A stretch of DNA of 64,000 nucleotides from an uncultured Collinsella sp. (lineage in GTDB: Bacteria > Actinomycetota > Coriobacteriia > Coriobacteriales > Coriobacteriaceae): the NCBI GenBank assembly GCA_900549085.1, contig URMO01000002.1, forward strand, positions 30,678 to 94,677. Direction: 5' to 3'. Both the position numbers and the translations under genes were made by a program. This document shows, piece after piece, positions 1 through 64,000 of this stretch (positions within the stretch are counted from its first letter, which is position 1; each line of letters opens with the position of its first letter). The notes under the pieces are model-generated. The model made no database searches. It was not told the origin of the DNA and saw only the letters and a list, made by a program, of their open reading frames with translations.

Positions 1-210
1 TGTTTGAGAGCCGCGTTGAGACGCCACGTTCTCAATACCCAACATGTCATCAAAGGCAGCCATGGCGCGTCGCTCGGTGCCATGGAGGCCGTCATTGCGT
101 TGCGGTGTATTGGGAACCTGCGGTCGAGGCACCATCGGTCGCTGTTGGCGACCATTATTGGAATCCGAGAAAAGATTCCCCAGTCGTAGCGTGGGCATAC
201 CATGCTCCTA

Positions 211-259
211 ACGTTTATCAAAATTAACAGGTCACCAAGGAGTCAGAAACCCTCCTTGG
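211..259 (-). terminator. Candidate rho-independent terminator of the six-gene operon
   Basis: CCAAGGAG-GTTTCTGA-CTCCTTGG hairpin, followed on the minus strand by TGACCTGTTAATTTTGAT. Confidence 0.5.
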
Positions 260-297
260 CGACCCAAAACAGTTCATGAAAAGAGCGACCCGCTCTA

Positions 298-3200
298 TTA
301 GGCGGTAAGGAAAAGGTAGAAGAAGAACGCGCAGATACCAAAGCCAATCAGCATCACAATAAATCCGAAGATGCTAAGCAGCTGTGCAATGGTCACGATA
401 CCCCAGAGGAAAAACTCGATGACGATCGGCAGGATCCAAGAGAAAAGCCAGGTGCGAATCGACTTCGCACTACCGGGGTGAGCATCGTCTCCAAAGAGAA
501 GCATGACCGTCATACCACCGATGAGAATCGCCATTACTACGTCAAGCTTGGTAAACGTGTCGCCATCAACAAACATCGTTCCCATAAACCCAAAGGCGCT
601 GGTGACAAGCGGAACGAAAACGACCAAGCGGCCAGCATAGCGTCCCAGTCTGTCCATCAACTGCGGATCCATGTAAAACGCCGCCGGCGCACGACCACTT
701 GAAAATGCAAGCGAACCGACCTGAGCAAGAGGCTTGTCGTCTGCCGACATCGCAAGCTCCTCAAAAACCTGTCCCTTACGATCGGCAAACTCAACGAGCT
801 GGAGCAAATATCGTTCAAGCGCATCCGAATTGGCATCGATATCGTTCCTAAGCGCGCTAACACGATCGGCGGCCGAATAAGAGCGAAGAAGATTGAGAGC
901 GAGAAAACCAAAGCAGCCAATAAACGCAACCGCCAGGAAAATGCCCGCAAGCGGACCAAACGAACCCCAAGAAACAATCAGCTGACCAAAGGCACCACGG
1001 GAGCACATGATAAGGATGCAGTAAAGAATCGCCACAAGAACGGTGTACATCAAAACACCCCGCTGCTCCTTCTTTATGGCAGCAGCGCGAGCATCGCTAT
1101 CGGCAATACCCTCAACGACACCGTAATCGCGTGTATCCTGCTCGATAGCGGCCTTTAAGGAGCCGTCTGCAACACCGCGGCTATCCTCGAGGAACTCAGC
1201 ATATTCGGCAGAGGAGATCAAGCTTTCATCTGCAAGAAGCCTTACGCCACGAGCCGCGAGCAACCGCTCGTCAACGCCTTGGGATATGAGCTCGGCCACA
1301 TAGCCGCGTGGCACGGCATCGTCGCCGACCTGAGCGCAAAACAGCGCATTGCGCGTGCAGGGGCGCGTCCCGTGCTTTCCGTCGACTTCCCAGCCGTTCA
1401 CATACGGAACAGGCGTGAGCTCCATATCTTCCCGAAGCTTGATTCCCTCAAGACGCGCGTTGGAACCAGCCTGGATGAGCATGGAAACGGCAGTGTTTGC
1501 CGGCGGATTCAATCCGAGCAGGGCAATTTTAACCGCCTCGCCCACAGAGCCTTGGGCCGAGTCGTAGAGGTCGGTGTGGGCGGCAAGCCACAGCCAAGCA
1601 GCATAGCTACCAAACTTACGATAAAACGCGCGCACCGCCTTCTTATTGACCGCGACCTTATCCATATAATCGATCACGACATCTATATCGATGGCTCCGT
1701 GCGAAGTTGCCGCATCTCGAGCCGAGATAATTGCCGCCATCTCAGAAACGCCCGCAAAATTGAGCAAGAATTCATCCAGCTTGTGAGCCGACGAGCAAAC
1801 GCCAAAAAACGCCGCCGGACGATTAACAACCGACATAAGCACCGTCTGAGCAGCAGAACTTTTCTCCTCGTTGCGCGTCAGCAACCCCTTGAATAAACAA
1901 GCAGCGAAATGAGGATCACTCGAGTGCAGCGCCAACTTTTCGAGTTCATGAATATCGGCAGCAAGCTTTGCGCGTTCATCGTTGAGATCGTTGTCTTGAG
2001 AAAGAATGCGAGATAAAAATCCCGAAGGCAGCACGCCTGACGATTTTGACCCGTCGAGACCGGACAGGACGGCGTAGCGATCAATTTCGGTGACATCCAT
2101 CTTGGCGATGCGTGCCGGGAGGGCATCGCTCGCATCGGTGAGCGAGACGTCCTCGCCGCGCCACGACATAATCTTGCCGTTAGACATCTCATAGATGACG
2201 CAAGCAAGGGCCAAGTCGGGATTGGAAGCTGTCTGGATATCCTCTTCGACCAACTGGTGAATCCTGGTCTGCAGGTCATTTTCACCCCAGTCGCCCATCA
2301 GGTTTTCGAGCTGTTGCTGGCTCATGCGAAGCTTGGCCTCGTCCCAATTGGAGGACAGCGCGCGAGCGAGCAACACCGGATCGCTATACAGCTTGCCGGC
2401 AAACTCGTAAGGTTTGCGTGCGCTACCGGCATCCATGGTGGGAAGTTTGCGATAGAAATGATCTGGGTCGGCCATCCAGTCTTTGACCTCTTCGTAGCCA
2501 AAACGCTCGCCCGATAGCTCAAACGTCAGGCCCTTGAGGAGGTTTCCCAGGGTTGCATCATCTGGATGGTTAAAGTCCGCAGGCTCACCCGTCTCTTGGC
2601 GATCGGAAAGCGTATTGTCGTTTATGAACTCCTGCAGCGGATGGACATTGTTTTCGTAGAGCGTCCAGATCGTGTAGCCAAACGAATACCAGTCGTTTCG
2701 AGGGTCGACCATGCCACCACGACCGGGCGTGTAGCCGTCGGAGCGCGTCATGGTGTTCGTCAGTCGGCTGTCAAATCCGGCAAGCGAGCGGGCGGAGCCA
2801 TAATCTCCGAGCACGATCTGCTTGTCGTACAGGTAGACGTTCTGCGGCTTAATGTCACGATGGACAATGCCAAGCTCGGTATGGAGCAACTCGATTGCCT
2901 GGCTGAGCTCGGGAATCACGCGGCTCTTAACCATATTCTTGCTACGGGGACGATCAAAAAGGCATGTGGCCAGCGGCGTAATGGAAACATCCCACAGCTG
3001 AGGAGCCGCAGCACCCACTTCGGTCGCGCTCAGGCCCTGGTGCAGATAGGCAAAGATGGGCAGCAGATGCGTTTGAGACACGGGGCGGCCATTAAGCCCC
3101 ATTACGGCGCTTACCACCTTTTGATATGCCGAACGCTCGGCGCCCACAAGAGGCTTAAAAACCTTGGCAACGCATGCCAAACCATCGCTCACCCGCTCGG

Positions 3201-3798
3201 CGGCAACAATGGTAGATTGACCGCCATGGCCAATGACCTGTCCCAAATGAATAATAAACTGCTGTCCGTCATTCGAGACAACCGTCGCATTCTCCGCAAC
3301 AAAAGGCGAGGCAGATGCAGCGGCAGCATGTGCGCCCCCACGAGAAACGGTCACCGTTTCACCGTTGGGACTGGCCGTGGCGCCGCGCGAGACAGTTACC
3401 GTCTGGCCGTCGGGGCTCGCAGCGCGCGGCACCGTGACAGTTTCGCCTGCCGCAGAAGTACCAGGGCGTGAAACAGTAACGGTCTTGCCGTCGGCGGACG
3501 CACCAACAGACGGTCTCGCAACCGTTACTGTTTCACCATTCGATTCGGTCATCGGGCGATGCACCGTTACGGTTTCGTTTGTCGATGGCGCGTCGTCGCG
3601 GCGGACGGTGACCGTTTCACCAGATGCCGGAGCGTCAGCTCGACGTACCGTCACGGTCTCTCCAGGCGCAGAGGCCTGGTCGCCACGGTTCACGGTAACC
3701 GTCTCTCCCCCTACGGGCGCATTCCCGCGGCGCACCGTTACGGTCTCATCATTGCCATTGCCACCATCTCGGTGTACCGTAATCGTCTCATCAGACAT
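298..3798 (-). CDS. Membrane-anchored Ser/Thr protein kinase with 12 N-terminal ETVTV repeats; last gene of a six-gene coupled operon
   Basis: 1166 aa, ATG start with GGGGGAG SD. N-terminal 12x ~14-aa repeats ETVTVxRxxxxxxG. Hanks kinase motifs: G-loop GHGGQST, VAK lysine, HRDIKPQN catalytic loop, DYG, then a ~450-aa cytoplasmic helical region and >=6 C-terminal TM helices. Confidence 0.9.
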   Translation of the reverse strand: MSDETITVHRDGGNGNDETVTVRRGNAPVGGETVTVNRGDQASAPGETVTVRRADAPASGETVTVRRDDAPSTNETVTVHRPMTESNGETVTVARPSVGASADGKTVTVSRPGTSAAGETVTVPRAASPDGQTVTVSRGATASPNGETVTVSRGGAHAAAASASPFVAENATVVSNDGQQFIIHLGQVIGHGGQSTIVAAERVSDGLACVAKVFKPLVGAERSAYQKVVSAVMGLNGRPVSQTHLLPIFAYLHQGLSATEVGAAAPQLWDVSITPLATCLFDRPRSKNMVKSRVIPELSQAIELLHTELGIVHRDIKPQNVYLYDKQIVLGDYGSARSLAGFDSRLTNTMTRSDGYTPGRGGMVDPRNDWYSFGYTIWTLYENNVHPLQEFINDNTLSDRQETGEPADFNHPDDATLGNLLKGLTFELSGERFGYEEVKDWMADPDHFYRKLPTMDAGSARKPYEFAGKLYSDPVLLARALSSNWDEAKLRMSQQQLENLMGDWGENDLQTRIHQLVEEDIQTASNPDLALACVIYEMSNGKIMSWRGEDVSLTDASDALPARIAKMDVTEIDRYAVLSGLDGSKSSGVLPSGFLSRILSQDNDLNDERAKLAADIHELEKLALHSSDPHFAACLFKGLLTRNEEKSSAAQTVLMSVVNRPAAFFGVCSSAHKLDEFLLNFAGVSEMAAIISARDAATSHGAIDIDVVIDYMDKVAVNKKAVRAFYRKFGSYAAWLWLAAHTDLYDSAQGSVGEAVKIALLGLNPPANTAVSMLIQAGSNARLEGIKLREDMELTPVPYVNGWEVDGKHGTRPCTRNALFCAQVGDDAVPRGYVAELISQGVDERLLAARGVRLLADESLISSAEYAEFLEDSRGVADGSLKAAIEQDTRDYGVVEGIADSDARAAAIKKEQRGVLMYTVLVAILYCILIMCSRGAFGQLIVSWGSFGPLAGIFLAVAFIGCFGFLALNLLRSYSAADRVSALRNDIDANSDALERYLLQLVEFADRKGQVFEELAMSADDKPLAQVGSLAFSSGRAPAAFYMDPQLMDRLGRYAGRLVVFVPLVTSAFGFMGTMFVDGDTFTKLDVVMAILIGGMTVMLLFGDDAHPGSAKSIRTWLFSWILPIVIEFFLWGIVTIAQLLSIFGFIVMLIGFGICAFFFYLFLTA
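3350..3798 (-). repeat. Coding tandem repeat: 12 x ~42-45 nt units encoding ETVTVxRxxxxxxG
   Basis: Recurring quasi-palindromic GAAACGGTCACCGT / ACGGTGACCGTTTC cores. The antisense frame also reads TVTV, which creates the mirror ORF 3365..4003 (+). Confidence 0.9.
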
Positions 3799-3800
3799 GG

Positions 3801-4562
3801 CTACTCCCCCACTTCAATTACAATCAGCGTTGCATCGTCCGTCGAGCCGTTCACCCGAGCCTCGGCATATAGCTCTTCGCACAACTGCGCACATGTCGAA
3901 TCGCTCGCAAGCATCTGCTGCAAACGTTCCTGCGCAATCTGCCCATCGATACCATCAGAACAGATCAGATAGCGATCGCCCGGAAGCATCACGGTCGTCT
4001 TGACCTCAAGATTGCGACCGCCCTGATTGAGTCCAATCGCGAGCTCAATACAATGCGAAACGGCATCATCCCTGTATTCAGCGCCAACGCCGCCCACGCG
4101 CCGCTCAGGCGTATGGTCACAGCTAAGCACGGCAAGCACACCGCCACGCAGTCGGTACACGCGAGAATCGCCGGCATTAAAAACAGCACCGTGCCCGTCA
4201 GGAGCAACCACGAGGCCAGCAACCGTGGATGCGGCAACAGACAGTCCATAGCGAGCCGCATACGACTCAACATCGTTCTCGGCTCGCTCGCCCGCCATGC
4301 GTAGGCGCTCCTGTAACGCGTTGACGGTATCGGCCTCAAAGACGCGCACGGCCTGCGCAAACGCCTGAGCAGCAAGCGTCGAGGCGGCCGCTCCGTGCCC
4401 GCCTTCGCTCACACCGTCAAAGACTGCCATGCAGCCCATCTCGCGCTCGCCATCGCCTACCAGGCCATAGCAAAGGACGTTACCGTCAAGAAGCAAACGG
4501 TCCTCGTTGACGGGGTGATTGGTTCCCGCTTGAGTTTTTGCTGCAGCGATAAACTTCGTCAT
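3801..4562 (-). CDS. PP2C-family Ser/Thr protein phosphatase
   Basis: 253 aa from ATG (the ORF track's first codon is TTG). PP2C motifs NEDR, FDGVSEGGHG, DSR, DHT. Its ATG overlaps the TGA of the upstream AAA+ gene (ATGA), and its TAG is 2 nt before the kinase ATG. Confidence 0.85.
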   Translation of the reverse strand: MTKFIAAAKTQAGTNHPVNEDRLLLDGNVLCYGLVGDGEREMGCMAVFDGVSEGGHGAAASTLAAQAFAQAVRVFEADTVNALQERLRMAGERAENDVESYAARYGLSVAASTVAGLVVAPDGHGAVFNAGDSRVYRLRGGVLAVLSCDHTPERRVGGVGAEYRDDAVSHCIELAIGLNQGGRNLEVKTTVMLPGDRYLICSDGIDGQIAQERLQQMLASDSTCAQLCEELYAEARVNGSTDDATLIVIEVGE

Positions 4563-6514
4563 CGCCAATCGCCTCCCATCGATCCGGGCACGAGCTCAAA
4601 TGCGATATGCGCATCCTCGCCCTCGCCCTGCGGCACGGCGCGTGCAACCATGCCGGGACGACCACGCCACTCGGCGCGGTGCTCAAACAGAAAATCGGAA
4701 AGCCCGTTAAGGTAACCGCTCTCCACCAGGTTGCCAATGCCGCGGCCGCCCTTGGCCTTGACGGCGTCCGTCATGGCAATGGAGTGCAGCAGCTCGCGGG
4801 CGGCATCGGTCGCCTCAACCGTAATATCGGGCTGTGCCTTATGCACGTTGCGGTTAACGGCATCGATCTTGGAATTGAGGATCTGAAGCGCCACGGCGTC
4901 GTCGATAAAGTTAAAGATCACCACGTTGTCGCCAATACGGCCCAAGAACTCGGGCTTAAACTCGCGATCCATCTCGGTGCGCACGCGCTCGCAAATCTCG
5001 TTATAGGGCGTGTTGGGCGCGATTGTATTACGAACTTCGTTGCCCTGCGCATCGATCTCAATCTTGGAAAAGCCGATGTTGCTCGTAAAGAAGATGACCG
5101 TCTCAGAGAAGTACACGGTATTACCCTGGCCATCGGTCAGGCGGCCATCTTCGAGGATCTGCAGGAACTTGTCCATAATGCTGGGCGCGGCCTTCTCAAT
5201 CTCGTCGAAAAGAACCACCGAGAACGGATTGGCCTTGACCGCATTGGTCAGCTGACCGCCCTCGGCATAGCCCACGTATCCCGGAGGAGCACCAAAGAGC
5301 TTTTGATCGGAGTTCTCGGCACCGTACTCGGACATATCAAAACGCAGCATGCTGCGCTCATCGCCAAAGAGAAGCTCCGTAATGGCCTTAACGATCTCGG
5401 TCTTACCGGTACCAGTGGGACCGCTCAAAAACAGGACACCTTTGGGCTTGGAACCAGATGAATGGGTGGCGCCCGAAAGGCCCATAACGGAGCGCTTGAG
5501 CACGGTGACGGCCTTCTCGACGGCCTCGTCCTGGCCCTTCACGCGGCGCTTGATCTTTGCCTCGGGATCCTCTTCGGGTTTCTCGAACATCTGCTGCCAT
5601 TTGTTCTCGCGAAAACCGTACTTATACACGTCGACGAGCTTGGGAAGGATGGCATCGATGGAAGCATCGGGGTTTTGCATATCGCGCTGATACATGCGCT
5701 GCAGGCCTTCGAGCTCCTTAACGCTCATACCGTCGGTGGTGTCGATAAAGCGGCGCACCGCGCGGTTATCAGAATCGGACAGCGCCTCGCCAAAGCCAAA
5801 CTTGCTCTGAATATAGGCTTCGCGCATGTCGCGGTCGGGATGCGGCAGCGTGATGGTGCGCAAGAAGGGGTTCTCCTCGATAAACCACACGGGCAGGTTG
5901 CGCACGTTATCCGTTACAAGAATGAGCGTGTTGACAGCCGTGCGGTTAATAAGGCGTGCTTTGCTGGCGCCAAGGTACAAGTTGAGGAAAAACTGCGTCT
6001 CGTCGGGCATAAGACCGGTCGAGGATGCAAGCAGGCGCGACGCCATGTTGACGATCACACAAAGCGGCTTGGCCTCGGTGCCGCCATCGGGATTGTCGTT
6101 GTATTTCAGGCGCAGCATGGAGCGGATGACCTCGCCGTATGATGGCAGGCTCGACTGCTCGGTGGCATATGCTTGGCGGCCATCGGCGATGCAGGCGTTC
6201 GCCTCCATCATGCGGTCGTCGCTCTTGGAAGCCTCGTCATGGGCCAGCGACACCAGGCGTTTGCAATCGACGTTGCCCATGCTGCCCGAGAACAACTGGA
6301 TGGGGTCAAAATATGCCACGTTGTACTCAACTGAGCCATTGGCGTCTTCGAAAAGACCGCGCACAACCTCGGCAAGCTCCGAGAACTGAAGGCCGCCGTC
6401 AACCACATCGGGATACTTGTCGTTGACGTTGCCCTCAAGGATAAAGAGGCTCTTAACCCCTTTAAAGTTGAGCATCTCGCGCTGCCAAGATTGGCGCTCG
6501 AAATCAGTTGCCAT
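4559..6514 (-). CDS. ClpA/ClpB D2-type AAA+ ATPase with a degenerate Walker-less N-terminal half
   Basis: 651 aa. C-terminal half matches the ClpAB D2 signature: GPTGTGKTE Walker A, DMSEY...GAPPGYVGY, VVLFDEIEKA Walker B, FTSN sensor. The N-terminal ~330 aa has no Walker A. AAGGAGG SD; the ATG lies 3 nt after the TAA of the radical-SAM gene. Confidence 0.85.
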   Translation of the reverse strand: MATDFERQSWQREMLNFKGVKSLFILEGNVNDKYPDVVDGGLQFSELAEVVRGLFEDANGSVEYNVAYFDPIQLFSGSMGNVDCKRLVSLAHDEASKSDDRMMEANACIADGRQAYATEQSSLPSYGEVIRSMLRLKYNDNPDGGTEAKPLCVIVNMASRLLASSTGLMPDETQFFLNLYLGASKARLINRTAVNTLILVTDNVRNLPVWFIEENPFLRTITLPHPDRDMREAYIQSKFGFGEALSDSDNRAVRRFIDTTDGMSVKELEGLQRMYQRDMQNPDASIDAILPKLVDVYKYGFRENKWQQMFEKPEEDPEAKIKRRVKGQDEAVEKAVTVLKRSVMGLSGATHSSGSKPKGVLFLSGPTGTGKTEIVKAITELLFGDERSMLRFDMSEYGAENSDQKLFGAPPGYVGYAEGGQLTNAVKANPFSVVLFDEIEKAAPSIMDKFLQILEDGRLTDGQGNTVYFSETVIFFTSNIGFSKIEIDAQGNEVRNTIAPNTPYNEICERVRTEMDREFKPEFLGRIGDNVVIFNFIDDAVALQILNSKIDAVNRNVHKAQPDITVEATDAARELLHSIAMTDAVKAKGGRGIGNLVESGYLNGLSDFLFEHRAEWRGRPGMVARAVPQGEGEDAHIAFELVPGSMGGDWR

Positions 6515-6517
6515 GTG

Positions 6518-7114
6518 TTATACCTCCTTGGCAGAAAATTCATGGTGGTAACGGTCGGCAATACCAACGGTGATAACCGTGCCGTCCTGGACATAGTTTT
6601 GAAGCTGACGAGGCTGTTGAAGATACTGGTCGTAATCATCGTGTGGGCGGTCGCTCAGGTAGATTACGCGCTGGTTAGTCGAGCCGCGCAGCGCACAATC
6701 GGGCACGTTGAGCTCGTTTACGTACGGACCGTCAATCAGCACATCGATAAGAGACTTAAGCGTCTCCCACGTATCCGCACCGATCACCTGCGGCAACTCT
6801 TCGAGCGTAAATCCGGTGTAAACGAGAATGTCATCGTAAGCGCAGCGGATCGTTGCCAGTAGCTTCACGAGCTCTGATGCCTGCTCGAGCGGATCTCCAC
6901 CCGAAACCGTCAGCCGATGTACGCCGTGCTCGCGCGCGGTATCGAGCAACATCTGCGCAAGCTCATCAACATCGACATCCTGCTCGGGCAGCTGGTTGCG
7001 CCATTGGGGCGAAATACATCCGGCACAACGCTTTGAACAACCAGCGGTCCAGACAACAATACGTTCTCCCGGACCCAGCGAGACGACGGGGGCAAGCACA
7101 TGGCTAACGAACAT
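6518..7114 (-). CDS. NrdG/PflA-like radical-SAM activating enzyme (4Fe-4S single-cluster family), orphan
   Basis: 198 aa from internal ATG (MFVSHVL...). CSKRCAGCISPQW follows the CxxxCxxC pattern and the NrdG-like GC..C.GC.N...W shape; SGGDPL SAM-binding motif. The ATG overlaps the TAG stop of the upstream FHA gene. No glycyl-radical enzyme gene is nearby. Confidence 0.75.
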   Translation of the reverse strand: MFVSHVLAPVVSLGPGERIVVWTAGCSKRCAGCISPQWRNQLPEQDVDVDELAQMLLDTAREHGVHRLTVSGGDPLEQASELVKLLATIRCAYDDILVYTGFTLEELPQVIGADTWETLKSLIDVLIDGPYVNELNVPDCALRGSTNQRVIYLSDRPHDDYDQYLQQPRQLQNYVQDGTVITVGIADRYHHEFSAKEV

Positions 7115-8084
7115 CGGCGTAATCCTCGCCCGGATCGAGTGTACGGTACACGGCCGAGATACGTGCAAGCGAGCAACCGCATTCCTCACAGCCATCCCCA
7201 ACCTTTGCACGCTCATCAGCAACGAGATGCAAACGACCGCACTCGGGGCACTCGACAAACCAGCCCTCGACACCCGCAGACTCACCAGCAGCAGAAACAA
7301 CCGGTGCCGCAGCAGACGCGGGCTGAGGCGCAGACCAAGCCTGGGTCTGCACGGGTTGCGCCGCAGGCGGTTCCTCCACAGTAACCGTCAGACGCAATTG
7401 GGCAAATTCGCCAGACGCAGCCGGAATGAGTAGCGTATCGCCGGTATGAATCGGCTGGGCCACGCCGGGAACCAAGTTGAGGATCTGGCCGCCACGCATA
7501 AGAGCCGTTCCGTTATTGGACCCCTCATCGGCAACCATCCATGTGCCCCGCTCAAAACGAACGCTGGCATGCTGCCGGGACATGGCAAAGTTCGAAGCCA
7601 TAGAAGGAAACACGTTGCGTCCAAGCACGGCAGCGTCCGTGAGACGAAGCTGCTCACCCATAACTGGATCGGCAAGCGTAAGCGCAGGAACCGCAGGAGT
7701 AGCTGCAGCATTCGCCATGGGCTGCGGCATTGGCGCAGGCGTCGGCCGTGGCGCAGCAACCGGAGCAGGTTGTGGAACGGGCATGGGGGTAGGCTGCGGC
7801 GTGGGAGCAGGAACAGCCTGATGTGCCTGCTGGGGCGCGGGACGCTGAGGCCGCGAAGCACCGCCCATCGATGATGTCGCAGGATAGACGGCGGGAGCCG
7901 GACGCTCAGCGACCGCGGCGGCAAAGCCGGACACTGAGGCGGCTGGCACCTCGGGTGCCGAGACCGCGGGCGCAGGGGCCGAAGGCGCGGGAACCGCACC
8001 AGCGGGACGCGGCGTCCCGCAGTCCTCGCACATATCGCGGGCATCATCGTTCATAAGACCACAGATAGGGCATTCCCATGTCAT
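7104..8084 (-). CDS. FHA-domain protein flanked by N- and C-terminal zinc ribbons
   Basis: 326 aa. N-terminal CPICG...CEDCG, a Pro/Ala-rich linker, an FHA core (GRN...SRQHA...GSNNGT...N), and C-terminal CPECG...CEECGC. The ATG lies 3 nt after the TAA of the upstream 525-aa gene; GAGG SD. Confidence 0.8.
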   Translation of the reverse strand: MTWECPICGLMNDDARDMCEDCGTPRPAGAVPAPSAPAPAVSAPEVPAASVSGFAAAVAERPAPAVYPATSSMGGASRPQRPAPQQAHQAVPAPTPQPTPMPVPQPAPVAAPRPTPAPMPQPMANAAATPAVPALTLADPVMGEQLRLTDAAVLGRNVFPSMASNFAMSRQHASVRFERGTWMVADEGSNNGTALMRGGQILNLVPGVAQPIHTGDTLLIPAASGEFAQLRLTVTVEEPPAAQPVQTQAWSAPQPASAAAPVVSAAGESAGVEGWFVECPECGRLHLVADERAKVGDGCEECGCSLARISAVYRTLDPGEDYADVR

Positions 8085-8087
8085 GGT

Positions 8088-9563
8088 TTACCTCATTTCC
8101 CTTTGCTTGAGCTGGCTTGCTTGACGGCGATTACGCAGGCGACGCTCCGCATCTGCGGAAGGCGTGGGCGGCACGTAATCGTGCGGGTGAATCTCGACGG
8201 CGGTCTGGGGATCAGCGGGTCGAACAAAATGACCAGGGGCGTCGGACGCGACAACAACGCCGCGTTCTTTAAGGTCTTCCTTAAACTGCTGGTAAAAATC
8301 GCAGAACTCAACTTGGTCCTGAACGACTTTGTCGACCGTCGCTTGATCTTGGGCTTTCATATCTTTGATGATGGTGGGGTTAACCGGATCTTCCGAAAAC
8401 TCGGATGGATCGGCCTCGACAACTCGCATCACAAGCTGCTGTTCGTGCGATCCCTTAAGGACGGCAACCGCCTTGCGCTTGTTCGTGTCGAAGATAAGGC
8501 GCCACGGCTTGCCAGACCCATCCATAACCGCATAACGGACAACGTCAGCCCCGTGTTCGGCCATAACCTCGTTAACGCAGCGCTCGATGTATTCGTCTTT
8601 AGCCGCCGAAGCAAGCGCGGCGTCTGCGGCATCCACGGCAGCGTACAAATCCTCAATCTCATGAGGCCGCCTGAGCACCGTCGGACGATGATAGCGTTCA
8701 TTAAGAAGATCAACGCGCAGGCGGTATTCCTCATACTGCTCATGAAGCTCATTCGACTCATGCTGAGCGCTTTTCATCACATGCTCGAAGTCCTTGAGAA
8801 TCTTCATGGCGGCAAGGCGCTGTTCCTCGCTCGAATCCGGACCAAGCGCGCTAAACGAAGCACGGGCGGTCTCGAATTTTGCACTTAGGCGATTTCGCAA
8901 CGTCATATCGAGCACCTCATCCTGCATAAGCGGGATAATGCGCGCCGCCCACTCTTCAAACGCGCGCGCTGCATCCTCAAAGGAACCCGCCGAGGAGCTT
9001 GCGGCGGTGTCCGCAATATGCAAGAGCGCTTTCTCGAGGTCGATGGAACCGTCGCGGGCAACGTCGTAATCGATTGCCTTTAGGAGACCCTGGGTCCTGA
9101 GCTTTTCGGACGTCTGCGCGGCATCGATACGGCTCTGGCCCATCTCTGCCCTGCGATGGGTATGGGCATCGAAAGTTAACGTCGGAATCAGAGTGTGAAG
9201 CGTCGCCGCCAGCTGAGCCAACGCCGACTCAGTTCGAATCCGCGTCACCGTGCCTCGACCCATGACGATCTCTTCGCCCACAAGCGGTCCCGTCACGTTT
9301 TTCCTCGAATATTCGTCAATCACGCTATCCAACGCGGCGCGTGTCGACTCATCCATATCGGGAAACTCAAGGAGCATCTGCGACTTGATGTCCAATAGCC
9401 CATGCCTATAGTCCTTAACGGCATTTTCTGCCTCGGCCTTCTCCGCCTCAATGCGCAACGCCGCTGCCCCGGCAACAATTGCAGCGGGGGCCAATGGCAC
9501 TGCCAGCGGTGAAGTGGCTATTCCGGCAGCGACTACAAAATTATCTCCCACCGAGCCGCTCAT
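8088..9563 (-). CDS. Hypothetical protein, first gene of the coupled operon
   Basis: Long ORF (525 aa from an upstream TTG; ~491 aa from ATG MSGSVGDNF, which has an AAGGGAA SD). One N-terminal hydrophobic segment; no recognisable domain. Start is uncertain. Confidence 0.5.
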   Translation of the reverse strand: MSGSVGDNFVVAAGIATSPLAVPLAPAAIVAGAAALRIEAEKAEAENAVKDYRHGLLDIKSQMLLEFPDMDESTRAALDSVIDEYSRKNVTGPLVGEEIVMGRGTVTRIRTESALAQLAATLHTLIPTLTFDAHTHRRAEMGQSRIDAAQTSEKLRTQGLLKAIDYDVARDGSIDLEKALLHIADTAASSSAGSFEDAARAFEEWAARIIPLMQDEVLDMTLRNRLSAKFETARASFSALGPDSSEEQRLAAMKILKDFEHVMKSAQHESNELHEQYEEYRLRVDLLNERYHRPTVLRRPHEIEDLYAAVDAADAALASAAKDEYIERCVNEVMAEHGADVVRYAVMDGSGKPWRLIFDTNKRKAVAVLKGSHEQQLVMRVVEADPSEFSEDPVNPTIIKDMKAQDQATVDKVVQDQVEFCDFYQQFKEDLKERGVVVASDAPGHFVRPADPQTAVEIHPHDYVPPTPSADAERRLRNRRQASQLKQREMR

Positions 9564-9753
9564 TGTCACGTTCCCTTCTTCATGGATAACGGGGCCATCC
9601 CGGTCATCAAGCGTTTTTACTGCCTCATTTCTACCGCCGTCTTGCGCGATTCTGTTGCGCAACATTGGCGAGTGGCAGATTTGTCGATGTTGCGCAACAG
9701 AAGGCAGCGGCTAGCGCATATCCTGCTAATGGAAGAAAGGATGAAAGCGCGCC

Positions 9754-11001
9754 ATGACCGGATCCTACGAAGAAGTTCGACTCGTCAAGTTTCATACGCC
9801 AGCACTGCTCTCCGAGCGTGAGCAGGCCGCGGCACGGCGTCGCTTTTGCACGCTTCTCGTTCCGCCGCAAAAGGGCGGCTTTGGCGGCAACGCCTATGTC
9901 CGCCGCGTCCAGAGCGGCGATCGCGCTTTTGAGCTCGCGCTTAAGATGCCGCGCCCCGATGCCCAGCCCGAGCAAGAACAGCTCAACCGAGAAACTTTGG
10001 AAGAGGAGTACCGCACGCTCTCCGTCGTATCCAACCTAAGGGGTTTTCCCGATGTCTATGGTTTTGGCTACACGGCAGACGGAACCCCGGCACTGCTCAT
10101 GGAGTGGGTTGATGGCGTCTCGCTTCTTGATGCACGGCGGGCTCTGAGTGATGGCGCTGAAACCTGCCCCGGTGATATCGTCGCCGCGCTGGGTCTGAGC
10201 GTGCTCAAGATCATCTTGTCCACGCAATCGCTCGACACGCCCTTTGTTCACCGCGACCTCTCCATGCGCAACATCATGCTGCGTCACGATCGCATCCCGC
10301 TCGAGGAGCAGGTCTCGAGTGGCTATTTCGACATCTGCCTGATCGATATGGGCAGTGCAAAACTCGTTAAGCCCGATTTTTCCTTTACCGTCGACGTCAA
10401 CGCTTTTCGCGGCGCCACGCCGGCATACGCGGCACCCGAAATGCTGGAGCGGTTTAAGGCCGACCCCGGTGCGCGCGACAATCCCGCCGTCGACATCTAT
10501 GCGCTGGGAAGCATCCTCTACGAGCTTTATTGCGGACGCGCCCCCTTTGAGGCGGAGCTCAGGCGCTCTGGAGATCACGCGCGTCTCAAGCGCACCGTGC
10601 AGCCGCAACCCCTTACGCCCGCAACTCCCCGCGAACAGGGCTTGGTCAACGCGATTATGGCTTGTTTGGCAGTCTCGCAAGACGCACGCCCTTCGGCAAA
10701 TGAACTCGCGGCGCGCCTTGAGCCTTTCGCCCGTACGGGTGCCCCGCGAAAGCACCGGCCCGTGGCGGATCGCGGCAGCGCTACCGTGCGGGTGGATGCC
10801 ACCGTCCCCACCCGCACGGTTGCACAGGTGCAGCCCGCGTCTCGACCAGCCCCATCCACCGAGACCGTCCGCAGCGCCGAGTCCATGCGTCGCGCGCGCC
10901 TTGCCGTCAAACGTCAACGCACGATAGCACTCACGATGGTGATTGTTGCCCTGGCAGCAATCGTGGTCATACTCGTCCTCGCATCTGCCGGCATGCTTTA
11001 G
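9754..11001 (+). CDS. Ser/Thr protein kinase with C-terminal TM anchor
   Basis: 415 aa. Motifs GGFGGNAY, ALK, HRDLSMRN, DMG, YAAPE; Pro-rich linker and a C-terminal TM helix. Divergent from the six-gene operon. Confidence 0.85.
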   Translation: MTGSYEEVRLVKFHTPALLSEREQAAARRRFCTLLVPPQKGGFGGNAYVRRVQSGDRAFELALKMPRPDAQPEQEQLNRETLEEEYRTLSVVSNLRGFPDVYGFGYTADGTPALLMEWVDGVSLLDARRALSDGAETCPGDIVAALGLSVLKIILSTQSLDTPFVHRDLSMRNIMLRHDRIPLEEQVSSGYFDICLIDMGSAKLVKPDFSFTVDVNAFRGATPAYAAPEMLERFKADPGARDNPAVDIYALGSILYELYCGRAPFEAELRRSGDHARLKRTVQPQPLTPATPREQGLVNAIMACLAVSQDARPSANELAARLEPFARTGAPRKHRPVADRGSATVRVDATVPTRTVAQVQPASRPAPSTETVRSAESMRRARLAVKRQRTIALTMVIVALAAIVVILVLASAGML

Positions 11002-11040
11002 CCGGCAGTAAAACCAAAGTCAGCAAATAGACCCATTTGC

Positions 11041-11088
11041 AAAAAGCGGTGGCGGGCGCAACTCTCAATAAAGCCGCGCCCGCCACCG
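11041..11088 (-). terminator. GC-rich terminator hairpin between convergent kinase and zinc-ribbon genes
   Basis: GCGGTGGCGGGCGC ... GCGCCCGCCACCG 13-bp stem, followed by a TTTTTG run on the minus strand. Confidence 0.55.
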
Positions 11089-11121
11089 TCCCCATGCATC
11101 GCACGCTGACAATACGAGGTA

Positions 11122-12366
11122 CTAGGAAATCAAAAGCTCAAAGGAATCCGTGATGCGCGTTCCCATGTTAACGGCGCCGTCTCCCGATTCGACTGTGGTA
11201 TTCAGGTAGTACTTGCCATTTTTCTTTTTAGGTACACCCGTAACCGTAAGGTCGCAGTCCTCCTCCTCGACGGGAAGCGAAAACTCAAAACCCTTGTTTC
11301 TAACAAACGTACCGGTGACGTCCGTGTAGGTGCGATAGTCGTCACCATCGGATTGGGCGACGGTTTTTTCGGCGTTGTAGGTATCGTGGGCATGCAGCGT
11401 GGCCGAGATGTCTGCGACCGCTTCGCCGGAATCGCTGATGCTCTTAAACACAATCACAAGGTCGTTTTTGCTCGCGCCGTAGCAAGTATGGCCCCAAGAG
11501 TTGCCCGTCTCCTTAAGTGATCCGCGCCACGTGGTGTTGGCAAAGCTCGTGGGCTTATCGATGTTGAGCTTCGCTGTGCTACCAGAGGTCGTAGTGGTCG
11601 ACGAGGTCGCATTGCCCGTCGTGGAAGAGCCCTCGGCATTGGAGCTGGCGTCCTCGCCGTTCTTGCTTGCGGTCTTGAGCTCTGCCTTAGCATCCTTAAG
11701 GTCGGACTTTGTCTGATCGAGCTCGTCTTGCGTTTTTGTGAGTTCGTCCTTGGAAGATTCAAGCTGCTTCTTGAGCTTTTGAATCTGCTCCGTATTTTGC
11801 GGATGAGCCAAACCATATGAGTAGCCCGCCCAGCCGGTTCCCGCGCACAAGGCGGCAACGACAATAACGCCGGCGGCGATGGCGGGCGCATACGACTTGC
11901 CCAGGCGCTTGCGTGCCAGCTTGTACTCGGCCTTGGCCGTCTTGAGGCTCTCGCGGTCCTGCTCGAGCTGCTCTTCCTCACTGAGCGGCGTAGAACCAAA
12001 ATCGGCATGGCAGGCAGGCTCAGTTTCCACGTCCTCGATCGTAGTGCCAAAGTCTGACAAGGGATCGACTACACGCGTGGCGTCCGAATCGGATTCGGGC
12101 ACAGCGGGCTCAAACGCGCCGGGTGCCGCCACCGGCTGCTCGTCTGCTTTCGAGGCAGCATCCGCCTTAGGCAACTCCACCGTTGCCGCCGTAGCGGCCT
12201 CGCCGTCGCGCCAAGAAAAGGCAGGGCTTTGCGACACGGTCTGGGGCGTAGTATAGGGATCTTCGGAAACGGGCGCAGTCGACGAGGGCGCGGCAAGAGG
12301 CGATCCACACTCAGAGCAAAAACTAGCGTCATCGGTCAACAATGCACCGCAATAAGGGCATTCCAT
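11122..12366 (-). CDS. Zinc-ribbon / TM / coiled-coil membrane protein with extracellular C-terminal domain
   Basis: 414 aa. N-terminal CPYCG...CSECG zinc ribbon, acidic linker, TM helix (IAAGVIVVAALCAGTGWAGY), a QKLKKQLESSKDELTKTQDELDQTKSDLKDAKAEL coiled coil, a Ser/Thr-rich linker and a C-terminal domain. Confidence 0.7.
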   Translation of the reverse strand: MECPYCGALLTDDASFCSECGSPLAAPSSTAPVSEDPYTTPQTVSQSPAFSWRDGEAATAATVELPKADAASKADEQPVAAPGAFEPAVPESDSDATRVVDPLSDFGTTIEDVETEPACHADFGSTPLSEEEQLEQDRESLKTAKAEYKLARKRLGKSYAPAIAAGVIVVAALCAGTGWAGYSYGLAHPQNTEQIQKLKKQLESSKDELTKTQDELDQTKSDLKDAKAELKTASKNGEDASSNAEGSSTTGNATSSTTTTSGSTAKLNIDKPTSFANTTWRGSLKETGNSWGHTCYGASKNDLVIVFKSISDSGEAVADISATLHAHDTYNAEKTVAQSDGDDYRTYTDVTGTFVRNKGFEFSLPVEEEDCDLTVTGVPKKKNGKYYLNTTVESGDGAVNMGTRITDSFELLIS

Positions 12367-12549
12367 AGGGCACGACCTCTCAAAATGTGTCGTTTGCAGC
12401 CATCCTGCAACTTGGCGTATCTGCCCTATAATGTCTCAATAGTTATGCAAAGCGTTGCGCAACATTTTTCGAGTCGGTACGCTTTGAGCGTAGCCATTAT
12501 TTCCTATCATGTTTGCAGTACGTCATTAAAGTTATCTGGGGAGGCAGCC

Positions 12550-13512
12550 ATGGCGGCGGAAACACCGTGCTCGGTCCTCTACAACGACATCCGATCGTTC
12601 GGCGGTCTCAAGCATCTCGAGATTGCGCGAATGCTCATTAACGGCAATTCGTATGCAGGCAGTACCCTGCTCGACAAATGCTCTACCAACCGCTCGTACC
12701 TCACTCGCTACATCGTCCACCGCGAGCCCGATCAGTGTGCGCCAGGTATCTACAATGACCTTACCGTCTCCACGCTTAACCTTGCCGCCGCCATTAGTAA
12801 CAAGCTCGGCGGAGGCGATCGCGCCTATCAGGAAATATCCGAGCATTACAGCGGCCCGGCGGCCCAAGGCATGATGTCGGCTCTCGCCGATTATGACCTC
12901 GACGACCGCCTCTACGCCAATGCCTTGGGGCGTATCAACAGCTCCGATGACCACGGCCCCCGCGAAAAAAGCACGCTCTTCTTGATGCTCTTTGTGGCAA
13001 CGGGCGCACTTGCCGACCCCGTACAAGGCGTGGCCACCGTCGAGCGCTTTTGCGACAGCAAGACGGGCGGGCACTTTGGCACCACCGAAACTACCGTCGG
13101 ACGTGGCTTTATGGGCAGCCTGGAGCAGCCGCGCACCGTTGCCCCCAACCTCGGTCTGCTCAGGACACATGCCGACAACTGCGTCGACATGCAAATCCAT
13201 CCCCTCACACGCGATCCGCGCGGCACCGTGATTGGTTCTTTGCCCAAAACTTCGCCCAGCATCACCGATGTGGGTGCCGATGCATCGCGCGAGCATCTTC
13301 GCATTTGGCTTGAGGGTGAGCGCTGGTACGCCCAGGGCCTTGGATCGACCAACGGCACGGTGCTCGAATCGGGTGCAGGCGACGGCGATACCGTAATCGA
13401 GCCGCCCCGTGACCAACGAGAGCCCGGCAAAGTCTATCCCCCCGTGGAAATCGCTAACAGTGACAGACTTCATTTGGGTCTCTATACAACGTTTCTCGTT
13501 ATTGTGGACTAG
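12550..13512 (+). CDS. FHA-domain protein (C-terminal FHA), N-terminal domain unknown
   Basis: ATG with GGGGAGG SD (the ORF-track start at 12229 is a 5' over-extension). C-terminal ...GERWYAQGLGSTNGTVL...L fits an FHA core. Confidence 0.7.
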   Translation: MAAETPCSVLYNDIRSFGGLKHLEIARMLINGNSYAGSTLLDKCSTNRSYLTRYIVHREPDQCAPGIYNDLTVSTLNLAAAISNKLGGGDRAYQEISEHYSGPAAQGMMSALADYDLDDRLYANALGRINSSDDHGPREKSTLFLMLFVATGALADPVQGVATVERFCDSKTGGHFGTTETTVGRGFMGSLEQPRTVAPNLGLLRTHADNCVDMQIHPLTRDPRGTVIGSLPKTSPSITDVGADASREHLRIWLEGERWYAQGLGSTNGTVLESGAGDGDTVIEPPRDQREPGKVYPPVEIANSDRLHLGLYTTFLVIVD

Positions 13513-13682
13513 CGCGTAGAGACGTGGGAAACAGGTGTCACTCGTCTTATATCATTTACGTTGCGCGCTGCACTATAAATAGCAATACGAGTCAGCTTAT
13601 CGGCGAACACGTCTATCATGGGCTTTAATCGATAATCGCGTTCTCGGCGTGAGCACGCGGCCCCACCAAATGAAGGAACGTC

Positions 13683-15767
13683 TTGGATACCACCAACACC
13701 GCCCCTGGCGACAAACTCATCCGTCTCGACACGTTCGACACCGCCGTGGCGGTCGACCCCAGCGCCGAGGACGACGCCAAGCGACGGTTTATGACGCTTA
13801 TTCTTCAGACTGCATACCGCGACGGCGGCAATATCGGACACGTGCTTCGCGCGACCAACACAAGCGGCGAGGTCTTTGCCGTCAAGCTGCTCAAGGACAA
13901 CGCCATCCTTTCCGGCCAAGCCCCCGATCGCTCCGCCGAGCAAGCGGCTGCGCACCTGGCCAACACCGCCGCCCTGTTCGAGGAGTACCGTCATCTGTGC
14001 ACCGTCTCGCACCTGCGCGGATTTCCGCGCGTCTATGGCTATGGATCGTGCGAGGACGACCCGCTCATCCTCATGGAGTGGGTCGAGGGCACCTCGCTCA
14101 AGCAGGCGCTGCCCTTGCTTCCGCACGATGTCTCGGGCGGGCTAACCACCCAGATGGTGGCCGCCGTTGGAAACGCCGTGCTTCGCGCACTCCTGATGAC
14201 CCAGGGACTCGTAAATCCGGTCGTCCATCGCGACCTGTCGCCCGCCAATATCATGTTCCGTACCACCAGTCGAACGCTCGAGCAGCAGATCGTCGATTGC
14301 TCCTTTGACCCCTGCCTCATCGACATGGGCTCCGCGACCATGGCCCTCGGCGATGACACGATCACCCGGCGCGCCGACATCTGGCGCTTTGCCACGCCCG
14401 CATACGCCGCGCCCGAGATGCTCACGCAGGATATCGAAGGCATCGCGGCCCTTCGCCGCTCGCCCGCCATCGATGTCTACGCGCTTTCGAGCATTCTGTA
14501 CCAGCTCTACAGCGGTCACAAACCGTTCGATGTTGAGTCGACGGGCGCCGCGGCAACCGGCTCGTTCTACCTCATAAAGACCAAGACCAAGCCGGCACCG
14601 CTCGAGCCGCGATGCAATGACGACGAGGCACTCGTCCAGATCATCATGAAAGGCATTTCAGTCGAGCAGTGCGATCGTCCCACCGAGCAGCAGATGCTCG
14701 AGGTGCTCTCGGCATACCTCACCGATGCCGAATCCGAGGGCCGCGAAGGCGCAGGAGACGAGGCCGCGATTGATATCGATTCTGGCACGCACCTTAAGGT
14801 CGACGTCGCCGGCGAGCGCGCGCGAGAGATCCTGGAGCAGGCCCGGCACGATGCCATGACCCGCCGCCGCTTTATTATCGGTGGCGTTGTCGCAGCCGTT
14901 GCGGGGCTCGGCGTTATCGGGGCGGCAACCCATGGCTTTGGCATCCCCGACTACCTGGACGGCATCCGCGGTTCACTTGACGACTACACCTGGGATCAGC
15001 TGCAGGAGATTTCGCTCAAGATTAAGGCCGCCGAGACCCGTAGCGAGGCACGCGAGATTGCAAAGCGTTACCATCTGCTCGATGCCGATGGGCACATCCC
15101 CTATCCGTGCACCAAGCGCGTGAGGCTCACCAACGGGTTGCACGTCGGCGCGCAGCTTGTGGGCATCCGCCACGACGAGCTTCTAGACGGTACGGGCAAG
15201 GCAGGGTTAACGTTTATGTTCGATGCCGGCATTGCCGAGCGCAACGCCGCGGCCCAACCGTTGAGCGCCGGCTGGGCAGATTGCGAGCTGCGGGAATGGC
15301 TCGACGGCGACGGCCTTAAGCTGCTGCCCAACGAGTTGCGCGCACTCATTAAATCTGTCAAAAAGATCTCGAATAACGTTGGCGCCGCCAGAAGTGCATC
15401 GTGTCTGAGCGAGCTGCCCGCAACTCTTTGGCTGCCCGCCATGGTCGAGCTGTGCGGAGTGCAGCCGCCCGAGTCGTTTACCGAGGGCTTTCACTACCTG
15501 GCCGACATCTATAACGGCGAGGGCAAGGAGTATCAGCTCTTCCGTGAGCTCAAGGTAAGTCCGTATACCACGAACGAGACGTTGGTTCGCCAGTGGAAGG
15601 GCAAGGACACCTGTTGGTGGGAACGAACGGCGAGTCCCGACACATCGGAGAGCGAAGGCACACTCTATATGAATCGCGTGGGACACGACGGCGACGTCTT
15701 TACGTACGCAACGCCCGCGGAAAAGCCAAACAAGCGAACCTGCGTGATTCCTGGATTCTGCATCTAA
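13683..15767 (+). CDS. Transmembrane Ser/Thr protein kinase with large extracytoplasmic C-terminal domain
   Basis: 694 aa, TTG start. Motifs AVKLLK, HRDLSPAN, DMG, YAAPE; one TM helix (IIGGVVAAVAGLGVIGAA) and a ~280-aa extracellular domain with several Cys. Confidence 0.85.
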   Translation: MDTTNTAPGDKLIRLDTFDTAVAVDPSAEDDAKRRFMTLILQTAYRDGGNIGHVLRATNTSGEVFAVKLLKDNAILSGQAPDRSAEQAAAHLANTAALFEEYRHLCTVSHLRGFPRVYGYGSCEDDPLILMEWVEGTSLKQALPLLPHDVSGGLTTQMVAAVGNAVLRALLMTQGLVNPVVHRDLSPANIMFRTTSRTLEQQIVDCSFDPCLIDMGSATMALGDDTITRRADIWRFATPAYAAPEMLTQDIEGIAALRRSPAIDVYALSSILYQLYSGHKPFDVESTGAAATGSFYLIKTKTKPAPLEPRCNDDEALVQIIMKGISVEQCDRPTEQQMLEVLSAYLTDAESEGREGAGDEAAIDIDSGTHLKVDVAGERAREILEQARHDAMTRRRFIIGGVVAAVAGLGVIGAATHGFGIPDYLDGIRGSLDDYTWDQLQEISLKIKAAETRSEAREIAKRYHLLDADGHIPYPCTKRVRLTNGLHVGAQLVGIRHDELLDGTGKAGLTFMFDAGIAERNAAAQPLSAGWADCELREWLDGDGLKLLPNELRALIKSVKKISNNVGAARSASCLSELPATLWLPAMVELCGVQPPESFTEGFHYLADIYNGEGKEYQLFRELKVSPYTTNETLVRQWKGKDTCWWERTASPDTSESEGTLYMNRVGHDGDVFTYATPAEKPNKRTCVIPGFCI

Positions 15768-15809
15768 GCAGCGGGCGTCTTGCCGTGACGGGACCCCACC
15801 CCGGCAATT

Positions 15810-16187
15810 GTCTTGATCTGTAACACTAGCTCGGCAGATACGGGTCTAGATGTTACAGATCGAGACAAACCCCAACCCCGCGAGACAACATCTCAATCTG
15901 TAACAGTAAGGGGTCAAAAACCTCTCTAGATGTTACAGATCAAGACATTTGAGTTGACCCCGGGCAGTCTGTCTTGATCTGTAACAGTTAGAGGTCATTT
16001 TCCCTGCTAGATGTTACAGATTGAGACATTGAGTTTCCTGCCAGTTGTTTGTCTCGACCTGTAACAAATACTCGGTAAAACGGGATCTAGCTGTTACAGA
16101 TCGAGACGTTAGTTTTCGGCTGAAATGTTCGTCCAAATCTGTAACAGCTATGGTTCAAAAACCGATCCAGATGTTACAGATTGAGAT
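15810..16187. repeat. Family-1 palindromic repeat array no. 1 (5 hairpin units, strict 80-bp period)
   Basis: Five repeats of GTCTYGATCTGTAACA - 25-nt loop - TGTTACAGATYGAGAC, separated by 23-nt linkers. Unit starts at 15810, 15890, 15971, 16051 and 16131. Confidence 0.9.
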
Positions 16188-16264
16188 GATTTGTTGGGGC
16201 GGACCATCGGTCAACCAACTACCCTCATCTGTAGCGAGATGTCATACATTTATTCTGTACTAGA

Positions 16265-16291
16265 CACCCCCAGGGGGTATGGGTGTATAGT
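16265..16291 (+). promoter_or_regulatory. Candidate CsoR operator overlapping the copA promoter
   Basis: GC-tract pseudo-palindrome ACACCCCCAGGGGGTAT lies between TAGACA (-35-like) and TATAGT (-10-like), ~50 nt upstream of the copA GTG. It resembles known CsoR operators of the form TACCC-N-GGGGTA. Confidence 0.6.
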
Positions 16292-16338
16292 ATCGGCAGG
16301 TTAACAATTCCAACACCAAACAACAGGAAGGAGAAGCC

Positions 16339-18684
16339 GTGGCTCAAGATAAGTTCGACGTGGGCGGCATGACATGCGCCGCCTGCCAGGCGCACGTGGA
16401 CCGCGCCGTAAGCAAACTCGACGGCGTCCAAAGCGTCGCGGTCAACCTACTCGCCGGTTCCATGATGGTCGACTACGACCCAGCGCAGGTCTCCCCCGAC
16501 GATATCTGCACCGCCGTCGACCGCGCGGGTTACTCGGCCTCACTCGTCGATGCGAGCACCGGTGCCGCCGGCTCAAACGGCAGCACGCAAGCCAGGTCCG
16601 GCGCCGCCCACATGGAGTCGCCCACCAAAAAATTGGAGGCCGCCGCCTCTGCCATGCGCACCCGCCTCATCGTCTCGATCGCATTCCTTATCCCACTGTT
16701 CTACATAGGCATGGGACACATGCTCGGCTGGCCGCTGCCTGGCATTTTCACCGACCATACCCACAGCATGACGCTCGCCCTCACCGAGCTCGTCCTGCTC
16801 ATCCCCATCGTCTATGTCAACGACGCGTACTTTATCAACGGGTTTAAATCGCTCGCGCACGGCGCGCCCACCATGGACGCCCTTATTGCCGTGGGCGCCA
16901 CCGCTTCCATCGCCTGGTCGCTCTACGCCATGTTCATCATGGCCGACCAGCTGGCCACAGGTCAGGTGCACGAGGCAATGATGACAAGCATGGACAACCT
17001 CTATTTTGAGAGCGCCGGCACGATCCTGTCGCTCGTCACCGTGGGCAAATACCTCGAGACGCGCAGCAAGTCCAAAACCGGCGGCGCCATCGAGGCGCTC
17101 ATCGACCTGGCGCCCAAGACTGCGACCGTCGTGGCGGAGGAAGGCAGCGAGACCACCGTCGACGTCGACAGCATCCTTCCCGGCCAGGTCCTACGTGTGC
17201 GCCCCGGCGAGTCCATCCCCGTCGATGGCGTGGTGCTCGAAGGCAGCTCGGCCGTGGACGAGAGCGCGCTCACCGGCGAGTCTATCCCCGTGGAAAAGAC
17301 CGCCGGCGACACCGTCAACGCCGCCACGGTCAACCGCACGGGCTCGTTTACCTTCCGCGCCACGCGTGTGGGCGCCGACACGTCGCTTGCCAAGATTATC
17401 CAACTCGTCGAGGACGCCAACGCCACCAAGGCGCCCATTGCCCGCATGGCCGACAAGGTCGCCGGCGTGTTCGTGCCCGTGGTGTTCGCGATCTCGGCCG
17501 TGACCTTTGTGGTGTGGATGGCACTGACCAGCAGCGTGAACGAGGCGCTCACCTCCGCCGTGGCCGTGCTGGTGATCAGCTGTCCGTGCGCACTCGGCCT
17601 GGCCACGCCCGTCGCCATTATGGTGGGCACCGGCAAGGGCGCCGAGATGGGCATTCTGTTCAAGAGCGCCGAAGCGCTGGAGAATCTGCGCAGCGTGGGC
17701 ACGGTGGTGCTCGATAAGACGGGCACGGTCACCCGCGGCAAGCCTGCCGTGACCGATATCGTGGTAGCCACGCGCACTGACGGCTCGCCCGCCATGAGCG
17801 AAAAGGCACTGCTCAAGCTGGCCGCTGCGCTGGAGCGCTCAAGCGAGCACCCGCTGGCCGAGGCGATTATGGCCGAGTGCGAGGCGCGCGGAATTGTCGC
17901 GCGCATGGTCGAGGACTTTGCCGCCGTGCCCGGTCGTGGCGTTACGGCGCGCGAGGGGCAGAATGTCATCGCCGCCGGCAACGTGCGCCTGATGGACGAG
18001 CTGGGCGTTACCGTGCCCGCGGGCCTTGCCGAACAGCTCGCCGCCGAAGGCAAGACACCGCTGTTCTTTGCCAAGAACAGCGAGCTTGTCGGTACCATCG
18101 CCGTGGCTGACGAGGTCAAAGAGACGAGCGCCGAGGCCATCGCCGCGCTGCGTTCGCTCGGCGTCGACGTGCGCATGCTCACCGGCGATAACCGTGTGAC
18201 GGCCGAAGCAATCGCCCGCCGCGTGGGACTGAACAGCAAGCAGGTCATCGCCGACGTCCTCCCCGCCGACAAGGAGCGCCACGTCCGCGAGCTGCAGGAT
18301 GCGGGCGGCAAGGTCGCCATGGTGGGCGACGGCATCAACGACTCCCCCGCCCTGGCGCGCGCCGACGTGGGCCTTGCTATCGGCACCGGCGCCGACATCG
18401 CCAAAGAAGGGGCAGATGTGGTACTCATGCGCAGCGACCTCATGGACGTCGCCCGTGCCATCGAGCTTTCGCGCGCCACGATTCGCAACATCAAGCAGGA
18501 CTTGTTCTGGGCGCTGTTCTACAACGGCATCGGCATTCCGCTGGCGGCGGGCGTGTTCTTCCCCCTCACCGGTTGGCAACTCTCGCCGATGTTTGGCGCC
18601 GCGGCCATGAGCCTGTCGAGCGTGTGTGTCGTAAGCAACGCGCTGCGCCTGCGAACCTTTAAGCCATCAGTTGCGGTGAAATAA
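16339..18684 (+). CDS. copA: Copper-translocating P1B-type ATPase
   Basis: 781 aa, GTG start with GGAAGGAGAAG SD. N-terminal [14 protein letters not shown] motif ([11 protein letters not shown]), [15 protein letters not shown]. Confidence 0.95.
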
Positions 18685-18735
18685 GGCGTAACATGCTTAG
18701 CTAAACCGCTATTTAGTCCGTATTCCACCGCAACT
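18669..18735. repeat. Family-2 palindromic element, copy i (supplies the last codons and stop of copA)
   Basis: AGTTGCGGTGAAATAA ... TATTCCACCGCAACT; the copA C-terminus ...SVAVK-TAA is encoded by the left arm. Confidence 0.85.
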
Positions 18736-18763
18736 TTAGGTACTCAACGAAAAGGAGATAATC

Positions 18764-18985
18764 ATGAACTACATCGTTAAAACGTCTGGCCTTATGTGCG
18801 GCCACTGCGACGCCACCGTCGAGACGGCGCTGCTCAACGTAGCCGGCGTGACCGACGCCGACGCCGATCACGAGACCCAGACCGTCCAGGTGGAGTGTGC
18901 CGACACCGTGACCGCCGAGCAGCTCGCCGCCGCTGTCGAGGCCGCGGGCGAGAAGTTCCATGCCCTGTCCGTGACCGCAGCCTAG
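18764..18985 (+). CDS. copZ: Copper chaperone, HMA domain
   Basis: 73 aa, GLMCGHCDATVE metal-binding motif, AAAAGGAG SD. Confidence 0.9.
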   Translation: MNYIVKTSGLMCGHCDATVETALLNVAGVTDADADHETQTVQVECADTVTAEQLAAAVEAAGEKFHALSVTAA

Positions 18986-19060
18986 CTGCCACCGCACCAG
19001 CAGGCACCGCTGTCGGCCGACATAGCCGCCCAGCAACCACCGCTCAACCAGCCCTTCAGA

Positions 19061-19127
19061 AGTTGCGGTGAAATAGTTCCTGTTTTAGCGCTCCAAGCCC
19101 TCAATCAAGAACTATTTCACCGCAACT
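19061..19127. repeat. Family-2 palindromic element, copy ii (between copZ and csoR; loop in inverted orientation)
   Basis: AGTTGCGGTGAAATAG ... CTATTTCACCGCAACT with perfect 16-bp arms. The loop CTGTTTTAGCGC is the reverse complement of the AAAACAG motif seen in the other copies. Confidence 0.85.
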
Positions 19128-19171
19128 GAGGGCGAGGTATTTGAAGGATTGACCAGAAACGAGGACCCGCC

Positions 19172-19444
19172 ATGATGGCAGACCATAAATCGGTGACCCG
19201 CATGCTCAAAACGGCACGTGGTCAGATCGACGGCATCCTGCGGATGGTCGAGGAGGACCGCTACTGCGTCGATATTTCCACGCAGCTCATGGCCACGCAG
19301 GCGCTCATCGCCCGCATCAACGCCGATGTGCTCAAGGCTCACATCGAGGGCTGCGTCGCCTCGGCCATCGAATCGGGCGACGAGGAACTCAAGGCCGCCA
19401 AGCTCGCCGAGATAGAGCGCGTCGTCGACAAGCTCGCCAAGTAA
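19172..19444 (+). CDS. csoR: CsoR/RcnR-family metal-sensing transcriptional repressor
   Basis: 90 aa; CsoR family fold (DUF156) with conserved Cys/His (C...H...C) positions. Sits directly downstream of copZA. Confidence 0.85.
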   Translation: MMADHKSVTRMLKTARGQIDGILRMVEEDRYCVDISTQLMATQALIARINADVLKAHIEGCVASAIESGDEELKAAKLAEIERVVDKLAK

Positions 19445-19590
19445 TTGGGGCATTGGGGACAGACTTCTTTGCACCGTCTTGGTGCTCCGGGGACAGGTAT
19501 GTTTGCACCACATTGGCGCAGATTAACCTGTCCCCCTTGCTCTAAATCGGGTATAAAGGCGTGCAGCATATCGAACGAAAGGCAATTTGC

Positions 19591-20064
19591 ATGAATGACT
19601 TTATGAAGGGTCGCAATGGTGCCGACGAGCTCACCATCGTGATGGGTCTTGCCGGCATCGTCATCGCGATGATCGGATCGATAGCCCGCATCCAGTGGCT
19701 CAGCTGGATCGCCATCGCCGTCATCGTGATTGGCGTGCTGCGCGGCCTGTCCAAAAATATCGATGCACGTCGCAAGGAGAACGAGGCCTTTGTCGCCGGC
19801 TCGGCTAAGGTCCCCGGCTTGGGCAAGTTCGTCGCCAGCTTGGGCGGCGGGGCCGCAGCGGCCAGCACCTCGCGCGCGGCCGGCACCAGCAAGGAAGACT
19901 TTGAGCGTGCCAAGCGCACGGCCAAGAAGATGTGGAAGGGTCGCAAGACCACGGCATACCTCAAGTGCCCTAACTGTGGCCAGATGCTCTCCGTCCCCAA
20001 GGGCAAGGGCAAGATCCGCGTCACCTGTCCCAAGTGCCACGCCAAGATGGAGACGCGCTCATAG
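19591..20064 (+). CDS. Small membrane protein with C-terminal zinc ribbon
   Basis: ~157 aa from ATG MNDFMKG. Two TM helices, then CPNCG...CPKCH. Confidence 0.55.
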   Translation: MNDFMKGRNGADELTIVMGLAGIVIAMIGSIARIQWLSWIAIAVIVIGVLRGLSKNIDARRKENEAFVAGSAKVPGLGKFVASLGGGAAAASTSRAAGTSKEDFERAKRTAKKMWKGRKTTAYLKCPNCGQMLSVPKGKGKIRVTCPKCHAKMETRS

Positions 20065-20156
20065 CCGCCATACCATGGGACAAAATAAAAGCCGAGGCCT
20101 CGCACTGGGACCTCGGCTTTTTTGATTATGACAAAGGGGCCGTCCCTTTGTCACAC

Positions 20157-21527
20157 CTATGCCACGCCGTCGCGGGCAAGCTCCTCGGCCAGCGCCTCAG
20201 CCGGCATGGCCATAATCGTGTCGAGCTCGTTATCAACCTCGGGAATACGCTTCACCTTGAGTTTGCGCACCAGATCACCGCGACACATCACGTGTATCGG
20301 CTCACGCAGAGCGCACAGGTCATCGAGCGGGTTCTCGCGCGTCACCAGGATATCGGCGGCCTTACCGCACTCGATCGTGCCGGTCTCGTCGCCCAACCCC
20401 AGTAGCTCGGCATTGATCTGCGTAGCCGTATGCAGCGCGAAGGCGTTGCTAACGCCGACATACTTGGCAAAATAGGCCACCTCACGCCACATGTCATACT
20501 GCGTCACGAACGGGCAGCTCGAATCCGTGCCTAGGCCCACCCTAACACCAGCTTCCAGTGCGGCACGGGCGCTCTCGATGATGCCCGAGCACACGATGTC
20601 GCCGTTCTTCTTTTGCGTATCGGTCGAATGAGTCTTTTCCGGATCGAGCAATACAAACGGCAGCGCCGGGCTGATAGTGCAGGTCACACTCGGTGCGCGG
20701 CCCTCGAGCTGTGTTCCCGCGGCGCCGCGGTACAGCTCCAGGATCTCAGGTGTCAGCGGAGCGCCGTGCTCGATCGTATCGACGCCAGCCTGAAGCGCGG
20801 CCTTCACACCTTCGGTGCTCTCGACATGAGCCATGACCGGAAGGCCAACCTCGTGCGCCGCCTTGCATGCCGCCGCGGCAACCTCCACGGGCATACGCAG
20901 CACGCCCGGCTCGCCCACCTCAGTCGCATCGAACACGCCGCCCGTTACGAACAGTTTAATGACATCGGCACCGCGCGCATACAGGTCGCGCACCTGTTCG
21001 GCCGCCTCGGCGGGACTGTTAGCCACCTGGGCGAACAAGCCAGCACCATGGCCCCCCGGCACCGTAACGCCCGTTCCCGGCGCCACCAGGCGAGGACCTT
21101 GATACTTGCCGGCATCGATAGCATCGCGCACGGCAAGATCCGCAAACAGCGGGTCGCCCGCGCCGCGCACCGTAGTCACGCCACTTGCCAGCTGTTGTTG
21201 GGCGCTGCCCTTAAGAATGTGGCGCACGATGGCGCGCCCCACGGGATTATCGAGCTTCTTCATCAGCGCGCCCGCATCGCCCGCCGAAACCGGCTTGCCC
21301 GAGCCGCATAGATGCACATGCATATTGATGAGGCCTGGCATGAGATACGCCCCTGCCAGGTCGATGACCTCGGCACCTGCAGGCGCCTGCGTCACGGCAC
21401 TCGGCCCCATCCACGTGATGAGACCGCGCTCAACGGCCACGGCCATATCGGGCTGCGGCTCCATATGTTCCGAACCATCCAGGACGGTCGCATTGATAAA
21501 CAACGTGGAACGATCGGCAGACGCCAT
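20157..21527 (-). CDS. Amidohydrolase-family metal-dependent hydrolase
   Basis: ~456 aa from ATG MASADRST, which has a GGGAGGAG SD. HVHL metal-binding motif and an amidohydrolase-like fold. Confidence 0.8.
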   Translation of the reverse strand: MASADRSTLFINATVLDGSEHMEPQPDMAVAVERGLITWMGPSAVTQAPAGAEVIDLAGAYLMPGLINMHVHLCGSGKPVSAGDAGALMKKLDNPVGRAIVRHILKGSAQQQLASGVTTVRGAGDPLFADLAVRDAIDAGKYQGPRLVAPGTGVTVPGGHGAGLFAQVANSPAEAAEQVRDLYARGADVIKLFVTGGVFDATEVGEPGVLRMPVEVAAAACKAAHEVGLPVMAHVESTEGVKAALQAGVDTIEHGAPLTPEILELYRGAAGTQLEGRAPSVTCTISPALPFVLLDPEKTHSTDTQKKNGDIVCSGIIESARAALEAGVRVGLGTDSSCPFVTQYDMWREVAYFAKYVGVSNAFALHTATQINAELLGLGDETGTIECGKAADILVTRENPLDDLCALREPIHVMCRGDLVRKLKVKRIPEVDNELDTIMAMPAEALAEELARDGVA

Positions 21528-21679
21528 ATCGAGCTCCTCCCTCACGATTAACTTGAACATTTGTCCATTATCATCTAATGCAGCGAACTAAAGTCAAACA
21601 TATCGGTTAACGGAGGGAAGAGAGAGATGTAGGGACAAACGGAGACAGCGCGGCGTTGCTCTGGCCGTGCTGACGAAAC

Positions 21680-21975
21680 ATCTCAATCTGTAACAGATAC
21701 GGCCCCAAACACCCCCCATATGTTACAGATTGAGATTTTCGGTCGTGCCTCCAGCCTTTGTCTCAATCTGTAACAGATAGACCGATTTTTGGCCATCAGA
21801 TGTTACAGATCGAGATATTCCCAACCCCGTCGTCAAACGTCTAAATCTGTAACAAGTAGACAGGTTTTCGGCCTCTAGATGTTACAGATTGAGATCTTTT
21901 AGCGGCAGCCAACCTTCCGTCTTGATCTGTAACAGTTACGAGGCCAAACGGTCCCCTGTTGTTACAGATTGAGAC
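21680..21975. repeat. Family-1 palindromic repeat array no. 2 (4 units)
   Basis: Same 16-bp stem, 25-nt loop and 23-nt linker architecture with an 80-bp period. It ends 9 bp before the stop of the downstream DUF559-like gene. Confidence 0.9.
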
Positions 21976-21983
21976 GGTGCGCC

Positions 21984-23054
21984 TCAGCGCCCATACCACT
22001 GCCGCCTCCATTGCCCAGCCAAATCGGCCCGTCGCGGAATACCTGCTAGCCTCATCTTTTCAACCAGCTTCCCCGGATTCTTGAGCTCATCAAACGTAAA
22101 CCGAAGCACCTTGTGCCCGAGCATTGTCAGATGAGACTCTCGCTGACGCTCTGCCACGAACGGGTCGACCGACTCCCGACCTTCGCCGTTCTGCAAGGTA
22201 TACTTCCCCTTTCCGTCGAGCTCGCCAATCACGCACGTCCCGTCCTCGAGCCTCCAGAAATAATCGACCCGAAACACCTGGCTCGAATCGAGCGGATCGC
22301 GAAACTCCACCTGCAACTCCGGAACCGGAAAGCCGTATGCAATAAAGAATGCTCGGAACCGAGACTCGCCACCGTTTTCGGACAGGCCGTCCGCATGCGC
22401 CGCAATCACCTGAGCTCTGCGATACCCTCGTCTGCCCTCGCAATCGGCCTGAAGCCGATTGCAGAGGTCGTCGCGCGACATGCCCTTCGCCCGCAGCGCA
22501 GAATCGGCGATCGCCAGACCATACGAAAACGGCGCACGCAGCAGACAATCCTCCACCGTGCGCCAAAACGGCGTCACCCGCACGCCGCCGACGCGCTCAA
22601 GCGCACCCGCCGCCTGCGGACGCAAAAGCCGGCATCCTGCACTCAGCGGCACCGAGCAACCTGTCTTAACAAGAAATCGCGGCCCAAGCAGATCATTCGG
22701 CACCTCCAGACCCCACAAAAGTGCCGCGTCATAACCCCAAAACGCCCAATCGGGGTGAAACTCGGCAAGCCCCTTGATGGTCAACCGCGCCCGCTCCGGC
22801 GGCGTCAATGCATCCCATTCATGCTGAAAACAGAATAGGTGCGATTCGGGCTCCGCAATATCGTCTGTACCCACATGGCGCCGCAGCCACATGAGCTCGG
22901 CATTGTCGTGCGTCACAAGCAGCACGCCTTGTTCAGCCGCCTCCGTGAGTCTGGCAAGCATCCTATTCCGCGCCAAGGTGTTACGTGTTGCATGCTTGTG
23001 TTTGAGAACGGTATTAGACACTTCCATCACCACCACATCGGAGAAATGGGCCAT
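21984..23054 (-). CDS. Hypothetical protein with a C-terminal DUF559/Vsr-like endonuclease-fold region
   Basis: C-terminal ...ESRFRAFFIAYGFPVPELQVEF...VDYFW...GELDGKGKY resembles the DUF559 domain seen in AbiEi-like proteins. Start is uncertain (the ORF-track start is TTG; no clear SD). Confidence 0.5.
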   Translation of the reverse strand: MAHFSDVVVMEVSNTVLKHKHATRNTLARNRMLARLTEAAEQGVLLVTHDNAELMWLRRHVGTDDIAEPESHLFCFQHEWDALTPPERARLTIKGLAEFHPDWAFWGYDAALLWGLEVPNDLLGPRFLVKTGCSVPLSAGCRLLRPQAAGALERVGGVRVTPFWRTVEDCLLRAPFSYGLAIADSALRAKGMSRDDLCNRLQADCEGRRGYRRAQVIAAHADGLSENGGESRFRAFFIAYGFPVPELQVEFRDPLDSSQVFRVDYFWRLEDGTCVIGELDGKGKYTLQNGEGRESVDPFVAERQRESHLTMLGHKVLRFTFDELKNPGKLVEKMRLAGIPRRADLAGQWRRQWYGR

Positions 23055-23089
23055 CGCCGCTGTTGCCGCCGCTGACAAATGTCTTGATC

Positions 23090-23379
23090 TGCAACAGGAA
23101 GACAGTCTTTGAGCCTCTAGATGTTACAGATCAAGATCTTTCGGCACCGCGTCCAACCTTTGTCTCGATCTGTAACAGGTAGGTCGAATTTTGGCCTGGA
23201 GATGTTACAGATTGAGACATTCCCCCAGCCAGGTTCCAAACGTCTCGATCTATAACAGTTAAGCGTTCTCCAGGCCCCCAAACGTTACAGATTTAGACAA
23301 ACCAGCAGAGCCCAATCATTCGTCTCGATCTGTAACAGTTAGACCGTGTTTTGACCGCCAGATGTTACAGATCAAGACA
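23090..23379. repeat. Family-1 palindromic repeat array no. 3 (4 units, two with point-mutated stems)
   Basis: One unit has GTCTTGATCTGCAACA and another GTCTCGATCTATAACA as slightly degenerate stems. The array begins ~12 bp upstream of the DUF559-like gene start. Confidence 0.9.
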
Positions 23380-23420
23380 AACCGGCGGAGAACGACGCGG
23401 CGGCGCCAGTCCAACGAGCC

Positions 23421-24128
23421 CTACTCCCATTCCTGTTCGTAGATGTTGAGCGACTTCACATACCGTCCCTGGGCACCCATGATGTCGCGGACCAGCCTCA
23501 GAAAGAAGCTGATACACGAGGTGTCGAAACCATCTTCCAGATCTTCCGGATGAACGGCGCCAGGCCCGTCGACCGCCGTATCGCTCAGGCGCGCAATGTC
23601 GTAGAGGTAGAGCTGTCCCGCCGTCAGCCAAACATCGTCAACGCACGCGATGCGCACCGCAATCGCACCATCGCGCCAGTGCTCTTTTTGCACGATATGT
23701 GGGTCGTAGACATCAAAACGTCGGTCGGTGCGCGTGTCGCGCAGCGCGACCATACCAGTCACAGGATCCTTGTCCAAAATGCCAAAGCGCGAGAAATACT
23801 GCGTGTCGCGCACCTGTTCGAGCCGTCTGAGCGAAGCAGGCGAAAGCGACGTCGGCGGCTCGTCCACATACAGCTCAAGCAGCGTCTTGCCGTGGCAATA
23901 GGAGCGCTCAAACAGCAGCCAATCGGTAAATGCCATGTTATAGGCCATGATTTCGCTTTGCGAAGGCTCCTCGCAATAGCTGAGCCATGGATCGACTATC
24001 ACTTCGAACTGTGTGCGCGCCGACTCCAAAAACTGGAACTTGCGCAGCATCCAAAACTGGGCCATGTCGGCAATATCGTTACCGACGGCCTCGGTCAGAC
24101 GTCCCCGGTCCAAAACATAATCAGCCAT
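23421..24128 (-). CDS. Hypothetical protein
   Basis: 235 aa ORF with GAGGAGG SD; no recognisable motif. Confidence 0.5.
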   Translation of the reverse strand: MADYVLDRGRLTEAVGNDIADMAQFWMLRKFQFLESARTQFEVIVDPWLSYCEEPSQSEIMAYNMAFTDWLLFERSYCHGKTLLELYVDEPPTSLSPASLRRLEQVRDTQYFSRFGILDKDPVTGMVALRDTRTDRRFDVYDPHIVQKEHWRDGAIAVRIACVDDVWLTAGQLYLYDIARLSDTAVDGPGAVHPEDLEDGFDTSCISFFLRLVRDIMGAQGRYVKSLNIYEQEWE

Positions 24129-24401
24129 GACATCCTCCTCAAACTGATGAACCTCAATTTGAGCTTACGAGGAGGGCAGGTGGTCGCCGCCAGCGCGGGC
24201 GAAATGGGCATAAGGCTGCAAACCAGATGCTGACCGAATACTTGACGGAACGCTTGACCGATACGTTATACCGAAGCAAAACCCCAGTTAAACATAGGCA
24301 AATAAACAGAGATTTTGAGCTTGTCAGCCGCAGCCATCACGAAAACAGCAAGGCACCGCGAGCCCGCACGTCAGCAAATGAGCAGTCAGACGTTAAGGGG
24401 T

Positions 24402-24470
24402 GTCCCCAACGACTAGACAAAAAAGCGCGTCCCCAATGACTAGTCGTTGGGGACGCTCTTGAATGACTAC
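24402..24470. repeat. Family-3 palindromic element (GTCCCCAACGACTAG core), copy a
   Basis: GTCCCCAATGACTAGTCGTTGGGGAC is a perfect palindrome, with an upstream half-copy GTCCCCAACGACTAG. Confidence 0.85.
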
Positions 24471-24471
24471 C

Positions 24472-25953
<1,482 letters not shown>

Positions 25954-25958
25954 GGCAC

Positions 25959-28900
25959 TTACGCCTCCTTCTTGGTCGAAGCAACAGAGCTGGCAGCCAC
26001 GGGCGCAGCGCCCGCGGCACCGCCCGCGACATCGAAGCGAGCGACATCCGCGGCGCTCGCGCGACCGGTCACAATGTCAAACGCCAGCTCCTCTGCCTGT
26101 GCATGCGTCTTGCCCACGGCCTCGGCCGCAGCGACAATCGCCAGCACGCGCTCGTACTCGGTCGGAATGACCTTCACAAAGTGCTTGCTCATCGTCTCAA
26201 AGCTGTAGAGCAGCTTAATACCGCGCGGGCTCTGCGTCGCGTCCACGTGCTCCTGGATGAGCGCACGAATCTGCGCCAGCTCGCCGGCCGTCGGGGCCTT
26301 GAGCTCAACGCTCTCGTGGTTCACACGGGCATCGAGCGTGCCGTACTGGTCAAAGACATAGGCCACGCCACCCGTCATGCCGGCGGCGAAGTTCTGCCCG
26401 ACCTCGCCCAGGATGAGCGCCAGACCGCCCGTCATGTACTCGCAGCCATGGTTGCCGCAGCCCTCGACCACCACGGTGGCGCCGGAGTTGCGCACGCCAA
26501 AGCGTTGGCCGGCCAGGCCGTTAATAAAGCCGCGGCCGCTCGTGGCGCCAAAGAATGCAACGTTGCCCACGATGATGTTCTCGTCGAACTTGTAGGTCGC
26601 ATGCGGGTTGGGGCGCACCGACACCTCGCCGCCCGAAAGGCCCTTGCCAAAGTAGTCGTTGGCGTCGCCGCACACGTTGAGCGTAATGCCGCGCGGCAGG
26701 AAGGCACCAAAGCTCTGACCGGCCGAACCATCGCAATCGATGGTGATGGAGCCGGCGGGCAGACCCTCGGGATGTGCCTTGGTCACCGCGTTGCCCAGGA
26801 TGGTGCCCACGCAGCGGTTGACGTTGGCGATATCGGCGCGGAAGCGAATCGGACGCAGGTGCGCACGGGCATCGGCCGTATAGGGCACAAACAACGTGGA
26901 GTCGAGCGTCTTGTCGAGCTCGCTGTCCGCGGCCATCTGCGGCAGGAAGTGGCGACCGTCGGCACCCGGGATATGAGCGCCGAACTCGCAGGTCGCGCTC
27001 GCCAGCACGGGCGACAGATCGAGCAGGTTGGCCTTGCGGTTGCCCGGGACCTCGAGCTGGCGCAAGCACTCGGGATGGCCGACCATCTCGTCGACGGTGC
27101 GGAAGCCCAGGCTCGCCATGACCTCGCGCAGCTGCTCGGCAACAAAGAGCATAAAGTGCTCAACGTGCTCGGGCTTGCCGCGGAAGCCGCGACGCAGGCG
27201 GCAGTTTTGCGTGGCGATGCCGGCCGGGCAGGTATCCTGCTGGCAGTCGCGCTGCATGAGGCAGCCCATGGAGATGAGCGGCATGGTCGCGAAGCCAAAC
27301 TCCTCGGCGCCCAGCAGACAGGCGACGGCAACATCGGTGCCGTCCATGAGCTTGCCGTCGGCCTCGAGCACCACGCGCGAGCGCAGGCCATTTTGAAGCA
27401 GCGTCTGCTGGGCCTCGGCAAGGCCGAGCTCCAGCGGCAGGCCCGCATGCCAGATGGAATCGCGCGCCGCGGCACCCGAGCCGCCGTTATGGCCGCTAAT
27501 CAAGATCTTGTCTGCAGCACCCTTGGCCACACCGGTGGCGATGGTGCCGACGCCGGCCTCGCTGACCAGCTTGACCGACACGCGTGCGCCGGGGTTGGCG
27601 TTCTTAAGGTCAAAGATCAGCTCCGCCAGGTCCTCGATGGAGTAGATGTCATGGTGCGGCGGAGGCGAGATCAGGCCGATGCCGGGCGTGGACTGACGGA
27701 CCTCGGCGATCCAGGGGTAGACCTTCTTGCCGGGCAGGTGGCCGCCCTCGCCGGGCTTGGCGCCCTGGGCCATCTTGATCTGAATCTCGAAGGCGCTGCA
27801 CAGGTAGCGGCTCGTCACGCCAAAGCGCGCGCTTGCCACCTGCTTGATGGCGGAGTTCTTGGAGTCACCGTTAGCCAGCGGGGTCTCGCGGCGCGGATCC
27901 TCGCCGCCCTCGCCGGAGTTGGAACGGCCGTGCAGGCGGTTCATGGCGATGGCCATGCACTCGTGCGCCTCTTTGCTGATGGAACCGTACGACATGGCGC
28001 CGGTGTTAAAGCGGCGAACGATGTTGAGCGCGGGCTCCACCTCGTCGAGCGAAACCGGCGTGCGGTCGCTGGCATCAAAGTCCAGCAGGTCGCGCAGGCG
28101 CACGGCGCGGCCGGTGCGATGCAGGCGGGTGCTGTACTCCTTAAAGGTGTCGTAGCTGTCCTCACGGCAAGCGGTCTGCAGCAGGTAGACGGTCTGGGGG
28201 TCAATCAGGTGATCCTCGCCACCGAGCGGACGCCACTTGGTCAGACCCAGCGTAGGCAGCTGATCGGGAGCCGGGCTCTTAAGGATGGCGAGCGCGGCAT
28301 CGTAGCGCTCGTTTTGCTCGCATTCGACGTCCTCGACACCCATACCGCCCACACGGCTCACCGTGCCGGCGAAGTACGCGTTGACGAACTCCGACGTAAA
28401 GCCCACGGCCTCGAAGATCTGCGCCGAATGGTAGCTCTGCACCGTGGAGATGCCCATCTTGGACATGATGGAGACGATGCCGGCGGTCGCAGCCTTGTTG
28501 TAGTTGGCGATGCCCTGCTCGGCCGTCACGTCTAGGTCGCCGCGTGCCGCCAGATCACGGATGCACGCATGCGCGTTGTACGGATAGACGCCGCTCGCGG
28601 AGTAGCCCACCAGCGCCGCAAAGTCGTGCGGGGACACGGCGTCACCACACTCCACCACGATGTCGGCAAAGGTACGCACGCCGGCGCGGATCAGGTGGTT
28701 GTGCACGCAGCCCACGGCGAGCAGCGACGGCACGGGTACCTCGCCCGCAGCGGCACGATCGCTCAACACCACGATGTTCACGCCGTCGCGGACCGCAGCC
28801 TCAACGTCCTCGGCAAGCTGCTTGAGCGCAGCCTGCAGTGCGCCCTCGCCGGCATCGCGGCGGTACACGGCACGGAAGCGACGGGTCTTAAAGCCCACGC

Positions 28901-30656
28901 GGTCGATGGCGCAGATACGCTCGAACTCCTCCTCGCTCAGCAGCGGACGCTCCAGGCGCACCAGCTGGCAGGCCGTGCGGGAGTCCTCGAGCAGGTTGCC
29001 GTGGTTGCCCAGGTAGAGCGTGGTCGAGGTGACCATGTGCTCGCGCAGGGCATCGATCGGCGGATTCGTGACCTGGGCGAACAGCTGATAGAAGTAATCG
29101 AAGAACGAACGCGTCTTCTTGGACAGGCAGGCCAGCGGCGCGTCGATGCCCATCGAGGCGAGCGGTGCCTTGCCCTGCTGGGCCATGGGACGCACGACCT
29201 CGTCAACATCATCCCAGTGATACCCGAGCTTGGCCATACGCACGGCGGCGGGCACCTCGGCGTCCTCGGCGGACGTTGCCGCAACGGGCTCATCAAGCGC
29301 GTCAACGGTCAGCGTCTCCTCGGCAATCCAGTCGCGGTAGGGCTTTTCCTTGGCATAGCGGGCGCGCAGCTCATCGTTGTAGATCACGCGGCCGCGGGCA
29401 AAGTCGACCTCGAGCATCTGGCCCGGCCCCAGACAGCCGCTCGTCAGGATGTTCTCGGGGCTCACCTCGATGGTGCCCACCTCGCTTGCCAGCATAAAGC
29501 GACCGTCGCGCGTCACATAGTAGCGGGCGGGGCGCAGACCGTTGCGGTCGAGGGCGGCACCCAGCGTGCGGCCGTCGGTAAAGGCGATGGCGGCAGGGCC
29601 GTCCCACGGCTCCATGAGCATGGACTGGTATGCGTCGTAGGCGCGGCGCTCCTCACTCAGGCTGTCGTTGTGGTCCCACGGCTCGGGCAGCAGCATGGAC
29701 GCGGCACGCGTGAGCGGGCGACCGTTCATGACCAAAAACTCGAGCACATTGTCCAGAATCGCGGAATCGGAGCCCTCGCGGTTGATGATGGGCATCACGC
29801 GCTCAAGATCGTGCTGCAGCACGGGGCTATACAGATTGGGCTCGCGGGCGCGAATCCAGTTGACGTTGCCCTTGAGGGTGTTGATCTCGCCGTTGTGGAT
29901 GATAAAGCGGTTGGGGTGCGCGCGCTCCCAGCTGGGCGTGGTGTTGGTGGAGTAGCGCGAGTGGACGAGCGCCACGGCCGTCTTGACGGCGGCGTCGTTG
30001 AGATCGATGAAGAAGCGGCGCATCTGCGTGGCAACCAGCATGCCCTTGTACACGATGGTGCGCGAGCTCATGGAGCACACGTAGAAGATCTTGTCGCGCA
30101 GGGCAAACTCGGCGTCGGCCTTCTTCTCGATGGTGCGGCGGCACACGTACAGGCGACGCTCAAAGGCATCGCCGGCGGGCGTGTCGTCCGGACGGCCCAG
30201 GAAGGCCTGCAGGATAGTAGGCATGCAGGCGCGGGCCGTCGCGCCCAGGTCGTGCGGATCGACCGGCACCTCACGCCAAAAGAGCAGTGGCACGCCGGCC
30301 TCGGCGCAACCCTCCTCAAACACGCGACGGGCATCCTCTACGCCCTTGTCGTCCTGCGGGAAGAACAGCATGGCCACGCCATAGTCGCCCTCTGCCGGCA
30401 GAATCTGGCCGCACTTTTGAGCCTCTTTACGGAAAAAGTGATGCGGAACCTGGAACAAGATGCCAGCGCCGTCGCCGGTGTTCTTCTCGAGTCCCGTGCC
30501 GCCGCGGTGCTCCAAGTTGACCAGAATGGACAGCGCATCGTCCAGAATCTGGTGATGGCGCTCGCCGTTGATATCGGCAAGCGCGCCGATGCCACATGCA
30601 TCGTGGTCGAATTCGGGGCGATAAAGGCCCTGCTGCTGAGCGGAATCTGCCTGCAT
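25959..30656 (-). CDS. gltB: Glutamate synthase large subunit
   Basis: 1565 aa. N-terminal class-II amidotransferase (CGIGA nucleophile region), FMN and GXGXG domains; GGGGAGG SD. Confidence 0.95.
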   Translation of the reverse strand: MQADSAQQQGLYRPEFDHDACGIGALADINGERHHQILDDALSILVNLEHRGGTGLEKNTGDGAGILFQVPHHFFRKEAQKCGQILPAEGDYGVAMLFFPQDDKGVEDARRVFEEGCAEAGVPLLFWREVPVDPHDLGATARACMPTILQAFLGRPDDTPAGDAFERRLYVCRRTIEKKADAEFALRDKIFYVCSMSSRTIVYKGMLVATQMRRFFIDLNDAAVKTAVALVHSRYSTNTTPSWERAHPNRFIIHNGEINTLKGNVNWIRAREPNLYSPVLQHDLERVMPIINREGSDSAILDNVLEFLVMNGRPLTRAASMLLPEPWDHNDSLSEERRAYDAYQSMLMEPWDGPAAIAFTDGRTLGAALDRNGLRPARYYVTRDGRFMLASEVGTIEVSPENILTSGCLGPGQMLEVDFARGRVIYNDELRARYAKEKPYRDWIAEETLTVDALDEPVAATSAEDAEVPAAVRMAKLGYHWDDVDEVVRPMAQQGKAPLASMGIDAPLACLSKKTRSFFDYFYQLFAQVTNPPIDALREHMVTSTTLYLGNHGNLLEDSRTACQLVRLERPLLSEEEFERICAIDRVGFKTRRFRAVYRRDAGEGALQAALKQLAEDVEAAVRDGVNIVVLSDRAAAGEVPVPSLLAVGCVHNHLIRAGVRTFADIVVECGDAVSPHDFAALVGYSASGVYPYNAHACIRDLAARGDLDVTAEQGIANYNKAATAGIVSIMSKMGISTVQSYHSAQIFEAVGFTSEFVNAYFAGTVSRVGGMGVEDVECEQNERYDAALAILKSPAPDQLPTLGLTKWRPLGGEDHLIDPQTVYLLQTACREDSYDTFKEYSTRLHRTGRAVRLRDLLDFDASDRTPVSLDEVEPALNIVRRFNTGAMSYGSISKEAHECMAIAMNRLHGRSNSGEGGEDPRRETPLANGDSKNSAIKQVASARFGVTSRYLCSAFEIQIKMAQGAKPGEGGHLPGKKVYPWIAEVRQSTPGIGLISPPPHHDIYSIEDLAELIFDLKNANPGARVSVKLVSEAGVGTIATGVAKGAADKILISGHNGGSGAAARDSIWHAGLPLELGLAEAQQTLLQNGLRSRVVLEADGKLMDGTDVAVACLLGAEEFGFATMPLISMGCLMQRDCQQDTCPAGIATQNCRLRRGFRGKPEHVEHFMLFVAEQLREVMASLGFRTVDEMVGHPECLRQLEVPGNRKANLLDLSPVLASATCEFGAHIPGADGRHFLPQMAADSELDKTLDSTLFVPYTADARAHLRPIRFRADIANVNRCVGTILGNAVTKAHPEGLPAGSITIDCDGSAGQSFGAFLPRGITLNVCGDANDYFGKGLSGGEVSVRPNPHATYKFDENIIVGNVAFFGATSGRGFINGLAGQRFGVRNSGATVVVEGCGNHGCEYMTGGLALILGEVGQNFAAGMTGGVAYVFDQYGTLDARVNHESVELKAPTAGELAQIRALIQEHVDATQSPRGIKLLYSFETMSKHFVKVIPTEYERVLAIVAAAEAVGKTHAQAEELAFDIVTGRASAADVARFDVAGGAAGAAPVAASSVASTKKEA

Positions 30657-30839
30657 CGCGATCCTCCCCTAGGTGTTAGACAGTCAATTGACTAGGCATA
30701 CTAGGTGCATCGCCGGTCCGTTGTGTTTCCCGCCCGTTTCGAAACAATCGCGTAACGCGCGCCCTACGAGTGGACACCGCCGACCTCAAGGGCGGCAACA
30801 AGGACCCCAAATTCGACCTGTAAGCTCACCGCTTCAAAC

Positions 30840-31056
30840 ATCTCAATCTGTAACAGGAAGACCCAATTTCGACGACTAGCTGTTACAGATTGAGATGTTT
30901 TTGAGAGACGGCTCCGAATGTCTCAATCTGTAACACGAAGGGCCGGTTTTGGCGGTCAGCTGTTACAGATCGAGATTTTCCATAGGACCATTTCTTCCTG
31001 TCTCGATCTGTAACACCTAGACCCAATTTCCATCCCCAGTTGTTACAGACCAAGAC
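30840..31056. repeat. Family-1 palindromic repeat array no. 4 (3 units)
   Basis: Same architecture, in the divergent gltB / mntH intergenic region. Confidence 0.9.
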
Positions 31057-31178
31057 ATTTCGGCAGTCCCCTTTCACTATCCTGTCCAAATACAGCAATT
31101 TTGTTAGTCATGGTTAACTTTTGAGCCTAAAACGGGTATCATTTGCGGCGTCAAGCAAACGGCACACAGGAGCGCACC

Positions 31179-32435
31179 ATGCTCAACCATCTCAAACATC
31201 ACTTTGGCTCCCCGCGCACCGGTGGCCACGGCGGACTCGACATCGCACGGCATATCGGCCCCGGACTGCTCGTGACCGTCGGCTTTATCGACCCGGGCAA
31301 CTGGGCCTCCAATATGGCCGCGGGCTCGCAGTTTGGCTACGCGCTGCTGTGGATCGTCACGCTGTCCACGATCATGCTCATCGTGCTGCAGCACAACGCG
31401 GCGCACTTGGGCATCGCCACGGGCATGTGTCTCGCCGAGGCCACGACGCGCCACCTGCCCCGCCTCGTCGGGCGTGCGATACTCGGCAGCGCGTATCTAG
31501 CCACGGTCGCCACCGCCATGGCCGAAGTCCTGGGCGGTGCGATCGCGCTTCAAATGCTCTTTGGCCTGCCCGTACGCGCCGGCTGCGTCATCGTGGCGGC
31601 GGCATCGATTGCCATGCTCATGACAAGCTCCTACAAACGCGCCGAGCGATGGATCATCGCCTTCGTGGGCGTGGTGGGACTTTCGTTTTTAGCCGAGCTT
31701 GCACTAGTCAAGGTCGACTGGCCGCAAGCCGCCACAAGCTGGATCACACCCAGTATGCCCACCGGCTCGGCCGCGATTATCGTAAGTGTCCTAGGCGCGG
31801 TCGTTATGCCCCACAACCTCTTCCTGCACTCCGAGGTCATCCAATCCATGCACTTCGAAGGCCAAGGCGAGCAGGTTATCGAAGAACGTCTGCGCTACGA
31901 GCTCTTCGACACGCTCTTTTCGATGGGCGTGGGCTGGGCAATCAACTCGGCCATGGTCATCCTGGCCGCAACGACCTTCTTTGCGCACGGCATTGTCGTT
32001 GACGACCTCGCCGTCGCAGCGGCTACACTCTCCCCCATTCTGGGCCCGGCAAGCTCGACCATCTTTGCGGTGGCACTGCTGTTTGCGGGACTATCGAGTA
32101 GTGTGACGGCGGGCATGGCGGCGGGAACCATCATCGCGGGCATGTTCGACGAGGAATACGACATCCACGACCGACATTCCTCGATCGGGGTGGCGGCCTG
32201 CTTCGTCGGCGCAGTGGCGGCGTGCTTGGTCGTCCCGAATCCTTTTGAGGGTCTCATTTGGAGTCAGGCGCTGCTGTCGCTTCAGCTGCCAATTACGGTC
32301 TTTGCGCTCATACGACTCACCAGCTCACGCCGCGTCATGGGCAAATACGCCAACTCGCGCCCGCTCAACGCGCTGCTCGTAGGGATCGGCACCATCGTGA
32401 CGATTCTCGATGTCGTGTTGTTGACAGGAATGTAA
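31179..32435 (+). CDS. mntH: Nramp-family divalent metal (Mn2+/Fe2+) transporter
   Basis: ~418 aa from ATG MLNHLK, which has a GGAG SD. DPGNW signature motif; multi-TM. Confidence 0.9.
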   Translation: MLNHLKHHFGSPRTGGHGGLDIARHIGPGLLVTVGFIDPGNWASNMAAGSQFGYALLWIVTLSTIMLIVLQHNAAHLGIATGMCLAEATTRHLPRLVGRAILGSAYLATVATAMAEVLGGAIALQMLFGLPVRAGCVIVAAASIAMLMTSSYKRAERWIIAFVGVVGLSFLAELALVKVDWPQAATSWITPSMPTGSAAIIVSVLGAVVMPHNLFLHSEVIQSMHFEGQGEQVIEERLRYELFDTLFSMGVGWAINSAMVILAATTFFAHGIVVDDLAVAAATLSPILGPASSTIFAVALLFAGLSSSVTAGMAAGTIIAGMFDEEYDIHDRHSSIGVAACFVGAVAACLVVPNPFEGLIWSQALLSLQLPITVFALIRLTSSRRVMGKYANSRPLNALLVGIGTIVTILDVVLLTGM

Positions 32436-32452
32436 TGAGACGGGGCACCTAC

Positions 32453-32599
32453 CCAGGCAAACGTCTCGATCTGTAACATCTAGACATCAAAAGCGGGTCT
32501 AGATGTTACAGATCGAGATCATTCCGAGGGACAGCTCCGTTTGTCTCAATCTGTAACACGTAGGCCCCGTTTTCACTGCTAGATGTTACAGATTAAGAC
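32453..32599. repeat. Family-1 palindromic repeat array no. 5 (2 units)
   Basis: Two hairpin units immediately downstream of mntH. Confidence 0.9.
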
Positions 32600-32744
32600 A
32601 AACGGTCGGCTGGACTCACGACAGACAGGATCGGCTAACGGCAACCGTAATCCCTTGGGGACGGAGGAAAAGGGTCCCGGCCGGAATATCCGACCGGGAC
32701 CCTTGGACAGAGCTATGTGTTGCTGCAAGTCGTGTGTCTGCGAG

Positions 32745-32888
32745 TTACTCCTCGACGAGCTCAAACTGATCGGGACCGACGCCGCAAACCGGGCACACGT
32801 AGTCCTCGGGCAGCTCGGGCGTGTCGACCTCAACCTCGTAACCGCAAACGATGCACACGAACTTGTACGTCTTCTTCTCCTCAGCCAT
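32745..32888 (-). CDS. Rubredoxin (47 aa; below the ORF-track size cutoff)
   Basis: Translation is [47 protein letters not shown], with the paired CxxCG...CPxCG rubredoxin motifs. GAGAGGAG SD 6 nt upstream of the ATG. Confidence 0.8.
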
Positions 32889-32976
32889 GATGTTCTCCTC
32901 TCGAACGTGACTGCTGGTGTACTTGCTTATTAGTATATATTCTCAATAATATAATGCAAGTATTTTTAAAACATTT

Positions 32977-33480
32977 CTAGCCTTGATACGAGGACGCCTT
33001 CGGAGGCGTCTTGCCCTTCAGGACCTTATGGTAGTAATCGTAGGTGAGCGGCGTCTCGCCGCTCAGGCGCTCGGCATCCTCAACCTCGCCAATAAAGATC
33101 AGGTGCGTGCCCACGTCAACAGTGTCAATCAAACGGCAGCTAAACAAGGCCGCCGCGTGCTCGGGCACATAGGGCATGCCCAGAGCCGTCTCGCGGGTCT
33201 CGTATTTGGCAAACTTGTCATAGTCGCTGCTGGTGCGAAACCCAAAGTTGCCAATGTAGAGCATATCGGCCGTCTGATCGATCACGGTCAGCGCAAAGGC
33301 CTTGGCAGACGAGATAACACCAGACGTGACATTTTCCTTGTTCACGGCAACCGAGATGCGCGGCGGCGCGGACGTCACCTGCACCGCCGTGTTGATGACG
33401 CAGCCGGCACGCAGCCCGTCGGCCGCGGCACTCACCACATACAGGCCGCTCGGCATCGTAAAGAACGCAGTTTTGTCCAT
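32977..33480 (-). CDS. Flavin-reductase-like (FMN-binding split-barrel) protein, likely rubredoxin partner
   Basis: ~167 aa from ATG MDKTAFF, which has a GGGGAG SD. The ORF-track N-terminal extension runs through a family-2 palindromic element and is rejected. Flavin reductase / HMW-rubredoxin family. Confidence 0.7.
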   Translation of the reverse strand: MDKTAFFTMPSGLYVVSAAADGLRAGCVINTAVQVTSAPPRISVAVNKENVTSGVISSAKAFALTVIDQTADMLYIGNFGFRTSSDYDKFAKYETRETALGMPYVPEHAAALFSCRLIDTVDVGTHLIFIGEVEDAERLSGETPLTYDYYHKVLKGKTPPKASSYQG

Positions 33481-33607
33481 AATGATCACTCCCCTAACCC
33501 GGGTTGGAACCTCATGGATGTATGTACCCACAAAAAAGGCGACGTCCATACCGGACGCCGCCTTTGAGACATATGTGTCAGAACAGTAAGCAAGATGGAA
33601 CGCCCGC

Positions 33608-33674
33608 AGTTGCGGTGAAATAGGGACTGAATAGCCCCTCAAACAGGCAAAACAGTCCGTATTCCACCGCAACT
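33608..33674. repeat. Family-2 palindromic element (AGTTGCGGTGAAATA ... TATTYCACCGCAACT), copy iii
   Basis: 15-bp arms with one mismatch; loop carries the conserved AAAACAGTCC. Confidence 0.85.
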
Positions 33675-33686
33675 TATACAGAGCGC

Positions 33687-34157
33687 CTAGCGATTACGCT
33701 CCTTCAGCGCGCGATCGATTTCGCGCTGAACGTCGCGTTTGGCCATGTCTTCACGCTTGTCGTAGAGCTTCTTGCCGCGGCCTAGGCCCAACAGCAACTT
33801 TACGCGACCATCGGTATTAAAGTAGAGCTCCAACGGCACCAGCGCATAGCCGCGGTTGCGCAGTTTGCCGTCAAGAAAATCAATCTCCTTGCGATGCAGC
33901 AACAGGCGGCGACGACGATCGGGATCACGGTTCCACACACCACCGTGGCTGTAAGGGTGAATGTGCAGGCCCACCAGCCAGCACTCGCCGCCGCGAATCA
34001 GCGCAAAGGTATCAGCGATCTGACAGGCGCGCTCGCGAATCGACTTGACCTCGGTACCGCTCAGCTCAATGCCGCATTCGAACGTCTCGTCGATAAAATA
34101 CTCGTGATGCGCCGAGCGATTCTTGGAAATGAGCTTGCGTTCACGCTTACTGGGCAT
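33687..34157 (-). CDS. smpB: SsrA-binding protein
   Basis: ~156 aa from ATG MPSKRERK. Strong similarity to SmpB (..GTEVKSIR..., C-terminal basic tail). Confidence 0.9.
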   Translation of the reverse strand: MPSKRERKLISKNRSAHHEYFIDETFECGIELSGTEVKSIRERACQIADTFALIRGGECWLVGLHIHPYSHGGVWNRDPDRRRRLLLHRKEIDFLDGKLRNRGYALVPLELYFNTDGRVKLLLGLGRGKKLYDKREDMAKRDVQREIDRALKERNR

Positions 34158-35064
34158 CGCCGGCCTCCTTGACGCCGTCGGCTCCCTTGTCGGCGCCTGC
34201 GCGCTTTGCCTTGCGCTCGGCGTTGAGCTCGGCATCGCTCTCGCGCACCAGCTTAATGATTGCCGCGCAGGCCTCCTCGCCCACCAGGTCGCGGGCACGG
34301 ACCGTCAGACGCGTAGCCTCCTGCTTGTCGCCGTCGCCCGCAGCGTCGGTCGCACACATGATCAGGCAGATGGCAATCTCGGCCGAAGGCGAGGTCGGCA
34401 CGCCTTGCAAGGCCAGTTCACCCATCACGTGGTCGTCGCTCTCATCGGCGGCATCGGGATAGGCAGTATGGATCTTGTTGAGCAGGCGCGTCGTATGCGC
34501 ATCGCCAGGAGCCAAGCGCAGTGCCAGACGCGCGCAACCCACGGCCGCCGAGACGTTCTCGGTCTCGGGCTCAAGGAAATACTGGCCCAAGTTGGCGTAG
34601 GCGCGGGCGGCGCACTTGCCGTCGCTCGCACGCTCTAGCACCGAAAACGAAAGCGATGCCCACTCCTGCTTGTCCTCGAGAGCGCGGAACAGCTCGGCAA
34701 GATCCAGTCGGTAGTTGCAGTTCATGGGGTCCCAGCGAACGGCCTGCATCAAGGCGTTGCGAGCACTCACATAATCCTGCTGGCGAATGTAGGCAAACGC
34801 CATGTCGGAATACAGACGATCAAAGGGCACCTCGACCTGCACCAGCTCGCGCGGATCCTTTTCCACACGACGGTAGGCCAGACGCTCAAACTTGCTATCG
34901 AAGCTAAAGTACTGGCGGTTCTCCTCCGTCTTGCACTCGGCATCGATATACTCCTCGGCGAGCTCAACCAGACGCTCCAACAGCGGCGTCGCCGTGGCCA
35001 AGTCTCCCTGCGCCAGGTAATTCTCGGCATACGTAATGTCTTGTAGGCTGATGGGCAGGTCCAT
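34147..35064 (-). CDS. TPR-like helical-repeat hypothetical protein
   Basis: 305 aa, GAGGAG SD, helical-repeat composition. Its 3' end overlaps the smpB start. Confidence 0.5.
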   Translation of the reverse strand: MDLPISLQDITYAENYLAQGDLATATPLLERLVELAEEYIDAECKTEENRQYFSFDSKFERLAYRRVEKDPRELVQVEVPFDRLYSDMAFAYIRQQDYVSARNALMQAVRWDPMNCNYRLDLAELFRALEDKQEWASLSFSVLERASDGKCAARAYANLGQYFLEPETENVSAAVGCARLALRLAPGDAHTTRLLNKIHTAYPDAADESDDHVMGELALQGVPTSPSAEIAICLIMCATDAAGDGDKQEATRLTVRARDLVGEEACAAIIKLVRESDAELNAERKAKRAGADKGADGVKEAGDAQ

Positions 35065-35157
35065 GGTAACTCCTCGGTCCGGGTGAAACGCGGCTCATTC
35101 CACACATGCGGCGTATACACAAAACCCGGGTCTCTTGCGAGGCCCGGGCGTTCATTT

Positions 35158-35234
35158 TGTGGTAGCCCGTACCAGATTCGAACTGGTGATCTCCGCCTTG
35201 AGAGGGCGGCGTCCTAAACCGCTAGACGAACGGG
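35158..35234 (-). tRNA. tRNA-Glu (anticodon CTC)
   Basis: The reverse complement gives GGCCCGTTCGTCTAGCGGTTTAGGACGCCGCCCTCTCAAGGCGGAGATCACCAGTTCGAATCTGGTACGGGCTACCA. Cloverleaf with anticodon loop CTCTCAA, T-loop GTTCGAATC and an encoded CCA. Confidence 0.85.
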
Positions 35235-35251
35235 CCATATGTAGCAAATGC

Positions 35252-35325
35252 AATGGCTGGGATGGAGGGAGTCGAACCCCCATTGACGGAACCAGAATCC
35301 GCTGTCCTGCCATTAGACGACATCC
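35252..35325 (-). tRNA. tRNA-Gln (anticodon CTG)
   Basis: The reverse complement gives TGGGATGTCGTCTAATGGCAGGACAGCGGATTCTGGTTCCGTCAATGGGGGTTCGACTCCCTCCATCCCAGCCA. Anticodon loop TTCTGGT, T-loop GGTTCGACTCC. Confidence 0.85.
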
Positions 35326-35602
35326 CAATGACTGCATCGCTGCGCTCGGCTGTGCCTTTGCGCAAGAAAGAAATATACGGGAAGTCCTGCCATGACGCAA
35401 GCCCCAATTTTGACTTTTTTGAAATTCGGTCAAATTGGCCTAATTTCGTCCAACCCGTGAAGGACCTGTGAAGCCAAACCGCATGCAAGGGGGCAAAATG
35501 CCGCAAGCGCACCATAGCTACCGTTGGCAGATTCTACCGTGAAAACGATAGCACCAGGCAACACAATCGAAGTATCAATGATCGCGTAGATATCGAGGCA
35601 CC

Positions 35603-36013
35603 ATGGACGAAGAGCTTGATTACCTATGGGAGACCCTGGGCCTCGAGATCACTGCCGACCTTTGGCCCGAACGGGACAAAATTCACCCCACGTTACGCCC
35701 CGCCATTACTGTGGTGCAGGCAAAATACCGCCGTGCATCCTTTTTGATCATGCGGATGTCATGGCACGCGGGACTCCCCGACCTTAAGCGAATCCAGGCA
35801 AGCCTCGTCGAGTTGTCCGGCATGCCGACCGTCATATCCGAGGCGCACCTGGAGCAGCGCCAGCGCGAGCGACTGCAACAGCAGCGGATTCCCTTTATCT
35901 GCCCCGGCGTTCAGGCATATCTGCCCTTTATGGACGAGGAGTACTGGAGCGGCAAGCCCAACAAACACGTAAAGGTCTACGATCCGCACGAATGGGCACA
36001 GCTGGCGGACTGA
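35603..36013 (+). CDS. Hypothetical protein
   Basis: 136 aa ORF; no motif. Confidence 0.45.
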   Translation: MDEELDYLWETLGLEITADLWPERDKIHPTLRPAITVVQAKYRRASFLIMRMSWHAGLPDLKRIQASLVELSGMPTVISEAHLEQRQRERLQQQRIPFICPGVQAYLPFMDEEYWSGKPNKHVKVYDPHEWAQLAD

Positions 36014-36027
36014 CTGGGGCAGGCCCG

Positions 36028-36215
36028 CCGGCGGAAAGTGCGTCCCAGATTTCAAGCTCAAACTGGTCCCTACTTTCCCGTCGAGCCCTCAACCGGAAAC
36101 CGTGTCCCGCAATCGAAGCTCAGAATGGGACGTGCTTTCCGCAACCGGCCACTTTGGGAAAGTGCATCCCATTCTGGAAGCGAATTCCGGGTCGCACTTT
36201 CCGCAGCCGCTACAG
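36028..36215. promoter_or_regulatory. Four alternately oriented GGAAAGTGC / GCACTTTCC motifs in a convergent intergenic region
   Basis: GGCGGAAAGTGCGTCCCAG, GGGACGTGCTTTCCGCAACC, GGGAAAGTGCATCCCATTC, GGTCGCACTTTCCGCAGCC. Confidence 0.5.
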
Positions 36216-36569
36216 CAACGCCGCGGCCCAAGCCGATTCCCTAAAGCCGGGAATCGCAAAGTCGTCGCCCACCAGCAGCGGACGCTTGACCAGCATGCCG
36301 TCGGTCGCCAGCAGCTCATAGCACTCCCGATCCGTCATGCCCGCATCCAGACGCGCCTTCAGGCCCAGCTCTCGATATTTCATGCCCGACGAATTAAAGA
36401 AGCGCCGCACCGGCAGCCCCGAACGAGCAATCCAGGTCGCAAGCTCATCGGCCGTGGGGTTGTCCAAAACGATATCGCGGTCGATATACTCTACCCCATG
36501 TTCGTCCAGCCATGCCTTGGCCTTCTTACAGGTCGAGCACTTGGGATATTCAACAAACAGTACGGTCAT
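36210..36569 (-). CDS. ArsC/Spx/YffB-family thioredoxin-fold protein
   Basis: ~119 aa from ATG MTVLF, which has a GGAGG SD. N-terminal CSTCKKA motif of the ArsC/Spx family. Confidence 0.75.
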   Translation of the reverse strand: MTVLFVEYPKCSTCKKAKAWLDEHGVEYIDRDIVLDNPTADELATWIARSGLPVRRFFNSSGMKYRELGLKARLDAGMTDRECYELLATDGMLVKRPLLVGDDFAIPGFRESAWAAALL

Positions 36570-36661
36570 GGGAATCCTCCGAATATAGATCGGCCAACGC
36601 AGGCACACGCCACACGAGGCGCCTTCGTACGATGGGCCAATTGTAGCCCACGGGTCACACG

Positions 36662-37714
36662 CTAAACGAACCGTACCCCGAATCCGCGTTTGATGAACGG
36701 CAGCAGCTCCATTGCCTCGGGCGTGATATGGCCCGCAACGTTCATGCGCTCGTCACCGGGAAGATCGACCCGCGCAATCTCAAGCTCGCCTTCGTAGCGC
36801 CCATATCCGCTATTACTCACAGCGATCGACCCCGCCTTTCGTGGCAGGCCGGCTCCGGCATCCGTCGGCACGGAATCCGGCTTAAGCTTCGTACGTGACT
36901 CCTGAGACCTAAAGATGAGGACGCTCGAGTCGGGCCGGTCGTGATGAATCTGCCCGCGCACATAGGCATAACCGAGCTCAAGCTCGCATTGCAGGTCCAC
37001 GTATCCGGCGGAAACTTGAGCAAACTGCGCCCAGCCCGCATCGGAAAGATCGGGGTCGCCGACCAACACAATGTCGCAATCGGCGCCATGTGCAAGCTCA
37101 AGCATATTGAGGGCAACCTTTGACGCGCGACCGCGCTGCGCCTCGACCGTCGGCAGTCCCTCGAATACCGGCCCGCGAACGTTAGCATCACCCGGCACAA
37201 AAGCCATGATTTCGAATCCAAGCGCCGCAAGACGAAGATTCACCCGAGCAATGTCCTCCAGAGCTAAACCGGTATAAGGCTTGGGGTAAAAATTGTGGCA
37301 GGCGGCAAAACGAGTCACATCGGCACCGGCCTCACGCCACGATGCGATTTCATCAGAACTCACCGTCGATGCATTAACCACAATGCGAAATACACCGGAC
37401 AGCTCCGCGACCCGCTGGGCGCTAAAGCCATAGTCCAAACGAAGGTATTCCAACCCCAGATCGCGCAGGTCCTCAATGCGCTCAAGCCCGAGCAAATCGC
37501 ACGTGCGAGGCCCCACATCGGCAATCAGCGCAATGCCGCGGGCGGAAAGCAGCGACAGCACATGACGGACCTTATCGGTATACGCCGCTCCCCCATCCTC
37601 GGGAATATGCAGCGAGGTGAACGCGTAGCGCGCACCCGCCGCGGCGCCACGCTCAATCGTCCGCTCAATATCCTGCAAAGGGCTGGAAAGATAAATTGAA
37701 ATACCCGTTTTCAC
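36662..37714 (-). CDS. mupG: DUF871-family protein (MupG-like 6-phospho-N-acetylmuramidase)
   Basis: 350 aa, GTG start with AAAGGAG SD. MKTGISIY N-terminus typical of DUF871. Sits beside the PTS and murQ genes. Confidence 0.7.
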   Translation of the reverse strand: MKTGISIYLSSPLQDIERTIERGAAAGARYAFTSLHIPEDGGAAYTDKVRHVLSLLSARGIALIADVGPRTCDLLGLERIEDLRDLGLEYLRLDYGFSAQRVAELSGVFRIVVNASTVSSDEIASWREAGADVTRFAACHNFYPKPYTGLALEDIARVNLRLAALGFEIMAFVPGDANVRGPVFEGLPTVEAQRGRASKVALNMLELAHGADCDIVLVGDPDLSDAGWAQFAQVSAGYVDLQCELELGYAYVRGQIHHDRPDSSVLIFRSQESRTKLKPDSVPTDAGAGLPRKAGSIAVSNSGYGRYEGELEIARVDLPGDERMNVAGHITPEAMELLPFIKRGFGVRFV

Positions 37715-37831
37715 GCTTCAAAGCTCCTTTAAAAAAGGCCGGCGGAGCAGCTAGCCCCGCCGGCACAACCATAACATCAAGAAATCTGCCGCGCGCCGCG
37801 AACCCCGAGCAACACGGCTCGCGATATCAAA

Positions 37832-39262
37832 CTACTCGCCAAAGAACTCGTTGATCTTCTGCTCGTCGACGCCAAAGAACCACGTCAGGACAAAGCCGGC
37901 GGCATAGGCAAGCAGCATAGCGGCAACGTAGCCGAGCTGCTGGCCAGGAACGACGATCAGCAGGCCAAACAGACCGGAAACGCCCTGAGAAACCGTGCCG
38001 ATGTGAAGCAGCGCCGCGAGCGCGCCGCCAAATCCGGCACCCAGGCAGGCCGTCACAAACGGACGAACGAGCGGCAGCGTAACAGCATACATCAGAGGCT
38101 CGCCCACACCCAGGATTCCAACGGGAATGGACTCTGCGACGTACTTCTTGAGCTTGGCGTTCTTGGTCTTAAAGTACAGCGCCAAACCGGCACCGACCTG
38201 GCCGCCGCCAGCCATCATAAGGATGGGAAGCAGGTAATTGATACCCTTGGTAGCGCCGTCGGGATCGTTGAGCATAGCGTGGATCGGCGTGAGCGCCTGA
38301 TGCAGGCCGACGGACACCAGCGGCAAGAAGCCTGCCGACAGGATATAGCCGCCCAGGACGCCCAGCTTCTCGAAGATAAAGGTCAAAACGCTAAAGATGG
38401 CAGTCGTCAGCCATGCGCCAACCGGCTGGATGACGAGCATCAGAGCAAAGGCGCCGATGATGAGCACCAGCAGCGGGGACAAGAACGTGTCGAGTGCGTT
38501 GGGCATAACCTTGCGAATCTGACGCTCCATCCAGGCAAAAAATGCGCCAGCGATGAGAGCCGCGATCATGCCGCCCGCTGCGGGGTTGTACTGCGCACTG
38601 GTGAGCGGCAGCAGAATGGCAGTGGCAGGATCAGCCGCGCCAGGCGCAAGCAGGGGCATGGCACTGTTGGCGATACACATCATGCCGGCGATGCCGCCCA
38701 GCGCAGCGGAGCCACCAAACTCACGTGCCGCGTTATAGCCCACCAAGATGGGCAGATAGGCAAACAGGGCCCAGCCCATGGAACGAATGCCCTGGTACCA
38801 CCACTCGCCTGCAAGCGCGCCTGCCGTCGAGACGTTAATGACGTTGCAGATACCGTTGATGAGGCCAGCCGCAATGATGCCGGGAAGCAGGGCGACGAAG
38901 ACATTGGAAATCTTCTTGAGGAAGGCCTGAACCGGCTTGGACTCGTACTTGGCCTTCTGCGCGGCCTTGTTTGTGGCCGCAGCGTCAACCACGCTCTCGT
39001 CAGCAACGCCTTTCGCAAGGCCGGTGAGCTTGGAGAACTCCTCGAGCACCTTATTCACCTTGCCCGGACCCAGCACGATCTGCATCGTGTCGTCCTCGAC
39101 CAGGCCCATCACGCCGTCGAGTGCCTTAATGCCCTCCGTGTCGACGTTGCCCGTGTCTTTGACGGTCACGCGCAGGCGCGTCATGCACGCCGCGTTTGCG
39201 AGCACGTTGTCTTTACCGCCCAAAAGGTCCAGCAGCTTTTGAGCCAGCTCTTTGTTCGTCAT
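37832..39262 (-). CDS. PTS glucose-family EIIBC component (probable MurNAc permease)
   Basis: 476 aa. N-terminal EIIB with CMTRLR phospho-Cys motif, then a polytopic EIIC. AAGGAGGAG SD. Confidence 0.85.
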   Translation of the reverse strand: MTNKELAQKLLDLLGGKDNVLANAACMTRLRVTVKDTGNVDTEGIKALDGVMGLVEDDTMQIVLGPGKVNKVLEEFSKLTGLAKGVADESVVDAAATNKAAQKAKYESKPVQAFLKKISNVFVALLPGIIAAGLINGICNVINVSTAGALAGEWWYQGIRSMGWALFAYLPILVGYNAAREFGGSAALGGIAGMMCIANSAMPLLAPGAADPATAILLPLTSAQYNPAAGGMIAALIAGAFFAWMERQIRKVMPNALDTFLSPLLVLIIGAFALMLVIQPVGAWLTTAIFSVLTFIFEKLGVLGGYILSAGFLPLVSVGLHQALTPIHAMLNDPDGATKGINYLLPILMMAGGGQVGAGLALYFKTKNAKLKKYVAESIPVGILGVGEPLMYAVTLPLVRPFVTACLGAGFGGALAALLHIGTVSQGVSGLFGLLIVVPGQQLGYVAAMLLAYAAGFVLTWFFGVDEQKINEFFGE

Positions 39263-39319
39263 AACTCCTCCTTGTATTGGGTATCTCGTCTGGATGTCAT
39301 ATCAGCTCACGCCGCGCAC

Positions 39320-40252
<933 letters not shown>

Positions 40253-40253
40253 C

Positions 40254-41105
40254 TCATCTTTCCTGTTTCTCGATGTAGTTTTGCTTTATGACATGCGTCG
40301 CCCGTTCGTAGTCGCTGGCAACGTAAGCAGCGTACAGGGCATCGACAACCATAAGCTGGGCCATACGCGAAGCCATGGCACCGCTGCGGACCAAGGGTTC
40401 ACTCGCAGCGACGCCGAGCACGGCATCGGCCATGGTGGCAAGCTTGGATGATCCATCTACTTTGGTAACGGCCACAACGGGACAGTTGTGACGTTGAGCC
40501 TCGGCGGTGCAGTCCAGCACCTCTTGCGTCAAGCCCGAGTAGCTAAAGGCGATTGCCATATCGCCCTCATGCATGTTCTTGGCACATAAGAGCTGATCAT
40601 GCCAGTCGTCGTACAGATGGCACTCTTTGTCGACACGCATGAGCTTTTGCGCCAGGTCGTGCGCGACCAAACGAGAGGCACCAATACCGAACAGATTGAC
40701 CGCGCGCGCCCGCTTAAGACGGGCCGCGCATCGCTCCAAGACGGTGTAATCGAGCGTTCGCGCCGTCGCCTCGATCGTGCGCACGTTGCTTTTCATCACC
40801 TTCCCCACGATACGTTCGACGCTGTCATCCATGGAGATATCCTCGAGGGCTATGTCTTTCTTGTCACCTAAGAGCGCCAGCTCGGCAATCAGTTCGCGCT
40901 GGAACTCCTTGTAGCCCGCAAAACCCAAACGCTTGCAAAAGCGCAAAATGCTCGAGGGCGAGGAGAACGTGACATCGGCAAGACCGCGGACGGACAGCCC
41001 GACCACCTCGTGCGGATGAGCGCTTACATATGCGATGACATTGCGTTCCGCCGGGCTCGCGCTGAGCTCACGCTCGCGAAGCCGCAAAAGCAATCCGTTT
41101 GCCAT
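40254..41105 (-). CDS. murR: RpiR/MurR-family transcriptional regulator (HTH + SIS)
   Basis: ~283 aa from ATG MANGLLL, which has a GGAGG SD. N-terminal HTH_6 and C-terminal SIS. Confidence 0.8.
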   Translation of the reverse strand: MANGLLLRLRERELSASPAERNVIAYVSAHPHEVVGLSVRGLADVTFSSPSSILRFCKRLGFAGYKEFQRELIAELALLGDKKDIALEDISMDDSVERIVGKVMKSNVRTIEATARTLDYTVLERCAARLKRARAVNLFGIGASRLVAHDLAQKLMRVDKECHLYDDWHDQLLCAKNMHEGDMAIAFSYSGLTQEVLDCTAEAQRHNCPVVAVTKVDGSSKLATMADAVLGVAASEPLVRSGAMASRMAQLMVVDALYAAYVASDYERATHVIKQNYIEKQER

Positions 41106-41309
41106 CTCAAACACCTCCGTTGAGAAGAATTAAAGACCAACGAACGATTCGTACCGGATACAAACAGCTTTTGCGGTACATTGTGCCGCATCGTGGCGCA
41201 CAAAGGGCGAGCGTTCTACCGCTCGCCCCTCAAATCCGACCGCTCGGAAATACGCGCGACACAAAATAATTCAACAAGGTCGCATTATCAGAAACGGGTT
41301 TGTTACCGG

Positions 41310-41891
41310 CTAGCGCCTCGCATGGGCGCCGATCGGCCGAGTCGCATGGCGCACCAACGCCGCCGCCAGCAATACCAACAGCATGGCGGTGACATAGCCC
41401 GCAGCATCGAATCCTAAATCGATAACGTCGAAATGCCTGCCGGGAACAAAGATCTTATGTACCTGATCGCCAACGGAGCAGGCGGCGCAAAAGAGCAATA
41501 CGGGCACGCAACGGGAGCATACGCTCCACGGACGCCTGGAAAAGCAAACCACGACCACGGAGGCGAATAATCCGACGAAGAAAAACTCTACGGTATGGGC
41601 AACGCGACGGACGTTCGTGCCCGCCCACATGCGAATGGAAGCAAGTCGGCCAGACCGGACATTCGAGGCAGCCGAATCGGTGCCCCCGGTCATTCCGTTC
41701 TCCGCCTGAGCTTCACCCGTGGCATCGACAGCCTGAACGCCCGTAGCCTGGCCCTCCACCACACGCGCGGTAGACTCGCTCAGCAACGACGTCTCCACCG
41801 CATTTTGCTCCGTCAGCACCCAGATGCCCGCCAGCGTTGCAGCGAACAGAACGATCGCGGTCCATCCGAGTATCTGTTTTACGCGCGCCAA
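41310..41891 (-). CDS. VanZ-like membrane protein
   Basis: ~193 aa from TTG, which has an AAAAAAGGAGG SD. The VanZ-like motif GDQVHKIFVPGRHFDVIDLGFDAAGYV and several TM helices. Confidence 0.6.
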   Translation of the reverse strand: MARVKQILGWTAIVLFAATLAGIWVLTEQNAVETSLLSESTARVVEGQATGVQAVDATGEAQAENGMTGGTDSAASNVRSGRLASIRMWAGTNVRRVAHTVEFFFVGLFASVVVVCFSRRPWSVCSRCVPVLLFCAACSVGDQVHKIFVPGRHFDVIDLGFDAAGYVTAMLLVLLAAALVRHATRPIGAHARR

Positions 41892-41995
41892 GGGCCAACC
41901 TCCTTTTTTGAATATCAGCGAGTGTAGCCCCAAATGGCATCGTCACCGTATCAAAATTTGAATCGCAACAGGAAGCGACAAAGCGACGCAAACCC

Positions 41996-42601
41996 CTACC
42001 CCGCCTCGCGCATCCAGCGATCGAACGTCCCCACGCACACGCCCAGACACTTTGCTGCCTGGCTGCGGGTAATATCGCCCGCCTCATAGCTATCGCGCAC
42101 CAGCTCAAACTGAGGAGGGCACGGCTTGCGAGGTCGACCGAAACGGACCCCTCGCGCCCGCGCCGCTGCAATTCCCTCCGCTTGGCGCCGATGGATATTC
42201 TCGCGCTCCACCTGCGCCACGTAGCTCAGCAGTTGCAGCACAATATCGGCAATCAGGACGTTGGTCACATCCGGCGCGCCGCTGGCCCTAGCGCGCGTGT
42301 CAAGCAATGGCATGTCCAACACCACAATGGCAACCCCGAGCTCCTTGGTAATGCGTCGCCATTCCTCAAGAATCTCGGAGTAATTACGGCCAAGTCGGTC
42401 GATAGAAAGCACCACCAGCACGTCCCCGTCTCCCAGGACGTGCAGCAGCTCGCGATAACGCGGTCGATCGAAGTCCTTGCCGCTCGCATGGTCGGCATAA
42501 ATATTCGCCGAGCCCACGCCATAGGCGCCCAGCGCATCCAGCTGCCGATTAAGATTCTGATCGCGCGAACTCACCCGCGCATAACCGTACACCGTCGCCA
42601 T
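41996..42601 (-). CDS. Small serine recombinase (resolvase/invertase family) with C-terminal HTH
   Basis: ~201 aa from ATG MATVYGYARVSSRDQ. Catalytic Ser region YARVSS, the ...DRLGR... motif, and a C-terminal HTH. Confidence 0.85.
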   Translation of the reverse strand: MATVYGYARVSSRDQNLNRQLDALGAYGVGSANIYADHASGKDFDRPRYRELLHVLGDGDVLVVLSIDRLGRNYSEILEEWRRITKELGVAIVVLDMPLLDTRARASGAPDVTNVLIADIVLQLLSYVAQVERENIHRRQAEGIAAARARGVRFGRPRKPCPPQFELVRDSYEAGDITRSQAAKCLGVCVGTFDRWMREAG

Positions 42602-42777
42602 CTCATCCCCGCTTTCTTGTAAACCTGCCAAAAGGGACAGGTTTATTTTGGTAGGTTTTACCTCTCAAATAGCAGGTAAGCGTGCGGCCGAGCAGACGGC
42701 AAGGTAGCCATGATTCAAATGCGAAGGGCGGTCCCGAAAGGCCGCCCTCCGCTCCCCCACCATCAGTCGGGATTTGG

Positions 42778-44913
42778 CTAATGGATCAGCTTAAAGTCCA
42801 AGTGCCCACGCGTGGTATTGACGCGCGAGACCTCGATAATCACGCGCTGCCCCAGCTCGTAACGGGTGCCCGTGTCGGCACCTGTGAGCGTTAGCGCGTC
42901 CTCGTCGAACTCGAACCACTCGTTGCCCAGGCTCTTGATCGAAACCAAGCCTTCGACCTGCGTTAGGTCCAAGCGCACAAAGAGGCCCATGCTGCTAACC
43001 CACGAGACGGTTCCGGCATAGCGCTCGCCCAGACGGTCCTCATAGTACTGGGCAATCTTGATCTTTTGCGTCGCATGGCTGGCGGCATCTGCCGCGCGCT
43101 CGGCATCGCTGCATGCGCGGCAGATCTGCGGCAGAATGCGTGGAAGCGACTCTCTGCCTTTTCCGATCAGCCTCGGCGTACGCACTAAGGCGTCTTTCCC
43201 TCCCAGCTGCTCGTATGCCAGCTGCAGCTTGAGCACGCGATGCACCACCAGATCGGGGTAACGGCGAATGGGGCTTGTAAAGTGGCAGTAGCACGGCGCG
43301 GCGAGCGCAAAGTGGCCCTCGTTGCGAGGCTTATACAACGCACGCTGCATGCTGCGCAGAAGGAGCGTGTTGACGAGCGGCGCGTTAGCCGTGCCGGCAG
43401 CGGCATCGACTGCCGCCTGCAACTCATCGGGACTTCCCAGGGCAATGCCCGCCGCACGGCGTTCATCGATGATGCCGAGCTGCGCCAGCGCCACAGCAGC
43501 ACCGTGCAGACTGTCGGCGCTGGGGTCATCGTGCACGCGATAGCACGCCTCGATGTCGCGGTCGGCCAGCCACTCGGCAACGCACTCGTTAGCCAGCAGC
43601 ATCGCCTCCTCGATAAGCGAGGTTGCGCAGGAGCGCTCGCGTGCCACGATCTGCACGGGCGCGCCGTTCTCATCCAGCAGCGCGCGAATCTCGGCCGTGT
43701 CAAAGTCGACCGAACCGCGTGCGCGACGTATGCGACGCCGGAGTTCTGCGAGTTCGTTTGCGGCAACCAGGAAATCGGCCAGGTCAACGTTACAGCTGCG
43801 AGCAGTGCCCTCGCACGCAAGCCCGCGCTCAAGCGCTTTCTCGCGCGAGGCTTCGGCCGCAGCGACATCCTCCGCAGCGCCCTCCAACACGGAATACTCA
43901 ACTGCGCCGGCACGCACCAGCAGCGCCTCGGCGCCGTCATAGTCCATACGCACACGCGAACGAATCACACTGGGATAGGGATCGTAATGGCGCACACGGC
44001 CCTGCGCGTCGAGCTCGATGTCGACGGTAAACGCCAGGCGATCCTCATCGGGGCGCAGGGAACACAGGTCACAGGACAGGCGCTCGGGCAGCATGGGAAG
44101 CACACGATCGGCAAGGTAGACCGACGTCGTGCGATGCCGGGCCTCCAGGTCGATATGCCCGTCCCAGGCGACATAGTGCGAGACGTCGGCGATATGCACG
44201 CCCAGCTTATAGCCGCCCTCGGGCGTGCGCTCGAGCGAGATGGCATCGTCAAAGTCGCGCGCATCAACCGGGTCGATGGTAATGACAAAGCGATCGCGCA
44301 GGTCACGACGAAGCGGGTCTTTAAGCGCTGCAGTCACATCGAGCGAAAGCGCCTCCGCCTCTGCCAGCGCCGCCTCGGGATAGCTGTCGGTATAGCCGTA
44401 GCGTGCCATAACATATTGGACGCCCAGATCGGGCGCATCGTCACCGCCGATACGGCGCTCAAGAGTCACCGTGCCCGACTCCAAGCGCGTCGGGTAGGTC
44501 AGAATGCGCGCGACGACGACATCGCCAGGATGCACACCCAGGCGCTCCGCCGAAGTGTCCTCGGGCAAAATAAAGAAGTCAGCCTTCAGGCGCGAATCGA
44601 GCGGCTCGATCACCCCGAGCGGACCGGCGATCCGGTAGGTACCTACCACGCTTATAGCCGCACGTTCAACGACGCCTTCAATCACGGCGCGACGCTCACC
44701 ATGCGGGCTGTTCTTAATGCTCACGGCAACGGTATCGCCATCCATGATCTCGCGCTTGCCGCGGCCCATGACCTTGTAGTCGCCGTTTTCGGTTATGACA
44801 TAGGCACTGTGCTCATGGAGCTGCACGCGGCCAGTCAGGCTCGGACGACGCTCGCTGCGCACCGGCCCGCGCTTATTGCGAGTTCCACGCTTATGTTTGT
44901 TATTGCGCCCCAT
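42778..44913 (-). CDS. rnr: Ribonuclease R
   Basis: 711 aa. Basic N-terminus, cold-shock/RNB domains, C-terminal S1. AAGGAGG SD. Confidence 0.9.
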   Translation of the reverse strand: MGRNNKHKRGTRNKRGPVRSERRPSLTGRVQLHEHSAYVITENGDYKVMGRGKREIMDGDTVAVSIKNSPHGERRAVIEGVVERAAISVVGTYRIAGPLGVIEPLDSRLKADFFILPEDTSAERLGVHPGDVVVARILTYPTRLESGTVTLERRIGGDDAPDLGVQYVMARYGYTDSYPEAALAEAEALSLDVTAALKDPLRRDLRDRFVITIDPVDARDFDDAISLERTPEGGYKLGVHIADVSHYVAWDGHIDLEARHRTTSVYLADRVLPMLPERLSCDLCSLRPDEDRLAFTVDIELDAQGRVRHYDPYPSVIRSRVRMDYDGAEALLVRAGAVEYSVLEGAAEDVAAAEASREKALERGLACEGTARSCNVDLADFLVAANELAELRRRIRRARGSVDFDTAEIRALLDENGAPVQIVARERSCATSLIEEAMLLANECVAEWLADRDIEACYRVHDDPSADSLHGAAVALAQLGIIDERRAAGIALGSPDELQAAVDAAAGTANAPLVNTLLLRSMQRALYKPRNEGHFALAAPCYCHFTSPIRRYPDLVVHRVLKLQLAYEQLGGKDALVRTPRLIGKGRESLPRILPQICRACSDAERAADAASHATQKIKIAQYYEDRLGERYAGTVSWVSSMGLFVRLDLTQVEGLVSIKSLGNEWFEFDEDALTLTGADTGTRYELGQRVIIEVSRVNTTRGHLDFKLIH

Positions 44914-45106
44914 GGCGCCTCCTTACTATCGATAGTCGTTTACACCCCAAGAGTCTACCCAAATGATCCCTAGGGGACGGCAGGATTGCGGATCACTCGA
45001 ATCGTCCGACCCCCTAAGTGATCCGTTTTCCTCCGTCCCCAGGGGATCAAAAAACGGGCCGCCCCTGGAAAGGGACGACCCGTTGCAGACGGCATATCCG
45101 CAGCGC

Positions 45107-46027
45107 TTACACGCGCAGATAACGGCGCATGGCGATGGCAGAACCAAAGAGACCGATAATGACACCGACGAGAATCAGTGCGGCGTAGGTCACCAGATAG
45201 TACTGCATCGGCAGCGCAAACGACATCCAGCCGACGCTCGCCTGCAGGCGCGGAATCATCAGATTGCGCAGCAGCTCCAAAACACCGATGGAAAGCAGCG
45301 AGCCCAGAATGGCCTGCAACACGCCCTCGGTAATGAACGGCCCGCGAATGAAGCCGTTGCTGGCGCCCACCAGGCGCATAATCGCAATCTCGCGACGACG
45401 CGCCGTAATGGACAGGCGAATCGTGTTGTTGATAAAGATGAACGCGATAAAGGTCAGCAGACCGACGAGTACCACGGCGGCGATACGGATGTAGTTGGTC
45501 ACCTGGAACAGGCGGCTCACTTCCTCCTGGCCATACAGCACGCTCGCGTTGACGTCGCCGTCGTCCGCGATCTTTTGGAAGTCGGCATTCTTCTTGAGCT
45601 TCTTGGCCGTGCTCTCGACCTGAGACGGGTCGTCCATCTCAATCGCGAACGAGGCAGGAAGCGGGTTCTGGCCGTCGAGTGCGCTCATGGTGGCGTCGGC
45701 GTTGCCCGACATCTTGCTCGTGTACTCGGCCAGCGCGTCGTCCTTGTCCTTATAGGTCACAGACTTGACGTTGCTCCACGTCTTGAGCTCGGCCTCAAAG
45801 GCCTGGACGTCTGCCTGATCGGCATCATCGCTAATGAACGCGTTGATGACAACCTGATCCTCGACGGTGCCGATCACGGAGTTCAGCATCGCGGAACCCA
45901 TAATGAACAGGCCGATGATAAACAGCGAAAGGAAGATCGTGATGACGGCGCCGAGCGAGGTGGTCCAGTTACGGAAGAAGTGGCTGATAGCCTCTTTGAG
46001 CGAATAGCCCACGTTAGTTGGTGCCAT
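45107..46027 (-). CDS. ftsX: Cell-division ABC permease FtsX
   Basis: 306 aa; 4 TM with a large extracellular loop. Its start overlaps the ftsE stop. Confidence 0.85.
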   Translation of the reverse strand: MAPTNVGYSLKEAISHFFRNWTTSLGAVITIFLSLFIIGLFIMGSAMLNSVIGTVEDQVVINAFISDDADQADVQAFEAELKTWSNVKSVTYKDKDDALAEYTSKMSGNADATMSALDGQNPLPASFAIEMDDPSQVESTAKKLKKNADFQKIADDGDVNASVLYGQEEVSRLFQVTNYIRIAAVVLVGLLTFIAFIFINNTIRLSITARRREIAIMRLVGASNGFIRGPFITEGVLQAILGSLLSIGVLELLRNLMIPRLQASVGWMSFALPMQYYLVTYAALILVGVIIGLFGSAIAMRRYLRV

Positions 46028-47234
46028 AGTTGCCGTAACCTCCCCTCTCCTGGTCGCGGATTACGTGGCCGCCCTCGAGAGCGATCACGCGACGGTGCAT
46101 GCTATCGACCATCTCGCGGTCGTGCGTGGCAACGATCACGGTGGTGCCGGTACGGTTAATGCGCTCGAGCAACTTCATAATGCCCAGCGAAATCGCGGGG
46201 TCGAGGTTGCCCGTGGGCTCGTCGCAGATAAGCAGCGGCGGACGGTTGACCATAGCGCGGGCAACGGCGACGCGCTGCTGCTCGCCACCGGACAGCTGAT
46301 CGGGCAGAGAGTCCATCTGATCGGCCAGACCGACCAGGCGAAGCACCTCGGGCACCTGGCTGCGAATGACGCCCTTGGGCTTGCCGATGCACTGCAGGGC
46401 AAACGCCACGTTTTCGTAGGCGGTCTTCTGCGGCAGGAGCTTAAAGTCCTGGAACACGGCACCGATCTGGCGACGCAAGAACGGAACCTTGCGGTTCTTG
46501 ATCTTCATGAGGTCCTGGCCGGCGACCAAAATACGGCCGCTCGTCGGCTTGACGTCGCGGTTGAGCGTCGACAGCAGCGTGGTCTTACCCGAGCCGGAGT
46601 GACCGACCAAGAAGACAAACTCGCCCGGATAGATCTCGATGTTGATGTCGTCGAGCGCGGGCTTGTTGGGCTGTGCCGGGTAGATCTTGGTGACGTGCTC
46701 CATGAGGATGACGGGCTCGACACCGGCCTGCTTGGCCATCTTCTTGCGGCTGGCCTGCGGATCGATGGGCGCAAACACCGACGTAAAGTCGGGGTTGTTG
46801 AGCGCATTGTCGAGGCTTGCGACCTCGGCGGCCTGATCGCTCTCGACTACGGGAGCCGCGGGCTGCGTGGGATCGGGAATACCGGCAAAAAGGCCGGACT
46901 GTGCAGGCTGTGGCGCCGGAGTCGCAGGAGCCATGGGGTCGGGAATACCGGCCATGACAGGTTGCGGCGCAACAACGTCCGCCTGAGGCTGATCCACGCG
47001 AGCGGTCACCTTCTGCACGGGCTCAAAACCCGCGGCCTCGGAAAGCTCAACATCATTGGTGGGATTGTAGGCAAAGGGATCTGATGCCGGCTGTGCCTGA
47101 TCTGCCGGCTGTGCGGGGATCGGGCTAAACGGCTGATCCTCTGAATCCGGGGTGGCGAAACGAGTGCCCACGGCGCCTGGCTGCGTCTTGGGGGCGTCAT
47201 CGCCCGCACCGGAGGTACGGAAGTGGTTACCCAC
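46014..47234 (-). CDS. ftsE: Cell-division ABC ATPase FtsE with a 177-aa Pro/Ala/Gln-rich N-terminal extension (start uncertain)
   Basis: C-terminal ~230 aa is a canonical FtsE (GHSGSGKTTLL, LSGGEQQR, ICDEPTGNLD). The long form starts at GTG 47234, which has a perfect AAGGAG SD 6 nt upstream. The internal ATG at 46703 (MEHVTKIY) has no SD. Confidence 0.8.
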   Translation of the reverse strand: MGNHFRTSGAGDDAPKTQPGAVGTRFATPDSEDQPFSPIPAQPADQAQPASDPFAYNPTNDVELSEAAGFEPVQKVTARVDQPQADVVAPQPVMAGIPDPMAPATPAPQPAQSGLFAGIPDPTQPAAPVVESDQAAEVASLDNALNNPDFTSVFAPIDPQASRKKMAKQAGVEPVILMEHVTKIYPAQPNKPALDDINIEIYPGEFVFLVGHSGSGKTTLLSTLNRDVKPTSGRILVAGQDLMKIKNRKVPFLRRQIGAVFQDFKLLPQKTAYENVAFALQCIGKPKGVIRSQVPEVLRLVGLADQMDSLPDQLSGGEQQRVAVARAMVNRPPLLICDEPTGNLDPAISLGIMKLLERINRTGTTVIVATHDREMVDSMHRRVIALEGGHVIRDQERGGYGNYGTN

Positions 47235-47339
47235 TGGTGCTCCTTATCGTCGTGCGTTTAAACTACATGAGCGCTTTGTATTTTAGCAGCATTAGCTTTG
47301 CTGCACATAAGAAGCATGGCGGGGTTTTGGTCTCACCGG

Positions 47340-47456
47340 CCGTGCGCAGGGTTACCTCCCAAATCGTCCTCGGACATGTCGGAGCCCCGCTGCGCACTAC
47401 GTGCGGCGGGGGTCCTCCGTCCTGCGGAAAGATTTGGGAGGTAACCCTGCGCACGG
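47340..47456. repeat. 117-nt structured element: 26-bp perfect inverted repeat enclosing nested hairpins (candidate ncRNA or leader structure)
   Basis: CCGTGCGCAGGGTTACCTCCCAAATC ... GATTTGGGAGGTAACCCTGCGCACGG, with inner imperfect hairpins (CTCGGACATGTCGGAG; CCCCGCTGCGCACTACGTGCGGCGGGG). It lies in the 430-bp ftsE / zinc-ribbon-gene divergent intergenic region. Confidence 0.8.
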
Positions 47457-47666
47457 CCTGCGGCTACTTAGGGGCCGCCGCGTTTATCTTAGGGTGCTGC
47501 ATATGCAAAGTTGGAAGGGTCTGAATTGCACTTTGCTGATATGAGCCCTTTTCCCGGTAGAGACTTTTGCTTGACGCGTTTTTGATTTGATTGTTGCGCA
47601 ACTCGGATTTGGATTGTCGATTTACAGTGGCCTCGATAGGAACGCCCATGGTTGTGGGGAGCCAGT

Positions 47667-48398
47667 ATGAATTGTCCTTATTGTGGAGCTGAGTTGCGCG
47701 ATGGCGTAAGGTACTGCACGGCGTGCGGGGCTGCCGTCAATAGCATCTCTGCTGATTCTGAGCTTCGAGTAAAGCCTCGGAACCACGTTGCGGTCATCCT
47801 TGCCTGCATGCTGGTAATTGGCATTGTCGGCGGTAGCTGTATGGGTCTTCGTCTGCGGCAGGTGTTGTCGCACTTTGTATCCGCCCATTCGGAGCACGCC
47901 ATCGTGCTGGATGTCGCGGCTGCGGGCTGGGACACCGATAACGGAGCATCGCGCGTTCCGATACATATTACGGGCAAGACCATCGACGGAATAACGGTCG
48001 ACAGGATTGAGTTCGTCGCCTCCGATGGCTCTGGCATCAATCTCACGCAAGGTGTATACACGCTCGAGGCAGCAGGTTCCCCTATCGCTGCGGACGGCAC
48101 CATCTATCAAATTCCATGCACGAGTGCCACGCTCGTCCTCGATGACGCCTTTGCCATGGGTGAAACGATCGATCTGGCCGAGCTTGCAGAACAGGATTCG
48201 ATTCTCACCTTCTGCCCCATTGATGCCGCCGATGTAACCAATGACGAAATCTATGATGCCGCTTTGCTCGCCATGACATACAGAGGCAGCGATGCCCCCG
48301 ATGTCGCCGCACTGTGCCAAGCCGCAATCAATCGTCGCGGCGGAGCCAGCACAAGCGGGAACGCCTTCGAAAGTTGCGGTGAAATACGGATTAATTGA
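47667..48398 (+). CDS. Zinc-ribbon / TM membrane protein with extracytoplasmic domain
   Basis: ~243 aa from ATG MNCPYCGAEL, which has a GGGGAG SD. CPYCG...CTACG ribbon and a TM helix. The last 8 codons and the stop lie inside a family-2 element. Confidence 0.6.
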   Translation: MNCPYCGAELRDGVRYCTACGAAVNSISADSELRVKPRNHVAVILACMLVIGIVGGSCMGLRLRQVLSHFVSAHSEHAIVLDVAAAGWDTDNGASRVPIHITGKTIDGITVDRIEFVASDGSGINLTQGVYTLEAAGSPIAADGTIYQIPCTSATLVLDDAFAMGETIDLAELAEQDSILTFCPIDAADVTNDEIYDAALLAMTYRGSDAPDVAALCQAAINRRGGASTSGNAFESCGEIRIN

Positions 48399-48438
48399 GC
48401 CTTTAGGCTGGCAAAACAGTCCTTATTTCACCGCAACT
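48372..48438. repeat. Family-2 palindromic element, copy iv
   Basis: AGTTGCGGTGAAATA ... TATTTCACCGCAACT, with loop GGCAAAACAGTCC. Confidence 0.85.
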
Positions 48439-48541
48439 GAAACAGGGGCGCTCTCCAAGAGAGCGCCCCTGCCAGGTTTCCATAGTACTGGCGAAGCAGT
48501 TTTATAGTTCTGGCGAAGCAGTCCTTGAGATCCGTCTTGCC

Positions 48542-49483
48542 TTAGGCCAGGAACTCCTTGGTGGTCGCCACGATGTTGGCGGCGTCCAGGCCGTACTTGT
48601 GCAGGAGCTCGGCACCCGGGCCGGACTCACCGAACGTGTCGTTGACGCCGATCTTCTTGAGCGGCGTCGGGCACTGCTCGCACAGGACGTCGGCAACGGC
48701 GCTGCCCAGGCCACCGATCACGGAGTGCTCCTCGACGGTCACGACGTGGCCGGTCTTGGTAGCGCTCTTAACGACCAGGTCGGCGTCGATGGGCTTGATG
48801 GTGTGGATGTTGATGACCCGGGCGTGGATGCCCTCGGCAGCGAGCTGCTCGGCGGCCTCGAGGGCCTCGCCGACCATCAAACCGCAGGCGATGATGGTGA
48901 CGTCGGCGCCCTCGCACATCACGATGCCGCGGCCCAACTCGAACTTGTAGGTCTCGGGGTCGTTGATGACCGGCGAGGCCAGGCGGGCAAAGCGCATGTA
49001 CACGGGACCGTCGCACTCGTAGGCGGCGCGCGTCACGGCGCGGGCCTCGACGTCGTCGGCGGGAACGATGACGGTCATGCCGGGGATGACGCGCATAAGG
49101 GCGATATCCTCGCAGCACTGATGCGTGGCACCGTCCTCGCCCACCGAGATGCCGGCGTGCGTGGCGCCGATCTTAACGTTGAGATGCGGGTAGCCAATGG
49201 AGTTGCGGACCTGCTCAAAGGCGCGGCCGGCGGCAAACATGGCAAAGGTGCTCGCGAAGGCAACGCGGCCGGTGGTCGCGATACCAGCGGCAACACCCAT
49301 CAGGTTGCTCTCGGCGATGCCCACATCGAAGAAACGATCGGGGCAGGCGGCCTTAAACTTGCCGGTCTGCGTGGCGGCGGCCAGGTCGGCGTCGAGGACC
49401 ACAAAGTCATCGTGCTCGTTGGCGAGCTCGACGAGGGCCTCGCCGTAGCTTACGCGCGTGGCGATTTTCTTGACGTCTGCCAT
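48542..49483 (-). CDS. Transketolase, C-terminal subunit
   Basis: ~313 aa from ATG MADVKKIATR. Pyrimidine-binding and C-terminal transketolase domains. The ORF-track N-terminal extension is rejected. Confidence 0.9.
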   Translation of the reverse strand: MADVKKIATRVSYGEALVELANEHDDFVVLDADLAAATQTGKFKAACPDRFFDVGIAESNLMGVAAGIATTGRVAFASTFAMFAAGRAFEQVRNSIGYPHLNVKIGATHAGISVGEDGATHQCCEDIALMRVIPGMTVIVPADDVEARAVTRAAYECDGPVYMRFARLASPVINDPETYKFELGRGIVMCEGADVTIIACGLMVGEALEAAEQLAAEGIHARVINIHTIKPIDADLVVKSATKTGHVVTVEEHSVIGGLGSAVADVLCEQCPTPLKKIGVNDTFGESGPGAELLHKYGLDAANIVATTKEFLA

Positions 49484-49484
49484 C

Positions 49485-50315
49485 CTAGAGCTCCTCTCCG
49501 GCGGCCGTGAGCTCTGCCATGGCCTGCTCGAACTGTTCATCGTTGGGGGCCTTGCCGTGCCAACCCACCTGGTTCTCCATAAAGGAGACGCCCTTGCCCT
49601 TTGTGGTCTCGGCGATAATGGCAGTAGGCTGACCCTTGGTGGCGCGAGCCTCGGCAAAGGCGGCGCGGATCTGATCGAAGTCGTTGCCGTCGGCAAGCTC
49701 CACCACGTGGAACTTAAAGGCGCGGAACTTGTCTGCCAGCGGCATGGGGTCGTTGACCTCCTCGACGGGACCATCGATCTGCAGGCCGTTGTGGTCAACA
49801 ATCACGCAGAGGTTATCGAGTTGCTGGTTGCCGGCAAACATGGCGGCCTCCCAGACCTGGCCCTCCTCGCTCTCGCCATCGCCCAGCAGGGCGTACGTGC
49901 GATAAGTATCGCCCCAGTGCTTGGCGGCAACGGCCATGCCCACGGCGGCGGAGATGCCCTGGCCGAGCGAACCGGTGGACATGTCGACGCCCGGGGTGTC
50001 GTTCATGTTGGGGTGACCCTGCAGGTGGCTGCCGATATGGCGCAGCGTCTCGAGGTCCTCCTTGGGGAAGAATCCGCGCTCGGCGAGCACGGCGTACAGG
50101 CCTGGAGCGCAATGACCCTTGGAAAGCACAAAGCGGTCGCGATCGGCCTTGCGGGGATCGGCCGGGTCGACGTTCATTTCCTCAAAGTACAGATAGGTCA
50201 TGATGTCGGCGGCGCCGAGCGAACCGCCCGGATGGCCGGACTTGGCAGCGTGCACGCCGGTGACGATGCCCTTCCTTACCTCGTTGGCAACCTTTTTGAG
50301 CTCTTCGTCGCTCAT
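49485..50315 (-). CDS. Transketolase, N-terminal (TPP-binding) subunit
   Basis: 276 aa. GHPGGSLG TPP motif and the GDG...E Mg-binding region. Confidence 0.9.
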   Translation of the reverse strand: MSDEELKKVANEVRKGIVTGVHAAKSGHPGGSLGAADIMTYLYFEEMNVDPADPRKADRDRFVLSKGHCAPGLYAVLAERGFFPKEDLETLRHIGSHLQGHPNMNDTPGVDMSTGSLGQGISAAVGMAVAAKHWGDTYRTYALLGDGESEEGQVWEAAMFAGNQQLDNLCVIVDHNGLQIDGPVEEVNDPMPLADKFRAFKFHVVELADGNDFDQIRAAFAEARATKGQPTAIIAETTKGKGVSFMENQVGWHGKAPNDEQFEQAMAELTAAGEEL

Positions 50316-50522
50316 TGTGCCTTCCTTTCATCCTCATTAGACAAAATGCGCACGGCACCGAAGGTAATCCCAACACAGCCGCAATGCACGTACGTCATTC
50401 ATTATGCTGGAAACTGAAGGCTTTACCAGAGTTTTTATCATTATTTGAACAATTTAGCAGGCAGAACCGCTGATGAAACGGTTTATCAATGTGAACGTCT
50501 TTTGGATGGAACGCAGCCGGCC

Positions 50523-51413
50523 CTACGCGTTAATGTCCTTGAATCCCTCACCGAAGGCTTCCGTAACGTCGGCGACCGTCACAATTGCGTGAGGATCGCG
50601 CTCACGCACGATCGTTTTGAGGGTATTGAGCTCTCGACGGCTAACGATCACCATGATCACCGGCTTCTCGACGCCCGAATACATACCGGTCGCCTTTAAT
50701 TTGGTGCAGCCGCGTCCTAGACCATACATGATGTCGGCCGCGATATCGGGGAAATTGTCCGAGATGATGAGCACCATACGGCGCTTATTGCCGCCATCGA
50801 CCACGGCATCGATCACATAGCCGCTGATCACCATCGATAGTCCTGCATACAGAGCATTTTCGAGCGAGAAGACCGGGGCCGATGCCGCACAAACGGCAAC
50901 GTCGATTGCCATGACGGTCGAGCCCACCGGCAACGAGGTGTTACGCGAGATGATTTGGCCAATCGTGTCCGAGCCGCCGGTGTTGGCGCCGGCGCGCAAC
51001 ACCATGCCGTAACCGATGCCCGTGATAATGCCGCCCCACATAGCGGGAAGCATCAGGTCTGCATGTGCCAGAGGCGCTACAAACGGGGCAAACAGATCGG
51101 TAAAGAAGCCCAGCAGCACAAAGCCCGTCGCCGTCTGCACCACGTAGAACATGCCGCCCTCGCGCATAACGACCAGCAGCAGCAAGGCGTTCATCACGAT
51201 GGTCTGGATACCGACGGGAAGTGACACGCCTCGCGCTGCGCCGACCGCCTGGATAATCGTCGCAAGGCCCGTAACGCCACCGGCTGCAAGACCGTTGGGA
51301 ATCAAAAACAGGTCGGTCGCGATGGCGGCCAAGGCACACCCCAACATGATCTGGGGCAGATCGTGAAAGAAGTTCATCGAAAGAATGCGCTTGATGTCCA
51401 GACGATACGCCAT
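50523..51413 (-). CDS. YitT-family membrane protein (DUF161/DUF2179)
   Basis: ~296 aa from ATG MAYRLDIKRI, which has a GAGGGAGG SD. Polytopic, YitT-like. Confidence 0.7.
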   Translation of the reverse strand: MAYRLDIKRILSMNFFHDLPQIMLGCALAAIATDLFLIPNGLAAGGVTGLATIIQAVGAARGVSLPVGIQTIVMNALLLLVVMREGGMFYVVQTATGFVLLGFFTDLFAPFVAPLAHADLMLPAMWGGIITGIGYGMVLRAGANTGGSDTIGQIISRNTSLPVGSTVMAIDVAVCAASAPVFSLENALYAGLSMVISGYVIDAVVDGGNKRRMVLIISDNFPDIAADIMYGLGRGCTKLKATGMYSGVEKPVIMVIVSRRELNTLKTIVRERDPHAIVTVADVTEAFGEGFKDINA

Positions 51414-51577
51414 GCTGCCTCCCTCAAAAAAGCGCACCCCATCGGATGCGCTTTGGACTTCTTGTATTCGATTCTACCGATTCGCCGGACAAAAACCACC
51501 CCTGTGCAGGGTATGTTCTGGATACAAAACCACCCTGCTTGGAAAGCCTTGGCCCATTCCCACATAATCTGAGCGGT

Positions 51578-52725
51578 TTATGCAGACGGGGCCTCCGCGT
51601 CAGCGTTGCCGGTAGCCCAACGGTGATAGCCAATCACAAACGGATCCAGATCGCCGTCGTCAAGAACGGCCTCGACGTTGCTGGTCTCCACGCCCGTGCG
51701 CAGGTCCTTAACCATCTGGTACGGGTAGAGCACGTAGCTACGGATCTGGTTGCCAAAACCAATTGTGGTCTTGGGTCCGCGAATCTCATCCAGGGCCTCG
51801 GCGCGCTTTTCGAGCTCAATCTCATACAGACGCGCCTTGAGGATCTGCATGCACGCGGCCTTGTTTTGAATCTGGCTGCGCTCGTTTTGACACGTGACCA
51901 CGATACCGCTGGGGAAATGCGTCACGCGCACGGCGGAGTCGGTGGTGTTGACACCCTGGCCGCCCGGGCCGCTTGCATGGTACACGTCGACGCGAATGTC
52001 ATCGGGACTAATCTCGATATCGATATCGTCGGGCAGTACCGGAATGACCTCGACGCCGGCAAACGTAGTCTGGCGGCGCTTCTTGTCGTCGGTGGGGCTA
52101 ATGCGCACCAGGCGGTGAACTCCGGCCTCGGCACGAAGCATGCCAAAGGCATCCTTGCCTTCGACGGTAAAGGTCGCGCGATCGATGCCGATAACCTCGG
52201 CCGCGGGGCAATCGTTGATGGTGACCTTCCAACCGCGGCGCTGGCAGTACTTCATGTACATCTTAAAGAGCATGAAGGTCCAGTCCTGGGCCTCCAAGCC
52301 ACCCTGTCCGGGCTTGATGGTCACAATCGCGTCGCCGTGATCGAACTCGCCGGTAAACCAGCTCGCAAGCTCAAGCTCGTCGATGGCGCGGGACAGGCGC
52401 TCCGCCGTGGAGGCAGCCTCCTCACGCAGCGCAGCGGCATCGGGGTCATCGCCCATTTCCTCGGCAAGTTCCAACGCGGCACGAGCATCGGAAAGCTCAC
52501 CGCGCGCGGTATCCACGGCGGCGATGTCCTCCTTGGCGCGCGCAATCTCCTCCATCGTGGCGCGAGCGGCATCGGCGTCGTCCCAAAAGCCCGGGGCGAC
52601 GCTTTTGGCCTCGAGCTCCGTTACGCGGGTGCGCTTCTCGTCCAAATGGAGGTACGACTCGACCTCGCCGAGTCGATCCGCAAACGCGTCCAACTCGGTG
52701 GGCGTTACCTCTAGAGTCTCGGCCA

Positions 52726-52726
<1 letters not shown>
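51578..52726 (-). CDS. prfB: Peptide chain release factor 2
   Basis: 382 aa. GGQ motif (GGQGVNTTDSAVR) and the RF2-type RISPTD...TTFAGVEV region. Continuous ORF, no +1 frameshift site. Confidence 0.9.
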
Positions 52727-55533
<2,807 letters not shown>

Positions 55534-55730
55534 GTGGTTTTCCTTTTTGGCCATCGCCCGCGGCATGAAACCTTGGACGAGTTAAACACAGATATTTGTA
55601 CTTTAGCCAAACAAGGCGTCGCCTATGCGGTCGACACGCTCGACCACGTAATAACTACGACCAACCTGCTAAAAAGAGACTGGTTTATTTTGGCAGCTTT
55701 TATCTTGGAAAACGCCGTCTCTCTGCCATT

Positions 55731-55795
55731 TGGTGCAAACCAACCTGTTCCCTTCGCACCAACCTGGTGCAATGGGGACAGGTTGGTTTGCACCA
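55731..55795. repeat. Nested perfect hairpin in the secA 5' leader
   Basis: 18-bp perfect inverted repeat TGGTGCAAACCAACCTGT ... ACAGGTTGGTTTGCACCA whose loop holds a second palindrome, GCACCAACCTGGTGC. Confidence 0.8.
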
Positions 55796-55807
55796 ATAAA
55801 AAGATAA

Positions 55808-55842
55808 GGGCCGCGCACCCAAATGGATGCGCGGCCCTTTTG
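55808..55842 (-). terminator. Rho-independent terminator of rpmE (bidirectional hairpin)
   Basis: GGGCCGCGCACCCAAATGGATGCGCGGCCC is followed by TTTTG on the + strand and by TTATCTTTTTATTGG on the - strand. Confidence 0.7.
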
Positions 55843-55874
55843 CCATGAATGCGAGTGTTTCCGCGGCGAGCTAT

Positions 55875-56300
55875 TTACTCAGCAGCCTCGGTGGTCTCGG
55901 CCTCGGCAGCGGCCTCCTCGACGGGAGCCTCTGCGGGAGCCTCGGCGGCCTGCTTGGCAGCCTCCTCGGCAAACTTAGCAGCACGCTTGGCCTTCTCGGC
56001 AGCCTTAGCCTCAGCGGCGGCCTTGCGAGCGGCCTCGGCCTCAGCAGCCTTGGCAGCCTTGGCAGCCTTGGCCTCCTCGGCCTTCTTGAGCTGGGCGGCA
56101 GCGGCGCCACCGAACTTGTCGGCGAAGCGCTGGACGCGTCCACCGGTGTCGACGAACTTCTGCTGGCCGGTGTAGAACGGGTGGCACTCGTTGCAAAGCT
56201 CAACCTTCATCTCGGACACGGTAGCGTGCGTCTTGAAGGTGTTGCCGCAGGAGCACGTCACCGTGCACTCGACATACTGGGGATGGATACCCTGCTTCAT
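55875..56300 (-). CDS. rpmE: 50S ribosomal protein L31 (Zn-binding form) with ~70-aa Ala/Lys/Glu-rich C-terminal tail
   Basis: N-terminal MKQGIHPQY...CSCG...[13 protein letters not shown] is L31; the rest is a low-complexity AKAAE repeat. AAGGAG SD. Confidence 0.85.
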
Positions 56301-56626
56301 GGTAGGACTCCTTATTGGTCAGGCGCTGGTTACCGATCAGCGCATAAGGCGTCTTGGTTTCCGACCAAGACAACAAACTCGGCTATGGTACCACGGCGCC
56401 GCGTGTCCCACAAAAGGTTCACGGTCTTTGCGTTGTGCATCGCGCCCAAGGCACGGCAGACGACACGACGAATCGCGGCAAACGGGCGCCTTTGCCCCTT
56501 CTCCCATGTTGCAGACGTGTAACGCCGCAGCAAAGGTGCCCTTTTTTGCGCCAGACAGGTACAATGATGAACACTGTACCGTAGCGGAGCGCCCCCGCGC
56601 GCCGCCAACACGCGAAAGGGTTTCCC

Positions 56627-56914
56627 ATGGCCGAGATCTCGTCCTCCCGCATCGTCATCACCGTCCTTGGCAAGAACCGCCCCGGTATCGTCGCCGGCGT
56701 CACCCGTGTTCTGGGCGAGGCCAACGTCGACATCCGCGACATCACGCAGTCCATTATCGAGGACATCTTTACCATGACCATGCTGGCCGACACCGCCGAG
56801 TCCAAGCTCGACTTCGTCGAGTTGCAGAAGGCCCTGGCCGAGGCAGGCGAGCTTTCGGGCGTTAACGTGTCCATCCAGCGCGAGGACGTCTTTAACTTTA
56901 TGTACCGCCTGTAG
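56627..56914 (+). CDS. ACT-domain protein (UPF0237-like)
   Basis: 95 aa; GKNRPGIVAGVT ACT motif. Confidence 0.7.
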   Translation: MAEISSSRIVITVLGKNRPGIVAGVTRVLGEANVDIRDITQSIIEDIFTMTMLADTAESKLDFVELQKALAEAGELSGVNVSIQREDVFNFMYRL

Positions 56915-56991
56915 CGAACAAACCGCTCGGGGCAGCTTGACGTCATATCGTCCAAGCGCGCCGCCCCAAAGCGGACCGGAGAGGAGCGCGC

Positions 56992-58410
56992 ATGGCCTAC
57001 GACGCCAAGAAAATCTACTACCGCTTCGACGATCACCTGAGCCGCCTGGTTCTGGATTACGAGGCGAGCCGTCAGATTTCGCCCGAAAGCGAAAACCTCT
57101 ACCACGGCCTGCCGACCGCCCCGTACGACGAGGGCTTGTTCGTAGAGCACAACGTCAAGCGCGGCCTGCGCAATGCCGACGGCTCGGGCGTGGTCGCGGG
57201 TCTTACCCGCATCTCGGACGTGCACGGCTACAACAAGGTCGACGGTAAGGTCGTGCCCGATCAGGGCAAACTCACGCTTCGTGGCTACAGCATCGAGGAT
57301 CTGGTCAACAACGCCCAGGCCGAGAACCGCTACGGCTACGAAGAGGTCGCCTATCTGCTCATCACGGGCTCTCTGCCCACCAAGGAAGAGCTTGACGGTT
57401 TTTGCGGACGCCTGGGTGCTTTTAGGCACCTGAGCGACGAATACGTCCGCGAGTTCCCCATGACCACGGTGTCGTCGAGCATCATGAATGTGCTTCAGCG
57501 CGCCGTGCTGCTGCTCTACGCCTTCGACGCCGAGCCCGACGCCATTACACCCGAGCACGAAATCGACGTCGCCATCTCCATGCTGGCGCGTCTGCCCCGC
57601 ATCGCCGCCTTTGCGCACATGGCATCGGTCGCCAAGCGCCACGGCTCGGAGATGCACGTGCCGCACCCCACACCCGGCCTCTCAACCGCCGAAACCATTC
57701 TGCAGGTCCTACGCGGCGGCATGGCGTTCACTCACGATGAGGCGATGCTGCTCGACGTGATGCTCATGTTGCATGCCGAGCACGGCGGCGGCAACAACTC
57801 CACGTTTGCCTGCCGCGTGCTGTCCTCCTCGGCCACCGACCCGTATTCCGCCTACGCCGCGGCTATCGGCTCGCTCAAGGGCCCGCGCCACGGCGGCGCC
57901 AACGCCAAGGTCGTGTCCATGCACGAGGACATCCGTGCACATGTCTCCAATTGGGAGGACGAGGACGAGGTCGCAGCCTACCTGGGCAAGATTCTCGACA
58001 AGCAGGCCTTCGACGGCACGGGTCTCATCTACGGCATGGGCCACGCCGTCTACACGCTGAGCGACCCGCGCGCCGAGGTCTGCCGCCGTTACGCGCGCTC
58101 GCTGGCAGCCAAGAAGGACTTGGGCGAAGAGTTCGCACTCATCGAGCGCATTGAGCGCCTGGCACCCCAGGTCATGCGCGACCACGGCATGACCAAGCCC
58201 ATCTGTGCCAACATCGACCTGTACACGGGCTTTATCTACAAGATGCTCGGCGTGCCCGAGACGCTCTTTACGCCGCTATTCGCCGTCGCCCGCATGGCAG
58301 GCTGGTCGGCGCACCGCATGGAAGAGCTCTTCTGCGCGCACCGCATCATCCGCCCCGCCTACCGCCCGGTTATCGAGCCGCTGGAGTACAAGCCGCTCGC
58401 CGATCGCTAG
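56992..58410 (+). CDS. Citrate-synthase-family protein
   Basis: 472 aa. LHAEHGGGN (cf. LHADHE), GMGHAVY (cf. GFGHRVY), and the ...NIDLYTGFIY...FTPLFAVARMAGW C-terminal signature. GGAGAGGAG SD. Confidence 0.7.
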   Translation: MAYDAKKIYYRFDDHLSRLVLDYEASRQISPESENLYHGLPTAPYDEGLFVEHNVKRGLRNADGSGVVAGLTRISDVHGYNKVDGKVVPDQGKLTLRGYSIEDLVNNAQAENRYGYEEVAYLLITGSLPTKEELDGFCGRLGAFRHLSDEYVREFPMTTVSSSIMNVLQRAVLLLYAFDAEPDAITPEHEIDVAISMLARLPRIAAFAHMASVAKRHGSEMHVPHPTPGLSTAETILQVLRGGMAFTHDEAMLLDVMLMLHAEHGGGNNSTFACRVLSSSATDPYSAYAAAIGSLKGPRHGGANAKVVSMHEDIRAHVSNWEDEDEVAAYLGKILDKQAFDGTGLIYGMGHAVYTLSDPRAEVCRRYARSLAAKKDLGEEFALIERIERLAPQVMRDHGMTKPICANIDLYTGFIYKMLGVPETLFTPLFAVARMAGWSAHRMEELFCAHRIIRPAYRPVIEPLEYKPLADR

Positions 58411-58497
58411 GATGCGGACCGTTATAGAACCCGAGCGTGGCCAGGGCATCACCACCCTCGGCCACGCTTTTTATGCCAGTAGAAAGGATCGCAGCGA

Positions 58498-59340
58498 ATG
58501 ATTGTGTTTTCCGATATGGATGGAACGCTGCTGACGAGTGATAAGCAGATGAGCGACGCCACCTGGGCGATGCTTGACGAGCTTGCGCGACGCGGTATTG
58601 AGTTTGTGCCCTGCACGGGGCGCCCGCTGTCGGGCGTCTTTGAGCCCATCCTCGCCCATCCCGCCGTGCACTATGCCGTCTGCGCCAATGGCGCCAGCGT
58701 CTGGCAGCTCGACGACGATGTGCCCAACGATGCCTCGCGCGCCACGTGCGTATTGAGCCGTCCGCTCGATTGCGGCATTGCCCATCGCATCCATCGCATC
58801 GCCGCCGGCCACGATGTGACCTTCGATATCTTCGCGGATGGGCGGTGCTTCCTCCCCCGCTCGCTCTACACGCGCCTGGACGAATTCTGCGGCGGCGACC
58901 CCCATATCGCAGCCTCGCTCAAGCGCACACGAACACCGATCGACATGGATATCGACAGCAAGATCGACGAGGTCGAGACACTCGAACGCATCGCCATGTA
59001 CTGGCACGACCCGGCCGATCGCGACGCCATCGCGGCGGAGCTCGACACGCTCGGAGGCATTGAGGTCACGCGTTCGTACGCCATGAATATCGAGGTCATG
59101 GGCGAGGGTGCCACCAAGGGAACGGCATTGGCTTGGCTATGTGGGCATCTGGGCGAGTCTCTCGCCGACGCTTGGGCGTTCGGCGACAACATCAACGACA
59201 TCCCCATGCTGCAGGCAGCGGGCCATGGCATGGCCATGATCAACGCCGAGCCCGAGGACCGCGAGGCCGCCGACGCCATCACCGAATACGACAACGACCA
59301 CGACGGCGTCGCCCGCACCATCATGGCCGCCCTCGCCTAG
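58498..59340 (+). CDS. HAD-IIB (Cof-type) hydrolase
   Basis: 280 aa; DMDGTLL motif I and GDNINDIPM motif IV. Confidence 0.8.
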   Translation: MIVFSDMDGTLLTSDKQMSDATWAMLDELARRGIEFVPCTGRPLSGVFEPILAHPAVHYAVCANGASVWQLDDDVPNDASRATCVLSRPLDCGIAHRIHRIAAGHDVTFDIFADGRCFLPRSLYTRLDEFCGGDPHIAASLKRTRTPIDMDIDSKIDEVETLERIAMYWHDPADRDAIAAELDTLGGIEVTRSYAMNIEVMGEGATKGTALAWLCGHLGESLADAWAFGDNINDIPMLQAAGHGMAMINAEPEDREAADAITEYDNDHDGVARTIMAALA

Positions 59341-59366
59341 CAGCATCAACCCGGCAGGGTAGCTAA

Positions 59367-59445
59367 GTAGTCGTTGGGGACACTCCTCGCGGGGCGCCGC
59401 AAAGACTGTCCCCGGCTGCCGACAGAAAGGGAACGTCCCCATCTG
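59367..59445. repeat. Family-3 palindromic element, copy b (degenerate)
   Basis: TAGTCGTTGGGGACAC ... GTCCCCGGCTGCCGAC ... GAACGTCCCC. Confidence 0.7.
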
Positions 59446-59450
59446 CCGGA

Positions 59451-60245
59451 TTAGGCGAGGCTCTCCAGAACACGGCGGAGTTCCTGCTGGACAGCGTGGT
59501 CGCGGTTGCAGCCTACGACGCGATCGGCAACCGCTTTGAGCGCGGGGCGCGCGTTTTCCATCGCGCAGCCCGTGCCGACAAAGCGAATGATCTCGTAGTC
59601 GTTCATCGAGTCGCCAAACGCCATGATCTCGTCGCGTCCAATGCCGTAATGCTCCGCGAGCTGTGCGATGCCCGAGGCCTTCGACACACCGGGCTGCATG
59701 GCATCGATCCACGCGTTGCCCGAAGGTGCAAAAGTAAAGAGCTGGCCAAGTTCACGCTGTAGCACGTAGGCGCTGTCCATAACGACACCGTCATCGCAAA
59801 AGATACTCGCCTTGATGATATTTACGCTGGGATCGGGCAGCTCCCAAATACGCTCGGCATTGGGAAGGTCCTTATCGACCTCACGCACGAACTTGCACTC
59901 GTCATCGAGCAGGAAGGACTTGGTTCGGTCAAAAAGCGCAAGATGCAGATTGGGAAACGTCGCGACAGCCTGGGCGAGCCTTCGAATCGCCAGGTGCGAA
60001 TACACCTCACGGTCTACCATTTTGCCGTCGGCGTAGACCTGGGCACCGTTAGCGGCGACAAAGTCCATCTTGTCGCGAACGGGCGCAAAGAACTCGCACA
60101 GGCGATCGTAGCGGCGACCTGACGATGCGGCGAAATGCACGCCATGCTCGTGTAGCGCCAGAATCAGTTCGTAGGTCTCGGGAGGCACCTGGCTGTTTTC
60201 GTCAAGCAACGTGCCGTCCATATCGGATGCAATCAGTTTAAACAT
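59451..60245 (-). CDS. HAD-IIB (Cof-type) hydrolase
   Basis: 264 aa; SDMDGTLL and GDSMNDYEI motifs. AAGGGAG SD. Confidence 0.8.
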   Translation of the reverse strand: MFKLIASDMDGTLLDENSQVPPETYELILALHEHGVHFAASSGRRYDRLCEFFAPVRDKMDFVAANGAQVYADGKMVDREVYSHLAIRRLAQAVATFPNLHLALFDRTKSFLLDDECKFVREVDKDLPNAERIWELPDPSVNIIKASIFCDDGVVMDSAYVLQRELGQLFTFAPSGNAWIDAMQPGVSKASGIAQLAEHYGIGRDEIMAFGDSMNDYEIIRFVGTGCAMENARPALKAVADRVVGCNRDHAVQQELRRVLESLA

Positions 60246-60411
60246 AGAAAAGCTCCCTTCGGGCTTGTTGGAATCGAACGTGTATCCAATTCCAACGTAC
60301 CCAAAGGGAGCTCAGGTAAGACTCCGCGGGCGCAAACGTTACAAGGACCTAGCAAATAGCTCACGCGCGCCAGGGGTCCCACAGTCGCAGCGCCTGGCAA
60401 CACGTAAAGAG

Positions 60412-60460
60412 TGTCCCCGACGACTAGCCGTTTAAGAACGTCCCCGATGACTAGTCGGCG
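60412..60460. repeat. Family-3 palindromic element, copy c (overlaps the ade stop codon)
   Basis: GTGTCCCCGACGACTAGCCGTTTAAGAACGTCCCCGATGACTAGTCGGCG. The ade TAG stop is the reverse complement of CTA inside GACTAGTC. Confidence 0.8.
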
Positions 60461-62271
60461 TAGGTGAAGGTAGTGACGTCGAACATGCCCTCGGGGCGGA
60501 TGCGGAGCGTCGGGATAACCGGCAGGGGCAGGAAGATGATGCCCATGATGGGGTCGAGCGGCGGCTCAATACCCATAGCGCGCGCCTTGACCATAAAGTC
60601 GTCGTGCTGCGCGGCAACGTCCTCGGCCGTGCCTTCGCTCATCAGGCCACCGAGCGCCAGCGGAATGCGCGCCACGACCTCGCCGTTGCGCACCAGCACG
60701 TGACCGCCCTGGCCCACAGCCTCAACAGCCGCCATCATATCGGCAGCGTTATCACCCACGACGCACACGTTGTGCGAGTCGTGGCCGATTGTGGAGGCAA
60801 TGGCGCCACCGGTGATGGTAAGGCCACGCACCCAGCCGCGACCGATATGCTTGCCGACCAGGCCCAGGCCAGCGGGGCCATCGCCGTCGGCGCCCTCGGC
60901 CTGCAACGACACGCCGCGGCCATGGCGCTCAATCAGCATAATGCGACGCAGGCCCTCGGCGCTCTCGGGGCGAGCCATACCCGTGATGGCCTTACCCGGC
61001 ACCACGTCAATCACGGCCTCGCCCGGCTTAAAGGCATAGTCGAACACGTCGAGCGAAAGCTTCGGCAGCTTAACGGAGGCGCGCAGCTCATCGGCAAGGG
61101 CTGCGACCTCGGCCATCTCGGGTGCAATCTCGCCCACAAAGGTACCGTCCTGCGCCACCAGAGCACCGGCGGCATATACGCGATGCGGAGCCGTGGCAAA
61201 CGTCAGGTCATTGAGCACCAGCAGGTCGGCACGCTTGCCCGGGGCGATGGCGCCGCGGAGCTCGTGCGGGTCGCGGCAGCCGTGGTCCAGGCCAAATGCC
61301 TCAGCCGTGGAAAGGGACGCCATGGAGATGGCGACCACGGGGTCGATACCGGCCTCAATCGCCACGCGGCAGGCATTGTCGATCATGCCGGTCGCAAGCG
61401 CATCGGAAGGGGCGCGGTCGTCGGTCGCAAAGCAGCAGCGGCGGGCACGGGCAGGATTCTCCAGCAGCATCGGCGACAGGTTGGCCAGATCATGGCTGCA
61501 CGTACCTTCGCGCAGCATCACGTACATGCCGCGGGACAGCTTGTCGAGTGCCTCCTCGGGAATCGTCGACTCATGGTCGGCGATAATACCTGCTGCGGCA
61601 TAGGCGTTGAGGTCCTTGCCGGCAACGAGCGGCGCGTGACCGTCAACCTGCTTGGACGGCGTCTGGTTGGCAGCGTCAATGCGAGCGCAGGTCTCGGGAT
61701 CGGCCATAAAGACGCCCGGCAGGTTCATCATCTCGCCCAGGCCAAAGACATCGCCCGGATGCTCGGCAAAAAACGCCTGCATATCAGCAGCGGTGATGAC
61801 GGCACCGGCCTGCTCGTCGGGCAGCGCGGGCACGCACGAGGGCATCATGTACTTGATGGAAATGGGCGCGCGACGACCGTCCTCGATCATAAAGCGCAGG
61901 CCGTCCAAGCCAGAAACATTAGCGATCTCGTGGCTGTCGGCAATAGCGGTGGTGGTACCGCGCGTCGCCGCCATGCGCGCATACTCGGCAGGGCGGATGT
62001 TCGAAGACTCGATATGCAAGTGTCCGTCGATAAAACCGGGGGCAAGATAGCGGCCCTGGCAATCGATGACCTCGGCAGCCTCATACGTACCGGCGGCATC
62101 GTCGCGACCATCGTAGAGCACACCGACGATCACGCCATCCTTGACGGCAACGCTACCGGGTGCCACGCGCTGGCCGTACACATCGACAATCTGTGCGTTG
62201 GCAAACAGCGTGTCAACGGGTACACGACCCTCGGCGGCCTCGATCACAGATCTCATGACCTCAACGGACAT
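60451..62271 (-). CDS. ade: Adenine deaminase
   Basis: ~607 aa from ATG MSVEVMRS, which has an AAAGGAG SD. Amidohydrolase HxH (GFIDGHLHIESS); adenine deaminase family throughout. Confidence 0.85.
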   Translation of the reverse strand: MSVEVMRSVIEAAEGRVPVDTLFANAQIVDVYGQRVAPGSVAVKDGVIVGVLYDGRDDAAGTYEAAEVIDCQGRYLAPGFIDGHLHIESSNIRPAEYARMAATRGTTTAIADSHEIANVSGLDGLRFMIEDGRRAPISIKYMMPSCVPALPDEQAGAVITAADMQAFFAEHPGDVFGLGEMMNLPGVFMADPETCARIDAANQTPSKQVDGHAPLVAGKDLNAYAAAGIIADHESTIPEEALDKLSRGMYVMLREGTCSHDLANLSPMLLENPARARRCCFATDDRAPSDALATGMIDNACRVAIEAGIDPVVAISMASLSTAEAFGLDHGCRDPHELRGAIAPGKRADLLVLNDLTFATAPHRVYAAGALVAQDGTFVGEIAPEMAEVAALADELRASVKLPKLSLDVFDYAFKPGEAVIDVVPGKAITGMARPESAEGLRRIMLIERHGRGVSLQAEGADGDGPAGLGLVGKHIGRGWVRGLTITGGAIASTIGHDSHNVCVVGDNAADMMAAVEAVGQGGHVLVRNGEVVARIPLALGGLMSEGTAEDVAAQHDDFMVKARAMGIEPPLDPIMGIIFLPLPVIPTLRIRPEGMFDVTTFTYAD

Positions 62272-62425
62272 ACATACTCCTTTAACCGTAGAAAAAAGCT
62301 GCGGAGCGGACAGGCCTTCACCGCAGCAAACCAATAGCCATTGTATGCCCAAACGATGGGTCAGCAATACGCCTCCCCGCTTAACGGCACACGCCGCTTG
62401 GCGCAATGGGGCAGGTTGCTTTGGG

Positions 62426-62483
62426 TAGTCGTTGGGGACGTTCTTAAACGACTAGTCATTCAAGAACGTCCCCAACGACTACC
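62426..62483. repeat. Family-3 palindromic element, copy d (perfect)
   Basis: GTAGTCGTTGGGGACGTTCTTAA - ACGACTAGTCA - TTCAAGAACGTCCCCAACGACTAC; 22-bp perfect arms. Confidence 0.9.
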
Positions 62484-62682
62484 CAACAACTACTAACTGC
62501 CGTCCCGACAACAAAAACGCCGATGTTTTGGTACCGACAGCGAAAACCCGCCAGAGCGAGCAAGGTGCCTTGAAACGAGGCGGCATTGACCTTCTGGTCA
62601 TGCCGCCAAAGTTGAAAGGCAGATTGCCGCTCTGGCGGGTTTGCAGCGTCGACCGGTTACGCGGTTTGGTAAAACCGCGTAA

Positions 62683-63894
62683 CTAAATGAGCTTGAAGCC
62701 CTTGCGCTTGCCCACAGAGAGGGTGTCGCCCAGCTTGAGGACGCTGGGATCGATGTTGTAGCTCTTGGGAGCCACGGCCTTGCCGTTGATTTTGACACCG
62801 CCGCCGTCGATATCGCGACGGGCCTGACCGGCGCTAGCCGAAAGGCCCAGGTCCTTGAGCAGGCCGGCGAGGTAGATCTGCCCCTCGTCGTTGACGGTCA
62901 GCTCAACATGCTTCTCGGGGAAGTCGGCGAGCTGGCCCTCCTTGAACACGCGGTCGAACTCGGCCTGAGCCTCGTCGCCGGCACCGGCGCCGTGGTAGGT
63001 GTCGCACAGGTCGCGGCCCAGAGCGCGCTTGAGCTCATAGGGATCGGCGGAGCCGTCGGCCAGAGCAGCGTCGATCTTGTCGACCTCGGCCGGGGTGAGC
63101 GAGCTCGCCAGGCGGTAGTACTTGCCGATCATCTCGTCGGGGATGGACATGGTCTTGCCGAACATATCCTTGGGCGCGTCGGTCAGGCCGATGTAGTTAC
63201 CGTAGGACTTGGACATCTTACGGACGCCATCGGTGCCCTCGAGCAGCGGCATGGTGAGCGCAATCTGGGGCTCCATGCCCATCTTCTCCATGAGCTCACG
63301 GCCGGCGAGCAGGTTGAAGAGCTGATCGGTGCCGCCCATCTCCACGTCAGCCTTAATCATGACCGAATCGTATGCCTGCATCACGGGATACAGGAACTCA
63401 TGCAGGGCGATCGGCGTCTGAGACTGGTAGCGCTTGGTAAAGTCGTCGCGCTCGAGAATACGGGCGACAGTGAACTTGGAGCACACCTGCAGCAGACCGG
63501 CCAGATCCATCGACAAGATCCAGTCACCGTTGTGCACGATGGTGGTCTTCTCGGGATCCAGAATCTTCATGGCCTGGCTCACGTAGGTCTCGGCATTGGC
63601 CTCGATCTGCTCCTGCGAAAGCTGCGGGCGGGTGGAGTTCTTGCCCGAAGGATCGCCAATCAGCGCGGTACCGTTGCCGATGATGAGGGTGACGTTGTGG
63701 CCCAGGTCCTGGAACTGACGCATCTTGCGCAGCGGCACGGCGTGGCCCAGGTGCAGGTCGGGGCTGGTGGGATCGACGCCGAGCTTGATGTTGAGGGGCT
63801 CGCCCTTCTCAAGCTTCTTGCGAAGGTCGGCCTCGGGGACGATCTGCGCGGCGCCCGAGGTGATGATACGCATTTGCTCGTCAACAGACAGCAT
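62683..63894 (-). CDS. tyrS: Tyrosine--tRNA ligase
   Basis: 403 aa. HLGH (DLHLGHAVPL) and KMSKS motifs; C-terminal S4 domain. AAGGAGG SD. Confidence 0.95.
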   Translation of the reverse strand: MLSVDEQMRIITSGAAQIVPEADLRKKLEKGEPLNIKLGVDPTSPDLHLGHAVPLRKMRQFQDLGHNVTLIIGNGTALIGDPSGKNSTRPQLSQEQIEANAETYVSQAMKILDPEKTTIVHNGDWILSMDLAGLLQVCSKFTVARILERDDFTKRYQSQTPIALHEFLYPVMQAYDSVMIKADVEMGGTDQLFNLLAGRELMEKMGMEPQIALTMPLLEGTDGVRKMSKSYGNYIGLTDAPKDMFGKTMSIPDEMIGKYYRLASSLTPAEVDKIDAALADGSADPYELKRALGRDLCDTYHGAGAGDEAQAEFDRVFKEGQLADFPEKHVELTVNDEGQIYLAGLLKDLGLSASAGQARRDIDGGGVKINGKAVAPKSYNIDPSVLKLGDTLSVGKRKGFKLI

Positions 63895-64000
63895 TGGGTA
63901 TCCTCCTTTTGCTATAGCACCCTCGCCGAAAACGGCGGTGCTGGAAGTCCATAAACTCTCTTATGATAACAAACTGACGCGACGCAGCATCTACGACAGG

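Follow-up and report, generated by a model that had tools for sequence, protein, structure and literature searches.

A six-gene cassette of Collinsella, conserved across distant bacteria, encodes threonine-phosphorylation components together with a chimeric AAA+ ATPase and a NrdG-like radical-SAM protein

The window analysed here, a 64,000-nucleotide stretch of contig URMO01000002.1 from an uncultured Collinsella sp., carries near its start six minus-strand open reading frames at 298-9665, all confirmed by an ORF check. Read on the minus strand, they encode in order a protein annotated with 525 residues (h525), a zinc-ribbon/FHA adaptor, a radical-SAM protein (rSAM), an AAA+ ATPase, a PP2C phosphatase and a membrane-bound Ser/Thr kinase (STK). 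The tight junctions that the preliminary description had claimed for this six-gene operon were borne out by direct reading of all five: a TAA and an ATG stand 3 nt apart at the h525/FHA and again at the rSAM/AAA+ boundary, AAA+ and PP2C share an ATGA overlap, and at the PP2C/STK boundary 2 nt separate TAG from ATG. The fixed stoichiometry that the preliminary description considered probable may follow from such coupling. The FHA/rSAM junction, described as an ATG overlapping a TAG, was right in substance; the true overlap is 11 nt (ATGTTCGTTAG), with the rSAM ATG at 7114, and the ATG straight after the TAG is out of frame. Because of the ATGA overlap with the AAA+ stop, we place the PP2C start at the ATG at 4562 and not at an upstream TTG. 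A Shine-Dalgarno (SD) sequence had been reported before each start; SD-like purine runs (GAGG, GAGGA, AAGGAGG, GGGAGG and GGGGGAG) indeed lie 5-14 nt 5' of the five internal starts, but not before the first gene. Since no SD precedes 9665, and homologues of that gene begin at its Met35 (MSG...), its true start is probably at ~9563, with a product of ~491 rather than 525 residues. The position of two stem-loops (229..296, minus strand; RNA fold dG -34.6 kcal/mol, z -4.29 against 200 shuffles) directly 3' of the STK stop suggests that the operon likely ends there; a simple terminator scan gave no flag at 229-296, where the T-tract is weak.

The first gene (8088..9665, minus strand) encodes a helical protein that has, at its C-terminus, a small conserved alpha/beta domain and a basic tail, and whose N-terminal ~190 residues are hypervariable in the allele alignment. 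An AF2 model (pLDDT 59.8) consists mostly of helices, with a four-strand sheet at residues 375-417. No Pfam, NCBIfam or PADLOC model matched it; an iterated HMM nevertheless places members of this family at 46 related loci, including 12/12 non-Collinsella genome loci, and a relative is encoded on an Aristaeella plasmid (E=9e-47). The adaptor gene (7104..8084, minus strand) specifies an N-terminal zinc ribbon, a Pro/Ala-rich linker, an FHA domain at residues ~167-220 and a C-terminal zinc ribbon. Pfam recognises the FHA domain (9.8e-6) and Zn_ribbon_RanBP; the second ribbon, a CxxC...CxxC pattern, is followed by a conserved R-I-[AS]-x-[IV] strand, and this zinc-ribbon tail motif is present in most subfamilies. 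Among non-redundant metagenome loci, the gene directly upstream of rSAM carries an FHA domain in 17 of 21. Neither h525 nor the FHA tail was found to have a conserved glycine that might hold a radical.

The 198-residue rSAM (6518..7114, minus strand; Fer4_12 2.3e-29/Radical_SAM) is of the glycyl-radical-activase type. In size and in type of fold, Fer4_12 with a partial radical-SAM barrel, it equals NrdG, PflA and other activases, with which it also has the GPGxR, CxxxCxxC and C-terminal GS.NQ motifs in common, and it aligns with NrdG over almost the full length (positions 13-153 of 154); conserved throughout its own family are LGPGxR..W..GC.K.C..C, T..GG.P..Q, tGy, lidG.y and GS.NQ. Unlike these enzymes, it falls below every activase cutoff (NrdG, PflA and others), the best NCBIfam match, NrdG TIGR02491, reaching 96.9 bits where 126.1 is required, it carries a ~45-residue C-terminal extension, its gene is always coupled to an AAA+ gene, and it occurs also on plasmids of aerobic or facultative Proteobacteria. 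No PDB relative was found by sequence. That the protein lacks a glycyl-radical partner, as first proposed from this locus, held throughout: no copy stands beside nrdD or pfl, and a glycyl-radical enzyme or signature protein (R[IVTL]xG[FWY] near the C-terminus) was found near none of roughly 110 loci.

The AAA+ gene (4559-6514, minus strand; 651 residues) encodes a chimera. Its C-terminal half (4559..5524, minus strand) is predicted to be an active ATPase ring of the ClpB-D2 type whose pore loop reads GAPPGYVGY (AAA_2 4.1e-51, residues 356-527), and Walker A, Walker B, sensor 1, the Arg finger and sensor 2 are kept in at least 90% of 90 family members. The N-terminal half (residues 1-330; 5525..6514, minus strand), to which the Pfam/NCBIfam search assigned no family, is a degenerate classic-clade AAA+ domain, with the AAA+ fold but no P-loop and an 'EGNxxD' loop in place of Walker A. 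ClpB, Hsp104 and ClpV are double-ring Hsp100 unfoldases, and AAA+ proteins of the Pex6/FtsHi type have one inactive ring. The present protein differs from both in that its halves come from different clades, a classic-AAA-like N-half and an HCLR-clade D2, and from the Hsp100 proteins in having no N-terminal Clp domain, middle domain or ClpP-binding loop. NCBIfam matches to ClpB, ClpV and ClpA are confined to D2 and lie far under the family cutoffs (238 against 1232 for the ClpB equivalog). The AAA+ family also matches a cyanobacterial plasmid.

The PP2C-type Ser/Thr phosphatase (3801..4562, minus strand; 253 residues) matches PP2C_2 and SpoIIE in Pfam and is Stp1-like (2.1e-22), with the metal-binding Asp motifs conserved in 34 family members. 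The Hanks-type kinase (298..3798, minus strand; 1166 residues; Pkinase) consists of N-terminal TVTV repeats, a kinase domain at residues ~180-450, a long helical region and a polytopic membrane C-terminus; HRD, the DFG-Asp and APE are conserved in 32 family members. With these motifs intact in the kinase, PP2C, rSAM and AAA+ D2, all four are predicted to be competent enzymes. The Thr-rich region (3319..3798, minus strand) holds 10 TVTV repeats, mostly ETVTV, and one TITV, which may serve as phospho-Thr docking sites for the FHA domain. Thr-x-x-[V/D] motifs precede the kinase domain in Collinsella and Adlercreutzia-type orthologues, the latter with two PT[IL]VD motifs at the repeat position, and two other Coriobacteriia have one or two ETV/QTV motifs there; in Collinsella the motif has multiplied to 10-11 copies. 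The two clostridial orthologues examined (L089, L092) have no motif of either kind.

The operon is a real cassette conserved across distant bacteria. The same six components, mostly in the same order, occur in Adlercreutzia/Eggerthellaceae, in Clostridia, on many gut-metagenome contigs and on an Aristaeella lactis plasmid, where the full set adjoins a DUF4011 helicase gene; the operon is thus not confined to the high-GC, Gram-positive-like setting in which it was first noticed. At all 12 non-Collinsella genome loci, FHA and h525 precede rSAM, AAA+, (PP2C) and STK, which follow one another in that order, and in a second AAA+ clade the same gene set is found at most of the 47 metagenome loci (by BLAST, 44 have rSAM nearby, 36 have PP2C and 36 have STK). 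Because the set recurs in this way, the arrangement is far beyond chance, and the co-conservation of AAA+ and rSAM with STK, PP2C, FHA and the ~500-residue protein across Coriobacteriia, Clostridia and metagenomic lineages, a question raised at the outset, is established. Adlercreutzia-type and Eggerthellaceae loci have no PP2C, which is dispensable in the Adlercreutzia-type loci. The evolutionary core is the AAA+/rSAM pair, whose genes usually overlap (48 adjacent pairs, median gap -4 nt). We regard the cassette as a self-contained six-component system. The initial impression that it is not a described one stands: no Pfam, NCBIfam or PADLOC model fits it, PADLOC returning generic domain matches only, and no description was found among open-access papers and preprints.

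Within Collinsella, the cassette occupies a single fixed syntenic chromosomal position in 68/68 retrieved species-level genomes. AAA+ is 96-99% identical with dN/dS of 0.02, and h525, STK, d208 and d413 exist as old discrete alleles that recombine independently: alleles of h525, STK and neighbours share 49-78% identity with dS from 0.7 to >2 (saturation), against a background of 96-97% identity and dS of 0.05-0.12 in which AAA+ remains at 99%, and the STK alleles stand at 99, 77 and 62%. With dN/dS of the divergent alleles as low as 0.1-0.2, these alignments speak for alleles replaced long ago and do not demonstrate positive selection.

Mokosh-like helicase/PIN cassettes, carried by plasmids of Proteobacteria and by a prophage of a Firmicute, contain a more distant clade of the AAA+/rSAM pair, and the pair is all that they share with the six-gene cassette. 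Mokosh type I is an anti-phage system of an MkoA helicase, sometimes with an STK domain, and an MkoB nuclease. In these cassettes, genes for an MkoA-like helicase (PADLOC E=1e-99 and 9e-96) and a PIN/MkoB-like protein come first, and the distant pair follows immediately. Conjugative and NDM plasmids are among the carriers, with ArdA, integrase or transposase genes as neighbours; in the prophage, the site is between the lysogeny end and terminase. Plasmids with the pair come from aerobes and facultative Proteobacteria (Acinetobacter, Polaromonas, Rhizobium), and Moellerella plasmids too have the helicase/PIN/AAA+/rSAM version. The best PADLOC match of the window's STK is the kinase part of an MkoA model (1.4e-14), a generic domain match. 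However, the window's cassette has neither helicase nor nuclease, and descriptions of Mokosh include neither an AAA+ nor a radical-SAM component.

We tentatively favour, at somewhat short of even confidence, a phospho-Thr-gated AAA+ unfoldase/rSAM machine acting as a conflict system against phages or other mobile elements; each step of the signal flow, the substrate and the defence role are inferred. The defence option, already raised in the preliminary description, gains independent support from the paralogous pair in Mokosh-like cassettes and from the old discrete alleles of Collinsella, and the plasmid-borne Aristaeella copy beside a DUF4011 helicase points the same way. The engine would be a complex of the chimeric unfoldase, whose classic-AAA N-ring would be inactive and whose active ClpB-D2-type ring would bear a substrate-threading pore loop, and the NrdG-like rSAM, held under a Thr-phosphorylation switch. 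The membrane kinase might use the variable portion outside its kinase domain to sense a cue from the envelope or from infection, and autophosphorylate its own Thr-rich N-terminal repeats; the zinc-ribbon/FHA adaptor would then dock on the phospho-threonines and recruit or release the AAA+/rSAM pair, and PP2C would reset the switch. The AAA+ ring would thread a protein, and the activase-type rSAM would abstract hydrogen from a protein substrate or modify it, with the hypervariable ~500-residue protein perhaps providing target specificity or the substrate itself. The TerY-P triad of a TerY vWA protein, PP2C and Ser/Thr kinase is a validated defence system, and offers a parallel: a compact cassette in which kinase and PP2C are coupled to a phospho-dependent or adaptor third component, both being candidate phosphorylation-switch immunity systems. 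In contrast to TerY-P, the adaptor here consists of FHA and zinc ribbons (a vWA match occurs in 1/21 adaptor-position proteins), and AAA+, rSAM and h525 are added. The six-gene version contains no recognisable toxin or nuclease effector, and the fixed locus, with an AAA+ under constraint as strong as in housekeeping proteins, fits a core cellular function as well as defence.

Such a function might be housekeeping envelope or secretion signalling, to which we give roughly one chance in four: the kinase/PP2C/FHA switch would gate the AAA+ motor, which would remodel or energise a secretion or envelope apparatus, and the variable proteins would be surface-exposed or secreted, classes for which old balanced alleles are also known. 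The syntenic position in every retrieved Collinsella genome, the extreme purifying selection on AAA+, the polytopic membrane kinase and the membrane proteins encoded downstream would all suit this. Parallels exist in the FHA-bearing EssC of type VII secretion and in the Thr-phosphorylation pathway of type VI secretion (T6SS), in which the kinase PpkA, the PP2C PppA and Fha1 act with the AAA+ ATPase ClpV/TssH. The T6SS likeness noted earlier holds as an analogy, in that a Hanks kinase, PP2C and FHA are encoded with a Clp/Hsp100-type AAA+, the membrane kinase is the presumed input and the D2 half matches that of TssH at 218 bits. It does not extend to membership: the TssH cutoff is 885, the AAA+ protein has a degenerate classic-AAA N-half instead of the ClpV N-domain and an active D1, the FHA protein reaches 22.7 against 120 for TagH, rSAM and h525 have no T6SS counterpart, and a scan of neighbouring genes over the first ~16 kb of the window and a sample of related loci yielded no recognisable T6SS or T7SS structural gene. 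Genes for a 1100-1200-residue FtsK/SpoIIIE ATPase (L082, L133-L137, L147) and, downstream in L133, for an 86-residue protein with a W-x-G motif and three ~89-residue helical proteins hint at secretion. However, they are confined to one subclade, Collinsella, Adlercreutzia, Clostridia and the plasmid copy all lacking them, and Pfam called neither WXG100 nor YukD. Secretion signalling would also leave unexplained both the rSAM partner and the paralogous pair in plasmid and prophage helicase/PIN cassettes.

We consider it improbable that the cassette serves the regulated maturation or repair of a radical enzyme of anaerobic metabolism, glycyl-radical or other, that is encoded elsewhere, with rSAM installing the radical, AAA+ as chaperone and the kinase as link to growth state. 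The closeness of rSAM to NrdG over its whole length with activase-specific motifs kept, a threading pore loop suited to protein remodelling and the origin of the characterised STK-type cassettes in anaerobic gut or rumen lineages are consistent with it, and in benzylsuccinate synthase operons the putative ATPase BssE has been proposed as a chaperone beside the activase BssD. Against it stand the subthreshold activase scores, the roughly 110 neighbourhoods free of glycyl-radical signatures and the presence of the pair, with helicase/PIN partners, in a prophage and on plasmids of aerobes and facultative Proteobacteria; hypervariable partner genes would also be unexpected for a metabolic maturase. 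That ordinary genes (nrdG, a clpB fragment and paralogues of pknB, pstP and fhaB) lie together by chance and do not work jointly is an idea to which the commonness of each domain family in Actinobacteria and the extra STK/FHA genes next door might lend a very slight probability. It is refuted by the neighbourhood data, since different phyla, metagenomes and a plasmid all preserve the gene order, overlaps and content; in addition, the scores fall far short of every family-specific NCBIfam cutoff.

A few features of the surroundings may be added. In favour of the conflict reading, TIR-domain genes lie ~4 kb downstream of the cassette in Collinsella, and in L104 a HerA-like ATPase and a papain-fold deamidase toxin are encoded downstream. 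Further STK and FHA genes stand directly beside the Collinsella cassette. The downstream Collinsella genes encode membrane proteins, two of which, judged by eye from the translations, have putative extracellular repeat regions, and conserved genes extend beyond the window start.

Six consecutive ORFs were called on the minus strand at 298-9665 of the window. In order they encode h525, a 525-aa protein that matches nothing in any library searched (8088-9665), an FHA protein of 326 aa with a zinc ribbon at its N-terminus, the FHA domain and a second zinc ribbon at its C-terminus (7104-8084), a Fer4_12/radical-SAM protein of 198 aa, here rSAM, with NrdG as its best match (6518-7114), an AAA+ protein of 651 aa whose AAA_2 (ClpB-D2-type) domain is confined to aa 356-527 (4559-6514), a PP2C phosphatase of 253 aa (3801-4562), and a Hanks-type kinase (STK) of 1166 aa (298-3798). 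The preliminary description had read all the junctions as tight, and so they are: TAA, 3 nt, ATG between h525 and the FHA gene and again between rSAM and AAA+, an 11-nt overlap between the FHA gene and rSAM, ATGA between AAA+ and PP2C, and TAG, 2 nt, ATG between PP2C and the kinase, with a Shine-Dalgarno-like purine-rich run upstream of all five internal starts. The start of h525 is probably Met35 rather than that of the called ORF, because its homologues begin there. RNA folding predicts two stable hairpins after the kinase stop (dG -34.6 kcal/mol, z -4.3), so the transcription unit probably ends there; a sigma-70 promoter scan gave chance-level matches only.

With the N-terminal half of the AAA+ protein as the family-specific marker, 347 relatives were found at E<=1e-3 when 1.84 billion representative proteins (50% clustering) were searched exhaustively with HMMER, and almost all of these are two-domain proteins of 600-670 aa; a scan that took one genome from each GTDB species gave 453. 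Exhaustive search of representatives was needed, since word-indexed protein searches were insufficient, returning 4 proteins with the N-terminal half and 12 with a 30-sequence profile, mostly fragments. Full-length family members cluster into three main clades, and the cassette is common among human-gut Coriobacteriia and Clostridia. Twelve genome loci outside Collinsella were retained (Coriobacteriales, six Adlercreutzia, Eggerthellaceae, a Clostridiaceae MAG and a Ruminiclostridium MAG); all 12 keep the order rSAM, AAA+, (PP2C), STK with an FHA/zinc-ribbon gene and a gene of ~470-510 aa upstream, PP2C being absent from Adlercreutzia-type loci. Metagenomes were scanned with the largest AAA+ clade, whose context was previously unknown. 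Of the loci so obtained, 47 have the AAA+ gene complete and flanked; by BLAST alone, 44 of them have rSAM nearby, 36 have PP2C and 36 have STK, and L104, an apparent STK-less exception, has a Pkinase domain that BLAST missed. FHA is encoded by the gene immediately upstream of rSAM in 17 of 21 non-redundant cases, and the rSAM and AAA+ genes of 48 metagenome pairs are adjacent (median spacing -4 nt). Starting from the h525 alleles, an iterated HMM detects h525-family homologues in 46 loci, including all 12 genome loci outside Collinsella, and assigns to this family a 'hypothetical protein' of 430 aa encoded on a plasmid of Aristaeella lactis (NZ_CP069422, 44 kb; E=9e-47). This strain, WTE2008, is a cultured rumen bacterium, and its plasmid carries the whole cassette (six genes at ~23.3-32.9 kb of the record), with STK, h525-family, FHA, rSAM, AAA+, PP2C and DUF6273 proteins and a second kinase, adjoined by a DUF4011 helicase. 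No match was found in deposited phage genomes.

The N-terminal half of the AAA+ protein lacks a P-loop/Walker A and has a conserved EGNxxD loop in that place. All matches to its profile are classic-clade AAA proteins (VCP-like, spastin, Vps4, p97) and cover the last part of the core plus the lid; because the C-terminal half is of the ClpB-D2 type, we read the protein as chimeric, a degenerate classic-AAA domain joined to one of the ClpB-D2 type. In this second domain, D2, the Walker A, Walker B, GAPPGYVGY pore loop, sensor 1, Arg finger and sensor 2 are kept in at least 90% of 90 family members, and because the catalytic and pore-loop motifs are kept across the family, D2 should be an active substrate-threading ring. 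The protein stays below the ClpB, ClpV and ClpA cutoffs by large margins: it scores 238.2 against 1232.1 for ClpB/Hsp104 (TIGR03346), over the D2 region only, without the two active rings, N-domain and middle domain of that family, and 218 bits against 884.95 for ClpV/TssH (TIGR03345), aligning by D2 only (residues 319-614 to model positions 562-840). A C-terminal 'ESGYLNG' considered as a radical loop is the sensor-2 region by alignment to ClpB D2. The rSAM family carries the motifs LGPGxR..W..GC.K.C..C, T..GG.P..Q and C-terminal GS.NQ; the CxxxCxxC cluster motif and the activase-type GPGxR and GS.NQ are at least 90% conserved in 68 family sequences. The window protein aligns with NrdG across nearly the whole model and shares its cluster and activase motifs, but does not reach the equivalog score (96.9 against 126.1 for TIGR02491, 67.9 against 199 for PRK11121), and it is nearer to activating enzymes that abstract hydrogen from a protein-bound glycine than to QueE or viperin.

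A third AAA+ clade, ~36% identical over its full length, derives from IMG/VR contigs and plasmids and sits in sister cassettes of five to six genes (L097 1573-12811; L099 2229-12810; L183-L185 on plasmids NC_008758, NZ_CP093250 and NZ_CP032284). Their order is MkoA-like SF1 helicase, PIN/MkoB-like protein, ~370-aa unknown, AAA+, rSAM, with an RNase III-like gene after rSAM in the Firmicute cassette. The helicase matches PADLOC MkoA at E=1e-99 and 9e-96, and the ~720-aa protein is annotated as PIN-domain, with a weak MkoB match. A serine recombinase and an HTH gene precede the cassette in L097; genes for both terminase subunits, small and large, and for a portal lie downstream in L099, so that this Firmicute cassette lies within a prophage. 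Plasmid copies occur in Polaromonas (pPNAP02), in Moellerella, where the plasmids are conjugative (MOBH) and the cassette neighbours ArdA and an integrase, and in Acinetobacter, on an NDM-1 plasmid (pNDM1_010055) with an IS next to it. In comparison with Mokosh type I (MkoA SF1 RNA helicase and MkoB nuclease), only the kinase domain of the window cassette matches the MkoA model (1.4e-14), and helicase and MkoB are absent from it, whereas both are present in L097 and L185. The sister cassette resembles a Mokosh variant that carries accessory genes, and we found no description of it. Because AAA+ and rSAM are the only genes common to the kinase-type and helicase/PIN-type architectures, this pair is likely the functional engine, to which alternative input and output modules would be attached.

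Across the family sequences, HRD, the DFG Asp and APE are conserved in the kinases, as are the PP2C metal-binding Asp motifs in the phosphatases. Near its N-terminus the Collinsella kinase has 10 TVTV repeats (mostly ETVTV) and one TITV; in Adlercreutzia orthologues the equivalent site holds two PT[IL]VD motifs, while the kinases of L082 and L083 have one or two ETV/QTV motifs and the two clostridial orthologues examined, L089 and L092, have no such Thr motifs. FHA domains prefer a particular residue at pThr+3, and the T-x-x-V of Collinsella and T-x-x-D of Adlercreutzia fit such a preference, so these two motifs are putative FHA-binding sites. In most subfamilies the second zinc ribbon of the FHA protein is followed by a conserved R/K-[IV]-[AS]-x-[IV] strand, and this module is placed either N-terminal or C-terminal of the FHA domain. 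The ribbon with its R-I-A-x-I strand resembles the C-terminal zinc-ribbon/glycyl-radical domain of NrdD; as a glycyl-radical substrate the module was rejected, an invariant glycine being absent. Helices make up most of h525, which also has a small conserved alpha/beta domain and a basic tail; structure prediction with fold search was uninformative. h525 too was rejected as a glycyl-radical substrate, having a conserved M-x3-G-Y and nothing resembling RVxG[FWY].

In logic the cassette is like the threonine-phosphorylation pathway of type VI secretion (PpkA/PppA/Fha1/ClpV) and the TerY-P triad, and in parts like ClpB/ClpV, Pex6/FtsHi and NrdG, but it lacks the defining features of each. With the former it shares a Hanks kinase, PP2C and FHA encoded together with catalytic motifs kept (Pkinase, PP2C_2 and FHA matches), but its FHA protein scores 22.7 against the TagH cutoff of 120.25 (TIGR03354), and no T6SS family (TssA-M, Hcp, VgrG) occurs among annotated neighbours in the window and related loci. 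TerY-P combines vWA, PP2C and STK; the window cassette has no vWA domain, and one of 21 adaptor-position proteins elsewhere gives a vWA match. The D2 domain matches DolB of Dodola (2.3e-18) and PDC-M37B (7e-28), but no other cassette protein matches DolA or any PDC-M37A model. PADLOC, NCBIfam and Pfam hold no model for the cassette, the h525 family or the AAA+ N-terminal half; PADLOC gave single-domain matches only (kinase, Clp-like ATPase, and weak pVip matches to rSAMs of the distant clade). Open-access papers and preprints, the literature covered as distinct from subscription journals, yielded no description of the cassette. On this evidence it is probably new as a system, though built from known domain families.

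In Collinsella the AAA+ protein is 96-99% identical throughout 78 loci, with dS 0.19 and dN/dS 0.02, and flanking genes are 95-98% identical with dS 0.05-0.12. Other genes of the locus fall into discrete identity classes: ~97-100, ~59 and ~49% for h525, ~99, ~77 and ~62% for the kinase, ~93 and ~66% for the FHA protein, and ~99, ~54 and ~82-92% for a 208-aa downstream gene. Synonymous divergence is high (dS >2 for h525, 0.7-2.2 for the kinase, and >2 in one allele class for the 208-aa and a 413-aa downstream gene), and the alleles of these four genes are therefore old. The N-terminal ~190 aa of h525 cannot be aligned between classes; alignable parts have dN/dS of 0.1-0.2. Recombinants exist, combining class-B h525 with class-A kinase in L050, and class-C h525 and FHA with class-B kinase in L033. 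The pattern is one of long-lived allelic replacement around an invariant motor, with no demonstrable ongoing positive selection, and these old recombining alleles offer a natural handle on specificity.

The two downstream genes, which share the allele mosaic of the cassette, belong to a continuation of the locus past the window start. On contigs extending there (L002 16317-21956), genes of 208, 413, 301 and 354 aa follow on the same strand, the first starting near window position 199; none matches a Pfam family, and two of the four proteins have an N-terminal TM segment and then an apparent repeat region, as judged by eye. Beyond the 354-aa gene lie a TIR-methyltransferase fusion (PADLOC TIR matches, E=5e-11) and a TIR-DUF4357 gene. 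A second cluster of phospho-signalling genes (9754-15767, both strands), syntenic across all Collinsella loci, adjoins the cassette directly upstream and is divergently transcribed. An STK gene comes first (9754-11001, +); a zinc-ribbon gene on the other strand (11122-12366, -) separates it from genes for an FHA protein (~12550-13512, +) and a further STK, whose C-terminus carries a DUF6273 domain (13683-15767, +). Since the Aristaeella cassette contains a standalone DUF6273 protein (L182 11657-13171), this cluster and the cassette may have a functional link. The L104 cassette is followed (15850-19516) by genes for an 864-aa HerA-like ATPase (DUF87/HerA_C) and for a protein whose papain-fold domain is a glutamine-deamidase toxin domain (PF15644, 2.6e-14). 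Another subclade (L106 16816-18481; L119 16989-18669) has, after the kinase, two conserved genes of 349 and ~200 aa and then a ~91-aa acidic protein, and the CxxC...C motif of the ~200-aa gene may be an anti-sigma-type zinc finger.

We tentatively favor, as quite possible, a phospho-threonine-gated AAA+/rSAM machine acting in biological conflict, because the catalytic motifs are intact and the core pair is obligately coupled, because the pair is reused in Mokosh-like cassettes on mobile elements, and because of the plasmid-borne whole cassette, the TIR, HerA and toxin neighbours, and the Collinsella allele structure. The main rival, a housekeeping switch for envelope or secretion, is somewhat unlikely in our judgement; it would accommodate the fixed chromosomal position in Collinsella and the extreme constraint on the AAA+ protein. 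It also draws on a subclade (L133 10656-16560; L082 17202-20795; L135, L137, L147) in which an FtsK/SpoIIIE-family ATPase of 1100-1200 aa lies downstream of the kinase together with membrane proteins (a VTT/DedA domain in one of them), a W-R-G (WxG-like) protein of 86 aa and three ~89-aa helical proteins, a layout that recalls type VII secretion. This FtsK/SpoIIIE protein is single-domain and the WxG motif was recognised by eye; Pfam WXG100 and YukD were not called in the L133 small proteins or the Collinsella downstream genes, and the multi-domain FtsK (EssC/EccC), WXG100 substrates and membrane core components of type VII are absent from the window and Collinsella loci. That the cassette is a regulated maturase acting on a glycyl-radical enzyme encoded elsewhere is quite improbable, the NrdG likeness notwithstanding, given the distribution of the pair on plasmids and in aerobes and the hypervariable partner genes. 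The preliminary description would have been refuted by AAA+ and rSAM orthologues lying mostly outside kinase/FHA loci, for instance beside nrdD or pfl; instead the gene set is co-conserved, neither nrdD, pfl nor linkage to another glycyl-radical enzyme occurs near any locus, and a search for the glycyl-radical C-terminal signature in 2131 neighbouring ORFs gave only spurious small ORFs. The genes scanned in the first ~16 kb of the window include no class III ribonucleotide reductase, and a 711-aa ORF (42778-44913, -) considered as a candidate NrdD is RNase R (PDB 8cdu, E=1.4e-112). Chance adjacency of the six co-conserved genes is excluded.

For the conflict machine, the known behaviour of these protein families suggests an order of events. 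The kinase would sense a cue and autophosphorylate its own Thr repeats, the FHA adaptor would recruit the AAA+/rSAM engine, the AAA+ protein would thread a protein that the activase-like rSAM might then attack, and PP2C would reset the switch. Because only AAA+ and rSAM are common to both architectures, candidate rSAM substrates are the AAA+ protein itself (at invariant G28, G74 or G300 as candidate sites), the polypeptide under threading, or a small molecule. A more specific proposal is a new class of prokaryotic immune system, in which a Thr-phosphorylation switch licenses the activase-like rSAM and its dedicated AAA+ unfoldase to radicalise or covalently modify the threaded protein, the engine being reused as an add-on in Mokosh-like helicase/nuclease systems on plasmids and phages; this we regard as doubtful. 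We know of no protein-directed radical effector or sensor step in described defence systems. The cassette, widespread in gut anaerobes and mobile elements, unites Hanks kinase/PP2C/FHA signalling, Hsp100-type unfoldases and glycyl-radical-type rSAM activases, a combination that we have not found described. If the pair acts on protein, it would be a new, non-metabolic use of activase chemistry; if defensive, it would represent a new effector logic for bacterial immunity and account for the accessory genes of Mokosh-like cassettes on clinically relevant plasmids, including the NDM-1 plasmid. The question is directly testable, because cultured Aristaeella carries the cassette and proteobacterial plasmids carry the sister cassette.

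Lastly, we note three loci with unusual arrangements. L083 (2820-6636, -) has, ~3 kb from its main cassette, a second NrdG-like rSAM gene of 189 aa and 32% identity, flanked by a classic AAA ATPase (548 aa, PF00004 and AAA_lid_3) and a 515-aa helix-hairpin-helix protein. The distant AAA+ gene of L006 (80-2786, JGI metagenome 3300042643) is split by a stop after 'FDMSE' and resumes in an ORF at 2303-2785, reflecting either a sequencing/assembly error or a pseudogene. In a Lachnospiraceae MAG (L100/L101 8897-10618), a very distant homologue of the AAA+ N-terminal half (20% identity, the contig ending within the gene) directly follows a short FHA ORF with no rSAM gene between them, and a resolvase lies just upstream.

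Follow-up and report, generated by a model that had tools for sequence, protein, structure and literature searches.

An apparently undescribed family of intergenic 80-bp inverted repeats in Collinsella

Collinsella, a genus that ranks among the most prevalent actinobacteria in the human gut, carries between its genes an apparently undescribed, genus-wide family of inverted repeats with a period of 80 bp. The sequence of the repeat arms and the distance between them are under selection, whereas base pairing between the arms is not. Since arm and spacing are kept and pairing is not, the repeats are best viewed as DNA elements of the REP/BIME type that would be read by a protein, rather than as CRISPRs, RNAs, or terminators. 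We hold with moderate confidence, on the basis of comparative sequence analysis, that this is a REP/BIME/REPIN-like family, not a canonical REP, in which the arms are putative recognition sites on DNA for a sequence-specific protein and are set in a fixed geometry.

Results

The window, a stretch of 64,000 nucleotides, is part of a Collinsella chromosome and was originally predicted to contain 18 units of a hairpin repeat in five intergenic arrays. A search of the entire window for GTCTCGATCTGTAACA with up to three mismatches recovered 36 matches, which form exactly 18 inverted pairs (chance expectation 0.25), and all five arrays do lie between called genes. Array 1 (15810–16187; five units starting at 15810, 15890, 15971, 16051, and 16131) is located between a Ser/Thr kinase gene (13683–15767, plus strand) and copA (16339–18684, plus strand). 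Array 2 (21680–21975; four units starting at 21680, 21760, 21839, and 21919) separates an amidohydrolase gene (20157–21560, minus strand) from a 364-aa ORF (21984–23078, minus strand). The first base of array 3 (23081–23378 rather than from 23090, as predicted; four units starting at 23081, 23162, 23242, and 23322) is 2 nt past the start of the same ORF, and an ORF at 23421–24128 (minus strand) comes after it. Array 4 (30840–31056; three units starting at 30840, 30920, and 31000) lies between the starts of the divergent genes gltB (25959–30656, minus strand) and mntH (31143–32435, plus strand). Finally, array 5 (32463–32599, the predicted start having been 32453; two units starting at 32463 and 32543) has mntH upstream and faces a convergent flavin reductase gene (32977–33672, minus strand). 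The two corrected starts had been off by 9–10 nt.

The predicted period of 80 ± 1 bp agrees with the measured values of 79–81 bp (80, 81, 80, and 80 in array 1; 80, 79, and 80 in array 2; 81, 80, and 80 in array 3; 80 and 80 in array 4; and 80 in array 5), and the segment between the two arms is 25 nt, as predicted for the loop, in all 18 units of the window. Because the periods range from 79 to 81 bp and the inter-arm segment is constant, the linkers measure 22–24 nt, close to the predicted 23 nt but not uniformly of that length. The description of the stems as perfect over 16 bp did not survive: such pairing was found in only two of the 18 units, and the other stems contain one to four mismatches, which fall chiefly on positions 1, 5, and 6 of the arm. 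No mismatch affects the inner 10 bp (ATCTGTAACA/TGTTACAGAT) in 14 of the 18.

The conserved arm extends into what had been taken for the loop, as nnTAG/CTAnn, and is flanked by WWT/AWW. Its consensus is (WWT)RTCTCRATCTGTAACAnnTAG, with a length of 16–21 nt, and the base preceding TAG inside the unit is C in 46%, T in 28%, and G in 19% of cases. The arms strictly alternate in orientation, inverted pairs 25 nt apart being chained by the 22–24-nt linkers. Of 367 inter-arm gaps among the Collinsella matches listed, 364 measure 25 nt, and the linkers are 23 nt (n = 142), 24 nt (n = 88), or 22 nt (n = 8) long. The T-type and A-type loops distinguished in the original prediction are both seen; they are, however, one sequence in two orientations, the A type being the reverse complement of the T type (loop PWM distance 0.14 between T and the reverse complement of A versus 0.61 between T and A). 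Linkers do recur as types, paralogous linkers being common to arrays 2 and 3 and likewise to arrays 4 and 5, and they recur both between arrays and between species. Inter-arm segments share the consensus nnTAG..WWWW..CTAnn, and loops and linkers are otherwise nearly unrelated between units. A 10-bp phasing of A/T clusters was not significant, as about 21% of permutations reached the observed value.

An exact-pattern scan matched at least 120 stretches of DNA, essentially all from Collinsella; the 16-mer is thus clearly present beyond the window, and the family is dispersed, as had been proposed. The matches listed comprise 381–388 units in 150 arrays of one to five units at about 55–85 distinct intergenic sites, with no site inside a gene, and a copy number of ∼10^2 arrays per genome is extrapolated from them. 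High copy number, dispersal, and intergenic location are features of REPs and BIMEs, and regular spacing, alternating orientation, and recurring linker types are features of BIMEs. Copies are found at many unrelated sites among the matches listed, and they occupy orthologous positions across species; the family is old and is inherited vertically throughout the genus (class Coriobacteriia). No protein family recurs beside the arrays in the ∼1 Mb of Collinsella DNA inspected (the window plus 130 loci). We did not find the family in Rfam 15, in surveys of REPs, or in a full-text literature search for the sequence itself.

Comparison of orthologous arrays revealed that the arms evolve about 6–15 times more slowly than flanking DNA. 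Divergence was 2.6% in the arm core (a value that is biased downward, as unit detection needed both cores), 6.4% in the outer arm, and ∼1% at positions 2–4 and 54–56, which were not used in detection and are free of this bias. In contrast, the flanks diverged by 15.1%, the inter-arm segment by 17.4%, and the linkers by 10.5%. Yet the 25-nt inter-arm segment, which diverges at a neutral rate, had 13 times fewer indels than the non-coding flanks (1.06 versus 14.2 per kb; 5.45 for linkers and 0.21 for arms). Part of the conservation of the arms could come from gene conversion among copies rather than from selection at each locus. Pairing behaves differently from sequence and spacing. No covariation between arms was detected at the variable positions in units among the matches listed: the Watson–Crick fractions at 1/57, 5/53, and 6/52 were 0.53, 0.64, and 0.54, where independence predicts 0.54, 0.66, and 0.50, and pairing of the TAG/CTA extension was likewise as expected under independence. 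Arm positions 1 and 6 accept transitions only.

These results bear on the possibility that the arrays work as RNA, their transcribed hairpins terminating transcription, protecting mRNA 3′ ends, or yielding small RNAs. The predicted hairpins are stable (mean −24.5 kcal/mol per unit), array 1 is predicted to fold strongly on either strand (z about −12), many arrays lie directly downstream of genes, and the A-rich orientation of the loop is in weak excess on the sense strand (70 versus 43, counts that are not independent). Against this, the lack of covariation is joined by the lack of any sense-strand bias toward wobble pairs (G·U versus A·C, 48:48), and the inter-arm segment is no more prone to fold than shuffled sequences are (−3.5 versus −3.0 kcal/mol). 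T-tails are absent from the hairpins, there is no terminator-like site within the arrays, and no Rfam family matches. Moreover, in 27 of 60 flanks a separate intrinsic terminator stands between stop codon and array, and at some convergent sites such terminators flank the array on both sides. Of the 55 sites that could be classified among the matches listed, 24 are tandem, 18 convergent, and 13 divergent, the last being promoter regions. We therefore reject membership among structured RNAs or intrinsic terminators. The roles in termination or mRNA stabilization that had been suggested are disfavored on the same grounds, and an RNA-level function of any kind seems unlikely.

The regular layout, in which the repeats are conserved and the segments between them vary in sequence but have a fixed length, could also suggest a CRISPR-like guide array in which the 25-nt and 23-nt segments are acquired spacers, and one 21-nt linker core exactly matches one IMG/VR phage family. 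We nonetheless consider such an origin exceedingly improbable and reject CRISPR membership, as the original prediction had done. No cas or defense gene was seen when the 39 proteins of the window were compared with Pfam and PADLOC (best 25 families per scan), and successive repeats point in opposite directions. The segments have the common consensus given above, recur as paralogues, and sit at orthologous positions with ordinary divergence; they are degenerate versions of one shared sequence and are inherited between species. As for the phage, three other 21-mers had no viral match, the matched phage showed no excess over chance (eight further segments versus 6–14 for shuffles) and is apparently unrelated to Collinsella, and two other species already have the linker in question, with a single difference.

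Comparison of orthologous regions, proposed earlier as a check for array gain and loss, shows that unit number differs at 15 of the 25 sites that have orthologues among the matches listed. It changes in steps of 80 bp, and deletions join arm to arm. Orthologues of array 1 in other Collinsella have one, two, or five units; those of array 2 have one to four and are mosaics of shared loops and linkers; those of array 3 have two to five; those of array 4 have one to three, the one-unit forms consisting of the unit 1 arm joined to the unit 3 loop; and those of array 5 range from a single arm to four units. In array 1 of one orthologous locus (L011), a copy of unit 3 stands in place of unit 5, one clear case of conversion. 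In addition, the inter-arm segment of unit 1 of array 5 (32479–32503; TCTAGACATCAAAAGCGGGTCTAGA) is inverted in the window strain: six other Collinsella have its reverse complement at the orthologous position (exact in three). The inversion is limited to the 25-mer, the flanks and the adjacent linker having kept their orientation.

Both the 80-bp steps and the conversion in L011 are what would be seen in a neutral minisatellite (VNTR), which has no sequence-specific reader and in which unequal crossing-over and gene conversion homogenize the arms. Such homogenization should, however, affect loops and linkers too, and these show 10–17% divergence among orthologues and almost no resemblance from one unit to the next. 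The rarity of inter-arm indels, the restriction to transitions at variable arm positions, and the maintenance of the same arm at no fewer than 55 unlinked sites also count against neutrality, which we regard as distinctly unlikely.

A further alternative is that the repeats are non-autonomous mobile elements akin to REPINs or MITEs, with arms that are ends or hairpin signals for a transposase encoded elsewhere. Candidates for this enzyme are a RAYT/HUH protein that works on single-stranded hairpins and a DDE protein that works on TG...CA ends, and the arrays would result from repeated insertion and duplication. In favor of mobility, unrelated sites carry copies, arrays stand on both sides of several single genes, and a unit read from the linker side starts with TGT and ends with ACA, with CTAG-like tetranucleotides at its flanks. 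A 25-nt loop, however, is atypical of HUH hairpin substrates. The inverted doublet is as in REPINs (PMC3116915), and the clusters are BIME-like (PMC2817692). In REP/REPIN systems the hallmark is that repeats flank the gene of a cognate RAYT (Y1/HUH transposase) (PMC2817692), but a motif search of the window and the 130 loci found no HUH, RAYT, or IS200 motif, nor was any transposase found in this ∼1 Mb around arrays. Since ∼1 Mb of Collinsella DNA was covered, a RAYT or an IS with arm-like ends may lie elsewhere in these genomes. Inverted arms, as in MITEs, are present, but a direct target duplication is not evident, no empty/filled site was seen, and an IS with such ends is absent from the ∼1 Mb sample. 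Furthermore, the copies are old and orthologously placed, and their 25-nt and 22–24-nt spacers stay fixed at old loci, which requires selection at each locus and not only in a master copy. Mobility thus strikes us as a rather doubtful explanation.

The designation REP/BIME-like holds for the architecture of alternating arms and recurring linkers but not in the strict sense of REP. No dyad lies within the arm, RTCTCRATCTGTAACA; only the pair of arms, 25 nt apart, makes a palindrome, and the GTAG and CGTC superfamilies are rejected by the WWT/AWW flanks, the inside position of nnTAG, and the absence of CGTC. Nor is the distribution over tandem, convergent, and divergent sites that of REPs, which favor unidirectional and convergent genes.

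Discussion

Our preferred reading is that the arm is the working part of the repeat and would be recognized on DNA by a putative sequence-specific protein that requires both arms at a fixed distance. Candidates for the reader include a DNA-binding protein that acts as a dimer or oligomer and a transposase or recombinase, possibly a domesticated one. The inter-arm sequence drifts freely except for its central A/T tract, recombination or gene conversion between arms causes arrays to grow, shrink, and reshuffle, and now and then the segment between two inverted arms flips. Among the functions originally suggested, a protein-binding array fits the data best; possible roles include chromosome architecture, insulation, and service as a substrate for mobilization. 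More tentatively, we suggest that the arrays may be functional chromosomal elements rather than selfish DNA, namely phased docking sites at ∼100 intergenic sites for a Collinsella-specific DNA-binding protein, perhaps a domesticated transposase or recombinase, that would read two inverted 21-nt arms exactly 25 bp apart. Such arrays might organize, insulate, or co-regulate adjacent genes and, if so, would constitute an architectural system without described counterpart in Actinobacteria.

Collinsella genomes thus carry a well-defined repeat system with an unusually clean pattern of constraint, arm and spacing being kept and pairing and spacer sequence not, which offers a direct experimental handle on an arm-binding factor. 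The 80-bp differences in copy number among close Collinsella should be practical markers for strain typing. If a partner protein exists, then REP/BIME-type biology, so far mainly that of Proteobacteria, would take in a further phylum, one in which recognition follows a different logic.

How do the arrays compare with known systems? The BIMEs of Escherichia coli are likewise intergenic clusters of a short conserved sequence in alternating orientation, with spacers of two kinds that take turns and recur as types and a unit number that varies among strains (PMC2817692). Protein binding, known or suspected, is a further likeness, the BIMEs having IHF and gyrase as protein partners. They differ in that each REP is a 20–40-bp GC-rich imperfect palindrome with a GTAG tag, whereas the Collinsella arm of 16–21 nt is neither palindrome nor tagged; in that Collinsella spacers keep length and not sequence; in that divergent promoter regions also often hold Collinsella arrays; in that no RAYT was found in the ∼1 Mb inspected; and in that Collinsella, the host, belongs to the actinobacteria. 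The REPINs of Pseudomonas fluorescens are similarly inverted doublets of a short conserved sequence, able to form a single long hairpin, and they are lineage-specific, vertically inherited over long periods, and sometimes clustered (PMC3116915). However, REPINs are defined together with the cognate RAYT that they flank, of which none was seen in the ∼1 Mb; arm–arm pairing is not under selection in Collinsella; and strict tandem chaining at 80 bp is the rule there rather than an exception. The GTAG and CGTC REP superfamilies (Di Nocera et al. 2013; PMC3733652) share with the arrays a small size, a mostly intergenic location, frequent pairing in opposite orientation, and the ability to fold into larger structures. 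But these REPs are 20–40-bp stem-loops with an unpaired GTAG or CGTC tag, lie chiefly between unidirectional and convergent ORFs, and are reported from eight phyla that do not include Actinobacteria (PMC3733652), so that tag, type of stem-loop, ORF context, and phylum range are all unlike those of the Collinsella arrays.

CRISPR arrays are alike in the regular spacing of a conserved repeat and in variable segments of fixed length. Their repeats, however, are direct and accompanied by cas genes, whereas those of Collinsella are inverted, with no cas gene seen in the window, and the Collinsella segments are vertically inherited, degenerate paralogues in many small arrays among housekeeping genes. 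Finally, the BOX elements of Streptococcus pneumoniae and the MIRUs of Mycobacterium tuberculosis are modular intergenic repeats with a variable number of internal units of 45–80 bp. The Collinsella arrays resemble them in being modular, intergenic, and variable in unit number, in their use as strain markers, and in having no known mobilizing enzyme, but whereas the units of BOX and MIRU repeat in direct orientation and are conserved over their whole length, only the inverted arms and their spacing are conserved in Collinsella.

Arrays of Paired Arms in the Window and across Collinsella

A search of the window with GTCTCGATCTGTAACA, allowing at most three mismatches, returned 36 matches against a chance expectation of 0.25. 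These conserved sequences, which we call arms, form 18 inverted pairs (units) grouped in five clusters: array 1 (15810-16187, five units), array 2 (21680-21975, four units), array 3 (23081-23378, four units), array 4 (30840-31056, three units), and array 5 (32463-32599, two units). The arms of every pair are exactly 25 nt apart and successive units start at distances of 79-81 nt, so the linkers between units are 22-24 nt long. The 18 units, five arrays, and 25-nt loops of the original prediction are thus borne out, with the starts of arrays 3 and 5 shifted by 9-10 nt to 23081 and 32463. The 16-bp perfect stems that it described are the exception: all 16 positions pair in only two of the 18 units, and the inner 10 bp are perfectly paired in 14. 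Tandem Repeats Finder picked up no more than a part of array 3, the spacers of the arrays being too divergent. A degenerate half-arm, CATCTGTAGCGAGATG, follows array 1 (16199-16245) and has a counterpart, ATCTCAATCTGTAACG, at array 1 of the fetched locus L061; it has the look of an additional unit that has decayed.

The pattern ATCTGTAACA-N24-26-TGTTACAGAT, scanned over one genome per prokaryotic species, matched at least 120 stretches, and all of the matches listed are from Collinsella except for a few MAGs that are unlabelled or evidently mis-binned. The 16-mer, rather than being confined to the window as a refutation of the original prediction would have required, therefore represents a dispersed, genus-wide family. 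Our census of the window and 120 loci (~0.9 Mb) counted 381-388 units in 150 arrays of one to five units each. Of 367 arm pairs, 364 had an inter-arm gap of 25 nt, and linkers were 23 nt (n = 142), 24 nt (n = 88), or 22 nt (n = 8) in length. The conserved arm, RTCTCRATCTGTAACA, has WWT in front of it and, after two free bases, TAG behind it; its landmarks are TCT at positions 2-4 and CTGTAACA at positions 9-16, ahead of the TAG.

The 25-mer between the arms has at its centre an A or T tract flanked by GC-rich stretches. The A-type and T-type loops, formerly regarded as two classes, are reverse complements of each other, and the orientations of adjacent loops in the census are nearly random (AA 65, AT 55, TT 43, and TA 39). 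Across all loci, linker length depends on the orientations of both adjoining loops, 27 of 29 T-then-A pairs having a 23-nt linker and 22 of 36 A-then-T pairs a 24-nt one. This link may reflect a higher-order unit of ~160 bp or a shared ancestry of the arrays.

Rfam, searched at the gathering threshold with the whole window and by E-value with array 1, returned only chance matches to hairpins of miRNA precursors. Literature searches on Collinsella repeats, the Collinsella-1 motif, and the arm sequence found nothing relevant; one match was to a CRP site of M. tuberculosis in which GATCTGTAACA occurs by coincidence. This is a real, genus-wide, and apparently undescribed repeat system.

Constraint on Arm Sequence and Spacing

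Strong predicted folding (z about -12) would suit a hairpin under selection, an explanation that is ruled out by the absence of covariation and of a sense-strand wobble bias. The Watson-Crick fractions for the three variable positions of the arm were 0.53, 0.64, and 0.54, where independence predicts 0.54, 0.66, and 0.50, and TAG and CTA likewise vary independently between the two arms. Covariation sought across the whole 57-nt unit, offset registers inside the loop included, was not found; other registers within the 25-mer gave at most a weak signal, and the 25-mer folds no better than shuffles. Where co-directional genes flank the array, the sense strand had as many G.U as A.C mismatches (48:48). 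Since pairing is unselected, the predicted folding arises incidentally from two conserved inverted sites and is not evidence for a selected structure.

What is conserved emerged from 56-57 orthologous array pairs of equal unit number, many of the fetched loci being orthologous to the window region, with 85-95% identity. The arm core has diverged by 2.6%, with 0.21 indels per kb over all arm positions, and arm positions 2-4 and 54-56, which were unused in detection, by about 1%. The corresponding values are 17.4% and 1.06 per kb for the inter-arm segment, 10.5% and 5.45 per kb for the linkers, and 15.1% and 14.2 per kb (non-coding part) for the flanks. Because its divergence is like that of the flanks and its indels are few, the 25-mer is fixed in length and free in sequence. 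Substitutions at the variable arm positions are transitions only. A 10-bp helical phasing of A/T clusters was not significant and was discarded. As judged from these alignments, the joint constraint on arm and spacing is the signature of what would be a sequence-specific reader needing two sites at a set distance.

Remodelling of the Arrays

Unit number differs between orthologous arrays at 15 of the 25 sites that have at least two orthologues, always in steps of ~80 bp, and orthologous arrays are mosaics built from common loops and linkers. One-unit versions of array 4, in which the first arm of unit 1 is fused to the loop of unit 3, are the product of deletion between directly oriented arms. 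In array 1 of locus L011, the loop of unit 3 has been copied into unit 5, a replacement by conversion. Loop flipping occurs too, rarely: in the window, unit 1 of array 5 carries its 25-mer (32479-32503) in inverted form relative to the orthologues in six other species, three of which match its reverse complement exactly, and the flanks and linker of this 25-mer are unchanged. Frequent flip-flop of loops, which would account for the mixture of A and T orientations, is rejected, as this one inversion stands against 182 orthologous unit pairs that have kept their orientation.

In the best-supported scheme, to which we give about an even chance of being correct, a putative reader would recognise the arm sequence on DNA, with two sites held at fixed geometry, and the arrays would be remodelled through arm-to-arm recombination.

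Position Relative to Genes and Transcription

The neighbours of the arrays are ordinary chromosomal genes, encoding a Ser/Thr kinase, a CopA-type P-type ATPase, an amidohydrolase, GltB, GltD, an Nramp/MntH transporter, and a flavin reductase; SecA, citrate synthase, an RNB nuclease, and a tRNA synthetase are encoded elsewhere in the window. The 55 classifiable sites comprise 24 co-directional, 18 convergent, and 13 divergent ones, and array 4 separates the start of gltB from that of mntH. Inside the arrays, no hairpin resembling a terminator with a T-tail was found. In 27 of the 60 flanks that face the 3' end of a gene, the stop codon and the array are separated by a good intrinsic terminator, and some convergent sites have terminators on either side of the array. 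Many arrays are therefore outside transcription units, and this, together with array hairpins that have no T-tail, argues against the transcription-terminator and mRNA-stabiliser roles suggested at the outset. A relation between loop orientation and the direction of transcription was set aside, being a weak trend (70:43) in non-independent counts.

Several further features of the region deserve mention. The mntH gene is flanked on both sides by arrays, 4 and 5 (interval 31057-32462). In locus L027 (2736-5018), an extra 257-aa gene, phosphoglycerate mutase-like in appearance, lies between mntH and its upstream region, the insert being ~880 nt long and falling at window position 31168-31175; locus L007 carries an insertion of ~700 nt within that interval, and arms are absent from the boundaries of both. 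No credible small ORF ends just ahead of array 4. The palindrome ACCCCCAGGGGGT (16264-16280), ~60 nt upstream of copA, resembles the operators of CsoR-type copper repressors, and the near-palindrome TAGACAGTCAATTGACTAGGC (30677-30700), just upstream of the gltB start, may be an operator. On the minus strand are two adjacent tRNA genes (35163-35327) and an Rfam L31-Coriobacteria ribosomal-protein leader (56308-56343; 35.1 bits against a gathering score of 33), which is consistent with a Coriobacteriia origin of the window.

Partner Genes, Prophages, and the CRISPR-Like Reading

No REP-associated tyrosine transposase (RAYT), IS200 element, or HUH motif was found in any reading frame of the ~1 Mb sampled around arrays, and the sampled loci had neither a transposase between arrays nor a protein family recurring next to them. 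For the window, the 25 best-represented families listed from Pfam and from PADLOC include no cas or other obvious partner gene. A 364-aa ORF (21984-23078, minus strand), which fills the interval from array 2 to array 3 except for 8 nt and 2 nt at the two ends, was considered as a partner enzyme: it has a Pfam match to the endonuclease-like DUF559, and another site (loci L025, L044, L049, and L086) has 34%-identical paralogues at 1-2 kb from arrays. We rejected this candidate, since the match is below threshold (E 0.028) and the proximity of paralogues to arrays is not above chance, as estimated from loci themselves chosen for containing arrays. Arrays 2 and 3 have paralogous linkers in common, as if the ORF sat inside a formerly single array.

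Ten IMG/VR contigs carry the pattern, and in the seven that are traceable the arrays are in the host flank of a prophage. Use of the arrays as the attachment site is rejected, the host-phage junction at the best-studied site being ~75 nt outside the array. Comparison of L121, L123, L124, L125, and L127 with L039 and L100 places the prophage, at one Collinsella site, ~75 nt from an array of two to three units, with the junction immediately after ...AATACTGCCACA; this array is flanked by two convergent intrinsic terminators.

On a CRISPR-like reading, loops or linkers would be spacers with protospacers in phages. For four of the loops and linkers in the window, the 21-nt core was compared with IMG/VR, and three of these cores had no match. 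The core of linker 1 in array 1 (15868-15888) matched one phage family exactly over 21 nt, at the start of an ORF in contigs L131-L134 (for example, L133 5723-5743), and its reversed-sequence control had no match. The phage has a GC content of 58% and replication proteins of DnaB-like and DUF1376-like type; it is matched at 18 or more positions by eight other array segments, as against 6-14 for shuffles. It has no relative in the phage collection, and linker 1 is already present, with one difference, in two other species. The match is probably due to chance, and with one of four 21-mers matched and no supporting matches we rejected the spacer-protospacer idea.

Comparison with Known Repeats

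REPs are by definition palindromes of 20-40 bp with a GTAG or CGTC tag, located mainly where the neighbouring genes are unidirectional or convergent, and tagged families have been reported from eight phyla, Actinobacteria not included (PMC3733652). REPs flank their RAYT genes, and BIMEs consist of REPs at regular spacing and in alternating orientation (PMC2817692). The REP/BIME-like assignment first proposed holds in part. Like BIMEs, the Collinsella family is dispersed and intergenic, with arms that alternate and linkers that recur; unlike REPs, its arm has neither palindrome nor tag, and its arrays are common in divergent regions, which speaks against REP membership. Although not classed as either, the family would, by analogy, work like a BIME or a REPIN.
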